Positions 1 through 64,000 of a stretch of DNA of 64,000 bases are shown one piece after another. Source of the stretch: Escherichia phage RB14. The translations under genes and the position numbers were made by a program. Position 1 is the first letter of the stretch, and each line of letters opens with the position of its first letter. The stretch lies in sequence record NC_012638.1. The stretch is one strand, 5' to 3'. The notes beneath the pieces were generated by a model. It was not told the origin of the DNA. It saw only the letters and a program-made list of their open reading frames with translations, and ran no database searches.

Positions 1-630
1 GATGGTAACTACAAATATCAGTATGACAAATATAATGATGTGAATCGTTGGGTTCCATTAGCAGCTGATATTGCCGGTTTATGTGCAAGAACCGATAACG
101 TTTCTCAGACTTGGATGTCTCCAGCTGGTTATAATCGCGGCCAAATTTTGAACGTTATTAAACTGGCTATTGAAACTCGCCAGGCTCAGCGCGACCGTTT
201 ATACCAAGAAGCTATCAACCCAGTGACTGGTACAGGTGGTGATGGTTACGTATTATATGGTGATAAAACAGCTACTTCTGTTCCTTCTCCATTTGATCGT
301 ATTAACGTTCGTCGTCTGTTTAATATGTTGAAAACGAATATCGGACGTAGTTCAAAATATCGTTTGTTCGAATTAAACAACGCGTTTACTCGTTCATCAT
401 TCCGCACAGAAACTGCCCAATACTTACAGGGAATTAAAGCTCTCGGTGGAATTTATGAATATCGTGTAGTTTGCGATACAACAAATAACACTCCGTCAGT
501 AATTGATAGAAATGAGTTTGTTGCAACATTCTACATCCAACCGGCTCGCAGTATAAATTATATCCAACTTAATTTCGTCGCAACGGCTACTGGTGCAGAT
601 TTCGATGAGTTAACTGGTCTTGCAGGTTAA
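1..630 (+). CDS. 18: Tail sheath protein gp18, C-terminal part (5' end lies outside the window)
   Basis: Open frame runs from base 1; followed in T4 order by the tail tube gene; sequence matches recalled T4 gp18 C-terminus. Confidence 0.9.
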   Translation, partial: DGNYKYQYDKYNDVNRWVPLAADIAGLCARTDNVSQTWMSPAGYNRGQILNVIKLAIETRQAQRDRLYQEAINPVTGTGGDGYVLYGDKTATSVPSPFDRINVRRLFNMLKTNIGRSSKYRLFELNNAFTRSSFRTETAQYLQGIKALGGIYEYRVVCDTTNNTPSVIDRNEFVATFYIQPARSINYIQLNFVATATGADFDELTGLAG

Positions 631-665
631 TACGGTGCATTCTAAAGGCCTGTTTCGGCAGGCCA

Positions 666-673
666 TATAAATA
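666..673 (+). promoter_or_regulatory. Late promoter TATAAATA (first of two upstream of gene 19; second at 725-732)
   Basis: Exact TATAAATA matches. Confidence 0.7.
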
Positions 674-746
674 CACTATATCCTTAATTCTTTAATTCTA
701 TATGCCCTAGGTTAAACATAGGGATATAAATACTACAGAGGCTAAT

Positions 747-1238
747 ATGTTTGTAGATGATGTAACACGAGCGTTTGAATCTGGTGATTTTGCTCGACCT
801 AACTTATTCCAAGTAGAAATTTCTTATCTTGGACAAAATTTTACGTTTCAATGTAAAGCCACTGCTTTACCAGCTGGTATTGTAGAAAAAATTCCAGTCG
901 GATTTATGAACCGTAAAATTAACGTAGCAGGCGATCGTACATTCGATGACTGGACTGTTACAGTAATGAACGATGAAGCTCATGATGCTCGTCAGAAGTT
1001 CGTTGATTGGCAAAGCATTGCTGCTGGACAAGGAAACGAAATTACTGGTGGAAAACCTGCAGAGTATAAAAAGAGCGCTATTGTTCGCCAATATGCTCGT
1101 GACGCTAAAACAGTAACAAAAGAAATTGAAATTAAAGGCTTGTGGCCTACTAACGTGGGTGAACTTCAATTAGATTGGGATTCAAATAACGAAATCCAAA
1201 CATTTGAAGTAACTCTTGCTCTCGATTATTGGGAATAA
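747..1238 (+). CDS. 19: Tail tube protein gp19 (163 aa)
   Basis: ATG start; 163 aa as in T4 gp19; TATAAATA late promoters upstream; synteny 18-19-20. Confidence 0.93.
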   Translation: MFVDDVTRAFESGDFARPNLFQVEISYLGQNFTFQCKATALPAGIVEKIPVGFMNRKINVAGDRTFDDWTVTVMNDEAHDARQKFVDWQSIAAGQGNEITGGKPAEYKKSAIVRQYARDAKTVTKEIEIKGLWPTNVGELQLDWDSNNEIQTFEVTLALDYWE

Positions 1239-1270
1239 AATGAATGGGGAGAAATCCCCATCCTGCTTAA

Positions 1271-2895
<1,625 letters not shown>

Positions 2896-2896
<1 letters not shown>

Positions 2897-3135
2897 TGGA
2901 AGGTTTAATTGAAGCTATTAAATCAAACGACCTCGTAGCCGCTCGTAAATTATTTGCTGAAGCCATGGCTGCAAGAACGATTGATTTAATTAAAGAAGAA
3001 AAAATTGCTATTGCTCGTAATTTCTTAATCGAAGGTGAAGAACCTGAAGATGAAGATGAAGATAGCGATGATGATAAAGACGACAAAAAAGACAAAGACT
3101 CTGACGAAGATGACGAAGACGAGGATGATGAATAA
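2896..3135 (+). CDS. 67: Prohead core protein gp67 (79 aa, acidic Asp/Glu tail)
   Basis: ATGA overlap with gene 20 stop; small acidic protein in the T4 gp67 position. Confidence 0.85.
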
Positions 3136-3560
3136 TGCTTCTGATCCCTGAAACTCATGAATTAGTTCTCGAGAATGTCGAAGCACTTATTCCTGAAGCA
3201 CAGGGTCGCTTTGACAAATTGTCTTCTGCTTTAAATAAAGACGATATAAATACAATTGTCGAGAATATGCTTGATGATGAAACTAATTTAGCAGTTGCAT
3301 TAGCTTCTATTAATGAAAACATGCCGTTAAATGAATTCATTGTTAAGCACGTTTCAGCTCGTGGTGAAATTACACGTACTAAAGATCGCAAAACACGCGA
3401 ACGTAATGCATTTCAAACCACTGGGCTGTCTAAAGCAAAACGTAGACAAATTGCTCGCAAAGCTACCAAAACGAAGATTGCCAATCCAGCAGGTCAATCT
3501 CGTGCTCAGCGTAAGCGTAAAAAAGCTCTTAAACGCCGTAAAGCATTAGGATTAAGCTAA
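3135..3560 (+). CDS. 68: Prohead core protein gp68 (141 aa)
   Basis: Overlaps gene 67 stop; 141 aa; basic C-terminus; synteny. Confidence 0.85.
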
Positions 3561-4198
3561 TGAATGAACCCCAATTACTAATTGAAACTTGGGGTCAACC
3601 TGGCGAAATTATTGATGGCGTACCAATGCTTGAATCCCATGATGGAAAAGACTTAGGTTTAAAACCGGGTTTATACATCGAAGGAATATTCATGCAAGCA
3701 GAAGTCGTCAATAGAAATAAACGTCTTTATCCAAAACGTATATTAGAAAAAGCGGTAAAAGACTATATTAATGAGCAAGTTTTAACTAAACAAGCTCTCG
3801 GAGAATTAAATCATCCTCCACGCGCTAATGTTGACCCGATGCAAGCCGCTATCATTATAGAAGATATGTGGTGGAAAGGAAATGACGTATACGGACGAGC
3901 TCGTGTTATTGAAGGTGACCATGGTCCTGGAGATAAATTAGCAGCTAATATTCGTGCCGGATGGATTCCAGGAGTTTCTTCTCGTGGATTAGGTTCATTG
4001 ACTGACACAAATAAAGGTTATCGTATCGTAAACGAAGGATTCAAATTAACTGTAGGTGTTGATGCAGTATGGGGTCCAAGTGCTCCAGATGCATGGGTAA
4101 CTCCTAAGGAAATTACCGAATCACAGACGGCGGAAGCCGATACAAGTGCCGATGACGCCTATATGGCTCTCGCAGAGGCCATGAAAAAAGCGTTATAA
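3560..4198 (+). CDS. 21: Prohead core protease gp21 (212 aa)
   Basis: 212 aa, N-terminus MNEPQLL; position between 68 and 22. Confidence 0.92.
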   Translation: MNEPQLLIETWGQPGEIIDGVPMLESHDGKDLGLKPGLYIEGIFMQAEVVNRNKRLYPKRILEKAVKDYINEQVLTKQALGELNHPPRANVDPMQAAIIIEDMWWKGNDVYGRARVIEGDHGPGDKLAANIRAGWIPGVSSRGLGSLTDTNKGYRIVNEGFKLTVGVDAVWGPSAPDAWVTPKEITESQTAEADTSADDAYMALAEAMKKAL

Positions 4199-4228
4199 AT
4201 ATTATTATCTAAACAACAGGACTACAAA

Positions 4229-5038
4229 ATGCTTAAAGAACAACTGATTGCTGAAGCGCAAAAAATTGATGCTTCCGTTGCTCTTGATAGTATTTTCGAA
4301 TCAGTTAATATTTCTCCGGAAGCAAAAGAAACTTTCGGCACTGTATTCGAAGCTACCGTCAAGCAGCACGCCGTTAAATTAGCTGAATCTCATATCGCTA
4401 AAATTGCTGAAAAAGCAGAAGAAGAAGTAGAAAAAAATAAAGAAGAAGCCGAAGAAAAAGCTGAGAAGAAAATCGCTGAGCAAGCTTCTAAATTCATTGA
4501 CCATCTTGCGAAAGAATGGCTCGCTGAAAATAAATTAGCAGTTGATAAAGGCATCAAAGCCGAACTGTTTGAATCCATGCTTGGTGGATTAAAAGAGCTC
4601 TTTGTTGAACACAACGTTGTTGTTCCAGAAGAATCAGTTGATGTTGTGGCTGAAATGGAAGAAGAGCTGCAAGAACATAAAGAAGAATCAGCTCGTCTGT
4701 TCGAAGAACTCAATATGCGCGACGCATATATCAATTATGTGCAGCGTGAAGTGGCATTGAGCGAAAGTACTAAAGATCTGACTGAGTCTCAAAAAGAAAA
4801 AGTCTCTGCTCTGGTCGAAGGTATGGATTATTCAGATGCATTCTCAAGTAAATTGAGTGCCATCGTAGAAATGGTGAAGAAATCTAATAAAGATGAAAGC
4901 ACTATTACTGAGAGTATAAATACTCCTGATACTGAAGCAGCCGGACTGAATTTCGTCACTGAAGCTGTAGAAGATAAATCTGCATCCGGTGCAGAAGATA
5001 TTGTAAGTGTATATGCGAAAGTCGCATCTCGTTTCTAA
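4229..5038 (+). CDS. 22: Prohead scaffold protein gp22 (269 aa)
   Basis: 269 aa, Glu/Lys-rich coiled-coil composition; directly upstream of the major capsid gene. Confidence 0.92.
   Translation: MLKEQLIAEAQKIDASVALDSIFESVNISPEAKETFGTVFEATVKQHAVKLAESHIAKIAEKAEEEVEKNKEEAEEKAEKKIAEQASKFIDHLAKEWLAENKLAVDKGIKAELFESMLGGLKELFVEHNVVVPEESVDVVAEMEEELQEHKEESARLFEELNMRDAYINYVQREVALSESTKDLTESQKEKVSALVEGMDYSDAFSSKLSAIVEMVKKSNKDESTITESINTPDTEAAGLNFVTEAVEDKSASGAEDIVSVYAKVASRF
4915..4922 (+). promoter_or_regulatory. Late promoter TATAAATA inside the 3' end of gene 22, upstream of gene 23
   Basis: Exact match. Confidence 0.65.
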
Positions 5039-5056
5039 TTTTAAAGGTTAACACAA

Positions 5057-6622
5057 ATGACTATCAAAACTAAAGCTGAACTTTTGAACAAATGGAAGCC
5101 ATTACTGGAAGGTGAAGGTTTACCGGAAATTGCTAATAGCAAACAAGCGATTATCGCTAAAATCTTTGAAAACCAGGAAAAAGATTTCCAGACAGCTCCA
5201 GAGTACAAAGACGAAAAAATCGCTCAGGCGTTCGGTTCTTTCTTAACAGAAGCTGAAATCGGTGGTGACCACGGTTACAATGCTACTAACATCGCTGCAG
5301 GTCAGACTTCTGGCGCAGTAACTCAGATTGGCCCAGCTGTTATGGGTATGGTACGTCGTGCTATTCCTAACCTGATTGCTTTCGATATTTGTGGTGTTCA
5401 GCCGATGAACAGCCCGACTGGCCAGGTATTCGCACTGCGCGCAGTATATGGTAAAGACCCAATCGCTTCCGGTGCTAAAGAAGCATTCCACCCAATGTAT
5501 GGTCCAGATGCAATGTTCTCTGGTCAGGGTGCTGCTAAGAAATTCCCAGCTCTGGCTGCTAGCACACAAACCACAGTAGGTGATATCTATACTCACTTCT
5601 TCCAGGACACTGGTACTGTGTATCTGCAAGCTTCTGCTCAAGTAACAATTAGTGCAAGCGCAACTGACGCAGCTAAATTAGATGCTGAAATTAAGAAACA
5701 AATGGAAGCTGGTGCACTGGTAGAAATCGCTGAAGGTATGGCTACTTCTATCGCTGAACTTCAGGAAGGTTTCAATGGTTCTACCGATAACCCATGGAAT
5801 GAAATGGGCTTCCGTATCGATAAACAAGTTATCGAAGCTAAATCTCGCCAGCTGAAAGCTGCTTACTCTATCGAATTAGCACAAGACCTCCGCGCTGTTC
5901 ACGGTATGGATGCTGACGCTGAACTGTCTGGTATTCTGGCTACAGAAATTATGCTGGAAATCAACCGTGAAGTTGTTGATTGGATTAACTACTCCGCTCA
6001 GGTTGGTAAATCTGGTATGACCCTGACTCCGGGTTCTAAAGCTGGCGTATTCGACTTCCAGGATCCAATTGATATTCGTGGTGCTCGCTGGGCAGGTGAA
6101 TCCTTTAAAGCTCTGTTGTTCCAGATTGACAAAGAAGCAGTTGAAATTGCTCGTCAGACCGGTCGTGGTGAAGGTAACTTCATTATCGCTTCCCGTAACG
6201 TAGTTAACGTTCTGGCTTCAGTTGATACTGGCATTTCTTATGCTGCACAAGGTCTGGCTACCGGCTTTAACACTGATACTACCAAGTCAGTATTTGCTGG
6301 TGTTCTGGGTGGTAAATACCGTGTATATATCGACCAGTATGCTAAACAGGATTATTTCACTGTAGGTTATAAAGGTCCGAACGAAATGGATGCTGGTATT
6401 TACTACGCTCCATATGTAGCTCTGACTCCGCTGCGTGGTTCCGATCCGAAGAACTTCCAACCGGTAATGGGATTCAAAACTCGTTACGGTATCGGTATCA
6501 ACCCATTTGCAGAATCCGCTGCTCAGGCTCCGGCTTCTCGCATCCAGAGCGGTATGCCTTCTATTCTGAATAGCCTTGGTAAAAACGCTTACTTCCGCCG
6601 TGTATATGTTAAAGGTATCTAA
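5057..6622 (+). CDS. 23: Major capsid protein gp23 (521 aa)
   Basis: 521 aa; matches recalled T4 gp23; late promoter TATAAATA at 4915-4922; terminator hairpin downstream. Confidence 0.96.
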   Translation: MTIKTKAELLNKWKPLLEGEGLPEIANSKQAIIAKIFENQEKDFQTAPEYKDEKIAQAFGSFLTEAEIGGDHGYNATNIAAGQTSGAVTQIGPAVMGMVRRAIPNLIAFDICGVQPMNSPTGQVFALRAVYGKDPIASGAKEAFHPMYGPDAMFSGQGAAKKFPALAASTQTTVGDIYTHFFQDTGTVYLQASAQVTISASATDAAKLDAEIKKQMEAGALVEIAEGMATSIAELQEGFNGSTDNPWNEMGFRIDKQVIEAKSRQLKAAYSIELAQDLRAVHGMDADAELSGILATEIMLEINREVVDWINYSAQVGKSGMTLTPGSKAGVFDFQDPIDIRGARWAGESFKALLFQIDKEAVEIARQTGRGEGNFIIASRNVVNVLASVDTGISYAAQGLATGFNTDTTKSVFAGVLGGKYRVYIDQYAKQDYFTVGYKGPNEMDAGIYYAPYVALTPLRGSDPKNFQPVMGFKTRYGIGINPFAESAAQAPASRIQSGMPSILNSLGKNAYFRRVYVKGI

Positions 6623-6637
6623 TCTTTGACGATTTAA

Positions 6638-6660
6638 GGGACCTTCGGGTCCCTTTAGTT
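6638..6660 (+). terminator. Rho-independent terminator after gene 23
   Basis: GGGACC-UUCG-GGUCCC hairpin followed by a U-rich tract. Confidence 0.8.
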
Positions 6661-6669
6661 GTTTTATGG

Positions 6670-6677
6670 TATAAATA
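6670..6677 (+). promoter_or_regulatory. Late promoter TATAAATA upstream of gene 24
   Basis: Exact match. Confidence 0.7.
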
Positions 6678-6704
6678 AATCATATAAACCAAAAGGAAAG
6701 CGCA

Positions 6705-7988
6705 ATGGCTAAAATCAACGAACTTCTGCGCGAATCAACCACAACGAATAGCAACTCAATCGGTCGCCCAAATCTCGTTGCTTTGACTCGCGCTACCACT
6801 AAATTAATATATTCTGACATTGTAGCAACGCAAAGAACTAATCAACCTGTTGCTGCTTTTTATGGTATCAAATACCTTAACCCAGACAATGAATTTACAT
6901 TTAAAACTGGTGCTACTTATGCTGGCGAAGCTGGATATGTAGACCGAGAACAAATCACAGAATTAACAGAAGAGTCTAAATTAACTCTCAATAAAGGCGA
7001 TTTATTCAAATATAATAACATCGTTTATAAAGTATTAGAAGATACACCATTTGCTGATATTGAAGAAAGCGATTTAGAATTAGCTCTTCAGATTGCAATT
7101 GTTCTTTTAAAGGTTCGTCTATTTTCTGACGCAGCGTCAACAAGCAAATTTGAAAGCTCTGATAGCGAAATTGCGGATGCTAGATTCCAGATTAATAAAT
7201 GGCAAACCGCAGTTAAATCTCGTAAACTTAAAACTGGCATCACAGTTGAATTAGCACAAGATTTAGAAGCAAACGGATTCGATGCTCCTAATTTCTTGGA
7301 AGATTTGCTTGCAACTGAAATGGCAGATGAAATCAATAAAGATATTCTGCAGTCTTTAATTACAGTATCAAAACGTTATAAAGTTACAGGAATTACTGAT
7401 ACTGGATTCATTGATTTGAGTTATGCATCTGCACCTGAAGCTGGTCGTTCATTATACCGAATGGTATGTGAAATGGTTTCGCATATCCAAAAAGAATCAA
7501 CTTATACAGCAACGTTCTGTGTTGCTTCAGCTCGTGCTGCTGCGATTCTTGCTGCATCAGGTTGGTTAAAACATAAACCAGAAGATGATAAATATCTTTC
7601 ACAAAATGCCTATGGGTTCTTAGCTAATGGTTTACCGCTTTATTGCGATACTAACAGCCCATTAGATTATGTAATCGTTGGCGTAGTAGAAAATATCGGT
7701 GAAAAAGAAATTGTTGGATCAATTTTCTATGCTCCGTATACAGAAGGTCTTGACTTAGATGACCCTGAACATGTAGGTGCATTTAAAGTTGTGGTTGATC
7801 CAGAAAGTTTGCAGCCATCTATCGGTTTATTAGTTAGATATGCTTTATCTGCAAATCCTTATACCGTAGCAAAAGATGAAAAAGAAGCAAGAATAATTGA
7901 TGGTGGAGACATGGATAAAATGGCGGGTCGTTCAGATTTGTCTGTTTTATTAGGTGTTAAGCTACCAAAAATTATTGTTGATGAATAA
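6705..7988 (+). CDS. 24: Capsid vertex protein gp24 (427 aa)
   Basis: 427 aa, gp23 paralog by composition and position; late promoter at 6670-6677. Confidence 0.93.
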   Translation: MAKINELLRESTTTNSNSIGRPNLVALTRATTKLIYSDIVATQRTNQPVAAFYGIKYLNPDNEFTFKTGATYAGEAGYVDREQITELTEESKLTLNKGDLFKYNNIVYKVLEDTPFADIEESDLELALQIAIVLLKVRLFSDAASTSKFESSDSEIADARFQINKWQTAVKSRKLKTGITVELAQDLEANGFDAPNFLEDLLATEMADEINKDILQSLITVSKRYKVTGITDTGFIDLSYASAPEAGRSLYRMVCEMVSHIQKESTYTATFCVASARAAAILAASGWLKHKPEDDKYLSQNAYGFLANGLPLYCDTNSPLDYVIVGVVENIGEKEIVGSIFYAPYTEGLDLDDPEHVGAFKVVVDPESLQPSIGLLVRYALSANPYTVAKDEKEARIIDGGDMDKMAGRSDLSVLLGVKLPKIIVDE

Positions 7989-7994
7989 AACAAA

Positions 7995-8015
7995 GGGACC
8001 TTTCGGTCCCTTTTT
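7995..8015. terminator. Bidirectional terminator between gene 24 and rnlB
   Basis: GGGACC-TTTCG-GTCCC hairpin flanked by A-run and T-run. Confidence 0.8.
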
Positions 8016-8017
8016 AT

Positions 8018-9022
8018 TTAACTTACCAATTCAATCCAAGCCGGACGAAGTACATCTTGTACCATTTTAACTAATTCCTTTTTAATCAAAGAAGGATTAT
8101 CCGCTTGAGTTAGAGTAATACCTTCACGAGAAGTTTCTTCCAAAATATCTTGAACAGTTAGTCCCATCACCTTTCCAAAATCTTTTGGACCAATTTCGCC
8201 AATTTTAGAAATAACGTTATTTACTCGGTTCAGTGTAACGTAGCAAGCTAAAATTCCCAGCAATTTATTATCAGCTTCTGACAGCTCAACTTTAGCTTTA
8301 ATAGGCTTATCAGACTTTTTCTTTTCGCTAAATTTAGAGTTCTTGCATTTAATAGCTACACGATTGCCATTAGGCATCCAAGAAGGATAACAAGGTTTCA
8401 ATACATATCCTTCAGCAGTAAATACTTCGCCTTTTGCTTCGGCATTCCAAACGCATTTATTTGCATCAACTAATCCAGCATGGTCTACCGTAAAATTATA
8501 ATCCTGGACTACAGAATCTAAATCATTTGGCAATTTAATAAGCTCTTCAAATTTACCACGACCTAAAAGTGGAGCCATTTTAAATTTAAATGTATTACAG
8601 AATGATTCCATCATATAATCATCGACATAAGTCACATCACCGCTTTCGGTAGTAACAATAATGTCAAATACATAAAAATCTTTATCGCCATAATCGACAT
8701 TCTTCTGAATGCCAGGTCCAGCGAATTCGCCAAAAACTTGATAAGATACAACCGCTGAAGTTTCCATAATATCTTGCACTGCTTCGATAGAATCAGCGTA
8801 ATTCTTTAGAATAATTTCATACCCAAAGAAATCTTCAGCAGGAAGAATAGGACCAGTACGTTTAGCGCAAGTTACTTTATCACGCTCAATAATCAATGAG
8901 AAATTTGTGCCGTGAATCTTTTCACGAGCTACCCATTCGCCGCCAGTCAATCCCAGGCTATAAAGTTTTTCAATAAATTTAGAGTTGTAATGATTTTCAA
9001 GACTGCTATACTTTTTAAACAT
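8018..9022 (-). CDS. rnlB: RNA ligase 2 (334 aa)
   Basis: 334 aa; N-terminal nucleotidyltransferase motif region EKIHGTN; position after gene 24 on the opposite strand as in T4. Confidence 0.9.
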
Positions 9023-9031
9023 AATTAATCC

Positions 9032-9310
9032 TCAAAATATAATTTCTAACCAATCACCATCACGCTGATCACTATTAACTTTAAAGCTAAATCCTTCTTT
9101 TCTCAGCCAATCACCAATTTCTTCAGTAATCAATTTATCGCGAGCAGTACAATAATAACTAAAATATGTTTTACCTTGTTCAGCTGCTTTATTAGCAAGT
9201 TCTGAAAAATCTTTAATAAAACACTCTAGCTTAAACTGTTTACTTTTTAATGCTTTTTCGCGTAATTGATTAGCAAAAGATTCATTTTCATAAAGATCAT
9301 ACTGTTCCAT
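9032..9310 (-). CDS. Hypothetical protein (T4 24.2 position, 92 aa)
   Basis: ATG start, compact spacing with rnlB; synteny only. Confidence 0.65.
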   Translation of the reverse strand: MEQYDLYENESFANQLREKALKSKQFKLECFIKDFSELANKAAEQGKTYFSYYCTARDKLITEEIGDWLRKEGFSFKVNSDQRDGDWLEIIF

Positions 9311-9512
9311 TTTTCACCTTTTTATTGATATGTCTTTTTCTATAGACAACTTTTTCTCGAGTCTCAAATTTATTCTTAGCAGTCATAGCTCGAGCCCATA
9401 ATACAGCCACTTCTTTCGCCTGTAAGTTTAATTCACGAGCAATTTCAATGAATGACTTTCCAGACTCATGAAGAGTAAACACCACAACCTCAGTTCTCAT
9501 AATCAATCTCAT
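9297..9512 (-). CDS. Hypothetical small protein (T4 24.3 position, 71 aa), possible helix-turn-helix
   Basis: ATG start; short basic protein; overlaps the downstream ORF. Confidence 0.6.
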   Translation of the reverse strand: MRLIMRTEVVVFTLHESGKSFIEIARELNLQAKEVAVLWARAMTAKNKFETREKVVYRKRHINKKVKNGTV

Positions 9513-9580
9513 GTTATCGAGTTGGTGCTATTATATACATCATTTTCTGATTATGTTTTGTGTGCTTTCAAAATGAAGAA

Positions 9581-9596
9581 AGGGGCCGAAGCCCCT
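9581..9596 (-). terminator. Terminator hairpin downstream of hoc
   Basis: GGGGCC-GAAG-CCCC stem-loop followed on the minus strand by a T-rich tract. Confidence 0.6.
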
Positions 9597-9600
9597 ACGA

Positions 9601-10731
9601 TTATGGATAGGTATAGATGATACCAGTTTCTAAAGCAGTTTTATGAATGATGTATCCATTACGCGATTCTTGGACATCAACTTCTGGATAGTCTTTCATC
9701 ATCTTCTGAAGAGTGTAACGATGCAGGTAGTATTTACTATCTGGATCTTCAGTTTTCCAATCTTTACCTTCTTCAGTCATTTTTTGGATTTCATCCATAA
9801 CCCACCAACCGCACCAGATGTAAGCTGAAGTACGATGTGGAAGAGAATGAACATAAGGTAATTCACCTTCTGGTTCCGGAGCAACTTTATCAGTCACTTG
9901 AACTTGACCTGTTGTTTTAACTGTTTTGCTATCATAATCAGTTGCTGTAACGACAGCAGTAACTTCAATAGTTTGACTTCCAACAGATGAGGTATCGATA
10001 GTATATACGTTAGTTGACCCTTCTACAGGAGAAGAATCTTTCTTCCATGAATACGCAATTTGCGCTTCTTCTGGAGCATCAGTGACATTAGCGGTAAATG
10101 TAGCCGAAGCATCTTGCTGAACATTAATAGAAGGAGGAGTCAATGTAACCTGTGGATTCATTGTCTTCTTATTAACTGTCAATGATACTTCATTAGAAGT
10201 AACGCTCAGTGCATCATAATCTGTCGCTGTTACTTGAGCTACACACTTGATTTTTTTAACTCCGCTTGTAGTAGGAGTGTAATTGAATGTAGCGCTAGTT
10301 GCTTCGCTCACAGGAGAACCGTCAACGTGCCATTGATACGTAGCAGATGCACCTGATGGCTGCGAAGCTAAAGTAGCGGTAAATTCAACAGCTGTTCCGA
10401 TTACTCCTTCCGGAGGACTATTAGGAGTTACAGCTAAAGTAGTTGTCTGTGTCTTATTTTGAACTGTGATAGTTGTAGTAGCTTCTGCTGTTTCAGCATC
10501 AGTATCTGGAACTGGGTTTGTTGCAACTACTTTAATAGTCTTTTGACCGGCAGGTCCTTTTAATACATAATTAAAAGTTGCTGACGTTTCTTCCTGTGGA
10601 GCACCGTCTACAGTCCAAGCATATGTAATAGGTCCATCTCCAGTTTGACCACTGGGTGTAGCAGTAAACTGCTTAGTTTCATCAATAACCCCTGTTGGTG
10701 TTTTAGGAGTTATATCAACTGTAAAAGCCAT
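9601..10731 (-). CDS. hoc: Highly immunogenic outer capsid protein Hoc (376 aa)
   Basis: 376 aa; Thr/Val/Pro-rich repeated Ig-like segments; T4 position; terminator hairpin downstream at 9581-9596. Confidence 0.9.
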   Translation of the reverse strand: MAFTVDITPKTPTGVIDETKQFTATPSGQTGDGPITYAWTVDGAPQEETSATFNYVLKGPAGQKTIKVVATNPVPDTDAETAEATTTITVQNKTQTTTLAVTPNSPPEGVIGTAVEFTATLASQPSGASATYQWHVDGSPVSEATSATFNYTPTTSGVKKIKCVAQVTATDYDALSVTSNEVSLTVNKKTMNPQVTLTPPSINVQQDASATFTANVTDAPEEAQIAYSWKKDSSPVEGSTNVYTIDTSSVGSQTIEVTAVVTATDYDSKTVKTTGQVQVTDKVAPEPEGELPYVHSLPHRTSAYIWCGWWVMDEIQKMTEEGKDWKTEDPDSKYYLHRYTLQKMMKDYPEVDVQESRNGYIIHKTALETGIIYTYP

Positions 10732-10740
10732 AAGTTATCC

Positions 10741-11421
10741 TTATTTTAATGTTACGAAAGAAGAATTGCGTGTTTCACGAATTAGAACTGATCCGTCGCG
10801 GTTAATGTAATAAATTAAGCTAAATAAAGTTTGGTGTGCTGACGCATGCTCAAAACTTGTTGGGTGAGATTTCCAATCCGGAGTTTCAGCAATCCACTGG
10901 TAAATCCACCAAGGAACAGTACAGAATCCTGGATTTTTCCCAATCAGCTGAAGATTCGGACTAAAGTTTTCCGGAAGAGTAAATACAGACGGCTTTTCAG
11001 ATTCAATAATCTCAGCTACAGCCTGTTCAAATTTTTCTTCAACAAAAGGAGTATCTTCAATCAAAACATCGGTATTTTCAGGAATTTTATCCGTTTCTAC
11101 TACTTCAATTTTAATGTCAGATTTAACCGGAGAATCAATCAGAAGTGCTGCTTCTGGATTGACTTCTTCATCGTCATATTTTAATCCCTCTGCGGCATCA
11201 GCAGCATCAATTAAGTCTTTAATAGATAACCCATCAATCTCTGGCATAGGTTCACTAGCAAGCTTCTGGAGGGCTTCTTCAATATCAACAACGATATTAT
11301 CAAAAGATTTATTCTTTTTGACCTTTATACCAAACTGTTCAGCATATTCAGCTAATTTAGCTTTAGCTTCTTTATTATCATCAAGAGCCTTCAGCTCTGC
11401 AATATAATCTTTATCTATCAT
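10741..11421 (-). CDS. inh: Inhibitor of prohead protease Inh (226 aa)
   Basis: 226 aa, ATG start; position between hoc and uvsW block. Confidence 0.8.
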   Translation of the reverse strand: MIDKDYIAELKALDDNKEAKAKLAEYAEQFGIKVKKNKSFDNIVVDIEEALQKLASEPMPEIDGLSIKDLIDAADAAEGLKYDDEEVNPEAALLIDSPVKSDIKIEVVETDKIPENTDVLIEDTPFVEEKFEQAVAEIIESEKPSVFTLPENFSPNLQLIGKNPGFCTVPWWIYQWIAETPDWKSHPTSFEHASAHQTLFSLIYYINRDGSVLIRETRNSSFVTLK

Positions 11422-11470
11422 AATATTTCCTCAGTATAAATATAGATATATTTATTACTCGGAAAATAGT

Positions 11471-12088
11471 ATGTACCACTTTGTATATGAAACAACAAAT
11501 CTAATAAATGGTAAAAAGTATATAGGAAAACACTCTACTGATGACTTGAATGATGGTTACCTTGGTTCTGGTAAGGCAATTCAGCAGGCTATAAAGAAAT
11601 ATGGTGAAAACAATTTCTCTAGAACAATACTAAAAGAGTTTAAAACTTCCGAAGAAGCGTACATATATGAAGAAGAAATTATAACTCCTGAAATAATAAA
11701 AAGCAAAAATTATTATAATATGAAACCTGGTGGAATTGGTGGAATTGTTATGACTACAGAGGTTATAGCAAAGATGAAAGAATCTTCCGCTAAGAGATTT
11801 GAAAACTCACCGGGCACGGTATTAGGTACAACTTGTTACACTAATGGAACTAAAAATATTTTTATTAAACCTGGAGAACTTGTTCCAGAAGGATTTGTAA
11901 AAGGGATGGTTCATCCTAATAGAAAGTCCAGAAAAGGATGTAAAGTCAAACCAACTACCACAGGAACTTTTTGGGTCAATAATGGTGCAATAAATAAATT
12001 AATACAACCAGACGGTATTATTCCCGACGGATTTATTAAAGGTCGTCTCATGAAAAGAGATTCTAAAGGCAAATTTAGTAAGGCATAA
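11471..12088 (+). mobile_element. segE: Free-standing GIY-YIG homing endonuclease gene (SegE-like, 205 aa)
   Basis: N-terminal GIY-YIG region (FVYETTNLINGKKYIGKHS ... GYLGSG); lies on the opposite strand between inh and uvsW where T4 carries segE; own TATAAATA at 11435-11442. Confidence 0.8.
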
Positions 12089-12090
12089 TT

Positions 12091-13599
12091 ATGGATATTA
12101 AAGTACATTTTCACGACTTCAGCCATGTACGCATCGATTGTGAAGAGAGCACGTTCCACGAATTAAGAGATTTCTTTTCGTTTGAGGCCGATGGATATAG
12201 GTTTAATCCTCGCTTCAGATATGGCAACTGGGATGGACGAATCCGTCTATTAGATTATAATCGCCTTCTTCCATTCGGCTTAATCGGGCAAATTAAAAAG
12301 TTCTGTGATAATTTTGGCTATAAAGCCTGGATTGACCCACAAATTAACGAAAAAGAAGAATTATCAAGAAAAGATTTTGATGAATGGCTTTCTAAATTAG
12401 AAATCTATTCAGGAAATAAAAGAATTGAACCACACTGGTATCAAAAAGATGCAGTGTTCGAAGGATTAGTTAATCGTCGTAGAATTCTTAATCTTCCAAC
12501 ATCCGCAGGTAAATCTTTAATTCAAGCTTTGCTTGCACGTTATTATTTGGAAAATTATGAAGGTAAAATTCTTATCATTGTTCCAACAACTGCTTTGACA
12601 ACTCAGATGGCTGATGACTTTGTTGATTATCGTTTATTCAGTCATGCAATGATAAAGAAAATCGGCGGCGGAGCATCAAAAGATGATAAATATAAAAATG
12701 ATGCACCGGTAATTGTTGGTACATGGCAAACTGTAGTAAAACAACCAAAAGAATGGTTCTCACAGTTTGGAATGATGATGAATGATGAATGCCATCTTGC
12801 TACAGGAAAAAGTATTTCATCTATAATATCAGGTTTAAATAACTGCATGTTTAAATTTGGTCTATCAGGTTCATTACGTGACGGCAAAGCTAATATCATG
12901 CAGTATGTTGGAATGTTTGGTGAAATATTTAAGCCAGTAACGACTTCTAAATTAATGGAAGATGGACAAGTAACTGAGCTAAAAATTAATAGTATTTTTC
13001 TTCGTTATCCTGATGAGTTCACTACTAAATTAAAGGGAAAAACTTATCAAGAAGAAATAAAAATTATTACTGGACTCAGTAAAAGAAATAAATGGATCGC
13101 TAAATTAGCTATTAAGCTTGCGCAAAAAGATGAAAACGCTTTTGTCATGTTTAAACATGTATCGCATGGTAAAGCTATTTTCGATTTAATTAAAAATGAA
13201 TACGATAAAGTTTATTACGTATCAGGGGAAGTTGATACCGAAACACGCAATATAATGAAAACCTTAGCTGAAAATGGTAAAGGAATAATTATAGTAGCTA
13301 GTTATGGTGTATTTTCTACTGGCATTTCAGTTAAAAATCTTCATCACGTTGTTTTAGCGCACGGTGTTAAATCAAAAATCATTGTATTACAAACAATTGG
13401 TCGTGTATTACGTAAGCATGGTTCTAAAACAATCGCAACAGTCTGGGACCTCATAGATGATTGTGGTGTTAAGCCAAAATCTGCTAATACTAAAAAGAAA
13501 TATGTTCATTTGAACTATCTTTTAAAACACGGCATTGATCGTATTCAGCGCTATGCAGATGAAAAATTTAATTACGTAATGAAAACAGTTAATTTATAA
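12091..13599 (+). CDS. uvsW: UvsW RNA-DNA/DNA helicase (502 aa)
   Basis: Walker A-like TSAGKS and DECH box; 502 aa as in T4 UvsW. Confidence 0.92.
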   Translation: MDIKVHFHDFSHVRIDCEESTFHELRDFFSFEADGYRFNPRFRYGNWDGRIRLLDYNRLLPFGLIGQIKKFCDNFGYKAWIDPQINEKEELSRKDFDEWLSKLEIYSGNKRIEPHWYQKDAVFEGLVNRRRILNLPTSAGKSLIQALLARYYLENYEGKILIIVPTTALTTQMADDFVDYRLFSHAMIKKIGGGASKDDKYKNDAPVIVGTWQTVVKQPKEWFSQFGMMMNDECHLATGKSISSIISGLNNCMFKFGLSGSLRDGKANIMQYVGMFGEIFKPVTTSKLMEDGQVTELKINSIFLRYPDEFTTKLKGKTYQEEIKIITGLSKRNKWIAKLAIKLAQKDENAFVMFKHVSHGKAIFDLIKNEYDKVYYVSGEVDTETRNIMKTLAENGKGIIIVASYGVFSTGISVKNLHHVVLAHGVKSKIIVLQTIGRVLRKHGSKTIATVWDLIDDCGVKPKSANTKKKYVHLNYLLKHGIDRIQRYADEKFNYVMKTVNL

Positions 13600-13624
13600 G
13601 GGCTTCGGCCCTTTGGAGAAAAAG

Positions 13625-13855
13625 ATGTTACTAGAATTTAAACAATTTCTTTATGAAGCTTCTATTGATGAATTTATGGGTAAAATTGCCTCTTGTCAAA
13701 CATTAGAAGGTTTAGAAGAACTTGAAGCTTATTATAAGAAAAGAGTCAAAGAAACTGAATTAAAAGATACTGATGACATCTCTGTGAGAGATGCTTTGGC
13801 AGGAAAAAGAGCTGAATTAGAAGATTCAGACGATGAAGTAGAAGAAAGCTTTTAA
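13625..13855 (+). CDS. uvsW.1: UvsW.1 small protein (76 aa)
   Basis: Track start 13613 is TTG; first ATG at 13625 gives 76 aa with GGAG upstream. Confidence 0.75.
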   Translation: MLLEFKQFLYEASIDEFMGKIASCQTLEGLEELEAYYKKRVKETELKDTDDISVRDALAGKRAELEDSDDEVEESF

Positions 13856-13911
13856 ATTAAAAAAAGGCCCAACCAAAAAGGAAGGGCCAAAACTATAGAC
13901 TAAAGGTCACA

Positions 13912-14079
13912 CTATAGCAAAAGTTGTGTTTCATTTAATTGTTCTTCCGAACTTTCTGAAACTGGTAGTTCTTTAATGTAATTATAGCAAGGCCCAGGAT
14001 GTACAGGACCTTTGTCTGTTTCAACAACCAATGCAGAATCGATTGGAGTTTTACAGACAACACAAATCTTATCTGACAT
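13912..14079 (-). CDS. Small hypothetical protein (uvsY.-2 position, 55 aa)
   Basis: ATG at 14079, 168 nt in-frame ORF found by hand (below the track length cut-off); contains CxxC ... PC pattern. Confidence 0.5.
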   Translation of the reverse strand: MSDKICVVCKTPIDSALVVETDKGPVHPGPCYNYIKELPVSESSEEQLNETQLLL

Positions 14080-14107
14080 GATTGTCTCCTCTGAATTATA
14101 TATCTAT

Positions 14108-14332
14108 TTATACAACTCTCATATGCATATCAATGCCCATATCTTTAGAATAAAAATATTCATCAAGATATCCAGCAAATTTTCCTTTAATATAAAGGAC
14201 ATCTTCGCCACACGGGTGGTCGGCCAGGATACGAATATCCTGACGCTTAAGATTATGCTTTTTCATTAAAAATTGAATTTCCGTTTCAAATTCTTCTTCA
14301 TAATTAAAAGCATCATCAATGCTATATCTCAT
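14108..14332 (-). CDS. Small hypothetical protein (uvsY.-1 position, 74 aa)
   Basis: ATG start, abuts uvsY stop. Confidence 0.65.
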   Translation of the reverse strand: MRYSIDDAFNYEEEFETEIQFLMKKHNLKRQDIRILADHPCGEDVLYIKGKFAGYLDEYFYSKDMGIDMHMRVV

Positions 14333-14745
14333 TATTTTCCAGCCTCAAATGCCCGCATGTCTTGAATATGCTTAATAGCAAATCCACGTGATTTAATAGC
14401 ATCAAGAGCTCCGCTACAGAAATCCAATAAAATCCCCCAATACTGCAGCGAGGTATCAACCTTTAAAACATCCTTATCAGCTGATAGAACTGTTTTCATT
14501 TCTGATTTCTCGTAACGATCCATACTAAATTCATCACCATCTCCTCGTCCCGAGTAGTAGTCTAATTTAGCTTTAAGAGCAACTTTTTTCTGTGCGTCAA
14601 TTCTAAGCATTTCCTTTTTAATACTTGAATGCTTATTAAGCCATTTACTATATAACATCACATTATTAGCTGCTTCATACTGTAATTTAGTCGAATCTAT
14701 AAACACATCTTTCTTCAATTCTTCTTGAAGATCTTCTAATCTCAT
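14332..14745 (-). CDS. uvsY: Recombination mediator UvsY (137 aa)
   Basis: 137 aa; matches recalled T4 UvsY; MotA-type middle promoter upstream. Confidence 0.93.
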   Translation of the reverse strand: MRLEDLQEELKKDVFIDSTKLQYEAANNVMLYSKWLNKHSSIKKEMLRIDAQKKVALKAKLDYYSGRGDGDEFSMDRYEKSEMKTVLSADKDVLKVDTSLQYWGILLDFCSGALDAIKSRGFAIKHIQDMRAFEAGK

Positions 14746-14785
14746 ATTGTTCTCTATTCAATTGTTATTGGATGGACTTAGATTC

Positions 14786-14813
14786 ATTATACCACGTTTA
14801 TACGTGAAGCATT
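14786..14813 (-). promoter_or_regulatory. MotA-dependent middle promoter for uvsY
   Basis: MotA box AATGCTTCA, 13 nt spacer, then TATAAT on the minus strand. Confidence 0.75.
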
Positions 14814-15210
14814 ATACTCTATTACTAGAAGCCAATTGCAGTTTTATCTGCTCAATATCATCGGGGTTATCGATGACCGAAAAGCGTATTTCTACTATCA
14901 GAGTATAATCATCATAAACGGGTATCACATTAACTGATAATTTATCAATACGCGGCTCATAGTTTCTTACTGCGCTTTCGATATTGCGCTCAACTGTATC
15001 AGCAGTAAGAGGAGTCATATTTTCAAAAAGCTGGTCTGATAAATCACATCCAAATTCAGGGTCAAACGGTCTTGAACCTTTTCTTGTTGTAATAATTCCC
15101 AAAAGACTGTTTTTAATTGACCTTAATCCAAGTGATCTGGAAACATCTTTGTTCCAATCCATTTTCATTTCCGGGTCAATATCAGAATAAAGCTTATTAA
15201 TATTTGCCAT
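14812..15210 (-). CDS. 25: Baseplate wedge protein gp25 (132 aa)
   Basis: 132 aa; T4 position next to gene 26. Confidence 0.9.
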   Translation of the reverse strand: MANINKLYSDIDPEMKMDWNKDVSRSLGLRSIKNSLLGIITTRKGSRPFDPEFGCDLSDQLFENMTPLTADTVERNIESAVRNYEPRIDKLSVNVIPVYDDYTLIVEIRFSVIDNPDDIEQIKLQLASSNRV

Positions 15211-15836
15211 TATAGTAACTCAAAGAACTCTTTGAGGCCTCTTATTACATGAGCATGGGTTTTTCCACACTCTGGACATTTAATTGGAACAGCCAAATAA
15301 ACGGTAGGTTTTAAAAGCATATCTTTTATAGCTACAATATCTGACTCTGTGATGATAGAATATAAATCTTCTAGTTCCTTTTCATTTAAGTCTTCAACTG
15401 GAATGCTTTCCCCGTTAGCATGAATCGTTTCTATACATGATACTATCATGTGGGCTATATTTTTATCATCAAAAATTTTAGGGTATCGGAATTTAATTTT
15501 AATGTCACCCAGTGTATACCAGAGGTCTTCTGGTGCATCTATTTGTGTGTGTAATAGATTTATATGGGTTGGTATTTCAGTTCCACAGGTGCACTTCCAG
15601 GAGTTTTCGTGATTAACTTCGCCGAGAGAATGTGCCCATAAATGAATCAACAATAGTTCTGATTCTTGGCGGTTTAAATCTTTTGCATTTGTGCAGTCTT
15701 TGATTAGCTTTTTAACAATTACTTCTACAGAACCATTATTTTTGGCAGTAATAAGTTCTAGATATTCTTTAAGCGTGAATGCGCGACAATTGATTATTTT
15801 AGAACCAACTCTCACATCAAATTTGTATTCATACAT
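15210..15836 (-). CDS. 26: Baseplate hub protein gp26 (208 aa)
   Basis: 208 aa; late promoter (reverse TATAAATA) immediately upstream. Confidence 0.88.
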
Positions 15837-15857
15837 ATTTAGCTCCTTTATTTATCA

Positions 15858-15869
15858 TATTTATAAATA
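15858..15869. promoter_or_regulatory. Overlapping divergent late promoters for gene 26 (minus) and gene 51 (plus)
   Basis: Plus sequence TATTTATAAATA holds TATAAATA on both strands. Confidence 0.7.
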
Positions 15870-15886
15870 GAATAAAAGGAGCATCT

Positions 15887-16636
15887 ATGGCAAACATTAT
15901 TCGTTGTAAATTACCAGATGGTGTTCATCGTTTTAAACCATTTACGGTAGAAGATTATCGAGATTTTTTGTTAGTTCGAAACGATATAGAACATCGGTCA
16001 CCACAAGAACAAAAAGAAATAATTACTGATTTAATTGATGATTATTTTGGAGACTATCCGAAGACTTGGCAACCATTTATATTTTTGCAGGTATTTGTAG
16101 GGTCGATAGGTAAAACTAAAGTACCAGTCACATTCGTATGTCCAAAATGTAAAAAAGAAAAGACAGTTCCATTTGAAATATATCAAAAAGAATTAAAGGA
16201 ACCTGTTTTTGATGTAGCTAATGTTAAAATTAAATTAAAGTTTCCTTCTGAGTTTTATGAAAATAAAGCAAAGATGATTACTGAAAATATTCATTCCGTT
16301 CAAGTAGATGAAATATGGTATGATTGGAAGGAAATTAGTGAATCAAGCCAAATAGAACTTGTTGATGCCATCGAGATAGAAACATTAGAAAAAATTCTCG
16401 ATGCAATGAATCCTATTAATTTAACTCTACATATGTCATGCTGTAATAAGTACATTAAAAAATACACTGATATAGTAGACGTGTTTAAGCTATTAGTTAA
16501 CCCAGATGAGATATTTACTTTTTATCAAATTAATCACACACTCGTAAAAAGTAATTATAGCTTAAATTCAATAATGAAAATGATTCCTGCCGAGCGCGGA
16601 TTCGTATTAAAACTGATTGAGAAGGATAAACAATAA
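15887..16636 (+). CDS. 51: Baseplate hub assembly protein gp51 (249 aa)
   Basis: 249 aa; divergent from gene 26 with its own TATAAATA. Confidence 0.88.
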
Positions 16637-17811
16637 TGAGTATGTTGCAACGCCCCGGATATCCAAATCTCAGCGTTAAATTATTTGATAGCTACGACGC
16701 TTGGAGTAATAATAGATTTGTTGAATTAGCTGCTACTATTACTACATTAACTATGCGGGATTCTCTTTATGGCCGAAATGAAGGAATGCTGCAGTTTTAT
16801 GATTCTAAAAACATCCATACAAAAATGGATGGAAATGAAATAATTCAGATTTCTGTAGCTAATGCAAATGATATTAATAATGTTAAAACACGAATTTATG
16901 GATGTAAGCATTTTTCCGTGTCAGTAGATTCAAAAGGTGATAACATCATTGCTATTGAATTGGGAACTATTCATTCTATAGAAAATCTTAAATTTGGTAG
17001 ACCATTTTTCCCTGATGCAGGTGAATCTATAAAAGAAATGCTTGGTGTCATTTATCAAGACCGTACATTATTAACTCCAGCGATAAATGCTATAAATGCT
17101 TATGTTCCTGATATTCCATGGACTAGCACATTTGAAAACTATTTGTCATATGTAAGAGAAGTTGCTCTAGCTGTAGGAAGCGACAAATTTGTATTTGTAT
17201 GGCAAGACATCATGGGAGTTAACATGATGGACTATGATATGATGATAAATCAAGAACCATATCCAATGATTGTCGGTGAGCCATCTTTAATAGGTCAATT
17301 TGTCCAAGAATTAAAATATCCATTAGCATATGATTTCGTTTGGTTGACTAAATCGAATCCTCACAAACGTGATCCAATGAAAAACGCTACTATCTATGCG
17401 CATTCATTTTTAGATTCTTCATTACCAATGATTACTACAGGAAAGGGTGAAAACTCTATTGTAGTGTCAAGGTCAGGTGCTTATTCTGAAATGACTTATA
17501 GGAATGGATATGAAGAAGCTATTCGTCTTCAAACTATGGCACAATATGACGGCTATGCTAAATGTTCTACTGTCGGTAATTTTAACTTGACTCCTGGCGT
17601 TAAAATTATTTTTAATGATAGTAAAAACCAATTTAAAACAGAATTTTACGTTGATGAAGTTATCCATGAATTATCCAATAATAATTCAGTAACTCATCTA
17701 TATATGTTCACTAATGCAACGAAACTGGAAACAATAGACCCAGTTAAGGTTAAAAATGAATTTAAATCTGATACTACCACTGAAGAAAGTAGTTCTTCCA
17801 ATAAGCAATAA
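16636..17811 (+). CDS. 27: Baseplate hub protein gp27 (391 aa)
   Basis: 391 aa; ATGA-type junction with gene 51. Confidence 0.9.
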
Positions 17812-18289
17812 AGAAGTTTCTATTCCTAAAATGGGTCTTAAACATTATAACATTTTAAAAGATGTTAAAGGCCCTGATGAAAATTTAAAACTTCTTATTG
17901 ATTCTATTTGTCCGAATTTGTCACCGGCAGAAGTTGATTTCGTTTCTATTCATTTATTGGAATTTAATGGAAAGATTAAATCTCGTAAAGAAATAGATGG
18001 CTATACTTATGACATTAATGATGTTTATGTATGCCAAAGATTAGAATTTCAATACCAAGGAAATACATTTTATTTTAGACCTCCTGGAAAATTTGAACAA
18101 TTTTTAACGGTGAGCGATATGTTATCTAAATGCTTGCTTAAGGTCAACGATGAAGTTAAAGAAATTAATTTTCTTGAGATGCCAGCATTCGTTTTAAAAT
18201 GGGCAAATGATATTTTTACAACTTTAGCAATTCCTGGCCCTAATGGTCCAATAACTGGAATTGGCAATATTATTGGATTATTTGAATGA
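17756..18289 (+). CDS. 28: Baseplate hub distal protein gp28 (177 aa)
   Basis: 177 aa; overlaps the 3' end of gene 27. Confidence 0.85.
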
Positions 18290-20058
18290 AAAAGCCACAA
18301 GAAATGCAAACGATGCGTAGAAAAGTTATTTCAGATAATAAACCAACACAGGAAGCGGCTAAATCCGCTTCTAATACTTTATCTGGACTTAACGATATAT
18401 CTACGAAATTGGATGATGCTCAAGCTGCTTCTGAATTAATTGCTCAAACTGTCGAAGAAAAATCGAATGAAATAATTGGAGCAATTGACAATGTAGAAAG
18501 CGCAGTGAGTGATACTACTGCTGGTTCTGAGTTAATTGCTGAAACTGTCGAAATTGGCAATAATATTAATAAAGAAATCGGTGAATCGCTCGGAAGCAAA
18601 TTAGATAAATTAACAAGTTTACTAGAGCAAAAAATCCAGACAGCTGGAATTCAACAGACTGGAACTAGTTTAGCCACTGTTGAAAGCGCTATTCCTGTTA
18701 AAGTCGTTGAGGATGATACTGCTGAATCTGTGGGTCCTTTATTACCAGCTCCTGAAGCAGTTAATAATGATCCTGACGCTGATTTTTTCCCTACCCCTCA
18801 GCCAGTTGAACCCAAACAAGAATCACCAGAAGAAAAACAGAAAAAAGAAGCATTTAACTTAAAATTATCTCAAGCTTTAGATAAATTAACGAAGACTGTT
18901 GATTTTGGATTTAAAAAATCCATTTCAATTACTGATAAAATATCAAGCATGCTATTTAAGTACACCGTCAGTGCTGCTATTGAAGCTGCTAAAATGACTG
19001 CAATGATATTGGCTGTTGTTGTTGGAATAGACCTTTTGATGGTTCACTTTAAATACTGGTCAGATAAATTTTCAAAAGCCTGGGATTTATTTAATACTGA
19101 CTTTACTAAATTCTCTAGCGAAACCGGAACATGGGGTCCTTTATTACAGAGCATCTTTGATTCTATTGATAAAATTAAACAACTTTGGGAAGCGGGAGAT
19201 TGGGGCGGATTGACAGCAGCTATCGTAGAAGGACTCGGAAGTGTTCTTTTTAATTTAGGAGAGCTTATTCAATTAGGTATGGCTAAATTATCTGCTGCAA
19301 TTCTTCGAGTCATTCCTGGTATGAAGGATACCGCTGATGAAGTAGAAGGAAGAGCATTGGAAAATTTCCAAAATTCTACTGGAGCATCTCTCAATAAAGA
19401 AGACCAAGAAAAAGTTGCAAATTATCAAGATAAACGAATGAACGGAGACCTTGGTCCGATAGCAAAAGGATTAGATAAAATTGCTAATTGGAAAACTCGT
19501 GCATCTAATTGGATTCGTGGGGTTGATAATAAAGAAGCACTAACTACCGACGAAGAACGCGCAGCAGAAGAAGAAAAATTAAAGCAACTTTCACCTGAAG
19601 AAAGAAAAAATGCTTTAATGAAGGCTAATGAAGCCCGTGCCGCAATGATTCGCTTTGAAAAATATGCTGATTCAGCTGATATGAGTAAAGACTCAACGGT
19701 TAAATCAGTTGAAGCTGCCTATGAAGACCTTAAAAAACGGATGGATGACCCGGATTTAAATAATTCACCGGCAGTTAAAAAAGAACTTGCTGCTAGATTT
19801 TCTAAAATTGATGCTACTTATCAAGAGCTCAAGAAAAATCAGCCTAATGCCAAACCTGAAACTTCTGCTAAATCGCCAGAAGCAAAACAAGTCCAGGTTA
19901 TTGAAAAGAACAAAGCACAGCAAGCTCCTGTTCAACAAGCATCTCCTTCAATCAATAATACTAATAATGTTATTAAGAAAAATACTGTCGTTCATAATAT
20001 GACACCTGTCACAAGCACAACTGCTCCTGGTGTATTTGGCGCGACTGGAGTTAATTAA
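18286..20058 (+). CDS. 29: Baseplate hub / tail length determinator gp29 (590 aa)
   Basis: 590 aa; central hydrophobic segment and extended Ala/Glu/Lys-rich helices. Confidence 0.9.
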   Translation: MKKPQEMQTMRRKVISDNKPTQEAAKSASNTLSGLNDISTKLDDAQAASELIAQTVEEKSNEIIGAIDNVESAVSDTTAGSELIAETVEIGNNINKEIGESLGSKLDKLTSLLEQKIQTAGIQQTGTSLATVESAIPVKVVEDDTAESVGPLLPAPEAVNNDPDADFFPTPQPVEPKQESPEEKQKKEAFNLKLSQALDKLTKTVDFGFKKSISITDKISSMLFKYTVSAAIEAAKMTAMILAVVVGIDLLMVHFKYWSDKFSKAWDLFNTDFTKFSSETGTWGPLLQSIFDSIDKIKQLWEAGDWGGLTAAIVEGLGSVLFNLGELIQLGMAKLSAAILRVIPGMKDTADEVEGRALENFQNSTGASLNKEDQEKVANYQDKRMNGDLGPIAKGLDKIANWKTRASNWIRGVDNKEALTTDEERAAEEEKLKQLSPEERKNALMKANEARAAMIRFEKYADSADMSKDSTVKSVEAAYEDLKKRMDDPDLNNSPAVKKELAARFSKIDATYQELKKNQPNAKPETSAKSPEAKQVQVIEKNKAQQAPVQQASPSINNTNNVIKKNTVVHNMTPVTSTTAPGVFGATGVN

Positions 20059-20066
20059 GGAATAAT

Positions 20067-21161
20067 ATGGCAATTGTTAAAGAAATAACTGCTGATTTAA
20101 TTAAAAAGTCCGGTGAGAAAATTTCAGCCGGACAGAGTACTAAATCAGAAGTAGGAACTAAAACATACACTGCCCAGTTTCCAACTGGGCGTGCTAGTGG
20201 TAATGACACTACAGGGGACTTCCAGGTAACAGATCTATATAAGAATGGATTATTATTTACTGCATACAATATGTCATCTAGGGATTCTGGAAGTCTTAGA
20301 TCGATGAGATCTAACTACTCTTCTTCATCTTCGAGTATTTTACGTACAGCTAGAAACACTATTAGTAGTACAGTATCAAAACTATCAAATGGATTAATAT
20401 CAAATAATAATTCAGGAACAATAAGTAAAGCTCCTATCGCAAACATTCTTTTACCGAGATCTAAATCTGATGTTGATACATCATCACATAGATTTAATGA
20501 TGTTCAAGAAAGCCTTATCAGTAGAGGCGGAGGTACTGCTACTGGTGTGCTAAGTAATATTGCTTCAACCGCAGTATTTGGGGCGCTGGAAAGTATAACA
20601 CAAGGTATAATGGCTGATAATAATGAACAGATTTATACGACAGCCAGAAGTATGTATGGTGGTGCTGAAAATAGAACTAAAGTGTTTACATGGGATTTGA
20701 CTCCACGTTCAACAGAAGATTTAATGGCTATTATTAATATCTATCAATATTTTAACTATTTTTCTTATGGTGAAACGGGTAAATCTCAATATGCTGCTGA
20801 AATAAAGGGGTATTTAGATGATTGGTATCGTTCTACGTTAATTGAACCTTTATCTCCGGAAGACGCAGCTAAAAATAAAACACTATTTGAGAAAATGACA
20901 TCGAGTTTAACTAACGTTCTAGTAGTTTCAAACCCGACAGTTTGGATGGTGAAAAACTTTGGTGCAACATCTAAGTTTGATGGAAAAACGGAAATATTTG
21001 GTCCATGCCAAATACAGAGCATTAGATTTGATAAAACACCTAATGGTAACTTTAACGGATTAGCTATTGCTCCAAACCTCCCTAGTACATTTACTCTCGA
21101 GATTACTATGAGAGAAATTATCACGTTAAACCGTGCTTCTTTATATGCGGGGACTTTTTAA
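20067..21161 (+). CDS. 48: Baseplate-tail tube junction protein gp48 (364 aa)
   Basis: 364 aa; position between 29 and 54. Confidence 0.88.
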   Translation: MAIVKEITADLIKKSGEKISAGQSTKSEVGTKTYTAQFPTGRASGNDTTGDFQVTDLYKNGLLFTAYNMSSRDSGSLRSMRSNYSSSSSSILRTARNTISSTVSKLSNGLISNNNSGTISKAPIANILLPRSKSDVDTSSHRFNDVQESLISRGGGTATGVLSNIASTAVFGALESITQGIMADNNEQIYTTARSMYGGAENRTKVFTWDLTPRSTEDLMAIINIYQYFNYFSYGETGKSQYAAEIKGYLDDWYRSTLIEPLSPEDAAKNKTLFEKMTSSLTNVLVVSNPTVWMVKNFGATSKFDGKTEIFGPCQIQSIRFDKTPNGNFNGLAIAPNLPSTFTLEITMREIITLNRASLYAGTF

Positions 21162-22126
21162 TGTATTCTTTAGAGGAATTTAATAATCAAGCAATAAACG
21201 CAGATTTCCAACGTAATAATATGTTTAGCTGCGTTTTTGCAACAACTCCATCAACTAAAAGCTCTTCGTTGATAAGTTCAATTAGCAACTTTTCTTATAA
21301 TAACTTGGGCCTAAATTCAGATTGGCTAGGATTAACTCAAGGTGATATTAATCAGGGAATTACCACGCTAATTACAGCTGGCACACAAAAACTGATAAGA
21401 AAATCAGGGGTTAGTAAATATCTTATTGGTGCCATGAGTCAACGTACAGTTCAAAGTTTATTAGGCTCATTTACAGTTGGTACATATTTAATTGACTTCT
21501 TTAACATGGCATATAACTCATCTGGATTGATGATATATTCTGTAAAAATGCCAGAGAATAGATTATCCTATGAAACTGACTGGAACTATAATTCTCCTAA
21601 TATTCGTATAACTGGAAGAGAATTAGACCCTTTGGTTATTTCATTTAGAATGGATTCAGAAGCATGTAACTATCGTGCAATGCAAGACTGGGTTAACGCT
21701 GTTCAAGACCCAGTAACTGGATTACGTGCTTTGCCACAAGATGTCGAGGCAGATATTCAGGTTAATCTTCATTCTCGTAATGGATTGCCTCATACTGCGG
21801 TGATGTTCACTGGATGCATTCCAATATCAGTGAGCGCTCCTGAGTTATCATATGATGGAGATAACCAAATAACTACATTTGACGTTACTTTTGCGTATAG
21901 AGTGATGCAGGCTGGAGCAGTTGATAGGCAAGCTGCGCTTGAATGGCTTGAATCTGCTGCTATAAATGGTATTCAAAGCGTTCTCGGAAATAGTGGAGGT
22001 GTTACTGGACTACCTAATTCGCTTTCACGACTTAGTAGATTAGGAGGAACTGCAGGAAGCATTTCAAACATTAATACTATGACAGGGATTGTCAATTCGC
22101 AGAGTAAAATATTAGGAGCAATATAA
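21161..22126 (+). CDS. 54: Baseplate-tail tube initiator gp54 (321 aa)
   Basis: 321 aa; ATGA overlap with gene 48; terminator downstream. Confidence 0.88.
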   Translation: MYSLEEFNNQAINADFQRNNMFSCVFATTPSTKSSSLISSISNFSYNNLGLNSDWLGLTQGDINQGITTLITAGTQKLIRKSGVSKYLIGAMSQRTVQSLLGSFTVGTYLIDFFNMAYNSSGLMIYSVKMPENRLSYETDWNYNSPNIRITGRELDPLVISFRMDSEACNYRAMQDWVNAVQDPVTGLRALPQDVEADIQVNLHSRNGLPHTAVMFTGCIPISVSAPELSYDGDNQITTFDVTFAYRVMQAGAVDRQAALEWLESAAINGIQSVLGNSGGVTGLPNSLSRLSRLGGTAGSISNINTMTGIVNSQSKILGAI

Positions 22127-22130
22127 CAAT

Positions 22131-22160
22131 GGGGACCTTTCGGTCCCCATATTTTTATTT
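22131..22160. terminator. Bidirectional terminator between gene 54 and the alt.-3-position gene
   Basis: GGGGACC-TTTCG-GTCCCC hairpin followed by ATATTTTTATTT. Confidence 0.8.
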
Positions 22161-22445
22161 ACGGAATGAAATAAAAGCAGCAACTGAAGCAACTAAACTG
22201 TCTTCAATATAAACTTCAATTTTTACCGGAGCTTCTGACTCAAATTTACCTGTTACTACACCTTGAAAAATACTTTCAGTCTGTTCTGGCTTTGAAAAAT
22301 TTTCAGAAGGAAAAATTCCGAACTTTTTATCTGTTCCAAAAATTTTGATAAATTCATCGTAAACTGCTTCATTAAAAGCATTATCAGCAGGAATAACGCC
22401 TTCAACGACGAGTTCTTGACCTAAAAAGCGCAAAGAAGATTTCAT
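22155..22445 (-). CDS. Hypothetical protein (alt.-3 position, 96 aa)
   Basis: ATG start with GAGG Shine-Dalgarno; own early promoter/leader cassette upstream. Confidence 0.7.
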   Translation of the reverse strand: MKSSLRFLGQELVVEGVIPADNAFNEAVYDEFIKIFGTDKKFGIFPSENFSKPEQTESIFQGVVTGKFESEAPVKIEVYIEDSLVASVAAFISFRK

Positions 22446-22452
22446 TTTGTGT

Positions 22453-22506
22453 TCCTCATGTTATGTCAGTAAGACTACTATAACACAACATGAGGGACTT
22501 GTAAAC
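22453..22506 (-). repeat. 54 bp promoter/leader cassette, copy 1 (partner at 38230-38283, 52/54 identical)
   Basis: Direct alignment of the two stretches. Confidence 0.9.
22477..22506 (-). promoter_or_regulatory. Early sigma70-type promoter for the alt.-3-position gene
   Basis: Minus strand GTTTACA, 17 nt, TATAGT. Confidence 0.65.
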
Positions 22507-24563
22507 TACATTTTGAACTTTTTAGACATTCCGTTGATGTTAACCAAAGAAGCTAAGATTTGAGAAACTTCGTTTTCCTCTTCTTTTGATTCTTCTACAA
22601 GGAATTGATTAAATCCAGCCATTGGACGAACTTCACCAGTTTCCATTAGATGGTCGCCATCATATACTGATTCTTCTAATTGTTCAGAAGGAGGAACGAT
22701 TGTACCTTCGATTAGATACTTGTTATAAGCAGTTTCTTTCATAAAGTAAGTACTTACTTTATTAATCTTCAGTAAAATTCCACGTGGTAGAATAACTTCA
22801 GCTTCTGATGGAAATCCTGATAAATGACCCGGAACGATAACTTTAACTCGTTCAGCTCCTTTAATTACCATACCCACGCTAGTTTCAGCATCTTCATTAG
22901 CATATGTAGAATGACTACCCATATGCATCAAATCTTCTGCATCAACAGAACCTTCTCCTTCGCCAGAAAATACTGCACCGGAATCATCTAGAGCCATATA
23001 GTTTTTACCATGCTCACCGAAGATATTTGGTTTAAGTGATGTCGATACGAAGTTCTTGAAATAGAACATTTTATTTTCAATGTTATGACGCAAAGTTTTA
23101 AAAGTAACTTCTTGTCCACGGTAAAGTGTAGTTCCTGGAGGAAGAACTGAACCTTTAGCAAACGCAGAATCCATAGTCTCGATGTGCTTAATAGCGCGCT
23201 CCATGTATTCTTCACGTGTAGAATCAGGTTTACCTAAAAGGAATGAGTTCATTTCAACATACGAATCTGCGCAATAATCTTCAATTACATCAGACTCAGC
23301 CTGAGTCAATCCTTTTGGAGTTACTTCAGTGCTTGCATATTCATACGCCTGAGCAGCGGATTCATCAATTAATTTATAAATTCCATTCATTACAAATTGA
23401 ATAATAGCTGTCTTTTCATCTGGTGTAGCTTTAGAACCTTTAACTAAATCATTGATAATTTTCTTAATAACATCAAAACTATTAGAAATATTAATATCAG
23501 CAAGATCGCTTAAAATTTTATCAGTTTTGTAATTAAAGAAGTCTTTATTCTTTAAATATTCCTGGGAACCTTGATATGATGTATCGCTCTGCAACTTGAT
23601 AGATGGATCGCGTAAACGTGCATGGGCTAATGCAATATGATTTCGGAAACTTTCTAGTTCATAATCGTTAGATTTAAAACGAGAAGCACTTCTCATACCG
23701 CCGATAGCTCCTTTGCCGAAGTTTGAACCAATCTGAATAACGCCAGAGTTCATTGGTCCTTCTGCTTTATATACCGGAACTTTAGATTCAAACTCTTGAT
23801 ATTTCTTAGCAGCGAAGCTATCACCCTGAAGTGAAGCATCAACAGTAGAATATTGAGCTTGTGCTGCTAATCGACGACTAATTTTAGTTTTCTGAATAAC
23901 AGCTTGATCCGTACGCTTATCATTTTCTAAAGCAATAGAAGCAGCAACTGCGACAGCTTTAGGAACAGCATTACCTGTTTTAACGTCTACATAAACATCA
24001 CCAACCTTTGATTCAACTTTTGTGAATAACTCAGTTGAAATAGGAGGTACACCTGGAATGTCTTCTAAATTGGCATTTTTACGGTAAACCATAATATATG
24101 CATATTTCTTATCATAGTCCCAGATTTCCTTTAAAAGAACATATCGACCTGCTCCTTTAGTACGTACTAAACGGTCAGCAATAACTTGCATTTGACGAGC
24201 AGCGCCATTTGTTTTACTTTTTAGTACGCGGAATAGGCATGCATCAATTTTATACTGTTTCATTGTTTGAAGAGCAGTATCAAAAACCGCATTAATGACA
24301 CCAATTGGATTTCCACCCAAGTTTTTAAGCTTAACTAACGATAATTTCTCATTAACACCTATCATTACGATATGCATCATTTTGTCGCCTGGCTTAACGT
24401 TTTTATTCGTATCACCGCCAGAGGTGTATGTACAAAATCGAAATCCAGGAAGAACGCTTTCTTCACCGGCTTGAATAGCAAAAATTTGAGGTATTTTATG
24501 CTTAGGATTTAAGTTAACAACCGGCGCCGAAGCGCCGTCAAATAATTCTGTAATAAGTTCCAT
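22506..24563 (-). CDS. Alt-like ADP-ribosyltransferase paralog (685 aa)
   Basis: N-terminus MELITELFD and about 230 aa closely parallel to alt; C-terminal region has FVSTSL and SEAEVILPRG motifs. Confidence 0.85.
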   Translation of the reverse strand: MELITELFDGASAPVVNLNPKHKIPQIFAIQAGEESVLPGFRFCTYTSGGDTNKNVKPGDKMMHIVMIGVNEKLSLVKLKNLGGNPIGVINAVFDTALQTMKQYKIDACLFRVLKSKTNGAARQMQVIADRLVRTKGAGRYVLLKEIWDYDKKYAYIMVYRKNANLEDIPGVPPISTELFTKVESKVGDVYVDVKTGNAVPKAVAVAASIALENDKRTDQAVIQKTKISRRLAAQAQYSTVDASLQGDSFAAKKYQEFESKVPVYKAEGPMNSGVIQIGSNFGKGAIGGMRSASRFKSNDYELESFRNHIALAHARLRDPSIKLQSDTSYQGSQEYLKNKDFFNYKTDKILSDLADINISNSFDVIKKIINDLVKGSKATPDEKTAIIQFVMNGIYKLIDESAAQAYEYASTEVTPKGLTQAESDVIEDYCADSYVEMNSFLLGKPDSTREEYMERAIKHIETMDSAFAKGSVLPPGTTLYRGQEVTFKTLRHNIENKMFYFKNFVSTSLKPNIFGEHGKNYMALDDSGAVFSGEGEGSVDAEDLMHMGSHSTYANEDAETSVGMVIKGAERVKVIVPGHLSGFPSEAEVILPRGILLKINKVSTYFMKETAYNKYLIEGTIVPPSEQLEESVYDGDHLMETGEVRPMAGFNQFLVEESKEEENEVSQILASLVNINGMSKKFKM

Positions 24564-24566
24564 GAT

Positions 24567-26663
24567 TTATCCTTGAACGAACTTGTAAGGCATGTTTGTA
24601 ATATCTATGCAAGACGCAATAATTCCAAGAGATGATTCTACTTTCTGTTTAACGTTTGATGAAACAAATGATGCAAAGTCAACTCTGTCTTCTATTTCAG
24701 TATCACCTGTCATTGCAACTACTTCACCGGTTTCCATTAAATGGTCTCCGTCATAGATTACCGATTCGGTGAGCTCTTCCGTGGTCATAACTTCAGCTTG
24801 AATGAGTTTTGTATTATTAGATGTTGTTCCGTCATTATTAGAAGCATCAGTTATTTTATTAACTTTGACCATCAATCCACGCGGTAGAATAACTTCAGCT
24901 TCTGTTGCTATTCCGAGACTTCCTGGATATACAACATTAACTTTATGAGCTCCATCAATTGCCCATCCTATTTGAACTTTAACGTATTCAGGATTTTCTT
25001 TATACGCTCTTATTTCGTTTGGATTAATAGTTATTCCTTCTTCATTTTTATCAACTGTTAATTCATTGCGAGCTTCTGGTTCTAAAAGACCAATACCAGC
25101 ATGTGTGATTCCAAAACGTCCAAAAATGATAGGAGTTAAAGAAGTAGATACAAAATTTCTGAAGTAGAACACTTTATTTTTAACTAACGCTTCATATATA
25201 GGAGCAGTCATACTTTGAGCACGATAAACTGTAATGCCTTCTGGTATACGGTCACCATTTTCAAAAGCTGAATCTAAGTTATTTATAGCAGATTCAATTT
25301 CTTTTTCACTCATTACATCATATCGTTCTGGATTGTAACGACCTAAAAGAAGATTATTGATGTCAGTATATCCTGAACCGCAATATTCTCTAATGCCACG
25401 CTTTTGTGATGGAGTATATTTAGAACCATCGCGGGCAATAGTAATATCAATCATTGGACCAGCACCAATTCCAGAAAAACTGTAAATCATTCGTTTGAGG
25501 AATTTAGTTTTTGCTGCGTTCCAGGAATTTTTAGTTATTTCTTCCCAGACTTCATCTGGTTGTCCTTTACGATTTTTATTATGATTAGCAAGCCATTTAT
25601 CTTTATAATCTTCAAAGAATTGATTTACAGCTGCTGCGTATTTCTCTAAACATTTTATTGAAGTAGTTGGTTCATTTTTAATTGCATTAAAAATTACTTC
25701 TTTAATTTTTTCTGAAACTTCACCGACTTGACTCATTGGAAAGAATTTATAATCATAGTGAAGTTCATCTGCCGTTCCTTCAGCAATAATTTTTGCTGCC
25801 TTTGTTTTAGAAGCTAATGAATTAATTCCAATTTTCATTTCTTCTGCTTCGGGAATTAAAGGTGCAGTAGCTGGTTTATTAAAATTAGCTGCTGTAGATT
25901 CATACTTCTGGAATAATTCACTTTCAAATCTAGAAGATTCCAATGACTGACTTTGTGCAATTGCTCTACGGGAAATTTTAACTTTAACGATTACGGCTTG
26001 GTCAGAACGTTTATCATTTTCTTGTGCAATAGATGCAGCAATTGCCTCATTTTTGGTTACTTGAGCTCCAGTATCTTTATTGATATAAACATCACCGACC
26101 TTCGATTCAACTTTAGTAAAGAGCTCGGTGCTAATTTCTGGAACTCCTGGAATGTCTTCTAGTGATACATTTTTACGATGTATAAGAATATATGCATACT
26201 TTTTATCGTAATCCCAGAGTTCCTTAAGAAGGACGTATCTGCCACCTGAACGACTGCGGATGAGTCTATCAGCAATAAGTTGAATTTGTCGAGCTTGACC
26301 GGCGGTTTTAGACTTAAGAATACGAAGCATGCAGGCATCAATTTTATATTGACGCATTGTTTGCATTGCAACAGTAAAAACTGAATTGATATAATTAATC
26401 GGGCTTGGACCAAGACCTTTTAATTTAGCAATTGAACCTTTAGCAGTTAATGTAAAAGGAACAATATGCATCATTTTATCGCCCATCTTTAAATCACGAT
26501 TAGTATCACCTCCAGATGTATAGGTACATAAACGAAAGCCTGGTTGTTCAATTGCATCATCAACATGAACTGAAAAAATTTGTGGTATTTTCTTCTTTGG
26601 ATTTAAGTTTGTAATCGGAAGAGTAGTATCTTCGTCAAATAATTCTGTAATGAGTTCCATCAT
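24567..26663 (-). CDS. alt: Alt ADP-ribosyltransferase, packaged in the head (698 aa from first ATG)
   Basis: N-terminus MMELITELFDEDTTLPITNL matches recalled T4 Alt; STS and EAE motifs; reverse TATAAATA upstream. Confidence 0.9.
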   Translation of the reverse strand: MMELITELFDEDTTLPITNLNPKKKIPQIFSVHVDDAIEQPGFRLCTYTSGGDTNRDLKMGDKMMHIVPFTLTAKGSIAKLKGLGPSPINYINSVFTVAMQTMRQYKIDACMLRILKSKTAGQARQIQLIADRLIRSRSGGRYVLLKELWDYDKKYAYILIHRKNVSLEDIPGVPEISTELFTKVESKVGDVYINKDTGAQVTKNEAIAASIAQENDKRSDQAVIVKVKISRRAIAQSQSLESSRFESELFQKYESTAANFNKPATAPLIPEAEEMKIGINSLASKTKAAKIIAEGTADELHYDYKFFPMSQVGEVSEKIKEVIFNAIKNEPTTSIKCLEKYAAAVNQFFEDYKDKWLANHNKNRKGQPDEVWEEITKNSWNAAKTKFLKRMIYSFSGIGAGPMIDITIARDGSKYTPSQKRGIREYCGSGYTDINNLLLGRYNPERYDVMSEKEIESAINNLDSAFENGDRIPEGITVYRAQSMTAPIYEALVKNKVFYFRNFVSTSLTPIIFGRFGITHAGIGLLEPEARNELTVDKNEEGITINPNEIRAYKENPEYVKVQIGWAIDGAHKVNVVYPGSLGIATEAEVILPRGLMVKVNKITDASNNDGTTSNNTKLIQAEVMTTEELTESVIYDGDHLMETGEVVAMTGDTEIEDRVDFASFVSSNVKQKVESSLGIIASCIDITNMPYKFVQG

Positions 26664-26683
26664 ATCCTCTCTAGTGTTTATTC

Positions 26684-26691
26684 TATTTATA
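26684..26691 (-). promoter_or_regulatory. Late promoter (reverse TATAAATA) upstream of alt
   Basis: Exact match. Confidence 0.65.
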
Positions 26692-26712
26692 AAATTAAAG
26701 GCCCGAAGGCCT

Positions 26713-26901
26713 TTAATAATCTATTGGTAATAGAGTACGATATATTTCAAACTTTGGACCTTTTTCATAAGCATCAAAAGTTTCTGTGAATTTATTATAA
26801 GCATATGCATCTATAAATTCAATCATGATTTGCGATACAGAAGTAGAAACATCTCCACCTTCTTTTTGAGCCACGACAATTGTTTCTAAGTAAGCTTTCA
26901 T
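26713..26901 (-). CDS. Hypothetical small protein (62 aa)
   Basis: ATG overlapping the gene 30 stop (ATGA), suggesting translational coupling. Confidence 0.6.
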   Translation of the reverse strand: MKAYLETIVVAQKEGGDVSTSVSQIMIEFIDAYAYNKFTETFDAYEKGPKFEIYRTLLPIDY

Positions 26902-28361
26902 AAACCAGTTACCTCATGAAAATCGCCAAATACATCTTCGAACGTATTAGCTTTAGTTTTATCTTCACGTAAACGAATCGCAATTGGAAGAAATAATTTA
27001 ACGTAATCGGTGCGGCCATCAGATTTTAACCAACCGTTGCATTCGCACTCTAGAATTTTTCCAATATAATAATTTTGGTTTTCCATAATGCGAGTACGGT
27101 CAAGTTCATGCGATTTTATACCAGCTTTATCTTTTAAGCCTGAACCAGCATTTACTTTAATTTTTCCACACTCTGACTCAAGAATAAATCCACCCGCTTT
27201 AGTAGGGTCTTTACGGTGAGGATAAATTCCTACAATTTTTAAATCAACATCAATTACTTCTTTAAATTTATAAAGATTTTTTGAACGAGCATTTTCCCAT
27301 AATCCATCGATATTTTTGAGAATAATACCTTCAAGACCTTGGTCAATATACTTTTTGTAAATTACCTTAGCTTCATCTAGGTTATTTACTACTTGGTTTT
27401 CAATTAAAATTACTTTATCATAGCCTGATGTCATTTGTTCTAGTTTAGAAAAACGTACATCATATTTTAAACGAAACGCTGGAAGACCATATATTTCTAC
27501 TAATGGAACATAGTCCCAGACCTGAAACTTCATGCATTGTGCTTCTTTTTCAGAAATGGTTCCCTTTAAAGATTTATTAGCGATTCCATTAGAAGTAGTA
27601 CGTGATTCAGCTACTTCGGCGAATTCTTTAGCTTTACTAATTTCAGGATAAGCATCAAAAAGAAAATCTAGGCCTTCTGGTTCCTTTTCAACTTGCTCAT
27701 GGTATACCAATTCGCCATCAATTAACACACCTTCTGGATGAATCTGGCGAGCTTCTGCAGTCATTTTGATTAACTCTTCCTTGAGAAGATCTAATCCTAG
27801 ATATTCATTACCAGCTCGTGATAAAAGACGAACATCATCTAATTCATCACCTCTGACTTCAGCAAAGCACCGAGCTCCATCAGCTTTTAACTGCGCAAAA
27901 GCTGGAAACTTAATATTCTTACTAATGCCTTTTTCATCATAAGAACTTGCCAGCATTTGAGGTTGTTCAGGAATTAAACCTGGCCAAACTTTATTTGCAA
28001 TAGATACTGAAGCACCGCATTCAAGGTCTCGCATCATCACCCGACGCAAAACTTCAACATCATCTTTTTTACCGTCAGCAATATATCCAGTTAATTCCTC
28101 AATTGCCGCATTTCCGGTCAATTTCCGAGTAGCTAACGTGAATTCAATGAAGTCAAGCATATCGGTAAGAGTCAACATTCCAAAACTCTGGGTAGCAATA
28201 CCAGGTTTAGGCCATTTCTTGATATAATACTGTAACCCACGAGAATAAGTCAGACGATATACTCGTTTAAGCAATTCATTATCTTTATTCTTTTCAAGAA
28301 TTGCTTGCTTCTGCTTAGTTGAACCAATAGATGCTATTTCGTTCAGAATTTTAAGAATCAT
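26898..28361 (-). CDS. 30: ATP-dependent DNA ligase gp30 (487 aa)
   Basis: 487 aa; adenylation motif KADGAR; matches recalled T4 DNA ligase. Confidence 0.95.
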   Translation of the reverse strand: MILKILNEIASIGSTKQKQAILEKNKDNELLKRVYRLTYSRGLQYYIKKWPKPGIATQSFGMLTLTDMLDFIEFTLATRKLTGNAAIEELTGYIADGKKDDVEVLRRVMMRDLECGASVSIANKVWPGLIPEQPQMLASSYDEKGISKNIKFPAFAQLKADGARCFAEVRGDELDDVRLLSRAGNEYLGLDLLKEELIKMTAEARQIHPEGVLIDGELVYHEQVEKEPEGLDFLFDAYPEISKAKEFAEVAESRTTSNGIANKSLKGTISEKEAQCMKFQVWDYVPLVEIYGLPAFRLKYDVRFSKLEQMTSGYDKVILIENQVVNNLDEAKVIYKKYIDQGLEGIILKNIDGLWENARSKNLYKFKEVIDVDLKIVGIYPHRKDPTKAGGFILESECGKIKVNAGSGLKDKAGIKSHELDRTRIMENQNYYIGKILECECNGWLKSDGRTDYVKLFLPIAIRLREDKTKANTFEDVFGDFHEVTGL

Positions 28362-28627
28362 TGTTCATCCTTTAGAGTTTGGTTTACAGCTCTATTATAA
28401 ATCAATTCATCATTAAGCTCAGTCAAAGACCTGTGGTACGTGGTTCTAACTTTATTTCCTTGCATCCAGTGCTTGACGTAAATGAAACCTTGCTCTACGC
28501 ATTTTTTAAAAATTCGTTCGTCTTTTTGAGCTCGGAACTCTGGATTGCATCTAAAAAATTGATTTACGTGACCGTAATCACGTGTAGTATTACCTTCATT
28601 TTCATAAATAGTGTGAACGACAAACAT
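28358..28627 (-). CDS. Hypothetical protein (30.1 position, 89 aa)
   Basis: ATG start, overlaps gene 30 start codon region. Confidence 0.65.
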   Translation of the reverse strand: MFVVHTIYENEGNTTRDYGHVNQFFRCNPEFRAQKDERIFKKCVEQGFIYVKHWMQGNKVRTTYHRSLTELNDELIYNRAVNQTLKDEQ

Positions 28628-29463
28628 TAGAATGCTCCTTGGAAAATATTATCACCACCAGTAGGTCTATTATACAAATACTCTATGCCACCAGGTTTAA
28701 TATAGTTCCATGTCTGAAACGGATGTGTCTGATATGGATGATATAGATTATAAGGATTAAATCCAGGAGTTCTCCAGGTAGTGTTCCAAGGAAAAGAATC
28801 ATTTTTAATCATCTTTTCAATTACATCTTTTATAGCTTTTTCACTATCAAAACTTTCTTTATTTTCCTTCGATGGAAAAAGCTTATTCTCTACATCATTC
28901 CATGTATAAACTCGCTGCGCAGTTTTTGGAATACTGTCACGCTCCCCTCGAGCCATCCAATAAACAGGAACATTTAATATTTCACTCGCGTGATCGCAGT
29001 GGTGAGCGAGATCGTCAATATAACAAATTACGTTATATTTCTCTTTTGCCTTTTTGAACAACTCTTCTTTTGAAGAATCATGACCACACATCAATACTTC
29101 TGAGAAGGCACCAGGAAAAAGAGCATTCAAATTAAATTGACGATTTAGCAGAGCGTCAATAGAATCACCCAATGCTGTAACAGCTACAAAATTATAATCT
29201 TCTTTTAATTTGTTAATTACACACAGGGCATCTTTATACGGAGACAAGTAACGAATAAAATCTGAACGATTGTATTTTTCAATTAACTTGACACCAAGTT
29301 CTTCATCGCAATTAAAGAGCTTACCAGGAGAAATAAATTTTTCGTCCTGAATCATTTTTAAAATATGTTCCAACGGAAGATTATATTTTTGGGCAAAATA
29401 AGGAAGACCTGATTGCCAGCTTAAACATACACCATCAATATCAGTCAAAATAGTAGGCTTCAT
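28627..29463 (-). CDS. HAD-superfamily-like hydrolase (30.2 position, 278 aa)
   Basis: N-terminal DIDGV (DxDx[T/V]) motif typical of HAD phosphatases/nucleotidases. Confidence 0.7.
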   Translation of the reverse strand: MKPTILTDIDGVCLSWQSGLPYFAQKYNLPLEHILKMIQDEKFISPGKLFNCDEELGVKLIEKYNRSDFIRYLSPYKDALCVINKLKEDYNFVAVTALGDSIDALLNRQFNLNALFPGAFSEVLMCGHDSSKEELFKKAKEKYNVICYIDDLAHHCDHASEILNVPVYWMARGERDSIPKTAQRVYTWNDVENKLFPSKENKESFDSEKAIKDVIEKMIKNDSFPWNTTWRTPGFNPYNLYHPYQTHPFQTWNYIKPGGIEYLYNRPTGGDNIFQGAF

Positions 29464-29918
29464 AGAGAGTCTCTTAATAGGTTTAACACATCAATAAATT
29501 CAGCTTCGGTTAATATTGTATCATCTTTTGTTAGACTACTAGCCATGCTGTGCTTCAAAACTTTTCCTTTCGAGGCTTGTAATGCATCACGAAAGCCCTT
29601 GTTTTGAATCGCTGCCTCAAAATACGCATTTGTGTATAATTCTTTCCACGCTGGAGAGTATCTTGAAAACGGAACTCCGAGCCAGAAGAGGGTCCCACGG
29701 TCCTGAGCTCTAGCATAAGACCTTCCAGCTTGTTGGGCGGCAAGCCCGGATAACCCAAATACACGACGTTGCTGTTCAACATTTTTCACCTTACATCCTT
29801 GGAGAAATCCTTCAAGACCTCCAAATTGGATACCATCCATAACAAAAGGCCATTGGGCGAAATTACTTAATGCACACGATGGCCATCTAAAATTGCTTCT
29901 AATCTCTAACTCAGACAT
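29460..29918 (-). CDS. NADAR (YbiA/DUF1768)-like protein (30.3 position, 152 aa)
   Basis: Track start is TTG; first ATG at 29918; segment LSNFAQWPF resembles the conserved region of YbiA/NADAR proteins as I recall it. Confidence 0.65.
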   Translation of the reverse strand: MSELEIRSNFRWPSCALSNFAQWPFVMDGIQFGGLEGFLQGCKVKNVEQQRRVFGLSGLAAQQAGRSYARAQDRGTLFWLGVPFSRYSPAWKELYTNAYFEAAIQNKGFRDALQASKGKVLKHSMASSLTKDDTILTEAEFIDVLNLLRDSL

Positions 29919-30117
29919 TTTCAATACTTATAATTTCAACATCAGCCCAATGACCATAGCAAGGAAGACGAAATTCAACTGGCCAGTTAGGGTCCTTTTC
30001 TAATATAATAGACTTAACTTGTGGTTCTTCATGTTCATCAGTATATGGATTTTTATCTGTTACTTTATATGTGACCTTAATGTACTGAATTCCAAAAATC
30101 TTATAAATTATATTCAT
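29911..30117 (-). CDS. Hypothetical small protein (68 aa)
   Basis: ATG start; tight packing in the 30.x early block. Confidence 0.55.
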   Translation of the reverse strand: MNIIYKIFGIQYIKVTYKVTDKNPYTDEHEEPQVKSIILEKDPNWPVEFRLPCYGHWADVEIISIENV

Positions 30118-30311
30118 ACTAATTCCTTTAATCCGTAAATAGGAGATAATTCATCACCCATACGAAGGTCTTCATTTCCATCTACCCAGGAAACAATATA
30201 AGCCTCTTTTATTTGAACACCACTCCATTTAAATGGAGGTAGAACCTTAGAAATTAATCCAGGTATACCAACTCCCTTTAATTCAACAGTTTGACCTAAA
30301 AAGAATTTCAT
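30114..30311 (-). CDS. Hypothetical small protein (65 aa)
   Basis: ATG start; overlaps neighbours by 4 nt. Confidence 0.55.
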   Translation of the reverse strand: MKFFLGQTVELKGVGIPGLISKVLPPFKWSGVQIKEAYIVSWVDGNEDLRMGDELSPIYGLKELV

Positions 30312-30598
30312 CAGAACCTCATCTGAAAGCCGTGTGATTTAACATTACCGCCGCCAATATCAGAAATATTAATTTCACGCGCAATTGAAGGGTCAATGTC
30401 AATTTCACGATTAAGTTTAGCGATAGCTAAAGTATCACGCCCATTTACTGTACGGAATTCTAAAGGACAAACCACATCAACATAATTTTTAATCGATTCA
30501 CTGGTAGGTTGCAAATGAGCAGGAAGGTCTTTAGGCGCCTTAGAGAAAACAACTTCACAGAAATTTTTGCGGGTATCAAAATAAGTAGTCATAAACAT
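30311..30598 (-). CDS. Hypothetical protein (95 aa from first ATG)
   Basis: Track start (30649) is TTG; ATG at 30598 has a GAGGA Shine-Dalgarno; a stem-loop lies in the leader. Confidence 0.55.
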   Translation of the reverse strand: MFMTTYFDTRKNFCEVVFSKAPKDLPAHLQPTSESIKNYVDVVCPLEFRTVNGRDTLAIAKLNREIDIDPSIAREINISDIGGGNVKSHGFQMRF

Positions 30599-30638
30599 AG
30601 TATTTTCCTCAGTAAGGGGCCGAAGCCCCTTTTTTATT

Positions 30639-31004
30639 TTAAATATCAAATTCGTTAAGAACTACATCAAAGATTGCTTCAAGATGCTCAGGTTTAGCTC
30701 TATTACTCAGAATATGACGAATCCAAGTTTTAACCAGAAGCTTACGATTAACGCCATTCCAGCAAGGATGAGTCCCTAAATCACGTTGACGAAAATCATC
30801 ATCTAATGCGATTTTAAAAGAAGAACCTTCTTTCGTGATTGAAACTGTAATACCGTTTTCAAATCGCATATAAACATAGTTAGGAGTCATATACTGTTCA
30901 ATTTCGCATACTGAACCATTTTGATGTTTCCAAAGGCAGATAGTATCAATAGAACCTGCAATACCGTTAGAAACATATTTACGTTCAAAGTTGATGTAGT
31001 TCAT
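30639..31004 (-). CDS. Hypothetical protein (121 aa from first ATG)
   Basis: Track start is TTG; ATG at 31004 preceded by GGAG; early promoter at 31041-31069. Confidence 0.6.
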   Translation of the reverse strand: MNYINFERKYVSNGIAGSIDTICLWKHQNGSVCEIEQYMTPNYVYMRFENGITVSITKEGSSFKIALDDDFRQRDLGTHPCWNGVNRKLLVKTWIRHILSNRAKPEHLEAIFDVVLNEFDI

Positions 31005-31040
31005 TTTATTCTCCAAGATGTTTAATTGCGGTACAGGTAT

Positions 31041-31069
31041 ATAATATCATATCCTGTACCAAAGTAAAC
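31041..31069 (-). promoter_or_regulatory. Early promoter overlapping an 8 bp inverted repeat
   Basis: Minus strand GTTTAC, 17 nt, TATTAT; inverted repeat GGTACAGG...CCTGTACC. Confidence 0.5.
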
Positions 31070-31071
31070 AA

Positions 31072-31404
31072 TTATTTTACTACTTTCCAATGCTTCATAT
31101 CAAGTTTACCAACTTTTTTCATCTTCTCAATTAAGCGTTCGGCACGTTGGCGAGCTGTAACATAATACCATTCACCTAATTCATTTTGTTCAATTTTTCC
31201 AACGATTACTGTATTCAATTCATAAATCCAACCAGTAAAGAAATTATGAACTTGAATTGTAAAGGTGAAATCTGTTCCCATACCTTCTGTTGTTTCTACT
31301 TCAATAATATCACCTTCAACTGCCATTAAGAACCACATAGTTTCATCATATTTACCATTGAAGCATTTAGTTTTAACTGCAGCGTTCAGATTAATCGTTT
31401 TCAT
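31072..31404 (-). CDS. Hypothetical protein (110 aa)
   Basis: ATG start with AAGGAG upstream. Confidence 0.6.
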   Translation of the reverse strand: MKTINLNAAVKTKCFNGKYDETMWFLMAVEGDIIEVETTEGMGTDFTFTIQVHNFFTGWIYELNTVIVGKIEQNELGEWYYVTARQRAERLIEKMKKVGKLDMKHWKVVK

Positions 31405-31491
31405 TTTATTCTCCTTTGTTTGTGTAAGATAATACTATCACAAAGGAACCATACTGTAAACAACTTTGTGCAATCTTTGGAAAATAAAAAA

Positions 31492-31509
31492 GGACTCCCG
31501 AAGGAGTCC
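31492..31509 (-). terminator. Terminator after the small basic gene at 31515-31691
   Basis: GGACUCC-UUCG-GGAGUCC hairpin followed on the minus strand by a U-run. Confidence 0.75.
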
Positions 31510-31514
31510 TCAAC

Positions 31515-31691
31515 TTATGCTTTCTGCTTACCAAAACGAGAAGCATCATCTCGAAGAACCGCACGTGCTCGGCGCATGATCTTCTCAACAGTTTGATTGA
31601 TACGAGAGTTCGACCCACGCTTGTAACCAGCGCGTTTAGAATCACCAACTTTCTTTTCAACTGCTTTCTTTGCTTTAGCTTGTTTTGCCAT
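31515..31691 (-). CDS. Small basic protein (58 aa, Lys/Arg-rich)
   Basis: ATG at 31691 (track start further upstream is not ATG); followed by a rho-independent terminator. Confidence 0.5.
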   Translation of the reverse strand: MAKQAKAKKAVEKKVGDSKRAGYKRGSNSRINQTVEKIMRRARAVLRDDASRFGKQKA

Positions 31692-31934
31692 TATAAATTC
31701 TCTTTTAAATGAAAATGCAGGACTTATTGGCATTGCCTGCGCAAGCCCTCAAGGGGAACATAGGTTTTGAATATTTACCGACAGGATAACCATAAACCCG
31801 TCATCATTCACATTCAAGAGGTACACCATAAAACTGCCGGGGTCTTAAAACTATAATGATTCGCAAATCATTAATCAGACAGTTCGATGGCTCCTCGATT
31901 TTAGCTCACACTAAGGCAGTGAATCTCCAATAAA

Positions 31935-32183
31935 TTACTTCAATGTTACCACAAAGTGACGAACTGCTTTTCGTGCAGCAGAAGCCAGAGGCTTGGCATA
32001 TTTAAGTTCATCTTTTTCCTGAAGCTCAGCAGCTAATGCAGTTTGAGCAGGATTCAGATGTTTGAAATAACGCAGGATTTCAAGAGCTTCGGCTTCAACA
32101 TCAATAGATGCGCCATAGTTTTCGTGACCATTATTCCATGCGTTTCGTTGCAGTTCAAGAGCGTGTTGTAATTGTTTAATCAT
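31935..32183 (-). CDS. rIII: Lysis inhibition accessory protein rIII (82 aa)
   Basis: 82 aa, immediately downstream of gene 31 as in T4. Confidence 0.85.
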   Translation of the reverse strand: MIKQLQHALELQRNAWNNGHENYGASIDVEAEALEILRYFKHLNPAQTALAAELQEKDELKYAKPLASAARKAVRHFVVTLK

Positions 32184-32301
32184 TTAAAAATTCTCGTTAG
32201 AGATTAAAACTCGGTAGTCACGTTCTTCTGAATTTCATCTTCTTTCGACAGATCTCTCAGTTGTAGACTACCACATAGAATTGAAACTCAATTCATATTA
32301 T

Positions 32302-32309
32302 TATTTATA
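32302..32309 (-). promoter_or_regulatory. Late promoter (reverse TATAAATA) upstream of rIII
   Basis: Exact match adjacent to the gene 31 stop. Confidence 0.55.
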
Positions 32310-32645
32310 TCACTTATAAAGACACGGAATAGCTTTATAGTGACAGGTAACGAATTTTTGCTTAATTTCTTTTGGCTGCTTAAGACCCAGAGCTACAAAA
32401 GGATGTGGAACGTTTCGAATTTGACCAACTGGAAGAGAAGTCAAATCACCAACTTCACAGAAACCTTCAGGAACATCAGGACCAACAGAGTGAATTACAC
32501 ACAGTTCAGGAACTTCACCTTGAACACGTTTACCGATAATAAGTCCTGATTCTGTAACTTCTTCATCACCGGCTTGTGCAGGTTCAGAAACTAAAATAAC
32601 ATATTCACCGACAGCACGAATTGGTAGCTGTTGTACTTCAGACAT
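32310..32645 (-). CDS. 31: Co-chaperonin gp31 (GroES analogue, 111 aa)
   Basis: 111 aa; matches recalled T4 gp31. Confidence 0.92.
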
Positions 32646-32701
32646 CGTTTTTCCTTTTTGTTAACAGATGAATTAATAATAACAAATAATTCTTAAAGCA
32701 T

Positions 32702-33010
32702 TTATTTACCAATAAATTGGAGTAAATGCTCAACTTTCATACCATTAACAGAAATCAATTTGTCAATAGAAAAACCTCGCCACTCGCCAAGCTCAACATC
32801 AAATACTGGAATCATATCAGTAGATTCTTTCCGAGCAGATTCAGTCAATTTACCAGTTTGCATGGTTGGCATAAAGTCAGCATCGCGAGTACCTTTCATA
32901 GTACGAATAGTACCATCAGACTTTTCAAAAACTACGTTTGAAATACCCATGGACAATTTAGTTTTCAAAATTTCACGAATTGCTACTTTCTGTTCAGTTG
33001 TCAGTTTCAT
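32702..33010 (-). CDS. Hypothetical protein (31.1 position, 102 aa)
   Basis: ATG start; synteny. Confidence 0.6.
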   Translation of the reverse strand: MKLTTEQKVAIREILKTKLSMGISNVVFEKSDGTIRTMKGTRDADFMPTMQTGKLTESARKESTDMIPVFDVELGEWRGFSIDKLISVNGMKVEHLLQFIGK

Positions 33011-33247
33011 TTATTTACCTATTACAGTTTTAATATGAGTTGTTCCACGTTCTTTAAGGGTGGAAAGTAATTTTTGGCATTTTTCTAAATCAGATTTCCA
33101 ACTATATGGTCTATCAATACTAGTCCAATCAGTTTTATAATACTGTTTCCATTTAGAGAAAAAATATTTCTTATACTCTACAGCAAACGAGATGTTCTCG
33201 TTAGAATAAGAACTAATTGCTGTAAGCTTTACCAAACGAAATTTCAT
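33011..33247 (-). CDS. Hypothetical protein (31.2 position, 78 aa)
   Basis: ATG start; synteny. Confidence 0.55.
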   Translation of the reverse strand: MKFRLVKLTAISSYSNENISFAVEYKKYFFSKWKQYYKTDWTSIDRPYSWKSDLEKCQKLLSTLKERGTTHIKTVIGK

Positions 33248-33828
33248 TATTCACCACAGAATTCGTTGATATTTTCCCAGTTTAACTTATTCAAGTTTTT
33301 CTTAGGAACATTAAACACTTCAATACCTGCATTTCGCAGAATATCATCCCAGCCAGGTTTATTTTTATCGTATGTTTCACAATAAACCAACTTTTTAATT
33401 CCAGATTGAGCTATTGCTTTTGCACAATCTGGACAAGGAGAAAGTGTTACATACATAGTAGCACCTTCAATAGAAGAACCATTTCGTGCAGCAAACAAAA
33501 TTGCATTTAGTTCAGCATGAATTTCATTTTTAGACGACCATTCAGAGTGAGCGCTGCGGTGTTCTTTCGCCAAGACAAAACGATCAGTTGAACCAAATGA
33601 TACACATTCGGGCTTATGACCTTGAATGATAGTATGTTTAGGCTTATTCAACAACCAACCTTGCTCAGCAGCATAATCACAGCAATTTACTCCACCTGCC
33701 GGAGAACCATTATACCCAGTAGAAATAATACGTCCATTCTTTTCAATTACTGCTCCTACCTTCCAGGAGCAACATTTTGATTCCTGTGATACTAAATATG
33801 CAATTTGAAGTACTGTACTCGCTTTCAT
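33247..33828 (-). CDS. cd: dCMP deaminase (193 aa)
   Basis: Zinc-binding deaminase motifs HAELNA and PCPDC; 193 aa. Confidence 0.93.
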   Translation of the reverse strand: MKASTVLQIAYLVSQESKCCSWKVGAVIEKNGRIISTGYNGSPAGGVNCCDYAAEQGWLLNKPKHTIIQGHKPECVSFGSTDRFVLAKEHRSAHSEWSSKNEIHAELNAILFAARNGSSIEGATMYVTLSPCPDCAKAIAQSGIKKLVYCETYDKNKPGWDDILRNAGIEVFNVPKKNLNKLNWENINEFCGE

Positions 33829-34163
33829 TTCATAATCACCAGATAAGCAGATTTAGCAGTTTCAACACGATAAATTTCGTGACGAAGTTTAGTTATACTT
33901 TTAATAACAGAACTAATTATATTCTGCCCATCTTTAAAGCGGTTTTTCTTATCAATAAAAATTGCGCCAACCATCTTTTTGTGAAGCTCAACTGGATACT
34001 TCGTCACAATAATAGCATCATATACAGAAGGATGAATACTATTTACTAGAGTGTCATTCATTAAAGTTATTCTAATGAACTGTGCTGTTTCAGAGTCAAG
34101 CGCTCTATGATCGCCAGTATCATTTTCAAGACAATTATCAATTATATCAGTTAAATTCATCAT
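33825..34163 (-). CDS. Hypothetical protein (112 aa)
   Basis: ATG start overlapping the cd start region (ATGA-type). Confidence 0.55.
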   Translation of the reverse strand: MMNLTDIIDNCLENDTGDHRALDSETAQFIRITLMNDTLVNSIHPSVYDAIIVTKYPVELHKKMVGAIFIDKKNRFKDGQNIISSVIKSITKLRHEIYRVETAKSAYLVIMK

Positions 34164-34396
34164 AGTACGCCATACACCCTTTGTGCTTCAACTAATCCAT
34201 CAAAATCTAATTTAAGATGCGATATTTGATCGCCATCACCTGGATTCACAATTACTAATACTGAACGAGGAGTTTCGGTAATAACACGAACCGATGTTTC
34301 AGGAAATCGTTCAGAAACCTTATTTACCAATTCCTGTGCAAATAGCTTAACTTTTTCTTGGAATTCTTTAACAGTAATTGGTTTTTCACTTAGCAT
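34160..34396 (-). CDS. Hypothetical protein (78 aa)
   Basis: ATG start; coupled to neighbours. Confidence 0.55.
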   Translation of the reverse strand: MLSEKPITVKEFQEKVKLFAQELVNKVSERFPETSVRVITETPRSVLVIVNPGDGDQISHLKLDFDGLVEAQRVYGVL

Positions 34397-34932
34397 GTTG
34401 ATCCCAGCTCCTTACTTTCAACGTTTTTAACTAATTTGACAGAAACTAATTCAGCATCTTGAGTAATCATTACCGGGCCTTCTTCATACTCTTCAAGATA
34501 TTCTAGAGCTTTCTTTTTAGCTTCTTCCTTCGTATCAGTTTGAGCATAGATATAAAACATACAACCAGTAATACCTACTACTTTCCATTTAATTTCTTTA
34601 TCAGTTTTAATTTCAAATTTACTGACAGAATCATCTTTTTGAACTTCTTCGAAAAAATAATATTCTGACATATAAGTAATTGAAAATAACGGGCTATCTT
34701 TATAGCATTCGCCCATTACATCAACAGCTTTATACCAGCAGTCATCAATTTCACGTTTAATGCTAATAACATTCTTCGCGGGATCAATTTTTACTTTAAA
34801 TGAATTTTCATCAATAAACTGGGCAATTCGTTTATTAGCCCCACAAGTTTCATTAAAAATATCTTTATATCCAGCTTTAAAGCGATAAACCTTATCTTCT
34901 TCAAACCATTCGCTCATTTTCAATTTCCTCAT
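34390..34932 (-). CDS. Hypothetical protein (180 aa; alternative start at 34917 has a better Shine-Dalgarno)
   Basis: Long ORF on the early strand; no recognisable motif. Confidence 0.6.
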   Translation of the reverse strand: MRKLKMSEWFEEDKVYRFKAGYKDIFNETCGANKRIAQFIDENSFKVKIDPAKNVISIKREIDDCWYKAVDVMGECYKDSPLFSITYMSEYYFFEEVQKDDSVSKFEIKTDKEIKWKVVGITGCMFYIYAQTDTKEEAKKKALEYLEEYEEGPVMITQDAELVSVKLVKNVESKELGSTC

Positions 34933-34979
34933 TTGTTTGGTAGAGCTATAATATCACAACTCTACCGTAAAGTAAACTA

Positions 34980-35255
34980 TTAAATTGCTTTGAATTCTGC
35001 TGTCTGCGATTCAAAACGAATATCGCCTTTGATGACTAGCTCAGCATCAAGACCGAATACAACAATGATATGTGCAGAACCTGGATACAACGTGATGGCA
35101 ATAGAATCCACCTGGTCTGGAAGCAAAGTGTTCAATACATGAGTCACTTGAGCATGGATTCGAAGCTCAGCTGCGTTATCAAGTTTTTCAAACATATTAT
35201 TAGCGATAATTTGGCTAAACACTACTTCTACGATTTTAGAATAAGTCGGAAACAT
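34980..35255 (-). CDS. Hypothetical protein (91 aa from first ATG)
   Basis: Track start is TTG; ATG at 35255 preceded by GAGGT. Confidence 0.55.
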   Translation of the reverse strand: MFPTYSKIVEVVFSQIIANNMFEKLDNAAELRIHAQVTHVLNTLLPDQVDSIAITLYPGSAHIIVVFGLDAELVIKGDIRFESQTAEFKAI

Positions 35256-35257
35256 AT

Positions 35258-35458
35258 TTACCTCACATAATTTTCTTCGAGCCAATCAATAACATCCAAC
35301 GCATTATCAAAAGTTGAACCATCTACTTTGTCTTCTGTTTCATAATCAAGAACATCTAAACCTACTCTTCCATCAACAATAGGCCATAAACAAAATAGAT
35401 ATTTCTTTTCTTTTTCAATTTTATCACAAAGACGATAAATCTTTTCTATGTTATTCAT
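35258..35458 (-). CDS. Hypothetical acidic small protein (66 aa)
   Basis: ATG start. Confidence 0.5.
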   Translation of the reverse strand: MNNIEKIYRLCDKIEKEKKYLFCLWPIVDGRVGLDVLDYETEDKVDGSTFDNALDVIDWLEENYVR

Positions 35459-35647
35459 AAGTTTTCCATGGTAAAGGCAGTTTAGTTTTCTTTACTGTTA
35501 GTTCAATATCAGGATTCTTTTCTCTTAATTTAAGGCATTCCTCCCAAGCTCTGATTTCACTAGTGAATACACAAAATTGCCCATTACTAGTACCGACTAA
35601 ACCACTATTTACAATAATAATAGCCCAAGTTTCATGATGCCACGCCA

Positions 35648-35648
<1 letters not shown>
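35451..35648 (-). CDS. Hypothetical small protein (65 aa from ATG overlapping pseT stop)
   Basis: TAATG junction with pseT and GGGAGA Shine-Dalgarno; the upstream ATG at 35678 would overlap pseT by 30 nt. Confidence 0.5.
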
Positions 35649-36851
<1,203 letters not shown>

Positions 36852-36855
<4 letters not shown>

Positions 36856-37082
36856 TTATTTTTCTCAACCAATGATTGAATATAATCATGCAGGTCTTTA
36901 GATGCTTTACCCCACTTATTTTGGTATTCATTTTTAAGATTAGCACGTGATTGAGCTAATAAAACATCATTAGTTGGAGGTAAAGATTCTAATCGTTGAA
37001 TCTGTCGTCCATAAATCATTGCAGCCATCTCGGATTCATAAATTAATCCCTTTAGATGTTCAAATTGATACCATGAAATCAT
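36852..37082 (-). CDS. Hypothetical protein (76 aa)
   Basis: ATG start. Confidence 0.5.
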
Positions 37083-37378
37083 TTACATTTATCCTCTTTT
37101 AACTCTTGACGATAATAACATATCATAGTTTTCTGGTCATGTACATATCGTTTTACATCATTAAGCCAAATACGAAATTCCTGGGAATCTTCAAATGGCA
37201 TACCGACCCAAGCTTTACCATCAATAACTTTAACTTGCCAAGATAGTTTAGCTTCGTCATATGACTTTATTTGTACAGGCCAATTAGGATGAACTGTTTC
37301 TTTCTTTACTTCTAGAGGCTTTGTAGAACAACCAACTAGAAGACCAATAGATAATATTACTGCGGATAGTTTAATCAT
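37079..37378 (-). CDS. Outer-membrane spanin (o-spanin) lipoprotein (99 aa)
   Basis: Signal peptide ending in lipobox LLVGC; immediately downstream of the i-spanin-like gene, as for the T4 pseT.3/pseT.2 spanin pair. Confidence 0.7.
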   Translation of the reverse strand: MIKLSAVILSIGLLVGCSTKPLEVKKETVHPNWPVQIKSYDEAKLSWQVKVIDGKAWVGMPFEDSQEFRIWLNDVKRYVHDQKTMICYYRQELKEDKCK

Positions 37379-37728
37379 TTAGAAAGATCCTGGATGTCTT
37401 CTGCGAACTTGCTAAAGGAATTGTTGATTTGTTTTTCAACCAATCCTGGCTTACTAGCCACCACATCCGCCTTCTTCGCATCTTTACGCAGTTTTTCATT
37501 TTCACGCTCAATTGCAGCAATTGATTCACGATTTTTATTATTCATTGCATCAATATAATTATATTGATTTTTTAAATCATTTAATGCTAAAGCATTTTCA
37601 TTAGCAGTTTTTGTAATTTCTACGACAGACGTTTCTAATCTTTCAATTTTGTGTTTTAAAACTAAAGAAGTTCCGCCCAATGTAATTACAATTAATAGTA
37701 AACCTGCTGTAGTATTACTTAATTGCAT
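37375..37728 (-). CDS. Inner-membrane spanin (i-spanin) (117 aa)
   Basis: N-terminal transmembrane segment followed by a long charged helical region; ATGA overlap with the lipoprotein gene. Confidence 0.7.
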   Translation of the reverse strand: MQLSNTTAGLLLIVITLGGTSLVLKHKIERLETSVVEITKTANENALALNDLKNQYNYIDAMNNKNRESIAAIERENEKLRKDAKKADVVASKPGLVEKQINNSFSKFAEDIQDLSK

Positions 37729-38225
37729 AAAGTTTTAATAACCTCTATAATATCGTCTTGAGAAAGACCGTTAATTAAAATATGATGTTCAGCTGGAGAT
37801 TTAGAAATTTTAAAGCATGCCGCAACATCTTCTGCCATATCTGATGCACTACGATTTGGATTACTAATTCCAAGACGATGCTTTCCAGTCAAAGGATTAA
37901 CGATGATATAGCATTTGCAGCTATTGATATGAACATTGGGTTGAGTCTGATTAATGAACACTTCACAATCATACTTAGCGAGTTGATTTTCTAAAAAGAC
38001 TTTCATCTCTTCAACCGCATCAGGAAGCATATCACGGGCTTGCTCAAGACGACGATTTCGATATTCTTTAATGGTCGTTTTCCGCTTGACTTGCTTAGCT
38101 AAATCTTTCTTAAGATCGGTGATATATCCAACTCGACGATTTCCTTTGAATACAGAAATCCCATCTGTAGTATCACCGTATGCTTCAACGACCATTTCAG
38201 TAGTAATAAGTTGTAAATCCATCAT
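37719..38225 (-). CDS. alc: Alc, inhibitor of host transcription on cytosine-containing DNA (167-168 aa)
   Basis: Length and position between the spanins and rnlA as in T4; early promoter cassette upstream. Confidence 0.8.
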   Translation of the reverse strand: MMDLQLITTEMVVEAYGDTTDGISVFKGNRRVGYITDLKKDLAKQVKRKTTIKEYRNRRLEQARDMLPDAVEEMKVFLENQLAKYDCEVFINQTQPNVHINSCKCYIIVNPLTGKHRLGISNPNRSASDMAEDVAACFKISKSPAEHHILINGLSQDDIIEVIKTLCN

Positions 38226-38229
38226 AAAG

Positions 38230-38283
38230 TCCTCATGTTATGTCAGTAAGACTACTGTAACACAACACGAGGGACTTGTAAAC
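38230..38283 (-). repeat. 54 bp promoter/leader cassette, copy 2
   Basis: Direct alignment with 22453-22506. Confidence 0.9.
38254..38283 (-). promoter_or_regulatory. Early promoter for alc (second copy of the alt.-3 cassette)
   Basis: GTTTACA, 17 nt, TACAGT; 52/54 identity to 22453-22506. Confidence 0.6.
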
Positions 38284-38286
38284 AGC

Positions 38287-39874
<1,588 letters not shown>

Positions 39875-39882
39875 AATAAAAT

Positions 39883-39896
39883 GGGCCTTGCGGCCC
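39883..39896 (-). terminator. Terminator hairpin downstream of nrdB
   Basis: GGGCC-TTGC-GGCCC hairpin followed on the minus strand by a T-rich tract. Confidence 0.6.
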
Positions 39897-39901
39897 ACTC
39901 C

Positions 39902-41080
39902 TTAAAAGTATTTTTTAAAACTCATCATAACTTTATCATCAACATCATTATCAATCTGTGCAACAAGATAAGATGACAGTTCTACTTCTTGTGGCGCGGA
40001 TTGAACATTATCAGAATTAAGATATTCACGAATCCAAGGATATGGATGTTTAACCGGAGCATCGGTAATTGGGCATGGAAGACCGCACTGTTTCATACGA
40101 GATACAGTTAAGTAATCAATAAAGCTCCACATGCTATTTGTATTTAATCCAGGAACATCGCCATCTTTAAATAAATGAACTGCCCAATCTTTTTCTTGGC
40201 GGTTAACTTCCATGAAAATATCAACTGCTTCTTGTTCACACTCTTGAGCAATTTTAACCCATTGATCGCCATCAGTACCAGATTGAAGTTGACGAATAAT
40301 ATATTGGGTGCCTTTAAGGTGAAGCTGTTCATCGCGTGCAATGAACTTCATAATCTTGGCATTACCTTCCATGATTTCCATGTTTTTATGGAAGTTAAAG
40401 GTACATGCGAAAGATACATAAAAACGAATAGCTTCCAATGCGTTGATTACATGCAAACAGAGGTAAAGAGATTTCATTAGCTCACGCTTCCAATATGTCT
40501 CATGCTCAATAGCATCTTCAATAACGTCTTCGTCTGCATTAATTTCTTTTTGGTATTCGATATCAGCTTTAGCGTTTTCCCAATAACGAGTTTTAATTAG
40601 AACATCATCATAATAACGTCCAATGGATTCAGCACGTTTCATAATAGCTTCATCTAATACAATCTCATCAAATACCTTCGATGGATCAGTATAAAGATTT
40701 CGCATGATATGAGTATATGAACGGCTGTGAATAGTTTCACTAAAAGTCCACGTAGCAACCCATGTATCAAGGCTTGGGTCTGAAATTAATGACATAAGTA
40801 CAGCAGACGGCGCACGACCCTGAATGCTATCCAAAAGTGATTGATACTTCAGATTATTAGTAAAAATATTTTGCTGATACTGAGGAAGCTTATTAAACTG
40901 TGCAGCATCCATCATCAAGTTTACTTCTTCAGGACGCCAGAAAAATGATAAAGACTTCTCAGTAAGTTCTTCAAATACTCGATGCCGTTGAATATCATAA
41001 CGCGCAATACCAAGACCTGAACCAAAAAACATAGGTTCTTTTAAAACATCAACTGGATTTGTATTAAAAACTGTGCTCAT
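39902..41080 (-). CDS. nrdB: Ribonucleotide reductase small subunit, uninterrupted (392 aa)
   Basis: Continuous ORF across the full protein; T4 position; no intron. Confidence 0.9.
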   Translation of the reverse strand: MSTVFNTNPVDVLKEPMFFGSGLGIARYDIQRHRVFEELTEKSLSFFWRPEEVNLMMDAAQFNKLPQYQQNIFTNNLKYQSLLDSIQGRAPSAVLMSLISDPSLDTWVATWTFSETIHSRSYTHIMRNLYTDPSKVFDEIVLDEAIMKRAESIGRYYDDVLIKTRYWENAKADIEYQKEINADEDVIEDAIEHETYWKRELMKSLYLCLHVINALEAIRFYVSFACTFNFHKNMEIMEGNAKIMKFIARDEQLHLKGTQYIIRQLQSGTDGDQWVKIAQECEQEAVDIFMEVNRQEKDWAVHLFKDGDVPGLNTNSMWSFIDYLTVSRMKQCGLPCPITDAPVKHPYPWIREYLNSDNVQSAPQEVELSSYLVAQIDNDVDDKVMMSFKKYF

Positions 41081-41131
41081 AAATTTTCCACTTAGTTAAT
41101 AGATAGTGACTCGTCCATGAGTCAAATTATA

Positions 41132-43396
41132 TCATAATTTACAGGATGAACAATCTTCAGCTTTTGGAGTTTCTATTTCATAATCATCAGTACCAGAACC
41201 ATCACGGGTATTATGATAATAGAAATTTTTTCCGCCAAAATACCAAAAATACAAAAGGTCATCAATCATTATTGACATTGGAACCTTTCCTTTTGGAAAA
41301 ATCTGCGGGTCATAGTATGTATTCGCTGAAGCTGATTGACACACCCATTTCAGCATAATAGCTACCTGCGTAAGATAAGGTTTATTACCTTTCTTAGCTA
41401 ATTTCCATGTATAATCATAGAGGTCTATGTTATGCTCAATATTGGGCACGACTTGATTAAAGGAGCCCTCTTTTGATTCTTTAACAGAGACTGGTCCACG
41501 TGGAGGCTCGATACCGTTTGTACTGTTAGAAACTTGGGAAGATGACTCACATGGCATAAGTGCTGATAATGTGCTATTACGGATGCCAAAGAGCTTAAGG
41601 TCTTCCCGCAGCGACGACCAGTCACAAACGTATTTTGGAGCTGCGATTTGGTCAATCTTTTTATTGTACCAGTCGATAGGTAATTCGCCTCGAGACCAAC
41701 GAGTGTCTGAATAATATTCGCAAGGTCCTTTTTCTTTGGCGAGCTTAATGGATGCTTTAATGAGTCCATACTGTAATCTCTCAAATAGTTCATGTGTTAA
41801 ATCGTTAGCATCTTCATAAGAAGCAAAGTTACTTGCCAGCCAAGCTGCATAGTTGGTAACACCTACACCGAGGTTACGACGCTTTTTAGCTTTTTCTGCT
41901 TCAGGAACTGGATATCCTTGGTAATCCAATAGATTATCAAGAGCACGAACTTGAACTTCTGCCAATTCATTAATTTTATCTTGGTCTTGCCAGTCAAAAT
42001 TATCTAGTACGAATGCAGAGAGAGTACACAATCCAATTTCAGCATCAGGACTATTCACATCATTTGTTGGAATAGCAATTTCACAGCACAAGTTACTCTG
42101 ACGAATAGGTGCCTTTTCACGAATAAACGGAGTGTAGTTATTCGTATTATCAATGAACTGCACATAAATCCTTGCTGTTCCTGAACGTTCAGTCATGAGC
42201 AATTCAAATAGTTCACGGGCTTTAATACGCTTTTTACGAATATTAGGGTCTTTTTCTGCTGCTTCGTATAATTCACGGAAACGGTCTTGGTCTTTAAAAT
42301 AAGAATAATAAAGCTCGCCACCCATTTCGTGTGGACTGAACAAAGTAATGTAATCGTTCTTTCCGAATCGTTCCATCATCAAATCATTCAGCTGAACACC
42401 ATAATCCATATGACGAATGCGGTTTTCTTCTACGCCTTTGTTATTTTTCAAAACGAGAAGATTTTCAACTTCCAAATGCCAAATAGGATAATAAGCAGTA
42501 GCAGCGCCGCCACGAATTCCACCCTGTGAACATGATTTAACAGCAGTCTGAAAATGTTTCCAAAAAGGAATAACACCAGTATGGCGTACTTCACCCATGC
42601 CAATCTTAGAACCTTCGGCACGAATCATACCAACGTTAATACCAATTCCAGCACGTTTAGAGATATATTCAACAATTGAAGCGGAAGCCTTATTGATAGA
42701 CTTCAATGAATCACCTGCCTCAATAACAACACATGAACTAAACTGCCGAGTTGGAGTACGGCAACCAGCCATAATAGGAGTTGGCAATGAAATCTGTCGA
42801 GTAGATACTGCTTCATAAAAACGGATAACATGTTTTAATCTATCAACAGGTTCATCTTGATGCAGTGCCATTCCAATAGTCATAAATGCAAACTGTGGAG
42901 TTTCATAAATTTGACCAGTGGTTTTATCTTTAACTAAATATTTTTCTTTTAATTGCATCGCCCCGGAATAAGTAAATTCCATATCCCGCTCGTGCTTAAT
43001 TTTTGATTCTAAAAATGTAATTTCTTCTGCTGAATATTTTGACAATAATTCAGGGTCATATTTACCTGCATTTACACAATAAGAAATATGGTCAATAAAT
43101 GAACGTGGTTCATACTGCCCATAAACATGCTTACGAAGAGCGAACATTAAACAACGTGCAGCTACATATTGGTAATCAGGCTCTTCAACCGAAATAGAAT
43201 TCGCAGCGGCCTTAATGACAATAGTCTGAATATCATCAGTTGTCATTCCATCACGGAGATAAGATTTAATATTTTCATATAATTCATAAGGATCGACTGA
43301 TGTTCCTTCAGCTGCCCAAGATAAAACTTTAATAATTTTTTGTGGGTCAAAGCTCTGAGAAACACCACTACTTTTGATAACATTAATTAATTGCAT
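41132..43396 (-). CDS. nrdA: Ribonucleotide reductase large subunit (754 aa)
   Basis: 754 aa as in T4 NrdA; C-terminal CxxC pair. Confidence 0.93.
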   Translation of the reverse strand: MQLINVIKSSGVSQSFDPQKIIKVLSWAAEGTSVDPYELYENIKSYLRDGMTTDDIQTIVIKAAANSISVEEPDYQYVAARCLMFALRKHVYGQYEPRSFIDHISYCVNAGKYDPELLSKYSAEEITFLESKIKHERDMEFTYSGAMQLKEKYLVKDKTTGQIYETPQFAFMTIGMALHQDEPVDRLKHVIRFYEAVSTRQISLPTPIMAGCRTPTRQFSSCVVIEAGDSLKSINKASASIVEYISKRAGIGINVGMIRAEGSKIGMGEVRHTGVIPFWKHFQTAVKSCSQGGIRGGAATAYYPIWHLEVENLLVLKNNKGVEENRIRHMDYGVQLNDLMMERFGKNDYITLFSPHEMGGELYYSYFKDQDRFRELYEAAEKDPNIRKKRIKARELFELLMTERSGTARIYVQFIDNTNNYTPFIREKAPIRQSNLCCEIAIPTNDVNSPDAEIGLCTLSAFVLDNFDWQDQDKINELAEVQVRALDNLLDYQGYPVPEAEKAKKRRNLGVGVTNYAAWLASNFASYEDANDLTHELFERLQYGLIKASIKLAKEKGPCEYYSDTRWSRGELPIDWYNKKIDQIAAPKYVCDWSSLREDLKLFGIRNSTLSALMPCESSSQVSNSTNGIEPPRGPVSVKESKEGSFNQVVPNIEHNIDLYDYTWKLAKKGNKPYLTQVAIMLKWVCQSASANTYYDPQIFPKGKVPMSIMIDDLLYFWYFGGKNFYYHNTRDGSGTDDYEIETPKAEDCSSCKL

Positions 43397-43713
43397 AAGT
43401 CCTCAACTTGAAAATCGTCTTTAAACAATCGGTTAACTATATGAGCTATTATATCACCATGACACGGCTTTGGTTTACATGTGCATCCTAGCCTCATTCC
43501 ACGTAAAGGCTCTAAATGTGCTTTAGTTATTTCTCCGGATTTAATTCGACGTATAAAATCTTTTTTGAATAATTCAATGGCAGCCTCCCGGCTGCCAGCA
43601 TCTTTACCGACGTAATTTCCCCAAAATGTACCGCGGTGAATATTAACATCAAAGTCGGATTTGTATTTATTCACTACCCGGCATAGACGGCCCGTGCGGT
43701 TGTAGGTGTTCAT
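43387..43713 (-). CDS. Hypothetical protein (nrdA.1 position, 108 aa)
   Basis: ATG start; synteny. Confidence 0.6.
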
Positions 43714-43930
43714 ATTGTTCTTCCGTTAAAACAGTAATATCGTAGTAACAGTCAGAAGAAGTTTTAACTGTGGAAATTTTATTATCAAAATACTCACGAG
43801 TCATTTTATGAGTATAGTATTTTTTACCATAAATGGTAATAGGCTGTTCTGGTCCTGGAACTTCTAACTCGCTTGGGTTAGGAAGTGTAAAAAGAACAAC
43901 GCCAGAAGTATCTTTAAATCGTAAAATCAT
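43667..43930 (-). CDS. Hypothetical protein (nrdA.2 position, 87 aa)
   Basis: ATGA overlap with td stop. Confidence 0.6.
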
Positions 43931-44787
43931 ATTGCCATTTTCCCTTTAATTGCTGGATGCGATTCATAATTTTCAAGGATAAAATCTTTCGGTTTCATGT
44001 ATTCAGTTAACCAGTAAAGCTGTGTTTCGGTGTCACAATTTCCAAACTCTATAGGCCAATCAATTTTAAGTTCACATAGTTCTTTAGGCTCACGACGTAA
44101 AATTTCTTTACATTGCTCAGTATGATTCATATAGATGTGAGTATTACCACCAGAAAATATCAAATCTCCTGGGATAAGATTACACATCTTAGCCACAATA
44201 TGCGTCAAGGCAGCGTACGAGGCAATGTTGAATGGCAATCCCAAGAAAACATCTACACTTCTTTGGTACCATTGTAAATCAAGATAACCATTACGCACAT
44301 TAAACTGATAGAACATATGACAGGGCGGTAATGCCATTTGATTGATTTCAGCTGGATTCCATGCTGAAACGATTTGACGTCGATCAGTTGGTAATTTTTT
44401 AATACGATCAATAGTTTCAACTAATTGATCCACACCGCCGAAATCACGCCATTGTTTACCGTATATAGGACCAAGTTCACCACTATGATATCCTAGGTCT
44501 TTAGCCTGGTTTTCATAGTTATCGTCCCAAATAGTTTTACCTTGAATAAGACTACCATGTGTGCGAAGACGTAAATCATTAACATTGGTAGAACCGGAAA
44601 TAAACCATAGAAGCTCAGCAATGCATGCATTCCAGGCGAGCTTCTTAGTTGTTACTGCAGGAAAACCTTTAGTTAAATCCCAACGTAATTTAGTACCGAA
44701 CAAAGCAATTGTTCCTGTGCCTGTTCGGTCATCGGTTTCATAGCCATTTTCAAAAATGTCTTTAATTAAATCTTGGTATTGTTTCAT
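43927..44787 (-). CDS. td: Thymidylate synthase, uninterrupted (286 aa)
   Basis: 286 aa continuous ORF with active-site region PPCH; no intron. Confidence 0.93.
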
Positions 44788-44832
44788 TTAGTACCTTATA
44801 TAAATTATAATACATTTTATGAAGCTAAATAA

Positions 44833-46023
<1,191 letters not shown>

Positions 46024-46032
46024 TATATTTCC

Positions 46033-46275
46033 TCAAACAGACTTTTTCACAATTTTCCAATCAGCTTTAAACTGATCAACGTCAGAGTGATAAATCCAGA
46101 ATCCTGCGCTTTCTCCGTCTTCATAAAGAGGACATCCATCACATTCATCTTCCCATCCCATGTCACGTAAAAGATGTTCAGCTTTTTCAACAAGCCCAGA
46201 ATCTTTACCGATGATATTAAAATACCATTTACCTCTAACTTCCGAATCTTTGATGCTCTGACGTTGTAATCTCAT
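46033..46275 (-). CDS. Hypothetical protein (80 aa)
   Basis: ATG start. Confidence 0.55.
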   Translation of the reverse strand: MRLQRQSIKDSEVRGKWYFNIIGKDSGLVEKAEHLLRDMGWEDECDGCPLYEDGESAGFWIYHSDVDQFKADWKIVKKSV

Positions 46276-46329
46276 TTTATTCTCCTTAGTTGATAAGGCT
46301 ATAGTATCATTACCATAGCCCGTTGTAAA

Positions 46330-46695
46330 CTACTTTTTGAAAGTTTTTCGCAAAAGTTCAATGATTTCATCTACATTGTTTTCGTCAACAATGCAGTGAA
46401 TTTTTGTTACGCCAGAAACCTTGTCTTCGATTTCATCTTCTTCAGAAGTCGGTTCTTTATACTCACGAAAACAATGAAATTCGTCTTCACAAACGTTAAA
46501 GTAAAAATGCTTTCCATTTGCGCATTCAATGTGTTTTATTACTCTAAATCCATCAACAAAGAAAGCTTCTTTAACTTCAAACCATCCGCCATTTTCTTGG
46601 ATAATTTTAACTATTGATGAATTAGAACGTGGGCGATAATTAATAAATGTATCAATAAGTCTTGGAACAAGTTCATACTTTTTGCCGATATACAT
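46330..46695 (-). CDS. Hypothetical protein (121 aa)
   Basis: ATG start. Confidence 0.55.
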   Translation of the reverse strand: MYIGKKYELVPRLIDTFINYRPRSNSSIVKIIQENGGWFEVKEAFFVDGFRVIKHIECANGKHFYFNVCEDEFHCFREYKEPTSEEDEIEDKVSGVTKIHCIVDENNVDEIIELLRKTFKK

Positions 46696-46739
46696 TACGT
46701 TTTCCTCATTTTAACGGGGCTGTAATAGCCCCTTGATAA

Positions 46740-46970
46740 TTATTGTTCAATCAATCCCATGTAAAATTCTGCGTCTTCAGAATCCATGCCATCACAATAT
46801 TCATTAGCCATAAAGCGGGTGAGGTCTTCAAGAGGACCTTCAATGACAATAGAAAAATTGCAATAATTGGGATCATCGTGAATACTTGTGATACTAAGTT
46901 CAGGATAACGATTACGAATAATTTCTTCGATATATTCAAAATCAACGATGTCAATATCAACTTTAGCCAT
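46740..46970 (-). CDS. Hypothetical acidic protein (76 aa from ATG with Shine-Dalgarno)
   Basis: The track's longer start lies inside the promoter; ATG at 46970 is preceded by AAGAGGAAA. Confidence 0.55.
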
Positions 46971-47007
46971 ATTATTTTCCTCTTTAATCATCATCAGCAG
47001 CATTGCC

Positions 47008-47066
47008 GATAGTTGTATAGTACCACAGTATGCTTTGGTTGTAAACCGTTTTGTGAAAAAATTTTT
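47008..47066 (-). repeat. 59 bp identical promoter block, copy 1 (partner at 63478-63536)
   Basis: 59/59 identity, with similarity continuing into the flanking A-run. Confidence 0.9.
47017..47046 (-). promoter_or_regulatory. Early promoter for the gene at 46740-46970
   Basis: GTTTACA, 17 nt, TACTAT, with A/T-rich upstream element. Confidence 0.65.
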
Positions 47067-47077
47067 GAAATAAAAAA

Positions 47078-47096
47078 GGGGACCCTAGAGGTCCCC
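47078..47096 (-). terminator. Terminator downstream of gene 32
   Basis: GGGGACC-CTAGA-GGTCCCC hairpin followed on the minus strand by a T-run. Confidence 0.8.
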
Positions 47097-47118
47097 AATT
47101 AATTAGTAATATAATCTA

Positions 47119-48027
47119 TTAAAGGTCATTCAAAAGGTCATCCAGGTCCGTGTCATCAGCACTAGATGAACTGCTAGAGCTTGAGCTCATAAAATCATCT
47201 TCAGTTTTTGTATTGAAGTCATCAACATTGAATGCATCCAAATCATCAGCAACTTTATCAGCTTTCTTAGCAGCAGTTGCAGCGGCACCGCCCATCACAG
47301 CAGTTCCCATAACTTGACCGAATTTAGTATTCAGTTCTTCAAATGATTTGAATTTATCTTTAGAAGTCATTTCAGAAAGGTCAACCATTTGTTCGAACAG
47401 TTCTTTCTGGAAAGATTCATCGTCAATGTTTGGAATCGCAGATTGATTCAGGAATTTAGATTCATCGTAGTTACTAAATCCAGAAACCTGTTTAACTTTC
47501 AGTACAAAGTTAGCACCTTCCCACGGACAAGTTACATCAACTGGAGTTTCACCCATTTCAACATCAACTGCAATCATTGCATTGATTTTATCCCAGATTT
47601 TCTTACCGAAACGATATTTAAATACTTTACCTTCGTTTTCTGGAGCAGCTGGGTCTTTTACAACAAGAATGTTAGCCCAGTAAGAAGTTTTGCGTTTAAC
47701 AAGACTGTACTCTTTATTGTCAGTGTTGTACAAATCATTTTTACTGATGTACTGACATACTGGACAAGAATCGTAATCACCGTGGGTAGATGAGCAATTT
47801 TCGATATACCATTTACCGTTTTTCTTGAAACCGTGATTTACAAGAATTGCGAATGGTGCTTGTTCATCATTTTTAGACGGAAGAAAACGAATTACTGCTT
47901 GACCGTTACCCGCATTGTCGAGTTTCAGTTTCCACTCGCCTTTATCTTCAGAAGAAAAACCACCTTTATTTCCAGCCAGTTTAGCCATTTGCGCAGCAAG
48001 TTCAGCAGTAGATTTACGTTTAAACAT
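47119..48027 (-). CDS. 32: Single-stranded DNA-binding protein gp32 (302 aa)
   Basis: Matches recalled T4 gp32 incl. acidic Ser/Asp-rich C-terminus; late promoter and leader upstream; terminator downstream. Confidence 0.95.
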
Positions 48028-48100
48028 TTTTATTTCCTTTTTAATTTAATTAACAGTTGGTGCTATGACGATGTATGACCTCATAGCTGGTCAGTGAGAT
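48028..48100 (-). promoter_or_regulatory. Gene 32 mRNA leader (autogenous translational operator region)
   Basis: A/U-rich unstructured stretch before the start preceded by a GC-containing structured segment. Confidence 0.6.
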
Positions 48101-48110
48101 AATTATAATC

Positions 48111-48118
48111 TATTTATA
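48111..48118 (-). promoter_or_regulatory. Late promoter (reverse TATAAATA) upstream of gene 32
   Basis: Exact match. Confidence 0.6.
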
Positions 48119-48126
48119 ATAAGCAA

Positions 48127-48780
48127 TTAATACTTGCAAGATTTCACAGTTTCAATAAAAACACTTTTAGCTTTCTGTGAATCAATATTTAAAATTTTTC
48201 TATAAGCCTTTAACTTTATAGAATAATTATTCCAGACTAAATTATCAGTCTGTTCATCATGTTTATCAATTATATTTAAAAATGAATCAAGCAAGATAAA
48301 CGTCTCAAACGAAATTATATTCGATTGCAGAAGTTTAAAAATATAACTTGACTGAACCTTTGGATTATATTCAAAGATTTCTTTAAAAGCAGAAACTTCA
48401 ACTTTTTTACTAAAATAATAAATGTTGCGAATATCTTCTTCAAACTTAAATTTAATTTGCTTTAAGCGTCCGATATATTCACGATAAAACACAAGTGCAT
48501 CAGCGTCAGAGATGTCACCAATCCAAGCATCTTGGTTAGCAACCAAATTGCTTATAAAGATTAAAGCAAGTTCCTTTAATTTATATTTTTCTGATAACTT
48601 CTGGAAAAAATACTTATCCCTTCGCTTTTGATAAGCGGCATCAGACACCCGCATGCACCAATTATACTTAATAACATCATACTTTCCATTCATATGCTGT
48701 TTTATCATTAAGTATAATTTATAAACTGATTTACCATCAATGTATCTTTCACCACCAGCAGGCATGCGGAGTTTAATCAT
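48127..48780 (-). CDS. 59: Helicase loader gp59 (217 aa)
   Basis: 217 aa; directly follows gene 33; only about 100 bp separates it from gene 32. Confidence 0.9.
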   Translation of the reverse strand: MIKLRMPAGGERYIDGKSVYKLYLMIKQHMNGKYDVIKYNWCMRVSDAAYQKRRDKYFFQKLSEKYKLKELALIFISNLVANQDAWIGDISDADALVFYREYIGRLKQIKFKFEEDIRNIYYFSKKVEVSAFKEIFEYNPKVQSSYIFKLLQSNIISFETFILLDSFLNIIDKHDEQTDNLVWNNYSIKLKAYRKILNIDSQKAKSVFIETVKSCKY

Positions 48781-49115
48781 AGCAGAAAATCTAGTGTATT
48801 AGTTTTTTCACAACGAACAACAGAAGGACGTAAAAGATTTTCGTCAATAGCTTCTGACTGAATTTTTTCAATTATACCCGAAGGAATAAATTTAGCAAAT
48901 TGAGTTTCAGGAATAGAATTTTCTTCCAAGAATGCTGTCGTAGCTTCAAGATAACTCATTCCAAACTCTTCTACCATTTTTTCAATAATAAATCCATTTT
49001 CTTGACGATCAAGAAGCTTTGCTATTTCATCCTTTTCTTTTTTGATTGAAAGTTCTTTTTCTGAAAGACCGGTCTCATCGACCGGACGAATATCATTTAG
49101 AGAAAACTGTGTCAT
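48777..49115 (-). CDS. 33: Late transcription co-activator gp33 (112 aa)
   Basis: ATG at 49115 gives MTQFSL... and 112 aa. Confidence 0.85.
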   Translation of the reverse strand: MTQFSLNDIRPVDETGLSEKELSIKKEKDEIAKLLDRQENGFIIEKMVEEFGMSYLEATTAFLEENSIPETQFAKFIPSGIIEKIQSEAIDENLLRPSVVRCEKTNTLDFLL

Positions 49116-49362
49116 AAAGTTCAACTACCTCTTCAGTTTCAGCTTCAAACACATCACGGTTATCTTTATGATACAAAGCTAATAGACGATTAAACATCTT
49201 ACCATCAACGCCAAGTTCATCTTTAGCACGAATTCGAATATCTTTAATCAGTTCATTATAACCGGAAATTTTCAGTTTATGATCAGATGCTTCTTTAATA
49301 AATTTAGCCAAGTCTTCGCCGTGGATAGCTTCATCAAATTCAACCATTTCTTTTTTAGCCAT
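49093..49362 (-). CDS. dsbA: Double-stranded DNA-binding protein DsbA (89 aa)
   Basis: 89 aa; overlaps gene 33 start. Confidence 0.85.
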   Translation of the reverse strand: MAKKEMVEFDEAIHGEDLAKFIKEASDHKLKISGYNELIKDIRIRAKDELGVDGKMFNRLLALYHKDNRDVFEAETEEVVELYDTVFSK

Positions 49363-49370
49363 TATTCACC

Positions 49371-50288
49371 TCAAAATTCATTAATGCTATTAGTTAATTT
49401 AGAAAGACCCGCTTTTACAAAATATGAATAAATTTTGCCACGCGGTGGTAATTTATATGAATTATAGTAATTCACAATGTTTGAAGCAATATTATCAGGA
49501 ATATAATCAAAATCAATTAGAACTAGATTTTCTTTATAACGATTATATTCAGATTCTGTGAGAAGCACCTTAGCTTGCTCACGGTCATTAGCAATAGCTT
49601 CAACGATTGAAGTTTTCATTGAAGGAGTTCGTTCACCTTCAACTTTGGTAAACCAAAAGTCAGATCGTACTTTAACTGAAGCAACGTTATCCTTTTTGTC
49701 GCCTTTAAGGATTTTAGTCATACAGTCAATTTCAGCAGAACCGCTTTTAATTTTAACCCATTTCTTGTGCATCGGTGACCATTGCTTAACATTTGGGTAT
49801 TTGTGAAGCTGTGTAAAGTCACCATCCGACGAAATGATTAAAATTTTATGTCCTTCTAAAGAGAACTTTTTAACAAGAACAGCAATGTGGTCATCTGCTT
49901 CATACTTATCAATATCCATAACAATGTATGGCATATAAGCTTTTAATTCATCTATAACTTTATGGCTGGATTCAAAATAACCTTCCCAGTCCCAAGTAGA
50001 TTCTTCTCGTGCTTTTCCACGGTTTTTCTTATAATAATAGGCGAAATCACGACGCCAATATCCAGATTTCGCGTTATCAATACACAGTACAATTTTAGTG
50101 TATCCAAGCGTTTTTGCTTTTTTGACATTAAACTTAATTGAGTTCAATATCAAATGACGAACCATTGATAAATTAATTTTTTCTTTATCTGGGAAGTTTA
50201 CCAGAGCAGTTGAAAGCGCGATTTGACTAAAGTCAATAAAGCAAATTCCCTCTTTGTAATCTTCATCCAGCATCATTTCTAAATCCAT
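49371..50288 (-). CDS. rnh: RNase H / 5'-3' exonuclease (305 aa)
   Basis: ATG at 50288 gives MDLEMMLDEDYKEGIC; early promoter upstream. Confidence 0.9.
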   Translation of the reverse strand: MDLEMMLDEDYKEGICFIDFSQIALSTALVNFPDKEKINLSMVRHLILNSIKFNVKKAKTLGYTKIVLCIDNAKSGYWRRDFAYYYKKNRGKAREESTWDWEGYFESSHKVIDELKAYMPYIVMDIDKYEADDHIAVLVKKFSLEGHKILIISSDGDFTQLHKYPNVKQWSPMHKKWVKIKSGSAEIDCMTKILKGDKKDNVASVKVRSDFWFTKVEGERTPSMKTSIVEAIANDREQAKVLLTESEYNRYKENLVLIDFDYIPDNIASNIVNYYNSYKLPPRGKIYSYFVKAGLSKLTNSINEF

Positions 50289-50317
50289 ATGAACCTCGTT
50301 CAATTAGTGAGATTTCT

Positions 50318-50347
50318 ATTATATACCATCCAAATCTTAAAGTAAAC
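50318..50347 (-). promoter_or_regulatory. Early promoter for rnh
   Basis: GTTTACT, 17 nt, TATAAT on the minus strand. Confidence 0.65.
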
Positions 50348-50350
50348 AAG

Positions 50351-50358
50351 TATAAATA
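50351..50358 (+). promoter_or_regulatory. Late promoter TATAAATA for gene 34
   Basis: Exact match. Confidence 0.7.
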
Positions 50359-50392
50359 CTTATTATTGAAAACACAATAGGAGCCCGGGAGA

Positions 50393-53300
50393 ATGGCCGA
50401 GATTAAAAGAAAGTTCAGAGCAGAAGATGGTCTGGACGCAGGTGGCGATAAAATAATCAACGTAGCTTTAGCTGATCGTACCGTAGGAACTGACGGTGTT
50501 AACGTTGATTACTTAATTCAAGAAAACACAGTTCAGCAATATGATCCAACTCGTGGATATTTAAAAGATTTTGTAATCATTTATAATAATCGTTTTTGGG
50601 CAGCAACGGATAATATTCCAAAACCTGCTGGAAATTTTAATAGAATTCGTTGGAAAGCATTACGTACTGATGCCGTATATACAACCGTATCATCTGGACC
50701 ATATCAATTAAAATCCGGAGAAGCAATTTCAGTAGATACATCAGTTGGCAATGACATTGAGTTTACTTTACCACCTTCTCCGCTTGATGGAGAAACCGTA
50801 ATAATTCAAGATATCGGTGGAAAACCTGGCATAAATCAGGTTAAAATAAATTCTTCAAATCAGAGTATTGTCAATTTTAGAGGTGAACAGGTACGTTCAG
50901 TTTTAATGACTCATCCAAAGTCACAGATGGTATTCATTTTTAATAATCGTTTGTGGCAAATGTATATTGCTGATTATAGCAGAGAAGCTGCGATTGTTAC
51001 TCCATCGACTGCATATCAAGCACAATCTAATGATTTTATCGTACGTAGATTTACTTCTGCCGCACCGATTAATGTTAAACTTCCAAGATTTGCCAATCAT
51101 GGAGATATCATTAATTTCGTTGATTTAGATAAATTAAATCCACTTTATCATACAATTGTTACGACATATGATGAAACAACGTCAGTGCAAGAAGTTGGAA
51201 CTCATTCCATTGAAGGCCGTACATCGATTGACGGTTTCTTGATGTTTGATGATAATGAGAAATTGTGGAGATTGTTTGACGGGGATAGTAAAGCACGTTT
51301 ACGCATTATAACAACTAATTCTAATATTCGTCCAAATGAAGAAGTCATGGTATTTGGTGCGAATAACGGAACAGCCCAAACAATTGAGCTTCAGCTTCCA
51401 ACTGATATTTCTGTTGGTGATACTGTTAAAATTTCCATGAATTACATGAGAAAAGGACAAACAGTTAAAATCAAAGCTGCCGGTGAAGATAAAATTGCTT
51501 CTTCAGTTCAATTACTGCAATTCCCAAAACGTTCAGAATATCCGCCTGAAGCTGAATGGGTAACAGTTCAAGAATTAGTTTTTAATGGTGAAACTAATTA
51601 TGTACCAGTTTTGCAACTTGCTTATATAGAAGATTCTGATGGAAAATACTGGGTTGTACAGCAAAACGTTCCAACAGTTGAAAGAGTCGATTCTTTAAAT
51701 AATTCTACTAGAGCAAGATTAGGCGTAATTGCTTTAGCTACACAAGCTCAAGCAAATGCTGATTTAGAAAATTCTCCGCAAAAAGAATTGGCAATTACTC
51801 CAGAAACGTTAGCTAATCGTACTGCTACTGAAACTCGCAGAGGTATTGCAAGAATAGCAACTACTGTTCAAGTAAATCAGAACACCACATTCTCTTTTGC
51901 AGATGACCTTATCATCACTCCTAAAAAGCTGAATGAAAGAACTGCTACAGAAACTCGTAGAGGTGTCGCTGAAATTGCTACGCAACAGGAAACTAATACA
52001 GGTACTGATGATACTACAATCATCACTCCTAAAAAGCTTCAAGCTCGTCAAGGTTCCGAATCATTATCTGGTATTGTAACTTTTGTATCTACTGCAGGAG
52101 CTACTCCAGCTTCTAGTCGTGAATTAAATGGTACAAATGTTTATAATAAAAACACTAATAATTTAGTTGTTTCACCTAAAGCTTTGGATCAGTATAAAGC
52201 TACTCCAACGCAACAAGGCGCAGTAATTTTAGCAGTTGAAAGTGAAGTAATTGCTGGACAAAGCCAAGAAGGATGGGCAAATGCGGTTGTAACGCCAGAA
52301 ACGTTACATAAAAAGACATCAACTGATGGAAGAATTGGTTTAATTGAAATTGCTACACAAAGTGAAGTTAATACAGGAACTGATTATACACGTGCAGTCA
52401 CTCCTAAAACTTTAAATGACCGTAAAGCAACTGAAAGTTTAAGTGGTATAGCTGAAATTGCTACGCAAGTTGAATTCGACGCAGGCGTCGACGATACTCG
52501 TATCTCTACACCATTAAAAATTAAAACCAGATTTAATAGTACTGATCGTACTTCTGTTGTTGCTCTATCTGGATTAGTTGAATCAGGAACTCTCTGGGAC
52601 CATTATACCCTTAATATTCTTGAAGCAAATGAGACACAGCGTGGTACACTTCGTGTAGCTACACAAGTTGAAGCTGCTGCAGGAACATTAGATAATGTTT
52701 TAATAACTCCTAAAAAGCTTTTAGGTACTAAATCTACCGAATCGCAAGAAGGTGTTATTAAAGTTGCAACTCAGTCTGAAACTGTGACTGGAACGTCAGC
52801 AAATACTGCTGTATCTCCAAAAAATTTAAAATGGATTGTGCAGAGTGAACCTACTTGGGCAGCAACTACTGCGATAAGGGGCTTTGTTAAAACTTCTTCT
52901 GGTTCATTAACGTTTGTTGGTAATGATACGGTAGGTTCAACACAGCCATTAGAATCATATGAGAAAAATAGTTATGCAGTATCACCATATGAATTAAATC
53001 GCGTATTAGCAAATTATTTGCCATTAAAAGCAAAAGCTGTAGATAGTAATTTATTAGATGGTCTAGATTCGCTCCAGTTCATTCGTAGGGACATTGCACA
53101 AACAGTTAATGGTTCACTAACCTTAACCCAACAAACGAATCTGGGTGCCCCTCTTGTATCATCTAGTACTGCTACATTCGGTGGATCAGTTTCAGCAAAT
53201 AGTACATTAACTATTTCTAATACTGGAACGGCAACTCGTCTGATTTTTGAGAAAGGACCTCAAACTGGAACAAACCCGGCTCAAACGATGACAGTCAGAG

Positions 53301-54262
53301 TGTGGGGAAATCAATTTAGCGGGGAATCAGACACAACACGTTCTACCGTATTTGAAGTTAGTGATGAAACGTCTAGTCATTTTTATTCTCAGCGTAATAA
53401 AGCTGGAAATATAACATTTAATATCAACGGTACAGTAACACCGATAAATGTTAATGCTTCAGGAACATTGAATGCAAATGGTGTAGCAACATTTGGTAAT
53501 TCAGTCACTGCAACTGGTGAAATTATTTCTCGAAGCGCAAATGCTTTCCGTGCTATTAACGGAAATTATGGTTTCATTGTTCGCAATGATGGGTCAGTAA
53601 CGAATTTTATGCTTACTGCATCGGGTGATCAAACTGGCGGATTTAATGGATTGCGTCCTTTAGCTATTAATAATGCATCTGGCCAAGTAACGATTGGTGA
53701 AAGCTTAATCATTGCAAAAGGTGCTACTATAAGTTCGGGTGGTTTGACTGTTAACTCGAGAATTCGTTCTCAGGGTACTAAAACCTCTGATTTATATACC
53801 CGTGCGCCAACATCTGATACAGTAGGATTCTGGTCAATCGATATTAATGATTCAGCCACTTATAACCAGTTTCCGGGTTATTTTAAAATGGTTGAAAAAA
53901 CTAATGAAGTGACTGGACTTCCATACTTAGAACGTGGTGAAGAAGTTAAATCTCCTGGTACATTGACTCAGTTTGGTAACACACTTGATTCACTTTACCA
54001 AGATTGGATTACTTATCCAACGACCCCAGAAGCACGTACCACTCGCTGGACGCGTACATGGCAGAAAACTAAAAATTCTTGGTCAAGTTTTGTTCAGGTA
54101 TTTGATGGAGGTAACCCTCCTCAACCTTCGGATATAGGAGCAATCCCATCTGATAATGGAATAATAGGTAATCTTACTATTCGTGATTTCTTACGAATTG
54201 GTAATGTTCGCATTATTCCTGACCCAGTGAATAAAACTGTTAAATTTGAATGGGTTGAATAA
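50393..54262 (+). CDS. 34: Long tail fibre proximal subunit gp34 (1289 aa)
   Basis: 1289 aa; repeated ETRRG/ATETRRG segments; late promoter at 50351. Confidence 0.93.
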   Translation: MAEIKRKFRAEDGLDAGGDKIINVALADRTVGTDGVNVDYLIQENTVQQYDPTRGYLKDFVIIYNNRFWAATDNIPKPAGNFNRIRWKALRTDAVYTTVSSGPYQLKSGEAISVDTSVGNDIEFTLPPSPLDGETVIIQDIGGKPGINQVKINSSNQSIVNFRGEQVRSVLMTHPKSQMVFIFNNRLWQMYIADYSREAAIVTPSTAYQAQSNDFIVRRFTSAAPINVKLPRFANHGDIINFVDLDKLNPLYHTIVTTYDETTSVQEVGTHSIEGRTSIDGFLMFDDNEKLWRLFDGDSKARLRIITTNSNIRPNEEVMVFGANNGTAQTIELQLPTDISVGDTVKISMNYMRKGQTVKIKAAGEDKIASSVQLLQFPKRSEYPPEAEWVTVQELVFNGETNYVPVLQLAYIEDSDGKYWVVQQNVPTVERVDSLNNSTRARLGVIALATQAQANADLENSPQKELAITPETLANRTATETRRGIARIATTVQVNQNTTFSFADDLIITPKKLNERTATETRRGVAEIATQQETNTGTDDTTIITPKKLQARQGSESLSGIVTFVSTAGATPASSRELNGTNVYNKNTNNLVVSPKALDQYKATPTQQGAVILAVESEVIAGQSQEGWANAVVTPETLHKKTSTDGRIGLIEIATQSEVNTGTDYTRAVTPKTLNDRKATESLSGIAEIATQVEFDAGVDDTRISTPLKIKTRFNSTDRTSVVALSGLVESGTLWDHYTLNILEANETQRGTLRVATQVEAAAGTLDNVLITPKKLLGTKSTESQEGVIKVATQSETVTGTSANTAVSPKNLKWIVQSEPTWAATTAIRGFVKTSSGSLTFVGNDTVGSTQPLESYEKNSYAVSPYELNRVLANYLPLKAKAVDSNLLDGLDSLQFIRRDIAQTVNGSLTLTQQTNLGAPLVSSSTATFGGSVSANSTLTISNTGTATRLIFEKGPQTGTNPAQTMTVRVWGNQFSGESDTTRSTVFEVSDETSSHFYSQRNKAGNITFNINGTVTPINVNASGTLNANGVATFGNSVTATGEIISRSANAFRAINGNYGFIVRNDGSVTNFMLTASGDQTGGFNGLRPLAINNASGQVTIGESLIIAKGATISSGGLTVNSRIRSQGTKTSDLYTRAPTSDTVGFWSIDINDSATYNQFPGYFKMVEKTNEVTGLPYLERGEEVKSPGTLTQFGNTLDSLYQDWITYPTTPEARTTRWTRTWQKTKNSWSSFVQVFDGGNPPQPSDIGAIPSDNGIIGNLTIRDFLRIGNVRIIPDPVNKTVKFEWVE

Positions 54263-54270
54263 GAGGTATT

Positions 54271-55386
54271 ATGGAAAAATTTATGGCAGAGTTTGGACAA
54301 GGATATGTCCAAACGCCATTTTTATCGGAAAGCAATTCAGTAAGATATAAAATAAGCATAGCGGGTTCTTGCCCGCTTTCTACTGCGGGGCCATATGTTA
54401 AATTTCAGGATAATCCCGTTGGAAATCAAACATTTAGTGCAGGTCTTCATTTAAGAGTTTTTGACCCTTCTACAGGAGCATTAGTTGATAGTAAGTCATA
54501 TGCTTTTTCTGCTTCAAACAATACAACATCTACCGCTTTTGTCAGTTTCATGAATTCTTTGTCAAACAATAGACTTGTTGCTATATTAACTAGCGGAAAG
54601 GTTAATTTTCCTCCTGAAGTGGTATCTTGGTTAAGGGGAGCAGGAACTTCAGTTTTTCCATCAGATTCAGTATTGTCAAGATTTGACGTGTCATATGCTG
54701 CTTTTTACACTTCTTCTAAAAGAGCTATCGCATTAGAGCATGTTAAACTAAGTAATAGAAAAAGCACAGATGACTATCAAACTATTTTAGATGTTGTATT
54801 TGATAGTTTAGAAGACGTCGGAGCTACGGGATTTCCTAAAAGAACATATGAAAGTGTCGAGCAATTTATGTCAGCGGTTGGTGGAACTAATAACGAAATT
54901 GCGCGATTGCCAACTTCAGCTGCTATAAGTAAATTATCTGATTATAATTTAATTCCTGGTGATGTTCTTTATCTTAAAGCCCAGTTATATGCTGATGCTG
55001 ATTTACTTGATCTTGGAACTACAAATATATCCATTCGTTTTTATGATGCATCAAATGGATATATTTCTTCAACACAGGCTGAGTTTACTGGACAAGTTGG
55101 ATCTTGGGAATTAAAGGAAGATTATGTAGTTGTTCCTGAAAATGCAGTCGGATTTACTATATATGCGCAGAGAACTGCTCAAGCTGGTCAAGGCGGAATG
55201 AGGAATTTAAGCTTTTCTGAAGTATCAAGAAATGGCGGAATTTCGAAACCTGCTGAATTTGGTGTCAATGGTATTCGTGTTAATTATATCGGTGAATCCT
55301 CTTCACCTCCAGATATAATGGTACTTCCTACACAGGCATCGTCTAAAACTGGTAAAGTGTTTGGACAGGAATTTAGAGAAGTTTAA
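54271..55386 (+). CDS. 35: Long tail fibre hinge protein gp35 (371 aa)
   Basis: 371 aa; position; terminator downstream. Confidence 0.88.
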   Translation: MEKFMAEFGQGYVQTPFLSESNSVRYKISIAGSCPLSTAGPYVKFQDNPVGNQTFSAGLHLRVFDPSTGALVDSKSYAFSASNNTTSTAFVSFMNSLSNNRLVAILTSGKVNFPPEVVSWLRGAGTSVFPSDSVLSRFDVSYAAFYTSSKRAIALEHVKLSNRKSTDDYQTILDVVFDSLEDVGATGFPKRTYESVEQFMSAVGGTNNEIARLPTSAAISKLSDYNLIPGDVLYLKAQLYADADLLDLGTTNISIRFYDASNGYISSTQAEFTGQVGSWELKEDYVVVPENAVGFTIYAQRTAQAGQGGMRNLSFSEVSRNGGISKPAEFGVNGIRVNYIGESSSPPDIMVLPTQASSKTGKVFGQEFREV

Positions 55387-55391
55387 ACTGA

Positions 55392-55415
55392 GGGAGCCTT
55401 CGGGTTCCTTTTTTC
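55392..55415 (+). terminator. Terminator after gene 35
   Basis: GGAGCC-TTCG-GGTTCC hairpin followed by T7. Confidence 0.75.
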
Positions 55416-55417
55416 TT

Positions 55418-55425
55418 TATAAATA
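55418..55425 (+). promoter_or_regulatory. Late promoter TATAAATA for gene 36
   Basis: Exact match. Confidence 0.7.
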
Positions 55426-55448
55426 ATATTAAAATAAAGGGGCATACA

Positions 55449-56099
55449 ATGGCTGATTTAAAAGTAGGTTCAACTGTAGGTGGATCTGTCATTTGGCATC
55501 AAGGAAATTTTCCGTTGAATTCAGCCGGTGACGATGTACTCTACAAATCATTTAAAATATATTCAGAATATAATAAACCACAGGCAGCTGATAATGATTT
55601 CGTTTCTAAATCTACCGGTGGTACTTACACAGGCCCAGTTACTATTAATTATGGTGTAAATAGTTATCTTCAATTAAGTAATAATGAAACCCCCATCCGA
55701 ATTCGTTCTGGTGGCGGCACTGGTAATACTCTTGTAGTTGGTGGCTCTTCTGGCGGTATTAGTTTTAGACCAGCAGGTAGTGAAATCACTACTGGACAAA
55801 TTACTATTACGCCAGAAGGTTTGACAACATTTACCAAAGCTGTAACGGCTCCATCTGTAACTGTTACATCTACTCCTTCCGCAGCATCTGATGTTACTCG
55901 TAAAGATTATGTTGATGGAGCAATAAATACTGTTACAGCAAATGCAAACTCTAGGGTATTACGCTCTGGAGACACTATGACAGGAAATTTAACTGCGCCA
56001 AACCTTTTTTCACAGAATCCTGCATCTCAACCTTCACACGTTCCACGATTTGACCAAATCGTAATGAAGGATTCTGTTCAAGATTTCGGCTATTATTAA
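55449..56099 (+). CDS. 36: Long tail fibre distal connector gp36 (216 aa)
   Basis: 216 aa; late promoter at 55418. Confidence 0.88.
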
Positions 56100-56107
56100 G
56101 AGGACTT

Positions 56108-59053
56108 ATGGCTACTTTAAAACAAATACAATTTAAAAGAAGCAAAACCGCAGGTCAACGTCCTGCTGCTTCAGTATTAGCCGAAGGTGAATTGGCTATA
56201 AACTTAAAAGATAAAACAATTTTCACAAAAGATGACTCAGGTAGTGTTATAGAATTAGGTTTAAAATATGGAGGAACAATTGATGGTTCTTTAACTGTTA
56301 ATGGAAGCATAATTGGAAATTTAACAGGTAACGCTGCAACCGCAACGAAATTGCAAACACCTAGGAAAATTAATGGTATATCTTTTGATGGGTCAAAGGA
56401 CATTACCCTAACTCCATCTGACATAAATGTCAATAGCACAACATTTATAAAAAATAATGGCGAATTACCTACTAATGCTAATTTAGATGAGTATGGGCCC
56501 ATTGAAGAATATCTTGGTGTTTGGTCGAAATCTACTTCAACAAATGCGCAACCAGCAAATAAATTCCCAGAAGAAAATGCCGTAGGTGTACTAGAAGTAT
56601 TTGTGGCCGGCCAATTTGCTGGCACTCAGCGTTATACTGTAAGATCTGGTAACGTCTATATTCGTTCCTTATCTGCTAAATGGAATGGCGTCGATGGTCC
56701 ATGGGGTCCGTGGCGCAATATTCAAACTGGCACACGTCCACTATCAACTACGCTAGACTTGAATACTTTAGGTGATGCTTCTCATTTTGGGTTATGGCGA
56801 AATAGTTCAAGTGCCATTGCAACATTTTCTCGAAATTACCCAGAAGAAGGTGGTCTCGCGCAAGGTCTTTTAGAAATTTATGAAGGCGGTAACTATTCTC
56901 GTACACAACGTTATACTACCCGAATGGGTGTTGTATATGTTCGTTGTCTTGCTAGCGCATGGGATCCAGAAGCTCCGAATTGGGGAGAGTGGCAACAAGT
57001 AGGTATGGTTACTCCCAGCACATTCTATGACGGAGATCTGAATGATTTTAAAACTCCTGGATTATATAATATTTTAGGCACTGATGCCGTTATTAACTGT
57101 CCTACCGGTGAAGGTTTGCCGACTGTTATTGTTGGTTTGCTGGAAGTTAAACAGCGTGCTTCTGGCGGTGCTATTTTCCAAAAATTTACTACTGCCGGAA
57201 CGGGTGCAACTACTCGCGATCGTATTTTTGAGCGTGCATATACTGGTGGTGTGTGGGGTGCATGGAACGAAGTATATACATCTTATTCTCTGCCAATTAC
57301 TTTGGGTATGGGTGGTGTTAAAACTCAATTAGCGGAGCTAGATTGGCAAACATTTGATTTTGTTCCTGGTAGTATGTTTAGCGTTCCTTTGAACAAAATA
57401 AAGAACATGCCAGCAAATATGAATTGGGGTACGATTGACGGAAACTTGGTTATGTTTTCTGTCGGTCCTAGCGAACACACTGGCACAGGACGTACTGTTC
57501 AGGTTTGGCGTGGTACTGTATCCCAGACAAACTACCGTTATTTTGTCGTTCGTGTGTTCGGTAATTCTGGAAATAGAACTTGCACAGTTCGCCGTGTTGT
57601 TCTTGAAGACGGATCACATACTTGGACTGCTCAACAAAACTTTAGGGGATTGTTGAATATCACTGCTGCTGTTAATCTTGGTGCTAATCAGAAAATTTCA
57701 CTTGCTCCAGGAGCATATATTCAAGCCCCTGCTAGCGGTTCTGGTTCTAATACTTACGCGAATCAGAATACTACCATTGCACCATTATATCAGGCCATTG
57801 ACGATTCAAATAAAAACCAGTTTGCGCCAATTGTTAAACAGAAAAATACTGTAAGTAATATCACCTTTGCCACTGGTATGGCTATAGGTACATCCGAATA
57901 TAAGATCATTGCTCAGGGTGATTTATCAGCTAATGGAACAGCAGATGGGTTAAAACAATGGACTTTCATGCCGTCAGGTTATTTTAAATCTCCAGGGCGT
58001 GTATATGTCGGTGATGCGTTCCTTAATACAGATGGTAATATTGCCGGTTCAATCTGGAAGAAATATAACAATGCGACAAATTTAGATGCTGCCTTGAATA
58101 CTCGCGTAGGTAAAGGCGGTGATACGATGACAGGTCGGTTAACAATCAATGCACCTAATGATTCTATTGTATTATCAACAACTGCTAGTAATTCTTTGCA
58201 TATTCGCGGTGACATAGACGGGACTGGTAACTGGTATATTGGCAAGGGTGGTGCTGATAATTCGCTAGCATTTTATAGCTATGCTACTCAGGCGGCAGTA
58301 CATATCACAAACAATGGTGAGATTTCGCTAAATCCACAAAATACCGCAATGGTTAACGTTAACCGCGATCGTGTACACATTAACGGTTCTGGATGGATTG
58401 CTAGACAACCGGGTGATTGGGGCAACCAATGGCGAGTAGAAGCTCCATTATTCGTTGATCATGGTTATGTTGGTCAAGATAGTTATTATCCTATTCTTAA
58501 AGCAAGAAGCGTTATAACCAATCAAGGATATAGCACCGCTGTTGACTTTGGTATGCGTCGTATTCCAGCACAGTGGGGGCAAGCAATCATTCGTGTCGGA
58601 TCCACGGAGGCTTCTCCTGATGCTGGACACCCACAAGCTGTATTTGAATTCCATCATGATGGATTCTTTTATACACCAGGAAATGGTAGCTTTAGCGATG
58701 TGTATATTCGTTCTGACTCCCGTCTCAAGATTAATAAAGAAGAATTAGAATATGGAGCGGTCGAAAAAGTTTGCCGACTGAAAGTTTATATTTACGATAA
58801 AGTTAAGTCTATTAAAGACCGTAGTGTTATTAAACGTGAAGTTGGTATTATTGCTCAGGACCTTGAAAAGGAATTACCGGAAGCTGTATCTAAAGTTGAA
58901 GTTGATGGATCTGATGTTCTGACAATTTCTAACTCTGCTGTGAATGCTCTTTTAATTAAGGCTATTCAGGAAATGAGTGAAGAAATTAAAGAATTGAAAA
59001 CGCCTCTCTTTACTAAAATTGCTCGCAAAATTAGTAAATATTTTAAATTCTAA
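56108..59053 (+). CDS. 37: Long tail fibre distal subunit gp37 (981 aa) with C-terminal intramolecular-chaperone-like domain
   Basis: N-terminus matches gp37; C-terminal about 110 aa (from ...[17 protein letters not shown]...) resembles self-cleaving chaperone domains. Confidence 0.88.
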
Positions 59054-59089
59054 CAACAAGGGGGAAATGCCCCCTTTGGAGTATAAATT

Positions 59090-59872
59090 ATGGCAGTAGT
59101 TGGAGTTCCTGGCTGGATTGGAAGTTCAGCCGTAAATGAAACGGGACAGCGCTGGATGAGTCAAGCGGCTGGTCAATTAAGATTGGGTGTTCCTTGCTGG
59201 ATGAGTCAATTTGCAGGTCGCTCACGAGAAATTATTCACACGCTTGGAGCAGACCATAACTTCAATGGTCAATGGTTCCGAGATAGATGTTTTGAGGCAG
59301 GTAGTGCACCTATAGTGTTTAATATCACTGGAGATTTAGTATCATATTCTAAAGATGTTCCTTTATTCTTCATGTACGGAGATACACCAAATGAATATGT
59401 TCAGTTGAATATACACGGTGTAACGATGTATGGACGTGGCGGTAATGGTGGTAGCAATAGTCCTGGCTCAGCTGGAGGTCATTGTATTCAAAACGATATT
59501 GGTGGGAGACTAAGAATTAATAATGGTGGAGCTATTGCAGGCGGTGGCGGCGGTGGCGGCGGCGGATATTATTCTCCTTTTTCACAAATGAGATTGACCT
59601 TTGGCGGCGGTGGCGGTCGTCCTTTTGGTGCGCCGGGCGGATCTATTGATATGCAATCAGGTGCGACTGGTGGTACTATTTCTTCACCTGGCTCAGGATC
59701 CGTGAATGGTATCTATAATGGTGGAAACGGTGGTGAAGTAGGTTCCGCGGGAGGTAGATGCAATATTCGCGGTCAAGGATCTGAATATGATGGAGGTGCT
59801 GCTGGTTATGCTGTCATAGGGTCCGCTCCAACATGGCAAAATGTTGGAGCAATATATGGTCCAAGAGTATAA
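59090..59872 (+). CDS. 38: Tail fibre adhesin gp38, T2 type (260 aa, glycine-rich)
   Basis: Poly-Gly tracts (GGGGGGGGG, GGGGG) separating short variable segments; N-terminus [15 protein letters not shown]. Confidence 0.85.
59541..59617 (+). repeat. GGY-codon simple repeats encoding polyglycine tracts in gene 38
   Basis: GCGGTGGCGGCGGTGGCGGCGGCGGA and GGCGGCGGTGGCGGT runs. Confidence 0.85.
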
Positions 59873-59902
59873 TGTGAATAAATACCCTTAAAAGGAGGGT
59901 CT

Positions 59903-60559
59903 ATGGCAGCACCTAGAATATCATTTTCGCCCTCTGATATTCTATTTGGTGTTCTAGATCGCTTGTTCAAAGATAACGCTACCGGGAAAGTTCTTGCTTC
60001 CCGGGTAGCTGTCGTAATTCTTTTGTTTATAATGGCGATTGTTTGGTATAGGGGAGATAGTTTCTTTGAGTACTATAAGCAATCAAAGTATGAAACATAC
60101 AGTGAAATTATTGAAAAGGAAAGAAATGCACGCTTTGAATCTGTCGCCCTGGAACAACTCCAGATAGTTCATATATCATCTGAGGCAGACTTTAGTGCGG
60201 TGTATTCTTTCCGCCCTAAAAACTTAAACTATTTTGTTGATATTATAGCATACGAAGGAAGATTACCTTCAACAATAAGTGAAAAATCACTTGGAGGATA
60301 TCCTGTCGATAAAACTATGGATGAATACACAGTTCATTTAAATGGACGCCATTATTATTCCGACTCAAAATTTGCTTTTTTACCAACTAAAAAGCCTACT
60401 CCCGAAATAAATTACATGTACAGTTGTCCATATTTCAATTTGGATAATATCTATGCTGGAACAATAACCATGTACTGGTATAGAAATGATCATATAAGTA
60501 ATGACCGCCTTGAATCAATATGTTCTCAGGCGGCCAGAATATTAGGAAGGGCTAAATAA
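59903..60559 (+). CDS. t: Holin T (218 aa)
   Basis: 218 aa; one N-terminal transmembrane segment and a large C-terminal domain; T4 position. Confidence 0.9.
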   Translation: MAAPRISFSPSDILFGVLDRLFKDNATGKVLASRVAVVILLFIMAIVWYRGDSFFEYYKQSKYETYSEIIEKERNARFESVALEQLQIVHISSEADFSAVYSFRPKNLNYFVDIIAYEGRLPSTISEKSLGGYPVDKTMDEYTVHLNGRHYYSDSKFAFLPTKKPTPEINYMYSCPYFNLDNIYAGTITMYWYRNDHISNDRLESICSQAARILGRAK

Positions 60560-60832
60560 TTATTTGTTTGTATACATCTCTAGATATCGATATACACCCT
60601 CAAAACCCTCGTTGAATTCGTCGATGAGGGTTTTCTTATCTTCTTGGGTTAATTCAGAAACAATTTTACGGAATGAATTCTGATTTAACTTTCTACCTTC
60701 ATGCGTTACTCCAATCTCATTCAGAAATGCAATAAAATTAGCACGATTCTCAACAATATCTTCTCTGGAAAATTTAATCAAAATAGACGCAACAGTAATA
60801 ATTTCACGAACTGTATCAATGTTTTTATTCAT
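60560..60832 (-). CDS. asiA: Anti-sigma70 factor AsiA (90 aa)
   Basis: 90 aa; matches recalled AsiA. Confidence 0.9.
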   Translation of the reverse strand: MNKNIDTVREIITVASILIKFSREDIVENRANFIAFLNEIGVTHEGRKLNQNSFRKIVSELTQEDKKTLIDEFNEGFEGVYRYLEMYTNK

Positions 60833-60844
60833 TAACTATACCAC

Positions 60845-60997
60845 TCAATTAGTTGACTTTATTATAATATCATCAGACGCTTGATTTGTAAACTGGTCTG
60901 TGTTATTTTCTTCAAAAATTTTTTCTACGAATTCCTTGAACGACTCGCGTTCCTGAGCTACATTATGCTCGATTACCATTTCAAGATTATGACTCAT
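60845..60997 (-). CDS. Small hypothetical protein (asiA.1 position, 50 aa)
   Basis: Found by hand; ATG overlaps arn stop (ATGA). Confidence 0.4.
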   Translation of the reverse strand: MSHNLEMVIEHNVAQERESFKEFVEKIFEENNTDQFTNQASDDIIIKSTN

Positions 60998-61272
60998 TCG
61001 AAATAATCTTCAATTTCGTAATCATGGACATAAATCATTATAGTTTCTAATACATCATCAATACTTTTTCCTGGAGCTGGAATTACGTAAAAATATCCTG
61101 CTTTTGAGAGGTCTTTATAAGTTCCAACCAAGAAATCATTATTCTCAAGATGTAGTTCTTCAACTAATTCATTAACAATTGAGTGGTATAAATTTGGTAG
61201 AAACTTATATAGCTTTTCTAGAATATCAATTTTGATTGTGTATTGAACCACAGATTGAGAATCAATAATCAT
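60994..61272 (-). CDS. arn: Arn, anti-restriction (McrBC inhibitor) DNA-mimic protein (92 aa)
   Basis: 92 aa acidic protein in the T4 arn position. Confidence 0.75.
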   Translation of the reverse strand: MIIDSQSVVQYTIKIDILEKLYKFLPNLYHSIVNELVEELHLENNDFLVGTYKDLSKAGYFYVIPAPGKSIDDVLETIMIYVHDYEIEDYFE

Positions 61273-61355
61273 AGACCTTCCCCTTATGTTTCTGTTTGCG
61301 ATTAGATTCTTTAAACGCTTTCTTCTTATCCTTATGGACAGAAGCTTTATTAAAA

Positions 61356-61574
61356 TTATGTTTTGCGACTAAATTGTTCATAGTGCTGAATTACCTCTCT
61401 TAAACATTTGCATGTGAATGAAAACTTTTTAGCTACACCACATTCAAATATATGTTCTCTTAAATCACGTGTGTCAGTATATCCCATCTCAACAATAAAA
61501 TGCCGTATTAGATTTTTATCTTTATCGTTGAGAGAATTAAAATAATCGGATTTTGAATTAATTTCCCTGGCCAA
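61356..61574 (-). CDS. Hypothetical protein, start uncertain (TTG; first in-frame ATG gives 43 aa)
   Basis: ORF has no ATG at its 5' end; several Cys residues. Confidence 0.35.
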   Translation of the reverse strand: MAREINSKSDYFNSLNDKDKNLIRHFIVEMGYTDTRDLREHIFECGVAKKFSFTCKCLREVIQHYEQFSRKT

Positions 61575-61854
61575 ATTGAATCACCTTCAGTTGACGTTTT
61601 AGCTCTTTTATCATCTCTTCGTTCATCGCAATATAAAGATCGCGTAAAGCAGGTTTTATCATTCCATTTATTGGGGAACTAAATGGGCATACATAATCTT
61701 TTCCTACGAGCTTTTTAGTGAATTCCATATCACAAAACTGAAATGCAGGTTCATTAGCATAAATTCCCCAATTGGTTGACATCATTTTATTGGCATATTC
61801 CAATGCTTGGATTTGATTAGTAATTCCATCAATTTGAAACTTTTTAATATTCAT
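61558..61854 (-). CDS. Hypothetical protein (98 aa)
   Basis: ATG start. Confidence 0.55.
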   Translation of the reverse strand: MNIKKFQIDGITNQIQALEYANKMMSTNWGIYANEPAFQFCDMEFTKKLVGKDYVCPFSSPINGMIKPALRDLYIAMNEEMIKELKRQLKVIQFGQGN

Positions 61855-62321
61855 TAGTAAAGGTCCTCGGAGTAAAGTTCTTTTTCACTACCACCACGTT
61901 CAATACGCACTTGTCCAGCGTAAGTTGCAATAATCATTGCTTCTTCACGTGTCCAGTAATTGCTATACTGGTCAATAAATCCTTGGTCTTCACCACAAAC
62001 ATGGTCTGATACAAGTTTATCACTTACCTGGTCAAGAACTTCAGCCATATCTTTAGAATAATGACGAGCACCAGGAATAACCAGAGTCCCACCATCTTTT
62101 AACTTAAAGCGGTTGGCTGCACACACAATTCGACGTTGATATTTTTCATTATTGTTCCAATGAGCTACTTGCCAACAGATTTCAGGAACCTCTTCTAAAA
62201 CATCCTCTTCCGTATATTCGGTGTAGTCGCCATAGGCCTGTAATTTAGCTGCTAGACTTTCTGGAGTTTCACGTAATAAAGCCAGGTCTAATAATTCAAG
62301 ACGCTCTTTGAAGGTTTTCAT
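61854..62321 (-). CDS. Hypothetical protein (155 aa)
   Basis: ATG start; overlaps neighbours by 1-4 nt. Confidence 0.6.
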
Positions 62322-62473
62322 TTGGTTTCCTCAACACTTTTAATTTTTATAGCTTGTTTAGAACTTTCAAAGCATTGACAATATACTCTTACCGCATCAA
62401 ACTGGTTGGCCGCTTTAAGATGGACTACACCTTCGCCGTTATAAAATTCTACGACAATTTTAAATGTTTTCAT
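62318..62473 (-). CDS. Small hypothetical protein (51 aa)
   Basis: Found by hand; ATGA overlaps at both ends suggest coupling. Confidence 0.4.
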
Positions 62474-62799
62474 TTAAACCATCCTTTAATACGCTGCCAC
62501 AAAGTTTTCTGCTGAGCTTTGTTAACACCAATTGAACGAATAACTGGTTGAGATTCCTGGAATTCTTTATAATCAGCAAGGTAAATTTCGTAAGCTGCAT
62601 CTGTAAATGAACTTATCGCTGCCATAAAATTATTGCGAATACCTACTGGAGCATCTTTACTTTCACGAATAATCATGTATTTACCAGTCTTAATCTTTAC
62701 GATAGTTCCAAGATAAGCTCCATGATACCAGATGTCCCAACCCTCTTGAGTAGGTTCTGCACAACGACGAAGTTCATTGATAATTTCTAACTTGTTCAT
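62470..62799 (-). CDS. Hypothetical protein (motA.1 position, 109 aa)
   Basis: ATG start; immediately downstream of motA. Confidence 0.6.
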   Translation of the reverse strand: MNKLEIINELRRCAEPTQEGWDIWYHGAYLGTIVKIKTGKYMIIRESKDAPVGIRNNFMAAISSFTDAAYEIYLADYKEFQESQPVIRSIGVNKAQQKTLWQRIKGWFK

Positions 62800-62809
62800 T
62801 ATTTATTCC

Positions 62810-63445
62810 TCACAGTTCAGATGCTACAGCGATTACTGCTTCAATGTTTTCTGCTGAGCGTTTAATGTCAAGATACACATTACCGTTTTTAGCGATTTTA
62901 CAAGACATTCCGATATCAGTAAATTTCTGAATATGATGTTCCATCATTTTGTATCCAAAAATTCGCATATTTCCATTATTGTTAATTTCAAAATTACGAA
63001 TTCCGTGAGTGCGTTTTTCTAAAATAGCGAGATAGTTACTGCGATAAGTTTCAACCTTTTTAAGAACAAATCCATTTTCATCTAAAAGTTTTAACATGAG
63101 ATCTTTATCTTCTTCCATATCAGAAGTAATCTCACGAGCTTTACGAGTTGCTCGTTTTTTCAGTAGTTCCGGAGCATTTTCCTGTGCGTATAAAGTTGCT
63201 GCGTTTGAAATAATATCCTGGGCTTCACCTGTAATGATTAATCCATCACCAGATTTCTCCACCAGGCCTTTTTTAATCAATACCCCAATATTACTATTAA
63301 CTACTGCGTTACCTAAATCTGGATGCACCTCACGAACTTCTGCAGCTGTAATAAAATCTTTCTTAGCAATAGTAATTAAAATCGCAGCAGTTTTTTCATT
63401 CAGAACATCGTTAGAAGCTTTGATGATGTAAGTTACTTTAGACAT
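62810..63445 (-). CDS. motA: MotA, activator of middle transcription (211 aa)
   Basis: 211 aa; early promoter and terminator upstream. Confidence 0.9.
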   Translation of the reverse strand: MSKVTYIIKASNDVLNEKTAAILITIAKKDFITAAEVREVHPDLGNAVVNSNIGVLIKKGLVEKSGDGLIITGEAQDIISNAATLYAQENAPELLKKRATRKAREITSDMEEDKDLMLKLLDENGFVLKKVETYRSNYLAILEKRTHGIRNFEINNNGNMRIFGYKMMEHHIQKFTDIGMSCKIAKNGNVYLDIKRSAENIEAVIAVASEL

Positions 63446-63477
63446 TTTCTAATCTCCGTAATTCTGTATCAGTAGTT

Positions 63478-63536
63478 GATAGTTGTATAGTACCACAGTA
63501 TGCTTTGGTTGTAAACCGTTTTGTGAAAAAATTTTT
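63478..63536 (-). repeat. 59 bp identical promoter block, copy 2
   Basis: Direct alignment with 47008-47066. Confidence 0.9.
63487..63516 (-). promoter_or_regulatory. Early promoter for motA
   Basis: Identical core to the promoter at 47017-47046. Confidence 0.7.
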
Positions 63537-63546
63537 AAATAAAAAA

Positions 63547-63566
63547 GGGAGAGCCGAGGCTCTCCC
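63547..63566 (-). terminator. Terminator upstream of the motA promoter
   Basis: GGGAGAGCC-GAG-GCTCTCCC hairpin followed on the minus strand by a T-run. Confidence 0.75.
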
Positions 63567-63571
63567 TAAAA

Positions 63572-63721
63572 TTACTGCATGACTGTGATAACTGTCATGA
63601 TAACACGTTGAATTCCGAACGCAAGAAGACCTCCTGCTACAGCTGGAACAACGCCTAAACCCGCCAGTAAAATGCTACCAGATACTAATGCAGCGCTTGT
63701 AATACCAATGAATGGACTCAT
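63572..63721 (-). CDS. Small hydrophobic membrane protein (49 aa)
   Basis: Found by hand; two predicted hydrophobic segments; ATGA overlap with the upstream gene. Confidence 0.4.
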   Translation of the reverse strand: MSPFIGITSAALVSGSILLAGLGVVPAVAGGLLAFGIQRVIMTVITVMQ

Positions 63722-64000
63722 TTGATTTCCTCTAAATCTTTGGTGTATTCGGTAACTACATCAGTAGTTTTCCAATATTCGTTTTCTTCTTTTTTGGCTT
63801 TAGCTTCTTCGGCAAGTTTCTTCGCTTCATCGGAAGTCATATGAAAAATATTCATTCCAACTAGTTTATCAACATAAGAAGAATACATATCGATTTTCGA
63901 AAGTTCTTCGGTCAGTTCTTTACGAGTTTTACCCTGCACAACGATTTCACCTGAAATTACTTTCTTAATGAAATGTGCCTTGGCAAAGGCTAAACGAAAA
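63718..64000 (-). CDS. 3' part of a gene continuing beyond the window; by synteny possibly topoisomerase II medium subunit gp52
   Basis: Open frame to the window edge (track start is GTG, not a real start); identity rests on T4 gene order only. Confidence 0.4.
   Translation of the reverse strand, partial: FRLAFAKAHFIKKVISGEIVVQGKTRKELTEELSKIDMYSSYVDKLVGMNIFHMTSDEAKKLAEEAKAKKEENEYWKTTDVVTEYTKDLEEIK

Follow-up and report, generated by a model that had tools for sequence, protein, structure and literature searches.

A duplicated early-promoter cassette in Escherichia phage RB14 with a predicted hairpin that would free the ribosome-binding site only in transcripts from its own promoter

A 64,000-nucleotide stretch of the Escherichia phage RB14 genome (NC_012638.1; hereafter the window) carries nearly the same 54 nt directly before two unrelated early genes, alt.-3 and alc. 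Each copy holds a predicted early promoter, a leader and a Shine-Dalgarno (SD) sequence, and part of the promoter spacer is complementary to the SD region. Does such a cassette only start transcription, or could it also let the origin of a transcript decide whether the gene behind it is translated? The second possibility was raised by an initial annotation made from the sequence of the window, which proposed that transcripts started within the cassette would have a free SD and that transcripts reading through from upstream could bury it. Here we examine the cassette, its predicted folding, its conservation among related phages and its likeness to described regulatory elements.

Results

Genomic setting of the two loci

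The window matches about 500 Tequatrovirus (T4-like) genomes at 93% identity or more, and its early genes lie on the minus strand. The rnlA/alc locus is about 15.8 kb from the alt/alt.-3 locus, and the alc junction is syntenic in most genera compared. The features of the two loci are as follows.

22129..22150, no strand assigned: bidirectional terminator-like hairpin between alt.-3 and gene 54
22155..22445, minus strand: alt.-3 ORF, 96 aa, 3' of cassette copy 1, ATG at 22445
22506..24563, minus strand: second full-length Alt-like ADP-ribosyltransferase ORF, its TAG stop overlapping the first base of copy 1
24567-26663, minus strand: first full-length Alt-like ADP-ribosyltransferase ORF (alt), in tandem with the ORF at 22506-24563
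26684..26691, minus strand: late-promoter motif TATAAATA, 21 nt upstream of the alt start
37719..38225, minus strand: alc ORF, inhibitor of host transcription, 3' of cassette copy 2, ATG at 38225
38287..39447, minus strand: rnlA (gene 63) ORF, ending 3 nt upstream of copy 2

The hairpin at 22129-22150 marks the end of the alt/alt.-3 transcription unit. Its perfect 9-bp stem is G/C-rich and carries a TTCG loop. The genes alt.-3 and 54 converge on it, and it has a T-run on the plus strand only; a related copy is found at 7995-8010 (repeat family D12). The DNA of the two tandem Alt-like genes is about 70-78% identical in blocks. In T4 the second Alt-like gene consists only of the fragments alt.-1 and alt.-2, which retain the same C-terminal codons (KKFKM and stop) abutting the cassette. 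Relative to RB14, T4 lacks an internal part of the Alt paralog; the deletion ends about 20 nt upstream of copy 1, outside the cassette. A T4/RB14 homology break inside the cassette, as the model for promoter-early stem-loop (PeSL) cassettes predicts, was considered and rejected on account of this position.

A 54-nt cassette that fills the gap between stop codon and SD

The annotated repeat proved exact in position, with two differences between the copies:

22453..22506, minus strand: cassette copy 1, before alt.-3, comprising -35 box, spacer, -10 box, leader and SD
38230..38283, minus strand: cassette copy 2, before alc, sharing 52 of 54 bases with copy 1

The consensus of both copies on the minus strand is GTTTACAAGTCCCTC[A/G]TGTTGTGTTA[T/C]AGTAGTCTTACTGACATAACATGAGGA. 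Allowing up to 3 mismatches, these are the only two matches in the 64 kb, with 0.00 expected by chance (100 shuffles). Each copy entirely fills the gap that separates the upstream stop from the downstream SD. At copy 1 the G of the Alt paralog's TAG stop is the first G of GTTTACA, and copy 2 begins 3 nt past the rnlA TAA stop. In both, the -10 box is followed by AGTCTTACTGACATAACATGAGGA and then the start codon.

One copy difference (A/G) turns an A-U pair of the predicted fold into G-U, so pairing is preserved, as first annotated. The other (T/C in the -10 box) turns a U-G pair of the inner helix into C-G and weakens the -10 box. The RegB target GGAG is absent from the SD of both copies, which reads GAGGA.

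A predicted embedded early promoter

The promoter layout described for the cassette, GTTTACA, 17 nt, then TATAGT or TACAGT, holds when the spacer is counted from TTTACA: copy 1 is TTTACA-17-TATAGT and copy 2 is TTTACA-17-TACAGT, with TG upstream of each -10 box.

22500..22505, minus strand: copy 1 -35 hexamer TTTACA (GTTTACA at 22506-22500)
22477..22482, minus strand: copy 1 -10 hexamer TATAGT, preceded by TG, at the top of the hairpin
38259-38254, minus strand: copy 2 -10 box TACAGT

In the window, 9 sites match the T4 early motif GTTTAC-N18-TAnnnT, where 0.84 would be expected, and every one is on the minus strand. Judged by sequence, the cassette promoter is of the early sigma-70 type and fits the sigma-70-like T-even early form TTTACW-N17-TAYWAT; the late-promoter motif TATAAATA is absent from both cassettes. 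We predict transcription to start at the A at 22470 (copy 1) and the A at 38247 (copy 2), positions derived solely from that of the -10 box.

Predicted pairing of the promoter spacer with the SD

The 9-nt complementarity first noticed is exact, CCTCATGTT being the reverse complement of AACATGAGG, but it is the core of a longer helix, and the whole hairpin has about 15-22 bp. The main helix, CCTCATGTTGTGTTA with TGACATAACATGAGG, has about 15 bp including two G-U pairs and is joined by an inner helix of 4-5 bp. In copy 2 the helix continues outside the repeat by AAGTCC/GGACTT.

22481..22495, minus strand: copy 1 5' arm CCTCATGTTGTGTTA, in the promoter spacer and, as predicted, absent from the own-promoter transcript
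22454..22468, minus strand: copy 1 3' arm TGACATAACATGAGG, containing the SD GAGG (22457-22454)
38258..38277, minus strand: copy 2 5' arm AAGTCC(C)CTCGTGTTGTGTTA
38227..38245, minus strand: copy 2 3' arm TGACATAACATGAGGACTT, containing the SD GAGG (38234-38231) and reaching 3 nt past the repeat

The copy 2 5' arm spans the last base of the -35 hexamer, the spacer and the first two bases of the -10 box TACAGT. The -10 box sits at the top of the hairpin, and the loop holds the predicted +1, two bases ahead of the 3' arm.

We folded both leaders with and without the upstream arm. The 101-nt read-through RNAs have minimum free energies (MFE) of -23.7 (alt.-3) and -32.6 (alc) kcal/mol, with z-scores of -3.3 and -4.8, and the SD is fully paired in both the MFE and the centroid structures. 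RNAs from the predicted +1 reach only -2.2 and -1.8 kcal/mol, no better than shuffles. Opening the region from -15 to +5 around the AUG costs 18.1 (alt.-3) and 19.5 (alc) kcal/mol in read-through RNA versus 2.8 and 3.4 kcal/mol in own-promoter RNA. The folding bears out the proposal that the SD is paired in the former and free in the latter. The cassette stem-loops, which start in the spacer and enclose the -10 box, score z -5.3 and -6.1 against shuffles. In Tequatrovirus the sense RNA is more stable than the antisense RNA (for example -25.7 vs -17.9) because of the G-U pairs.

The tails that follow the two stems, AACACAAAAUG and CUUUAUGAUG, are A-rich and have no U-tract, and a terminator scan of the window lists neither cassette site. 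Without a U-run after the stem, the hairpin does not have the form of an intrinsic (Rho-independent) terminator.

Distribution and polymorphism within Tequatrovirus

A search for the 54-mer gave 995 places in 498 phage records, or about two per genome; in no record does the best copy fall below 94% identity. T4 carries both copies. Copies from T4, IMG/VR and metagenomes differ at four positions, all of which keep pairing (A-U/G-U, G-U/A-U, U-G/C-G and C-G/U-G); this is only suggestive, as about half of stem transitions are expected to preserve pairing. The A/G variant occurs at either locus, depending on the phage, and fits either recurrent mutation or gene conversion. Pattern scans with the stems left free gave 7 loci in IMG/VR and 6 in metagenomes, too few for population-level covariation, and a search for homologous loci with Alc and Alt.-3 returned only near-identical Tequatrovirus contigs.

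The alc leader in other genera

The upstream regions of alc and alt.-3 were fetched from other genera and folded. At alc, which lies directly downstream of rnlA, the early-promoter spacer is complementary to the SD region in seven genera, with differing sequences. The spacer arm and SD arm of each are:

Tequatrovirus: CCTCGTGTT / AACATGAGG
Gelderlandvirus: ATCTCCGTTT / AAACGGAGAT
Karamvirus: TCTCCATTTGGTT / AACCAAATGGAGA
Jiaodavirus: ATCCTCGTCAG / CTGATGAGGAT
Dhakavirus: TCTCCTCAT / ATGAGGAGA
Winklervirus: TCCTCATTTCGTT / AACGAAATGAGGA
Kanagawavirus CIP9: CCCATTTTGTT / AACAAAATGGG

When the alc leaders were aligned with MAFFT, their 3' arms fell out of register. We anchored the pairs on GTTTAC (the -35 box) instead; the geometry of the promoter sets the register, so pairs can be compared by how far they lie from this motif. 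Positions 2-10 after GTTTAC are paired in nearly all seven genera. Both sides of the pair have changed at 8 of these 9 positions, and the remaining one, position 6, is an invariant C-G pair to an SD guanine. Cognate spacer/leader duplexes have energies of -15 to -24 kcal/mol, compared with means of -10 to -13.5 for non-cognate combinations, and only 0-1 of 2000 spacer shuffles equalled the cognate value. In the six other genera, opening costs 11-20 kcal/mol in read-through RNA vs 1-3 in the short RNA. In 7 of 7 genera the SD falls within the 3' arm, which forces loops of 12-24 nt, and in each of them the stem is followed by an A-rich tail with no U-tract. The stems outside Tequatrovirus are nearly all Watson-Crick and therefore cannot discriminate sense RNA from antisense RNA or DNA. 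On this comparative sequence evidence, the spacer/SD hairpin is ancient at the rnlA-alc junction.

Several alc leaders are built differently. In Mosigvirus SF the fold showed no SD pairing, and Gaprivervirus VR25 has an additional ORF there and lacks the promoter. The hairpins of Kanagawavirus KLB31, Tegunavirus and Zedzedvirus cover the promoter and end short of the SD; that of Zedzedvirus ZZ1 is followed by a T-run and resembles a true terminator. In the Aeromonas phage avDM5 (Biquartavirus) the spacer pairs with codons 2-5 (GAGTGGT/ACCACTC). A similar case was seen at alt.-3 of Kosakonia phage 305, where the spacer is complementary to codons 2-5 and not to the SD (GAATGAACG/CGTTCATTC). Pairing of this kind may occlude the initiation region in the same way, reached independently.

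The alt.-3 leader and the origin of its copy

By folding, the spacer/SD hairpin is absent at alt.-3 in Gelderland-, Dhaka-, Mosig-, Karam- and Marfavirus, where opening costs 3-7 kcal/mol and a small hairpin within the spacer is all that is seen. All five genera retain GTTTACA and (A)ACATGAGGA there. Persistence of the inverted repeat in relatives, which the initial annotation had named as informative, divides by locus: it is kept at alc in seven genera, with compensatory changes, and is absent at alt.-3 in the five other genera.

Since these five genera lack the hairpin, the alt.-3 copy looks genus-specific and secondary, not an independently selected control. The alt.-3 cassette is probably a copy made within Tequatrovirus. 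Most likely, the interior of an alc-type cassette replaced the interior of the alt.-3 promoter by gene conversion in the Tequatrovirus ancestor, with the direction of copying deduced from the distribution of the hairpin. The edges of the conversion tract would be the pre-existing GTTTACA and AACATGAGGA motifs, common to both loci, so that the repeat ends exactly at these shared -35 and SD motifs. The reverse direction, a cassette native to alt.-3 and copied to alc, was considered in view of the conservation of AACATGAGGA at alt.-3, and was dropped because the alc hairpin is the feature conserved across genera.

Control of alt.-3 translation by SD pairing is plausible, although the pairing there is possibly incidental. 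The idea of one shared cassette controlling two unrelated early genes is supported at alc, by both structure and evolution; the alt.-3 half is weakened by the secondary look of that copy and the restriction of its hairpin to Tequatrovirus.

A small hairpin wholly within the spacer was seen in five alt.-3 upstream regions and in Mosigvirus alc, about 45-60 nt before the start codon. Its arms vary by genus (CATCC/GGATG, CCACA/TGTGG, GCACA/TGTGT, ACACC/GGTGT) and most of the loops contain GGA. To some extent this hairpin may follow from the conserved ACA in the -35 box and the TGTG ahead of the -10 box.

Other promoter cassettes and hairpins in the window

There is a second duplicated early-promoter cassette on the minus strand, at 47008-47088 and 63478-63558 (81 nt, 91% identical). 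Within it are a G/C stem that resembles a terminator and has a T-run, a stretch rich in A/T, and GTTTACAACCAAAGCATACTGTGGTACTAT as far as about +10; its copies precede two different ORFs (starts 46970 and 63445). With its stem-loop upstream of the promoter, this cassette has the look of a classic PeSL.

A third spacer/SD hairpin is predicted at 31404-31461 on the minus strand, before a 110-aa ORF annotated elsewhere as 30.8. The promoter spacer TTCCTTTGT pairs with the SD region ACAAAGGAG, and opening costs 11.6 vs 0.3 kcal/mol. Jiaoda-, Karam- and ST2-type phages do not share this hairpin. Shigella phage JK38 has the same cassette with a 30.8 ORF of only about 38% identity behind it, suggesting that the ORF was replaced and the cassette in front of it kept.

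The minus-strand promoters starting at 46330, 34977 and 31069 also lie in significant hairpins (z -3.3 to -4.1), with the 5' arm in the spacer, the 3' arm on the -10/+1 region and not on the SD, and no U-tract. Among the PeSL classes they correspond to 'between -35 and -10' and 'overlapping -10'. Because these three hairpins close on -10/+1 and not on the SD, a more general, non-translational role of promoter-embedded hairpins is possible.

Discussion

A leader that may read the origin of its transcript

We think it reasonably probable that the cassette is a composite early promoter and leader in which transcript origin decides downstream translation, with both the translation block and the start sites derived from predicted structure and promoter geometry. 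RNA from the cassette's own promoter would start about 21-25 nt before the AUG, lack the 5' arm and leave the ribosome site free. RNA arriving from upstream would carry both arms and have its SD buried. At alt.-3 the silenced RNA would be late alt RNA that runs through both Alt genes into copy 1. At alc it would be early or middle RNA that runs through nrdB-denA-rnlA.

Read-through RNA is expected to enter both cassettes. The annotated late promoter at alt has its counterpart in the TATAAATA motif, the T4 middle promoters PnrdB and PI-TevIII lie upstream of denA-rnlA-alc (PMC2988021), and the terminator scan found no terminator-like site on the minus strand from 41000 to 31553. That such RNA would be blocked in translation is suggested by the folding energetics and by the precedent set experimentally with T4 e and I-TevI. 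The translation of alc, and likewise of alt.-3 in Tequatrovirus, would then be tied to the short burst of the gene's own early promoter. T4 early promoters are described as silenced within minutes (PMC3014915, PMC2988021), so this arrangement would confine Alc synthesis to the immediate-early burst. For alc, the interpretation is supported both structurally and evolutionarily.

Other readings of the hairpin

The hairpin could instead be a transcriptional insulator of the PeSL type, that is, an attenuator or pause site, or a 3'-end stabiliser or processing site for the rnlA and Alt mRNAs (for example through RNase III acting on a stem of about 20 bp), in which case pairing with the SD would be a by-product of the short distance from the -10 box to the AUG. 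We consider this unlikely, although several observations speak for it: one PeSL stem-loop is reported to have cut lacZ expression as a strong terminator would (Arbiol et al. 2010, PMC2839356), 6 of the 10 GTTTAC-type promoters of the window lie in significant hairpins, three of them without SD contact, and the alc hairpins of KLB31, Tegunavirus and ZZ1 overlap the promoter without SD pairing, with a T-run behind that of ZZ1. What counts against it is the make-up of the alc hairpins in all seven genera, where A-rich tails stand in place of a U-tract and the 3' arm lies on the SD at the price of large loops, even though the other promoters of the window show that a tighter -10/+1 hairpin is feasible; the invariant pair, moreover, includes an SD guanine.

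Two further readings seem to us improbable. Translational coupling would have ribosomes that finish rnlA or the Alt paralog open the hairpin, which would make downstream translation proportional to upstream translation and not silenced. The geometry invites this idea, in that the upstream stop is always 0-4 nt from the -35 hexamer and, within the 5' arm, the bases that pair with the SD lie closest to this stop, 6-14 nt downstream. RNA in the mRNA entry channel of the ribosome is single-stranded to about +11-13 from the P site. By general considerations a terminating ribosome would reach only about 5-7 nt past the stop, which puts the stem at the limit of its reach or outside it, and would melt no more than 0-3 outer pairs; opening these stems costs 11-20 kcal/mol. 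The hairpin might also be only a footprint of recombination or gene conversion, with cassettes exchanged between loci and no function of the hairpin itself. Exchange fits the exact bounding of the repeat by GTTTACA and (A)ATGAGGA, motifs that pre-exist at both loci in other genera, and it fits the second duplicated cassette of the window, the divergent 30.8 ORF behind an otherwise identical cassette in JK38, and the recombination between cassettes documented in the PeSL papers (PMC2839356, PMC4122927). It accounts for the duplication but not for the hairpin, and the compensatory changes at alc in seven genera cannot arise without selection on pairing, which contradicts this reading for alc.

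Wider implications

Returning to the reading that we prefer, translation set by transcript origin, we put forward a broader version more tentatively, as something that may well prove too generous. In this version an ancient sensor of transcript origin, built into a sigma-70 promoter spacer and kept through compensatory changes across seven Tevenvirinae genera, would restrict synthesis of the host-shutoff protein Alc to own-promoter RNA, and a portable 54-nt cassette would have carried the same logic to alt.-3. If so, T4-type phages spread regulatory logic, beyond promoters, by means of mobile leader cassettes. Confirmation would define a class of T4 early genes translated only from own-promoter transcripts, a mirror image of the textbook late genes e (lysozyme), soc and 49. 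It would also give a simple cis-acting reason why some products are made only in the first minutes despite continued RNA across the gene, and a second role besides attenuation for at least the SD-pairing subset of promoter-embedded stem-loops (PeSLs), elements that T4-type genomes commonly carry. The 54-nt cassette could serve as a compact portable part for synthetic circuits that need to ignore read-through.

Comparison with known systems

No description of the alc or alt.-3 hairpin was found in the searchable literature; older T4 promoter papers lie outside that scope and may hold an earlier mention.

In T4, gating of translation by transcript origin was shown experimentally for e and I-TevI, and soc and 49 are described as similar (PMC3014915). 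There, the SD and/or AUG is paired in the long RNA, the promoter lies inside the structure, and the short RNA without the 5' arm is translated, all of which is predicted likewise here. The arrangement is conserved in close relatives, as it is here at alc in seven genera and at alt.-3 in Tequatrovirus only. The internal promoter of those genes is late (gp55, TATAAATA) and it is early read-through that is silenced, according to the same account (PMC3014915). The cassette differs in having an early sigma-70 internal promoter whose spacer forms the 5' arm, so the later or longer RNAs would be the silenced ones. The annotated resemblance to e, soc and 49 therefore extends to an SD-pairing hairpin with a promoter inside it and stops at the timing, which is inverted because the promoter is early. 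A hairpin over the ribosome-binding site also limits translation of Aeh1 mobE, and is implicated for T4 segB (PMC3014915), as we propose here; these are homing-endonuclease genes, and that account mentions no early promoter embedded in the hairpin.

Similar in layout are the PeSL (promoter-early stem-loop) cassettes known from T4-type phages (Arbiol et al. 2010, PMC2839356; Comeau et al. 2014, PMC4122927). As described there, a PeSL is a stop-to-start module that combines an early promoter and an SD with a stem-loop lying between the promoter boxes or covering them; the modules are repeated and recombinogenic, and their authors read the stem-loops, which take five positions relative to the promoter, as terminators or attenuators. 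The RB14 cassette shares the stop-to-start extent, a strong early promoter (predicted here), a stem-loop at the promoter, a 3' SD and repeats within the genome, and by these defining features it fits the PeSL class. In the published scheme none of the five positional classes reaches the SD, whereas the cassette stem spans from spacer to SD, and the PeSLs of PST and T4 are drawn just upstream of the promoter, whereas the RB14 stem lies inside it. The cassette further differs in having no U-tract and no AT-rich upstream part, the latter because coding sequence abuts the -35 box, and, at alc, in being conserved by covariation and not by sequence. SD sequestration is not mentioned under the terms searched in Arbiol 2010 or in the text of Comeau 2014 (PMC2839356, PMC4122927). 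By analogy with these two groups of elements, what appears new is a PeSL cassette that would work like a gate of the e/soc/49 type, but with an early promoter.

What the first reader, a model, noticed from the sequence alone, without database searches (positions are those of the whole stretch)
22506..26663. Two tandem full-length Alt-type ADP-ribosyltransferase genes
Next to alt (24567-26663) lies a second 685 aa ORF. Its first roughly 230 residues closely parallel Alt, including the MELITELFD N-terminus where prohead-protease processing would be expected. Its C-terminal region keeps the same catalytic-type motifs (FVSTSL, SEAEVILPRG) while the middle part is divergent. Both genes are only 3 nt apart and would be transcribed from the late promoter at 26684-26691, so both products are likely packaged and injected. 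My recollection is that T4 has small alt.-1/alt.-2 ORFs at this position; whether they are remnants of this paralog is something I cannot confirm from memory. A second injected transferase could have a different host target from Alt.
Basis: partly seen in the sequence, partly recalled or inferred. Interest (0 to 1): 0.5.

Follow-up and report, generated by a model that had tools for sequence, protein, structure and literature searches.

The report
Second head-packaged Alt ADP-ribosyltransferase gene (alt2)
Most T4-like coliphages, including this one, carry two adjacent genes for Alt-type ADP-ribosylating enzymes that are probably both injected into the host; phage T4 has lost most of the second gene, which databases already annotate but nobody has characterised biochemically.

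Summary
Two intact ORFs lie 3 nt apart on the minus strand behind a TATAAATA late promoter: alt (24567-26660) and a 685-aa paralog (22506-24563). They are 42% identical overall and 68% identical in the first ~238 residues. Both keep the R / S-T-S / E-x-E catalytic residues.

The paralog is a real, constrained gene. Its dN/dS is ~0.05 across nine phages, and its model has a C3/Vis/VIP2-like ART fold. Both gp21 cleavage sites mapped by mass spectrometry in T4 Alt (ITE-6, LTE-619) are conserved in it.

T4 alt.-1/alt.-2 are 95% identical in DNA to the first 351 nt of this paralog. They result from a 1,699-nt deletion between two CTAAAAAGT repeats plus a 1-nt frameshift.

The gene is not new. About 400 phage records carry it, including T2, RB51 ("alt.-2") and BASEL phages ("Alt2"). 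Alt paralogs were noted in 2006 and 2026. Published transposon data for Bas37 class Alt2 as "Intermediate" and Alt as "Non-essential".

Packaging, injection and a distinct target remain inferred. The locus is a recombining array of one to three alt genes.

The parts
26684..26691 (-). T4-type late promoter TATAAATA upstream of alt
   Evidence: Read directly and found by the pattern scan. alt is a late gene in T4 omics (PMC9697503).
26697..26714 (-). Hairpin (aaaggccttcgggccttt followed by T-rich tail) after alt.1, insulating the alt unit from upstream transcription
   Evidence: Sequence read. A terminator conserved upstream of alt in T4-like genomes is reported in PMC1524935.
24567..26660 (-). 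alt, 697 aa (RB51-type allele). N-propeptide 1-6, N module 7-239, ART body with R480 / S505-T-S507 / E587-A-E589, C-propeptide after LTE-632.
   Evidence: 99.2% DNA identity to RB51/RB68. The body is only 56% identical to T4 Alt.
22506..24563 (-). alt2 (the paralog), 685 aa, with an AAGGA Shine-Dalgarno 6 nt upstream and its start 3 nt after the alt stop
   Evidence: dN/dS about 0.05. Annotated as Alt2 / alt.-2 / Alt-like elsewhere.
24546..24563 (-). Alt2 residues 1-6 (MELITE): predicted N-terminal propeptide, gp21 site ITE|L
   Evidence: [LI]xE6 is conserved in 19/19 family members. T4 Alt is cut at ITE-6 (PMC5694885).
23850..24545 (-). Alt2 residues 7-238: N module (Pfam PF26846 Tevenvirinae_ADPRT), alpha/beta domain shared with Alt
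23319..23849 (-). Alt2 residues 239-415: divergent all-helical region
   Evidence: 20-25% identity to Alt. Predicted helices with pLDDT 77-89.
22689..23318 (-). Alt2 residues 416-625: ADP-ribosyltransferase catalytic domain. R482 (23118-23120), S507-T-S509 (23037-23045), E587-A-E589 (22797-22805).
   Evidence: PF03496 at 9.2e-20. Catalytic residues invariant in 19 sequences. Foldseek hits to Vis, C3, CDTa and VIP2, E 1e-7 to 1e-5, TM 0.6-0.7 on the target. Coordinates.
22509..22670 (-). Alt2 residues 632-685: predicted acidic C-terminal propeptide after the gp21 site LEE-631|S
   Evidence: [LI]xE631 is conserved in 18/19 members and aligns with T4 Alt LTE-619, the cleavage site found by mass spectrometry. 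Low pLDDT in the model.
24216..24224 (-). Upstream copy of the 9-nt direct repeat CTAAAAAGT: 5' breakpoint of the T4 deletion
22517..22525 (-). Downstream copy of CTAAAAAGT: 3' breakpoint of the 1,699-nt T4 deletion
   Evidence: The T4-type junction is contiguous in 91 phage records.
22451..22498 (-). Stable hairpin between alt2 and alt.-3 that pairs the alt.-3 Shine-Dalgarno (22454-22457). An early-type promoter (-35 GTTTACA 22500-22506, -10 TATAGT 22477-22482) is embedded in it.
   Evidence: RNA fold -23.4 kcal/mol, z = -4.1. Promoter scan. Coordinates.
22155..22445 (-). alt.-3 (DUF5498, 96 aa), always the gene after the alt array
22129..22150 (.). Bidirectional terminator-like hairpin between alt.-3 and gene 54: end of the alt-alt2-alt.-3 transcription unit
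   Evidence: sequence.

Best explanation
alt2 is a functional second member of the Alt family. It is an arginine-directed (E-x-E type) mono-ADP-ribosyltransferase made late in infection from the same late transcript as alt.

Proposed pathway:
1. Its Alt-like N-terminal module and terminal propeptides bring it into the prohead core.
2. The prohead protease gp21 trims it at ITE-6 and LEE-631, giving a mature protein of about 69 kDa.
3. It is carried in the head and ejected with the DNA into the next host.
4. There it ADP-ribosylates host proteins. Because its helical and substrate-loop regions are only 20-40% identical to Alt, its target set probably differs at least partly from Alt's.

The two genes are the common, ancestral state of Tequatrovirus. 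T4 is a natural alt2 deletion mutant.

Shown here: an intact gene under strong purifying selection, the catalytic residues, the predicted fold, conservation of both experimentally mapped gp21 sites, the promoter and operon signals, and the origin of the T4 remnant. A published transposon screen also shows a fitness cost of disrupting the gene in a sister phage.

Inferred: packaging, injection, enzymatic activity and target divergence.
For: 1. The gene is intact and 3 nt downstream of alt, with its own Shine-Dalgarno sequence. No minus-strand terminator-like site lies between the late promoter and the hairpin at 22129-22150.
2. Purifying selection: median dN/dS 0.05 over 36 pairwise comparisons of the Alt2 body in 9 phages, with dS 0.07-0.32. 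The gene is full length in about 400 phage records.
3. Catalysis: PF03496 at 9e-20. R482, S507/S509 and E587/E589 are invariant across 19 Alt/Alt2 sequences. The AlphaFold model matches Vis, C3, CDTa and VIP2 ARTs.
4. Packaging signals: the N module is 67-68% identical to Alt although synonymous sites are saturated (pS 0.66), so it is kept by selection and not by recent conversion. The only [LI]xE motifs conserved in at least 18 of 19 family members are E6 and E631. These are the two gp21 cleavage sites mapped by mass spectrometry in T4 Alt, ITE-6 and LTE-619 (PMC5694885).
5. Natural swap experiments: three single-gene loci (Yersinia phage PST, L008, L009) encode Alt(N)-Alt2(body) hybrids with clean crossovers at nt ~155, ~300 and ~550. 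In these phages the Alt2 body is the only ART at the locus, behind Alt's own N module and late promoter position.
6. Experiment in a sister phage with the same locus: in the Bas37 transposon library Alt2 (bas37_0032) has 71% TA saturation, class 'Intermediate', and mean 44.5 reads per site. Alt (bas37_0033) has 92%, 'Non-essential', and 203.6 (10.1101/2025.11.20.689424, Extended Data Table 7).
7. Alt-family proteins are detected in virions of other Tevenvirinae (PMC5384007, PMC13119998).
Against: - I found no virion proteomics, injection assay or enzymology for Alt2 itself.
- Residue 10 is Gly in Alt2 and Glu in Alt (MELITELFDG vs MELITELFDE), so the extreme N-terminus is not identical.
- T4 and about 90 related records have lost the gene. 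Hybrid phages have lost the Alt body instead. Either enzyme is therefore dispensable, which fits partial redundancy rather than a unique role.
- The 'Intermediate' transposon class could reflect toxic truncated products rather than loss of a useful function.
- The ART domain model has some lower-confidence stretches (pLDDT 57-75 in residues 510-560).
Confidence: 0.68

Rival explanations
1. Alt2 is packaged and active but functionally redundant with Alt. It has the same principal targets (such as RNA polymerase alpha Arg265) and serves as a dosage or back-up copy, not an enzyme with its own target.
For: Same family, same E-x-E arginine-type motif, same delivery signals. Either gene can be lost in nature: the T4 clade lost alt2 and the PST-type hybrids lost the Alt body.
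Against: The bodies are only about 35% identical. They have stayed distinct since before the Tequatrovirus/Dhakavirus split: Alt2 is 51% identical to KIT01_203 and 35% to its own neighbour. Both are under strong constraint in about 400 genomes. The two genes behave differently in the Bas37 transposon screen. The region between S-T-S and E-x-E, which in C3-like ARTs carries the substrate-recognition loops (established knowledge), is about 28% identical.
Confidence: 0.2
2. Alt2 is an active ART that is not packaged. It acts late in the cell where it is made, like a late-acting counterpart of ModA/ModB, and is not delivered to the next host.
For: No direct evidence of virion association was found. 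Position 10 differs from Alt.
Against: Selection conserves the whole N module and both gp21 sites with their propeptides, which would be unexplained without prohead entry. Hybrids that carry Alt's own N module fused to the Alt2 body are maintained as the only gene at the locus.
Confidence: 0.08
3. Alt2 is a catalytically dead or decaying duplicate: a pseudoenzyme, a head-filling protein, or a pseudogene in progress.
For: T4 shows that the gene can decay.
Against: The R-S-ExE residues are invariant. dN/dS is about 0.05 with no stop codons in 9 sampled orthologues. About 400 full-length copies exist. Disruption has a fitness effect in Bas37.
Confidence: 0.03

Closest known systems
T4 Alt (gpAlt; NP_049811), the head-packaged, injected RNA polymerase ADP-ribosyltransferase
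   Same: Same architecture end to end: N-propeptide MELITE, about 230-aa N module, helical region, R-S-ExE ART domain, and a conserved C-propeptide after [LI]xE. Same locus and strand, same late transcription unit, same PHROG (802) and Pfam families.
   Different: Only about 35% identity outside the N module. The insertion between the S-T-S and E-x-E motifs differs. The C-terminal tail type differs (…KKFKM vs …YKFVQG). Alt's targets (RNAP alpha, MazF and others) and its anti-Mokosh role are known only for T4 Alt. Nothing is known for Alt2.
T4 alt.-1 / alt.-2 ORFs (NP_049810, NP_049809)
   Same: Their DNA is 95.4% identical to the first 351 nt of this gene, followed by its last ~20 nt and the intergenic region. 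PHROGs 23015 and 15247, whose lengths (61 and 67 positions) equal those of T4 alt.-1 and alt.-2, match Alt2 residues 1-56 and 62-117 better than Alt.
   Different: They are the broken remains of the gene: a 1,699-nt internal deletion between CTAAAAAGT repeats plus a 1-nt deletion in an A-run. The T4 record describes them as a duplication of only the first part of alt. Comparison shows they derive from a full-length paralog.
Alt2 / 'Alt-like RNA polymerase ADP-ribosyltransferase' of T2, RB51, RB68 and BASEL phages Bas35 and Bas37
   Same: Orthologues, 95-99% identical, with the same position and spacing.
   Different: None of substance. This window is one more instance.
C3 / Vis / VIP2 / CDTa-type bacterial R-S-E ADP-ribosylating toxins
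   Same: Catalytic fold and motifs. The E-x-E form of the ARTT motif is associated with arginine specificity (established knowledge).
   Different: Delivery is by phage head packaging rather than secretion or binary-toxin translocation. Sequence identity is only 15-20%.
Tandem alt arrays in other Tevenvirinae (Dhakavirus KIT01 with three genes; the 44RR full-length duplicate noted in 2006)
   Same: Same locus between alt.1 and alt.-3, the same 3-nt spacing, and the last gene of the KIT01 array is the Alt2 type (51% identity in the body).
   Different: Copy number is one to three. The N modules resemble each other within a genome more than across genera.

Membership tests
R-S-E (C3/VIP2/Alt-type) ADP-ribosyltransferases, Pfam PF03496 | Profile match above the curated gathering score | tested here: met
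   Alt2 scores 71.2 bits and Alt 129.9 bits against a cut-off of 23.4.
R-S-E (C3/VIP2/Alt-type) ADP-ribosyltransferases, Pfam PF03496 | Catalytic Arg, Ser-Thr-Ser and Glu-x-Glu motifs in order | tested here: met
   R482, S507-T-S509 and E587-A-E589 are invariant in the 19-sequence alignment.
R-S-E (C3/VIP2/Alt-type) ADP-ribosyltransferases, Pfam PF03496 | ART fold (helical N-subdomain plus beta-sandwich core) | tested here: met
   AlphaFold model with mean pLDDT 73.9. Foldseek PDB top hits are Vis, C3bot, CDTa, VIP2 and Certhrax, with E 1e-7 to 1e-5 and target TM 0.6-0.7. This is a prediction, not a solved structure.
R-S-E (C3/VIP2/Alt-type) ADP-ribosyltransferases, Pfam PF03496 | NAD-dependent ADP-ribosyl transfer | not testable with these tools
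   Needs enzymology.
T4 Alt family (head-packaged Tevenvirinae ART: PF26846 + PF03496, PHROG 802) | Alt-type N-terminal module at the N-terminus | tested here: met
   67-68% identity to the Alt N module. PF26846 is listed for all homologues. PHROG 802 matches 1-685.
T4 Alt family (head-packaged Tevenvirinae ART: PF26846 + PF03496, PHROG 802) | gp21 prohead-protease sites at both ends (T4 Alt: ITE-6 and LTE-619) | tested here: met
   ITE-6 and LEE-631 are present. They are the only [LI]xE motifs conserved in at least 18 of 19 members. T4 sites are from PMC5694885. Actual cleavage was not observed.
T4 Alt family (head-packaged Tevenvirinae ART: PF26846 + PF03496, PHROG 802) | Late expression from a TATAAATA promoter next to the baseplate genes | tested here: met
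   The promoter motif is at 26684-26691. No terminator-like site lies between it and alt2. Transcription itself was not measured.
T4 Alt family (head-packaged Tevenvirinae ART: PF26846 + PF03496, PHROG 802) | Presence in the mature head and ejection into the host | not testable with these tools
   No proteomic report for Alt2 was found. Alt-like proteins are seen in virions of other genera.
T4 Alt family (head-packaged Tevenvirinae ART: PF26846 + PF03496, PHROG 802) | ADP-ribosylation of RNA polymerase alpha Arg265 | not testable with these tools
   The target of Alt2 is unknown.
Orthologue of T4 alt.-1/alt.-2 progenitor | T4 remnant closer to this gene than to alt, with collinear flanks | tested here: met
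   95.4% identity to alt2 against 69-73% to alt. The 3' flank is 97.5% identical. The deletion junction lies at a 9-nt repeat.

The most novel reading that the evidence does not exclude
The alt locus is a recombination-driven array of injected effectors. A conserved N module with two gp21-removable propeptides serves both as the ticket into the phage head and as the homology handle for unequal crossing-over. Behind it sit interchangeable ART 'warheads': at least T4-type Alt, RB51-type Alt and Alt2 in Tequatrovirus, and three in Dhakavirus. Alt2 would then be an injected enzyme with its own host target, plausibly a defence or takeover target that T4 research has never seen because T4 is a natural alt2 null.
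Probability: 0.4. Interest if true: 0.55.

Novelty: already known. Interest (0 to 1): 0.33.

Why it matters
Almost everything known about injected phage ADP-ribosyltransferases comes from T4. This analysis shows T4 to be atypical in two ways. It has lost alt2, and it carries the minority allele of the alt ART body (about 175 records, against about 327 for the allele in this window).

If Alt2 is injected and has its own targets, most T-even phages arrive in the host with two different protein-modifying enzymes. Host-takeover and anti-defence models built on T4 alone would then be incomplete.

The work needed is simple and the reagents exist: T2, RB51, and Bas37 with its transposon library. The gene's existence and family assignment are already in the databases. 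What this adds is a sharper, testable hypothesis, not a discovery.

Tried and rejected
- **Recent gene conversion as the cause of N-terminal similarity in this genome.** Rejected: synonymous sites are saturated (pS 0.66, dS about 1.6) in the N module as elsewhere. Older concerted evolution is still indicated by the cross-genus comparison.
- **Pseudogene or decaying duplicate.** Rejected by dN/dS of about 0.05.
- **N module as a general delivery domain fused to many effector types.** A sequence profile search of 1.84e9 representatives found only 74 clusters. All eight unusual-length or weakly matching members scanned against Pfam (6) or aligned earlier (2) carry the ART domain, and four distant members have no Pfam match. 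BFVD structural hits to large uncharacterised phage proteins are suggestive but weak (TM about 0.5, 10-16% identity). Left as a lead.
- **PDB sequence search with Alt2.** No hit at E<=0.01.
- **NCBIfam.** No model matched.
- **Literature searches for 'Alt2', or for virion proteomics of Tequatrovirus listing a second ART.** Nothing specific was found.
- **Koch et al. 1995 (PMC6134386).** Not held in the library.
- **Internal TATAAATA at 25280-25287 inside alt.** Considered as a separate late promoter for alt2. It coincides with the codons for A-I-N-N, a stretch where T4-type Alt reads A-I-D-N in protein. Treated as probably fortuitous and not tested further.

Full report
**What is there.** The window is a Tequatrovirus genome segment, 99.2% identical to RB51/RB68 across 22100-26950. 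Gene order on the minus strand is DNA ligase (gene 30), alt.1, alt, a second alt-like gene, then alt.-3. This block converges on genes 54 and 48 on the plus strand.

They align over their whole length (BLASTP E=3e-160, 42% identity). Identity is 67-68% in residues 1-238, 20-25% in residues 247-415, 28-40% in the catalytic region, and there is a conserved block near the C-terminus.

TATAAATA is on the minus strand at 26684-26691, directly after a hairpin that follows alt.1. No terminator-like site lies on the minus strand until the bidirectional hairpin at 22129-22150. The more plausible alt start is the second ATG at 26660.

**Is the paralog a working gene?** Yes, on all the sequence evidence available.

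- It passes the Pfam ADP-ribosyltransferase model (71 bits against a cut-off of 23) and matches PHROG 802 end to end.
- In an alignment of 19 diverse Alt and Alt2 proteins, the Arg, Ser-Thr-Ser and Glu-x-Glu residues are invariant. These are R482, S507/S509 and E587/E589 in Alt2 numbering.
- An AlphaFold model (mean pLDDT 73.9) gives an alpha/beta N domain, a helical region and an ART domain. The best PDB matches of the ART domain are Vis, C3, CDTa, VIP2 and Certhrax.
- Among nine orthologues, the Alt2 body has a median dN/dS of 0.05 at dS 0.07-0.32.
- The E-x-E form of the motif is associated with arginine specificity in this clade (established knowledge of C3-like and Alt-type ARTs).

**Is it likely to be packaged?** T4 Alt enters the prohead core. 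By mass spectrometry, gp21 cuts it at ITE-6 and LTE-619, removing 6 and 63 residues (PMC5694885; PMC9026906).

I listed every [LI]-x-E motif in Alt2 and asked which are conserved across the 19-sequence family alignment. Only two are conserved in at least 18 of 19 sequences: E6 and E631. These align exactly with the two T4 cleavage sites.

The predicted mature Alt2 is residues 7-631 (69.1 kDa), with an acidic 54-residue C-propeptide. The N module is kept at 67-68% identity although synonymous sites between the paralogs are saturated. This is selection, not recent copying. Together this is strong indirect evidence for head entry and processing, but it is not an observation of the protein in virions.

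**Natural experiments.** Three loci carry a single gene between alt.1 and alt.-3: Yersinia phage PST and two metagenomic contigs. In each, the 5' part is Alt-type and the rest is Alt2-type. The switch points are clean and differ between loci, near nt 155, 300 and 550. These are independent unequal crossovers between the homologous N modules. Each deleted the Alt body and left the Alt2 body as the only ART at the locus.

T4 went the other way. Its alt.-1/alt.-2 region is 95.4% identical to the first 351 nt of alt2 and then jumps to the last ~20 nt of the gene. The junction lies in a 9-nt repeat, CTAAAAAGT, present at 24216-24224 and 22517-22525 in this window. The deletion is 1,699 nt. A 1-nt loss in an A-run creates the alt.-1 stop. 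This junction is contiguous in 91 phage records, whereas about 400 carry intact alt2.

The T4 record describes them as a duplication of only the first part of alt.

**Wider pattern.** Dhakavirus KIT01 has three alt genes in tandem, each 3 nt apart, in the same locus. The bodies group by position across genera:

- Window Alt against KIT01_205: 49% identity.
- Alt2 against KIT01_203: 51% identity.
- Bodies within one genome: 31-38% identity.

The N modules group by genome instead: 68% within the window, 66-87% within KIT01, and 41-45% between genera. This indicates an old duplication with later homogenisation of the N module.

A more divergent lineage also has alt and alt2 in tandem. The alt gene itself comes in two allelic body types behind a 99% identical N module. 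The RB51 type, as in this window, is in about 327 records and the T4 type in about 175. The two types are 56% identical.

**Experimental data from the literature.** A transposon-sequencing preprint on Bas37, which has the same two genes annotated 'Alt' and 'Alt2', reports the following in its Extended Data Table 7 (10.1101/2025.11.20.689424).

| Gene | TA sites hit | Saturation | Class | Mean reads per site |
|---|---|---|---|---|
| Alt2 (bas37_0032) | 116 of 164 | 0.71 | Intermediate | 44.5 |
| Alt (bas37_0033) | 164 of 179 | 0.92 | Non-essential | 203.6 |

The same paper shows that T4 Alt counters Mokosh type I, while the Bas37 Alt does not substitute for it. It does not discuss Alt2.

**Novelty.** The gene is annotated in hundreds of records: 'alt.-2' in RB51, 'Alt-like RNA polymerase ADP-ribosyltransferase' twice in RefSeq entries, and 'Alt2' in BASEL phages. 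Alt paralogs, including the T4 fragments and a full-length duplicate in 44RR, were noted in 2006 (PMC1524935). A 2026 paper remarks on two Alt-like paralogs of 43% identity (PMC13600099). I found no biochemical or proteomic study of Alt2.

The finding is therefore correct and already known as an annotation. The open question is what the second enzyme does.

**Verdict.** Packaging and a distinct target remain inferred. Novelty is 'already known' and interest is modest. The most useful outputs are the exact origin of the T4 remnant, the conservation of both gp21 sites, the hybrid loci, and the pointer to existing transposon data suggesting that Alt2 matters more than Alt on E. coli K-12.

Noticed in passing
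window 24567-26660 (alt), especially about 24850-25900: The alt gene here is not the T4 allele. Its N module is 99% identical to T4 Alt and the two tail sequences are nearly the same, but the ART body as a whole is only about 56% identical. The RB51-type body is found in about 327 phage records and the T4-type in about 175. This may explain why Bas37 Alt failed to substitute for T4 Alt against Mokosh type I.
   Followed up: partly
L005 3001-5061 (Yersinia phage PST), L008 4001-6055, L009 4001-6061: Single-gene alt loci encode Alt(N)-Alt2(body) hybrids with different clean crossover points, near nt 300, 550 and 155. These are at least three independent unequal recombination events between the paralogs' N modules.
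   Followed up: yes
L010 93-6356 (Dhakavirus KIT01): Three tandem alt genes lie 3 nt apart. The ART bodies group by position across genera, while the N modules group by genome. This is a signature of concerted evolution of the N module.
   Followed up: partly
window 22451-22506: A stable hairpin (-23.4 kcal/mol, z = -4.1) between alt2 and alt.-3 pairs the alt.-3 Shine-Dalgarno. A T4 early-type promoter (GTTTACA, 17 nt, TATAGT) sits inside it. A transcript starting at that promoter would lack the 5' arm and expose the ribosome site. Late read-through from alt/alt2 would hide it.
   Followed up: partly
window 22155-22445 (alt.-3, DUF5498): alt.-3 follows the alt array in every locus examined, including KIT01 and the divergent L011. 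In the Bas37 transposon data its orthologue (bas37_0031) is non-essential on K-12 but is depleted (log2FC -2.70, q = 0.02) in one of the clinical-strain comparisons. A functional link to the ARTs, such as a partner or regulator, is possible but was not examined.
   Followed up: no
window 25280-25287 (minus strand): A second exact TATAAATA lies inside alt, about 715 nt upstream of alt2. It coincides with the codons for Ala-Ile-Asn-Asn; T4-type Alt proteins read A-I-D-N there, so the motif is unlikely to be shared (DNA not compared). It is probably fortuitous.
   Followed up: partly
[not shown]
   Followed up: partly
window 22506-26660: The local Pfam scan reported only PF03496 for both proteins. 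Precomputed annotations list PF26846 (Tevenvirinae_ADPRT) as well, so the local Pfam copy seems to lack that model.
   Followed up: no

What the first reader, a model, noticed from the sequence alone, without database searches (positions are those of the whole stretch)
28627..29918. Adjacent HAD-like hydrolase and NADAR-like genes in the early 30.x block
The 278 aa product of 28627-29463 starts with a DIDGV motif typical of HAD phosphatases and nucleotidases. The adjacent gene (29460-29918) contains LSNFAQWPF, which resembles the conserved core of YbiA/NADAR (DUF1768) proteins as I recall it. NADAR domains have been reported to remove ADP-ribose from guanine bases modified by DarT-type toxins. 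A phage that itself injects ADP-ribosyltransferases and also encodes a NADAR-like protein early could be using it against host ADP-ribosylating defences or for NAD/ADP-ribose turnover. That functional link is inference only.
Basis: partly seen in the sequence, partly recalled or inferred. Interest (0 to 1): 0.5.

Follow-up and report, generated by a model that had tools for sequence, protein, structure and literature searches.

The report
Known anti-DarT NADAR plus HAD phosphatase
These are genes 30.3 and 30.2 of a T4-like phage: 30.3 is the already published AdfN enzyme that strips ADP-ribose off phage DNA to defeat the bacterial DarTG1 defence, and 30.2 is an uncharacterised, dispensable HAD-type phosphatase that sits next to it through inherited gene order, with no sign that it is needed for that defence.

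Summary
Both ORFs exist at the stated coordinates, on the minus strand, in a Tequatrovirus genome 99.6% identical to RB51/RB68.

ORF 29460-29918 is gp30.3. It matches Pfam Phage_30_3 (E 4e-70), is 98% identical to T4 gp30.3 and is full length. It has E36, K43 and H123, and its AlphaFold model matches only the three solved NADAR structures. T4 gp30.3 has already been characterised as AdfN, a guanine-specific DNA ADP-ribosylglycohydrolase that is necessary and sufficient for T-even phages to resist DarTG1 (Nat Commun 2025; Toxins 2024; HIDEN-SEQ Tn-seq 2025).

ORF 28627-29463 is gp30.2. It is a C1-capped HAD phosphatase with all four catalytic motifs invariant, remotely tied to the NT5C deoxyribonucleotidase family, and it carries a disordered aromatic tail. 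Its substrate is unknown.

The two genes do not look like an obligate pair:
- T4 30.2 insertions are neutral on DarTG1 hosts (log2FC -0.12, against -7.25 for 30.3).
- The pairing is broken in many Straboviridae genera.
- The stable neighbour of 30.2 is the DNA ligase gene, not the NADAR gene.

Verdict: already known, low interest. The only open item is the function of gp30.2.

The parts
29460..29918 (-). Gene 30.3 = adfN: a 152-aa NADAR-family DNA (guanine) ADP-ribosylglycohydrolase and anti-DarTG1 factor. Catalytic residues are E36 (codon 29811-29813), K43 (29790-29792) and the phage-clade His H123 (29550-29552). The C-terminal helix at aa 138-151 is intact.
   Evidence: Pfam PF08010 at E 4e-70. 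98.0% identical to T4 gp30.3, with only V53I, M125I and S128G differing. AF2 pLDDT 92.7. Foldseek top 3 hits are 2b3w YbiA, 8bau PnNADAR and 8bat Geobacter NADAR. E36 and H123 are invariant and K43 is at least 90% conserved in 58 homologues. Function was shown for the T4 allele in PMC11825919.
28864..29463 (-). Gene 30.2, catalytic core (aa 1-200): a HAD-superfamily phosphatase with a helical C1 cap (aa about 16-80). Motif I is D8-I-D10-G-V12, motif II is T96, motif III is K132 and motif IV is D150-D151.
28627..28863 (-). Gene 30.2, C-terminal tail (aa about 201-278, plus the stop codon). It is predicted disordered beyond a helix at aa 207-220 and is rich in aromatic residues and proline. It carries the short conserved motifs W-R-T-P-G and G-I-E-Y-L-Y-N-R-P. 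The tail varies in length or is absent in other genera.
   Evidence: AF2 pLDDT is 41-55 for aa 225-278. Tail motifs are seen in the alignment. The [IL]E[YW][LYW]..P motif occurs 7-11 residues from the C-terminus in 16 of 57 long-tailed cluster representatives.
29555..29782 (-). 30.3': a 75-aa ORF in another frame inside 30.3, annotated in the T4 record X53848. It is open here too but shows no sign of protein-level constraint.
   Evidence: Seven of 75 residues differ from T4 in this frame, against one change in the 30.3 frame over the same DNA.
29515..29540 (-). Position equivalent to the T4 middle promoter PM30.2, inside the 3' end of 30.3 and reading into 30.2. The -10 element TACAAT is kept. 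The MotA-box core just upstream (about 29541-29546) reads TGGCT here where T4 has TTGCT.
   Evidence: T4 annotation. T4 and window sequences compared side by side. Function was not tested.
26898..28361 (-). Gene 30, ATP-dependent DNA ligase. It lies downstream in the same tightly packed gene array and is the conserved neighbour of 30.2 across Straboviridae.
   Evidence: Pfam PF01068 at E 3e-32. Context table.
28358..28627 (-). Gene 30.1 (DUF3045, 89 aa), between 30.2 and the ligase gene.
   Evidence: Pfam PF11243 at E 2.9e-64.
29911..30117 (-). Gene 30.4 (68 aa), immediately upstream of adfN and overlapping it by 8 nt.
   Evidence: phrog_2042. T4 30.4 insertions are mildly depleted on DarTG1 (log2FC -1.79, adjusted p 0.014), consistent with polarity on adfN.

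Best explanation
The window carries the T4-type gene array 30.4-30.3-30.2-30.1-30 on the minus strand.

Gene 30.3 is adfN. Its product is a small stand-alone NADAR enzyme. It cleaves the N-glycosidic bond between ADP-ribose and guanine in phage DNA that the host DarT1 toxin has modified. This restores replicable DNA and lets the phage grow on DarTG1-carrying hosts. This mechanism is shown experimentally for the T4 protein. It is inferred here from 98% identity, full length, intact catalytic residues and the predicted fold.

Gene 30.2 encodes a Mg2+-dependent HAD phosphomonoesterase with a C1 cap. It is a far-diverged relative of NT5C 5'(3')-deoxyribonucleotidases. It most likely dephosphorylates a small phosphorylated metabolite, with a (deoxy)nucleoside monophosphate as the best guess. 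That is inference; no substrate is known. It also has a disordered C-terminal tail that probably docks it to a partner protein (speculative).

The two genes are neighbours because both belong to an old syntenic block upstream of the DNA ligase gene. Nothing indicates that they work together: 30.2 is dispensable for growth and for DarTG1 counter-defence in T4.
For: Identity and family:
- 99.6% DNA identity to RB51/RB68. Protein identity to T4 is 98.0% for gp30.3 and 97.5% for gp30.2.
- PF08010 at E 4e-70.
- NADAR fold. The family profile picks YbiA out of the PDB.
- E36, K43 and H123 are conserved. His in the last strand is the phage-clade hallmark (PMC11125620; PMC11543638).

Function of the T4 orthologue:
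- T4 and T2 lacking adfN cannot plaque on DarTG1.
- Ectopic adfN rescues RB69, and E36A or K43A weaken that rescue.
- The purified enzyme de-ADP-ribosylates DNA (PMC11825919).
- Tn-seq gives log2FC -7.25 for 30.3 on DarTG1.

gp30.2:
- HAD motifs I-IV are invariant.
- 14 of 55 close homologues give sub-threshold PF00702 hits and 8 of 55 give NT5C hits.
- 21 of 50 distant relatives hit NT5C, one of them above the Pfam gathering score.

No sign of coupling:
- T4 30.2 has 72 of 72 TA sites hit and is classed non-essential. Its log2FC on DarTG1 is -0.12, p 0.61.
- NADAR and 30.2 are separated in Jiaodavirus, Ceceduovirus, Biquartavirus, Krischvirus, Schizotequatrovirus and several metagenomic contigs. 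In contrast, 30.2 stays within about 1.5 kb of the ligase gene in 10 of the 11 lineages in which its surroundings were read.
Against: - No experiment was done on this phage's own alleles.
- AdfN-T4 does not neutralise DarT1 in uninfected cells. It rescues T5 and Bas25 only weakly. An unidentified T-even factor may therefore be needed.
- The window gp30.2 itself reaches no Pfam or NCBIfam threshold. Structure alone cannot tell NT5C from other C1-capped HADs.
- The NADAR-HAD pairing recurs in five genera. In a Vibrio phage the NADAR gene is followed by a different, bona fide NT5C gene, which hints at some link.
- The Tn-seq table used was identified as the DarTG1 sheet by its position in the file and by the 30.3 signal. 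Its header was not seen.
Confidence: 0.88

Rival explanations
1. gp30.2 and gp30.3 form a two-enzyme module. The HAD phosphatase either processes the product released by the NADAR enzyme (ADP-ribose or a derived phospho-sugar or nucleotide), or it is the missing T-even-specific factor that AdfN-T4 needs for full activity.
For: - The two genes overlap by 4 nt.
- NADAR and 30.2 are adjacent or nearly so in Tequatrovirus, Lazarusvirus, Morganella phage, Pseudotevenvirus and Chrysonvirus.
- In Vibrio phage PVA8 the NADAR gene is followed, with a 14-nt overlap, by a different HAD protein that passes the Pfam NT5C threshold.
- AdfN-T4 works fully only during T-even infection.
Against: - T4 transposon insertions in 30.2 are not depleted on DarTG1 (log2FC -0.12, against -7.25 for 30.3).
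- nudE and pseT are also neutral.
- The pairing is lost in at least six lineages that keep both genes or keep one alone.
- Other phage NADARs (Bas32, Bas60) act without any partner.
Confidence: 0.06
2. gp30.2 works with DNA ligase gp30 on nucleic-acid ends, for example as a 3'-phosphatase that prepares nicks for sealing, as PNKP-type HAD domains do.
For: - 30.2 lies just upstream of, or within about 1.5 kb of, the ligase gene in 10 of the 11 lineages examined. It often overlaps the ligase start, even where the NADAR gene has moved away.
- There is a weak PHROG match to polynucleotide kinase (E 0.004).
- One distant relative hits HAD_PNKP.
Against: - The protein has a roughly 65-residue helical C1 cap. 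By established knowledge of HAD enzymes, this goes with small-molecule substrates, whereas PNKP-type phosphatases are capless.
- Sequence links run to NT5C, not to PNKP.
- Gene order in this core region of Straboviridae is conserved in general, so synteny alone is weak evidence.
- T4 already has PseT.
Confidence: 0.1
3. gp30.3 in this phage acts mainly on small molecules, such as soluble ADP-ribose-derived immune signals or riboflavin intermediates as for YbiA, or it reverses modifications made by the phage's own Alt/ModA/ModB enzymes. On this view DNA is not its main substrate.
For: - Iyer et al. 2022 proposed soluble ADPr derivatives as the main substrates of phage NADARs and noted their co-expression with the ARTs.
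- Alt lies about 3 kb away.
- YbiA is the best structural match.
Against: - Direct DNA de-ADP-ribosylation and a DarTG1-specific requirement were shown for the 98%-identical T4 protein.
- 30.3 is non-essential on hosts without DarTG.
- alt, modA and modB are neutral on DarTG1.
Confidence: 0.04

Closest known systems
AdfN-T4 (T4 gp30.3), anti-DarT factor NADAR (Johannesman et al., Nat Commun 2025, PMC11825919)
   Same: The two proteins are orthologues. Both are 152 aa, 98.0% identical, and occupy the same genomic slot. Both have E36, K43, H123 and the C-terminal helix that the inactive RB69 allele lacks.
   Different: There are three conservative substitutions (V53I, M125I, S128G). No experiment has been done on this allele.
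DarG1 / DarT1-associated NADAR antitoxins (BC4488 family; Schuller et al., Mol Cell 2023, PMC11543638)
   Same: Same fold, and the same Glu and Lys catalytic pair. Same chemistry, namely hydrolysis of guanine-linked ADP-ribose on DNA.
   Different: The third catalytic position is His here, not Asp. The gene is an orphan with no DarT partner. The T4 version does not act as an antitoxin in uninfected cells.
E. coli YbiA (PDB 2b3w), YbiA subfamily of NADAR
   Same: It is the best structural match (Foldseek E 8.7e-5, TM 0.68).
   Different: Sequence identity is only 16%. YbiA has Glu in the last strand where the phage clade has His. YbiA was first described as an N-glycosidase on riboflavin intermediates.
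NT5C family (Pfam PF06941): cytosolic and mitochondrial 5'(3')-deoxyribonucleotidases cdN and mdN, and the S. epidermidis deoxyribonucleotidase-like protein 3bwv
   Different: The window protein itself gives no NT5C hit. It carries an extra disordered tail of about 80 residues. Its substrate is unknown.
T4 Pnkp (PseT) 3'-phosphatase domain
   Different: It is capless and acts on nucleic-acid ends, whereas gp30.2 has a C1 cap.

Membership tests
NADAR superfamily, phage gp30.3/AdfN clade | Match to the curated family model (Pfam PF08010 Phage_30_3) above its gathering score | tested here: met
   234.5 bits against a cut-off of 36, E 4e-70, covering 138 of 138 profile positions.
NADAR superfamily, phage gp30.3/AdfN clade | NADAR alpha+beta fold | tested here: met
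   AF2 pLDDT 92.7 and pTM 0.88. The only PDB matches with probability of at least 0.98 are the three NADAR structures 2b3w, 8bau and 8bat.
NADAR superfamily, phage gp30.3/AdfN clade | Catalytic Glu and Lys (E36 and K43 in AdfN-T4; E88 and K95 in E. coli C7 NADAR) | tested here: met
   E36 and K43 are present. There are no indels relative to T4. E36 is invariant and K43 is at least 90% conserved in 58 homologues.
NADAR superfamily, phage gp30.3/AdfN clade | His in the last beta-strand, in place of Glu (YbiA) or Asp (DarG1) | tested here: met
   H123 is invariant and lies at the end of strand 120-123 of the model. The criterion comes from PMC11125620 and PMC11543638.
NADAR superfamily, phage gp30.3/AdfN clade | Intact C-terminal helix (the RB69 frameshift allele lacking 15 residues is defective) | tested here: met
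   The ORF is the full 152 aa. Helix 138-151 is modelled at high confidence.
NADAR superfamily, phage gp30.3/AdfN clade | Hydrolysis of guanine-ADP-ribose on DNA and relief of DarTG1 restriction | not testable with these tools
   This is shown for the 98%-identical T4 protein only.
HAD (haloacid dehalogenase-like) phosphatase superfamily | Motif I DxDx[TV], with both Asp residues | tested here: met
   D8-I-D10-G-V12. D8, D10 and G11 are invariant in 55 homologues. D8 and D10 are also invariant in the 51-sequence distant set.
HAD (haloacid dehalogenase-like) phosphatase superfamily | Motif II Ser/Thr, motif III Lys, motif IV acidic pair | tested here: met
   T96 is at least 90% conserved. K132 is invariant. 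D150 and D151 are invariant.
HAD (haloacid dehalogenase-like) phosphatase superfamily | Rossmannoid HAD core fold with a cap | tested here: met
HAD (haloacid dehalogenase-like) phosphatase superfamily | Match to a curated HAD model above threshold | tested here: not met
   The window protein gives no Pfam or NCBIfam hit at threshold. Homologues give only sub-threshold PF00702 and PF13419 hits.
NT5C 5'(3')-deoxyribonucleotidase family (PF06941) | Match to the NT5C model | tested here: inconclusive
   The window protein gives no hit. Eight of 55 close homologues and 21 of 50 distant ones hit at E of 0.01 or better (0.1 or better for the close set). P0346 scores 29 bits against a cut-off of 24.8. 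The profile search against the PDB picks mouse cdN at E 0.04.
NT5C 5'(3')-deoxyribonucleotidase family (PF06941) | dNMP phosphatase activity | not testable with these tools
   No biochemical data were found. A full-text search for gp30.2 returned no paper.
Functional NADAR + HAD anti-DarT module (hypothetical) | Both genes required on DarTG1 hosts | tested here: not met
   Published T4 Tn-seq gives 30.2 a log2FC of -0.12 (p 0.61) and 30.3 a log2FC of -7.25.
Functional NADAR + HAD anti-DarT module (hypothetical) | Gene pairing conserved wherever both genes occur | tested here: not met
   The genes are together in 5 genera. They are separated in Jiaodavirus, Ceceduovirus and Schizotequatrovirus, and one occurs without the other nearby in several further lineages.

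The most novel reading that the evidence does not exclude
gp30.2 could be more than a housekeeping leftover. It may be a nucleotide or phospho-metabolite phosphatase that is recruited by its conserved disordered tail (W-R-T-P-G ... G-I-E-Y-L-Y-N-R-P, which resembles the T-L-D-F-L-L clamp-binding end of gp33) to a replication or repair partner such as the gp45 clamp or DNA ligase. It might act there in DNA-damage or anti-defence chemistry. This could include being a redundant helper of AdfN, which would explain why AdfN-T4 works fully only in T-even infections.
Probability: 0.1. Interest if true: 0.5.

Novelty: already known. Interest (0 to 1): 0.15.

Why it matters
The main point of the finding is that a T4-like phage carries a NADAR enzyme to undo DNA ADP-ribosylation by DarT. 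This was published in 2024-2025, and gene 30.3 now has a name, adfN. For this window the result is useful only as annotation: the phage carries an intact, presumably active adfN allele, so it should resist DarTG1, unlike RB69. Two questions remain open. First, what does the widespread but dispensable HAD phosphatase gp30.2 do? Homologues occur in about 1400 phage records, no publication was found, and the gene keeps its place next to the DNA ligase gene. Second, which T-even factor does AdfN-T4 need? The available Tn-seq data argue that 30.2 alone is not that factor.

Tried and rejected
1. Direct sequence searches of both proteins against PDB chains gave only insignificant hits. Family profiles gave marginal but correct ones: YbiA at E 0.007 and cdN at E 0.04.

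2. NCBIfam and PADLOC gave nothing useful. The weak thiamine pyrophosphokinase hits for gp30.2 were rejected as noise. They are far below cut-off and contradicted by the fold.

3. I tested the idea that gp30.2 is the missing T-even factor for AdfN. It was rejected on T4 Tn-seq data.

4. I tested the idea that NADAR-HAD adjacency is a conserved functional pairing. It was rejected after reading 26 loci from more than 12 lineages.

5. The sigma-70 promoter scan of 28000-32500 found no more sites than in shuffled sequence (16 against 15 +/- 4). It was not used, apart from noting a terminator-like hairpin at 31490-31511(-).

6. hhalign of the gp30.2 profile against the Vibrio NT5C protein aligned only the motif I segment (probability 81%). 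That is too short to call orthology.

8. The clamp-binding-like motif in the tail matches a pattern that hits 6 ORFs in the window, against roughly 2-4 expected by chance (my estimate). It is not significant on its own.

9. Literature searches for gp30.2 returned nothing. The T4 genome review (PMC150520) is not held.

10. I did not retrieve the 30.2 rows of the other Tn-seq conditions. Part 17 missed them.
Full report
**1. What is there**

The two ORFs exist at the stated coordinates, both on the minus strand. ORF 28627-29463 is 278 aa and begins MKPTILTDIDGV. ORF 29460-29918 is 152 aa and contains LSNFAQWPF at residues 17-25.

They sit in a tightly packed, co-oriented array. Gene 30.4 overlaps 30.3 by 8 nt. 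Gene 30.3 overlaps 30.2 by 4 nt (ATGA). Gene 30.2 overlaps 30.1 by 1 nt. The DNA ligase gene (gene 30) and alt follow.

The stretch 28300-30200 is 99.6% identical to phages RB51 and RB68, where these genes are annotated 30.2 and 30.3. The proteins are 97.5% and 98.0% identical to T4 gp30.2 and gp30.3.

**2. Gene 30.3**

The protein matches Pfam PF08010 (Phage_30_3) at E 4e-70 over the whole model. An AlphaFold2 model built on 58 homologues is confident (pLDDT 92.7). Its only meaningful matches in the PDB are the three solved NADAR structures: E. coli YbiA, the Phytophthora NADAR bound to ADP-ribose, and the Geobacter DarT1-associated NADAR. A family profile also retrieves YbiA from PDB sequences through the SNFA.WPF...E..FQ..K core.

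E36 and H123 are invariant and K43 is nearly invariant. E36 and K43 are the residues mutated in AdfN-T4. His in the last strand is the published hallmark of the phage gp30.3 clade, where YbiA has Glu and DarG1-type NADARs have Asp.

The three differences from T4 (V53I, M125I, S128G) avoid these positions. The C-terminal helix that the defective RB69 allele lacks is intact.

**3. This is already known**

Johannesman et al. (Nat Commun 2025, PMC11825919) mapped DarTG1 resistance of T2 and T4 to gene 30.3 and renamed it adfN. They reported the following:
- T4 and T2 adfN deletions cannot plaque on DarTG1 hosts.
- Ectopic adfN rescues RB69.
- E36A and K43A weaken the rescue.
- Purified protein removes ADP-ribose from DarT1-modified DNA.
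- DarTG2, which modifies thymidine, is not countered.

In vitro guanine-ADPr hydrolysis by T4 gp30.3 had been reported earlier (Toxins 2024, PMC11125620). An independent T4 transposon screen found 30.3 non-essential on K-12 but lost on DarTG1 (bioRxiv 10.1101/2025.11.20.689424). In the table I read, 30.3 has log2FC -7.25 with adjusted p of 0.

Both of its own refutation tests come out in its favour.

**4. Gene 30.2**

The window protein reaches no curated threshold. The HAD assignment is nevertheless solid:
- D8, D10 and G11 (motif I, DIDGV), K132 (motif III) and D150-D151 (motif IV) are invariant, and T96 (motif II) is at least 90% conserved, in 55 homologues.
- D8, D10 and K132 stay invariant in a set reaching down to about 22% identity.
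- The AF2 model has pLDDT above 90 for residues 1-190.

A helical insert of about 65 residues directly after motif I forms a C1 cap. From general knowledge of HAD enzymes, this points to a small-molecule substrate.

Structure alone does not single out a subfamily. Sequence points to NT5C-type 5'(3')-deoxyribonucleotidases:
- The profile's best PDB hit is mouse cdN, through DGVL.DF.SGL.
- An exhaustive HMM search finds 1295 cluster representatives.
- Of 50 distant members, 21 match Pfam NT5C. One clears the gathering score over the full model.

Residues 201-278 are mostly disordered in the model. They carry short motifs (WRTPG; GIEYLYNRP) that recur at a fixed distance from the C-terminus in a subset of genera. 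Other genera have different tails or none.

I found no publication on gp30.2. In T4 it is non-essential, with 72 of 72 TA sites hit.

**5. Are the two genes a pair?**

Evidence for a pairing:
- The 4-nt overlap between the genes.
- The same NADAR-30.2-ligase cluster occurs in Lazarusvirus, a Morganella phage, Pseudotevenvirus and Chrysonvirus.
- In a Vibrio Schizotequatrovirus the NADAR gene is followed by a different, bona fide NT5C gene.
- AdfN-T4 works fully only during T-even infection, so an extra phage factor is suspected.

Evidence against a pairing:
- In the DarTG1 Tn-seq table, 30.2 is neutral (log2FC -0.12, p 0.61).
- 30.4 is mildly depleted, as expected from polarity on 30.3.
- nudE, pseT, alt, modA, modB and 61.2 are all neutral.
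- NADAR has left the cluster in Jiaodavirus and Biquartavirus (tRNA region), in Ceceduovirus, and in several metagenomic T4-like contigs.
- Krischvirus keeps NADAR next to the ligase gene with no 30.2 between them.

In contrast, 30.2 stays immediately upstream of, or within about 1.5 kb of, the DNA ligase gene in 10 of the 11 lineages where I looked at its surroundings. The adjacency is best read as inherited synteny in a block that ends with the ligase gene. If gene neighbourhood says anything about gp30.2, it points to the ligase and not to AdfN.

One caveat applies to the Tn-seq evidence. I identified the sheet as Control_vs_DarTG1 from its position in the file (sheet index) and from the 30.3 signal. 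I did not see its header.

**6. Mechanism**

Shown for the T4 orthologue and inferred here:
- DarT1 ADP-ribosylates guanines in phage DNA.
- AdfN hydrolyses the ribose-guanine bond through E36, K43 and H123 and releases ADP-ribose.
- Replication then proceeds.

Inferred only: gp30.2 is a Mg2+-dependent phosphomonoesterase using D8 as nucleophile and D10 as general acid/base. It probably acts on a (deoxy)nucleoside monophosphate or a similar metabolite. Its tail probably docks it to a partner.

The rival readings are a NADAR-HAD module, a ligase-associated end-processing phosphatase, and a small-molecule or self-ART role for the NADAR. They are rated at 0.06, 0.10 and 0.04.

**7. Verdict**

The finding is accurate and well reasoned, but its core is already in the literature, so novelty is "already known" and interest is low. 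The residual open question is the function of gp30.2 and of its tail. The most novel reading not excluded is a partner-tethered phosphatase acting in replication, repair or counter-defence. I give it about 10%.

Noticed in passing
L003 (Vibrio phage vB_ValM_PVA8, OQ164647.1) 4007-5998: The gp30.3-type NADAR gene (4007-4471) is followed, with a 14-nt overlap, by a 167-aa protein that passes the Pfam NT5C threshold (E 4.3e-11; motif I DMDNVLVDFQSG). A calcineurin-like metallophosphoesterase comes next (4958-5998). A NADAR + NT5C-type HAD pairing therefore recurs with a very different HAD gene.
   Followed up: partly
L025 (Vibrio phage TCU-VP03-AIR1, PP712906.1) 538-3073: In this Schizotequatrovirus the closer gp30.2 homologue (2501-3073) lies about 150 kb from the NADAR gene. 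It sits next to nicotinamide phosphoribosyltransferase NadV, divergently oriented, and next to radical-SAM genes. This is a possible hint of a link to NAD or nucleotide salvage.
   Followed up: no
window 28627-28863 (-), gp30.2 aa 201-278: The disordered tail carries the conserved short motifs WRTPG and GIEYLYNRP. The second resembles the C-terminal clamp-binding-type ending TLDFLL of gp33, encoded at window 48777-49124(-). The degenerate pattern hits 6 ORFs in the window, against roughly 2-4 expected by chance, so this is suggestive only.
   Followed up: partly
window 11911-12162 (-): An 83-aa ORF ends in FLDFLLG, the same hydrophobic-acidic C-terminal motif as gp33. It may be another small sliding-clamp-binding protein. 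Its identity was not checked.
   Followed up: no
window 26898-28361 (-), DNA ligase aa about 230-237: The DNA ligase contains an internal EGLDFLFD segment that matches the same motif pattern.
   Followed up: no
window 29555-29782 (-): The 75-aa alternative-frame ORF 30.3', annotated in T4 record X53848, is open here too. It differs from T4 at 7 of 75 residues, while the overlapping 30.3 frame changes at only one. There is therefore no sign of selection on 30.3' as a protein.
   Followed up: partly
window 29515-29546 (-): The position of T4 middle promoter PM30.2 lies inside the 3' end of 30.3. The -10 TACAAT is kept. The MotA-box core just upstream reads TGGCT here where T4 has TTGCT, and this same base change makes I125M in AdfN. 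Separate middle-mode transcription of 30.2 may be weaker in this phage.
   Followed up: no
window 31490-31511 (-) and 31432-31460 (-): A strong terminator-like hairpin (GAGGACTCC-TTCG-GGAGTCCTT plus a T-run) is followed by a promoter-like site with an extended -10. This probably marks the start of the transcription unit that runs through 30.8 ... 30.3, 30.2 and 30.
   Followed up: no
literature, PMC11125620 methods: The Toxins 2024 paper describes its T4 NADAR construct as gp30.3 residues 1-208. T4 and this window encode 152 aa. phrog_652 also has a 296-position profile in which this protein matches only positions 126-272. Some family members or annotations therefore carry an N-terminal extension.
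   Followed up: no
window 24567-26663 (-): Alt is 698 aa here, against 682 aa from the T4 gene coordinates listed in the HIDEN-SEQ supplement (2049 nt). It carries a clear ADP-ribosyltransferase domain at aa 379-628.
   Followed up: no
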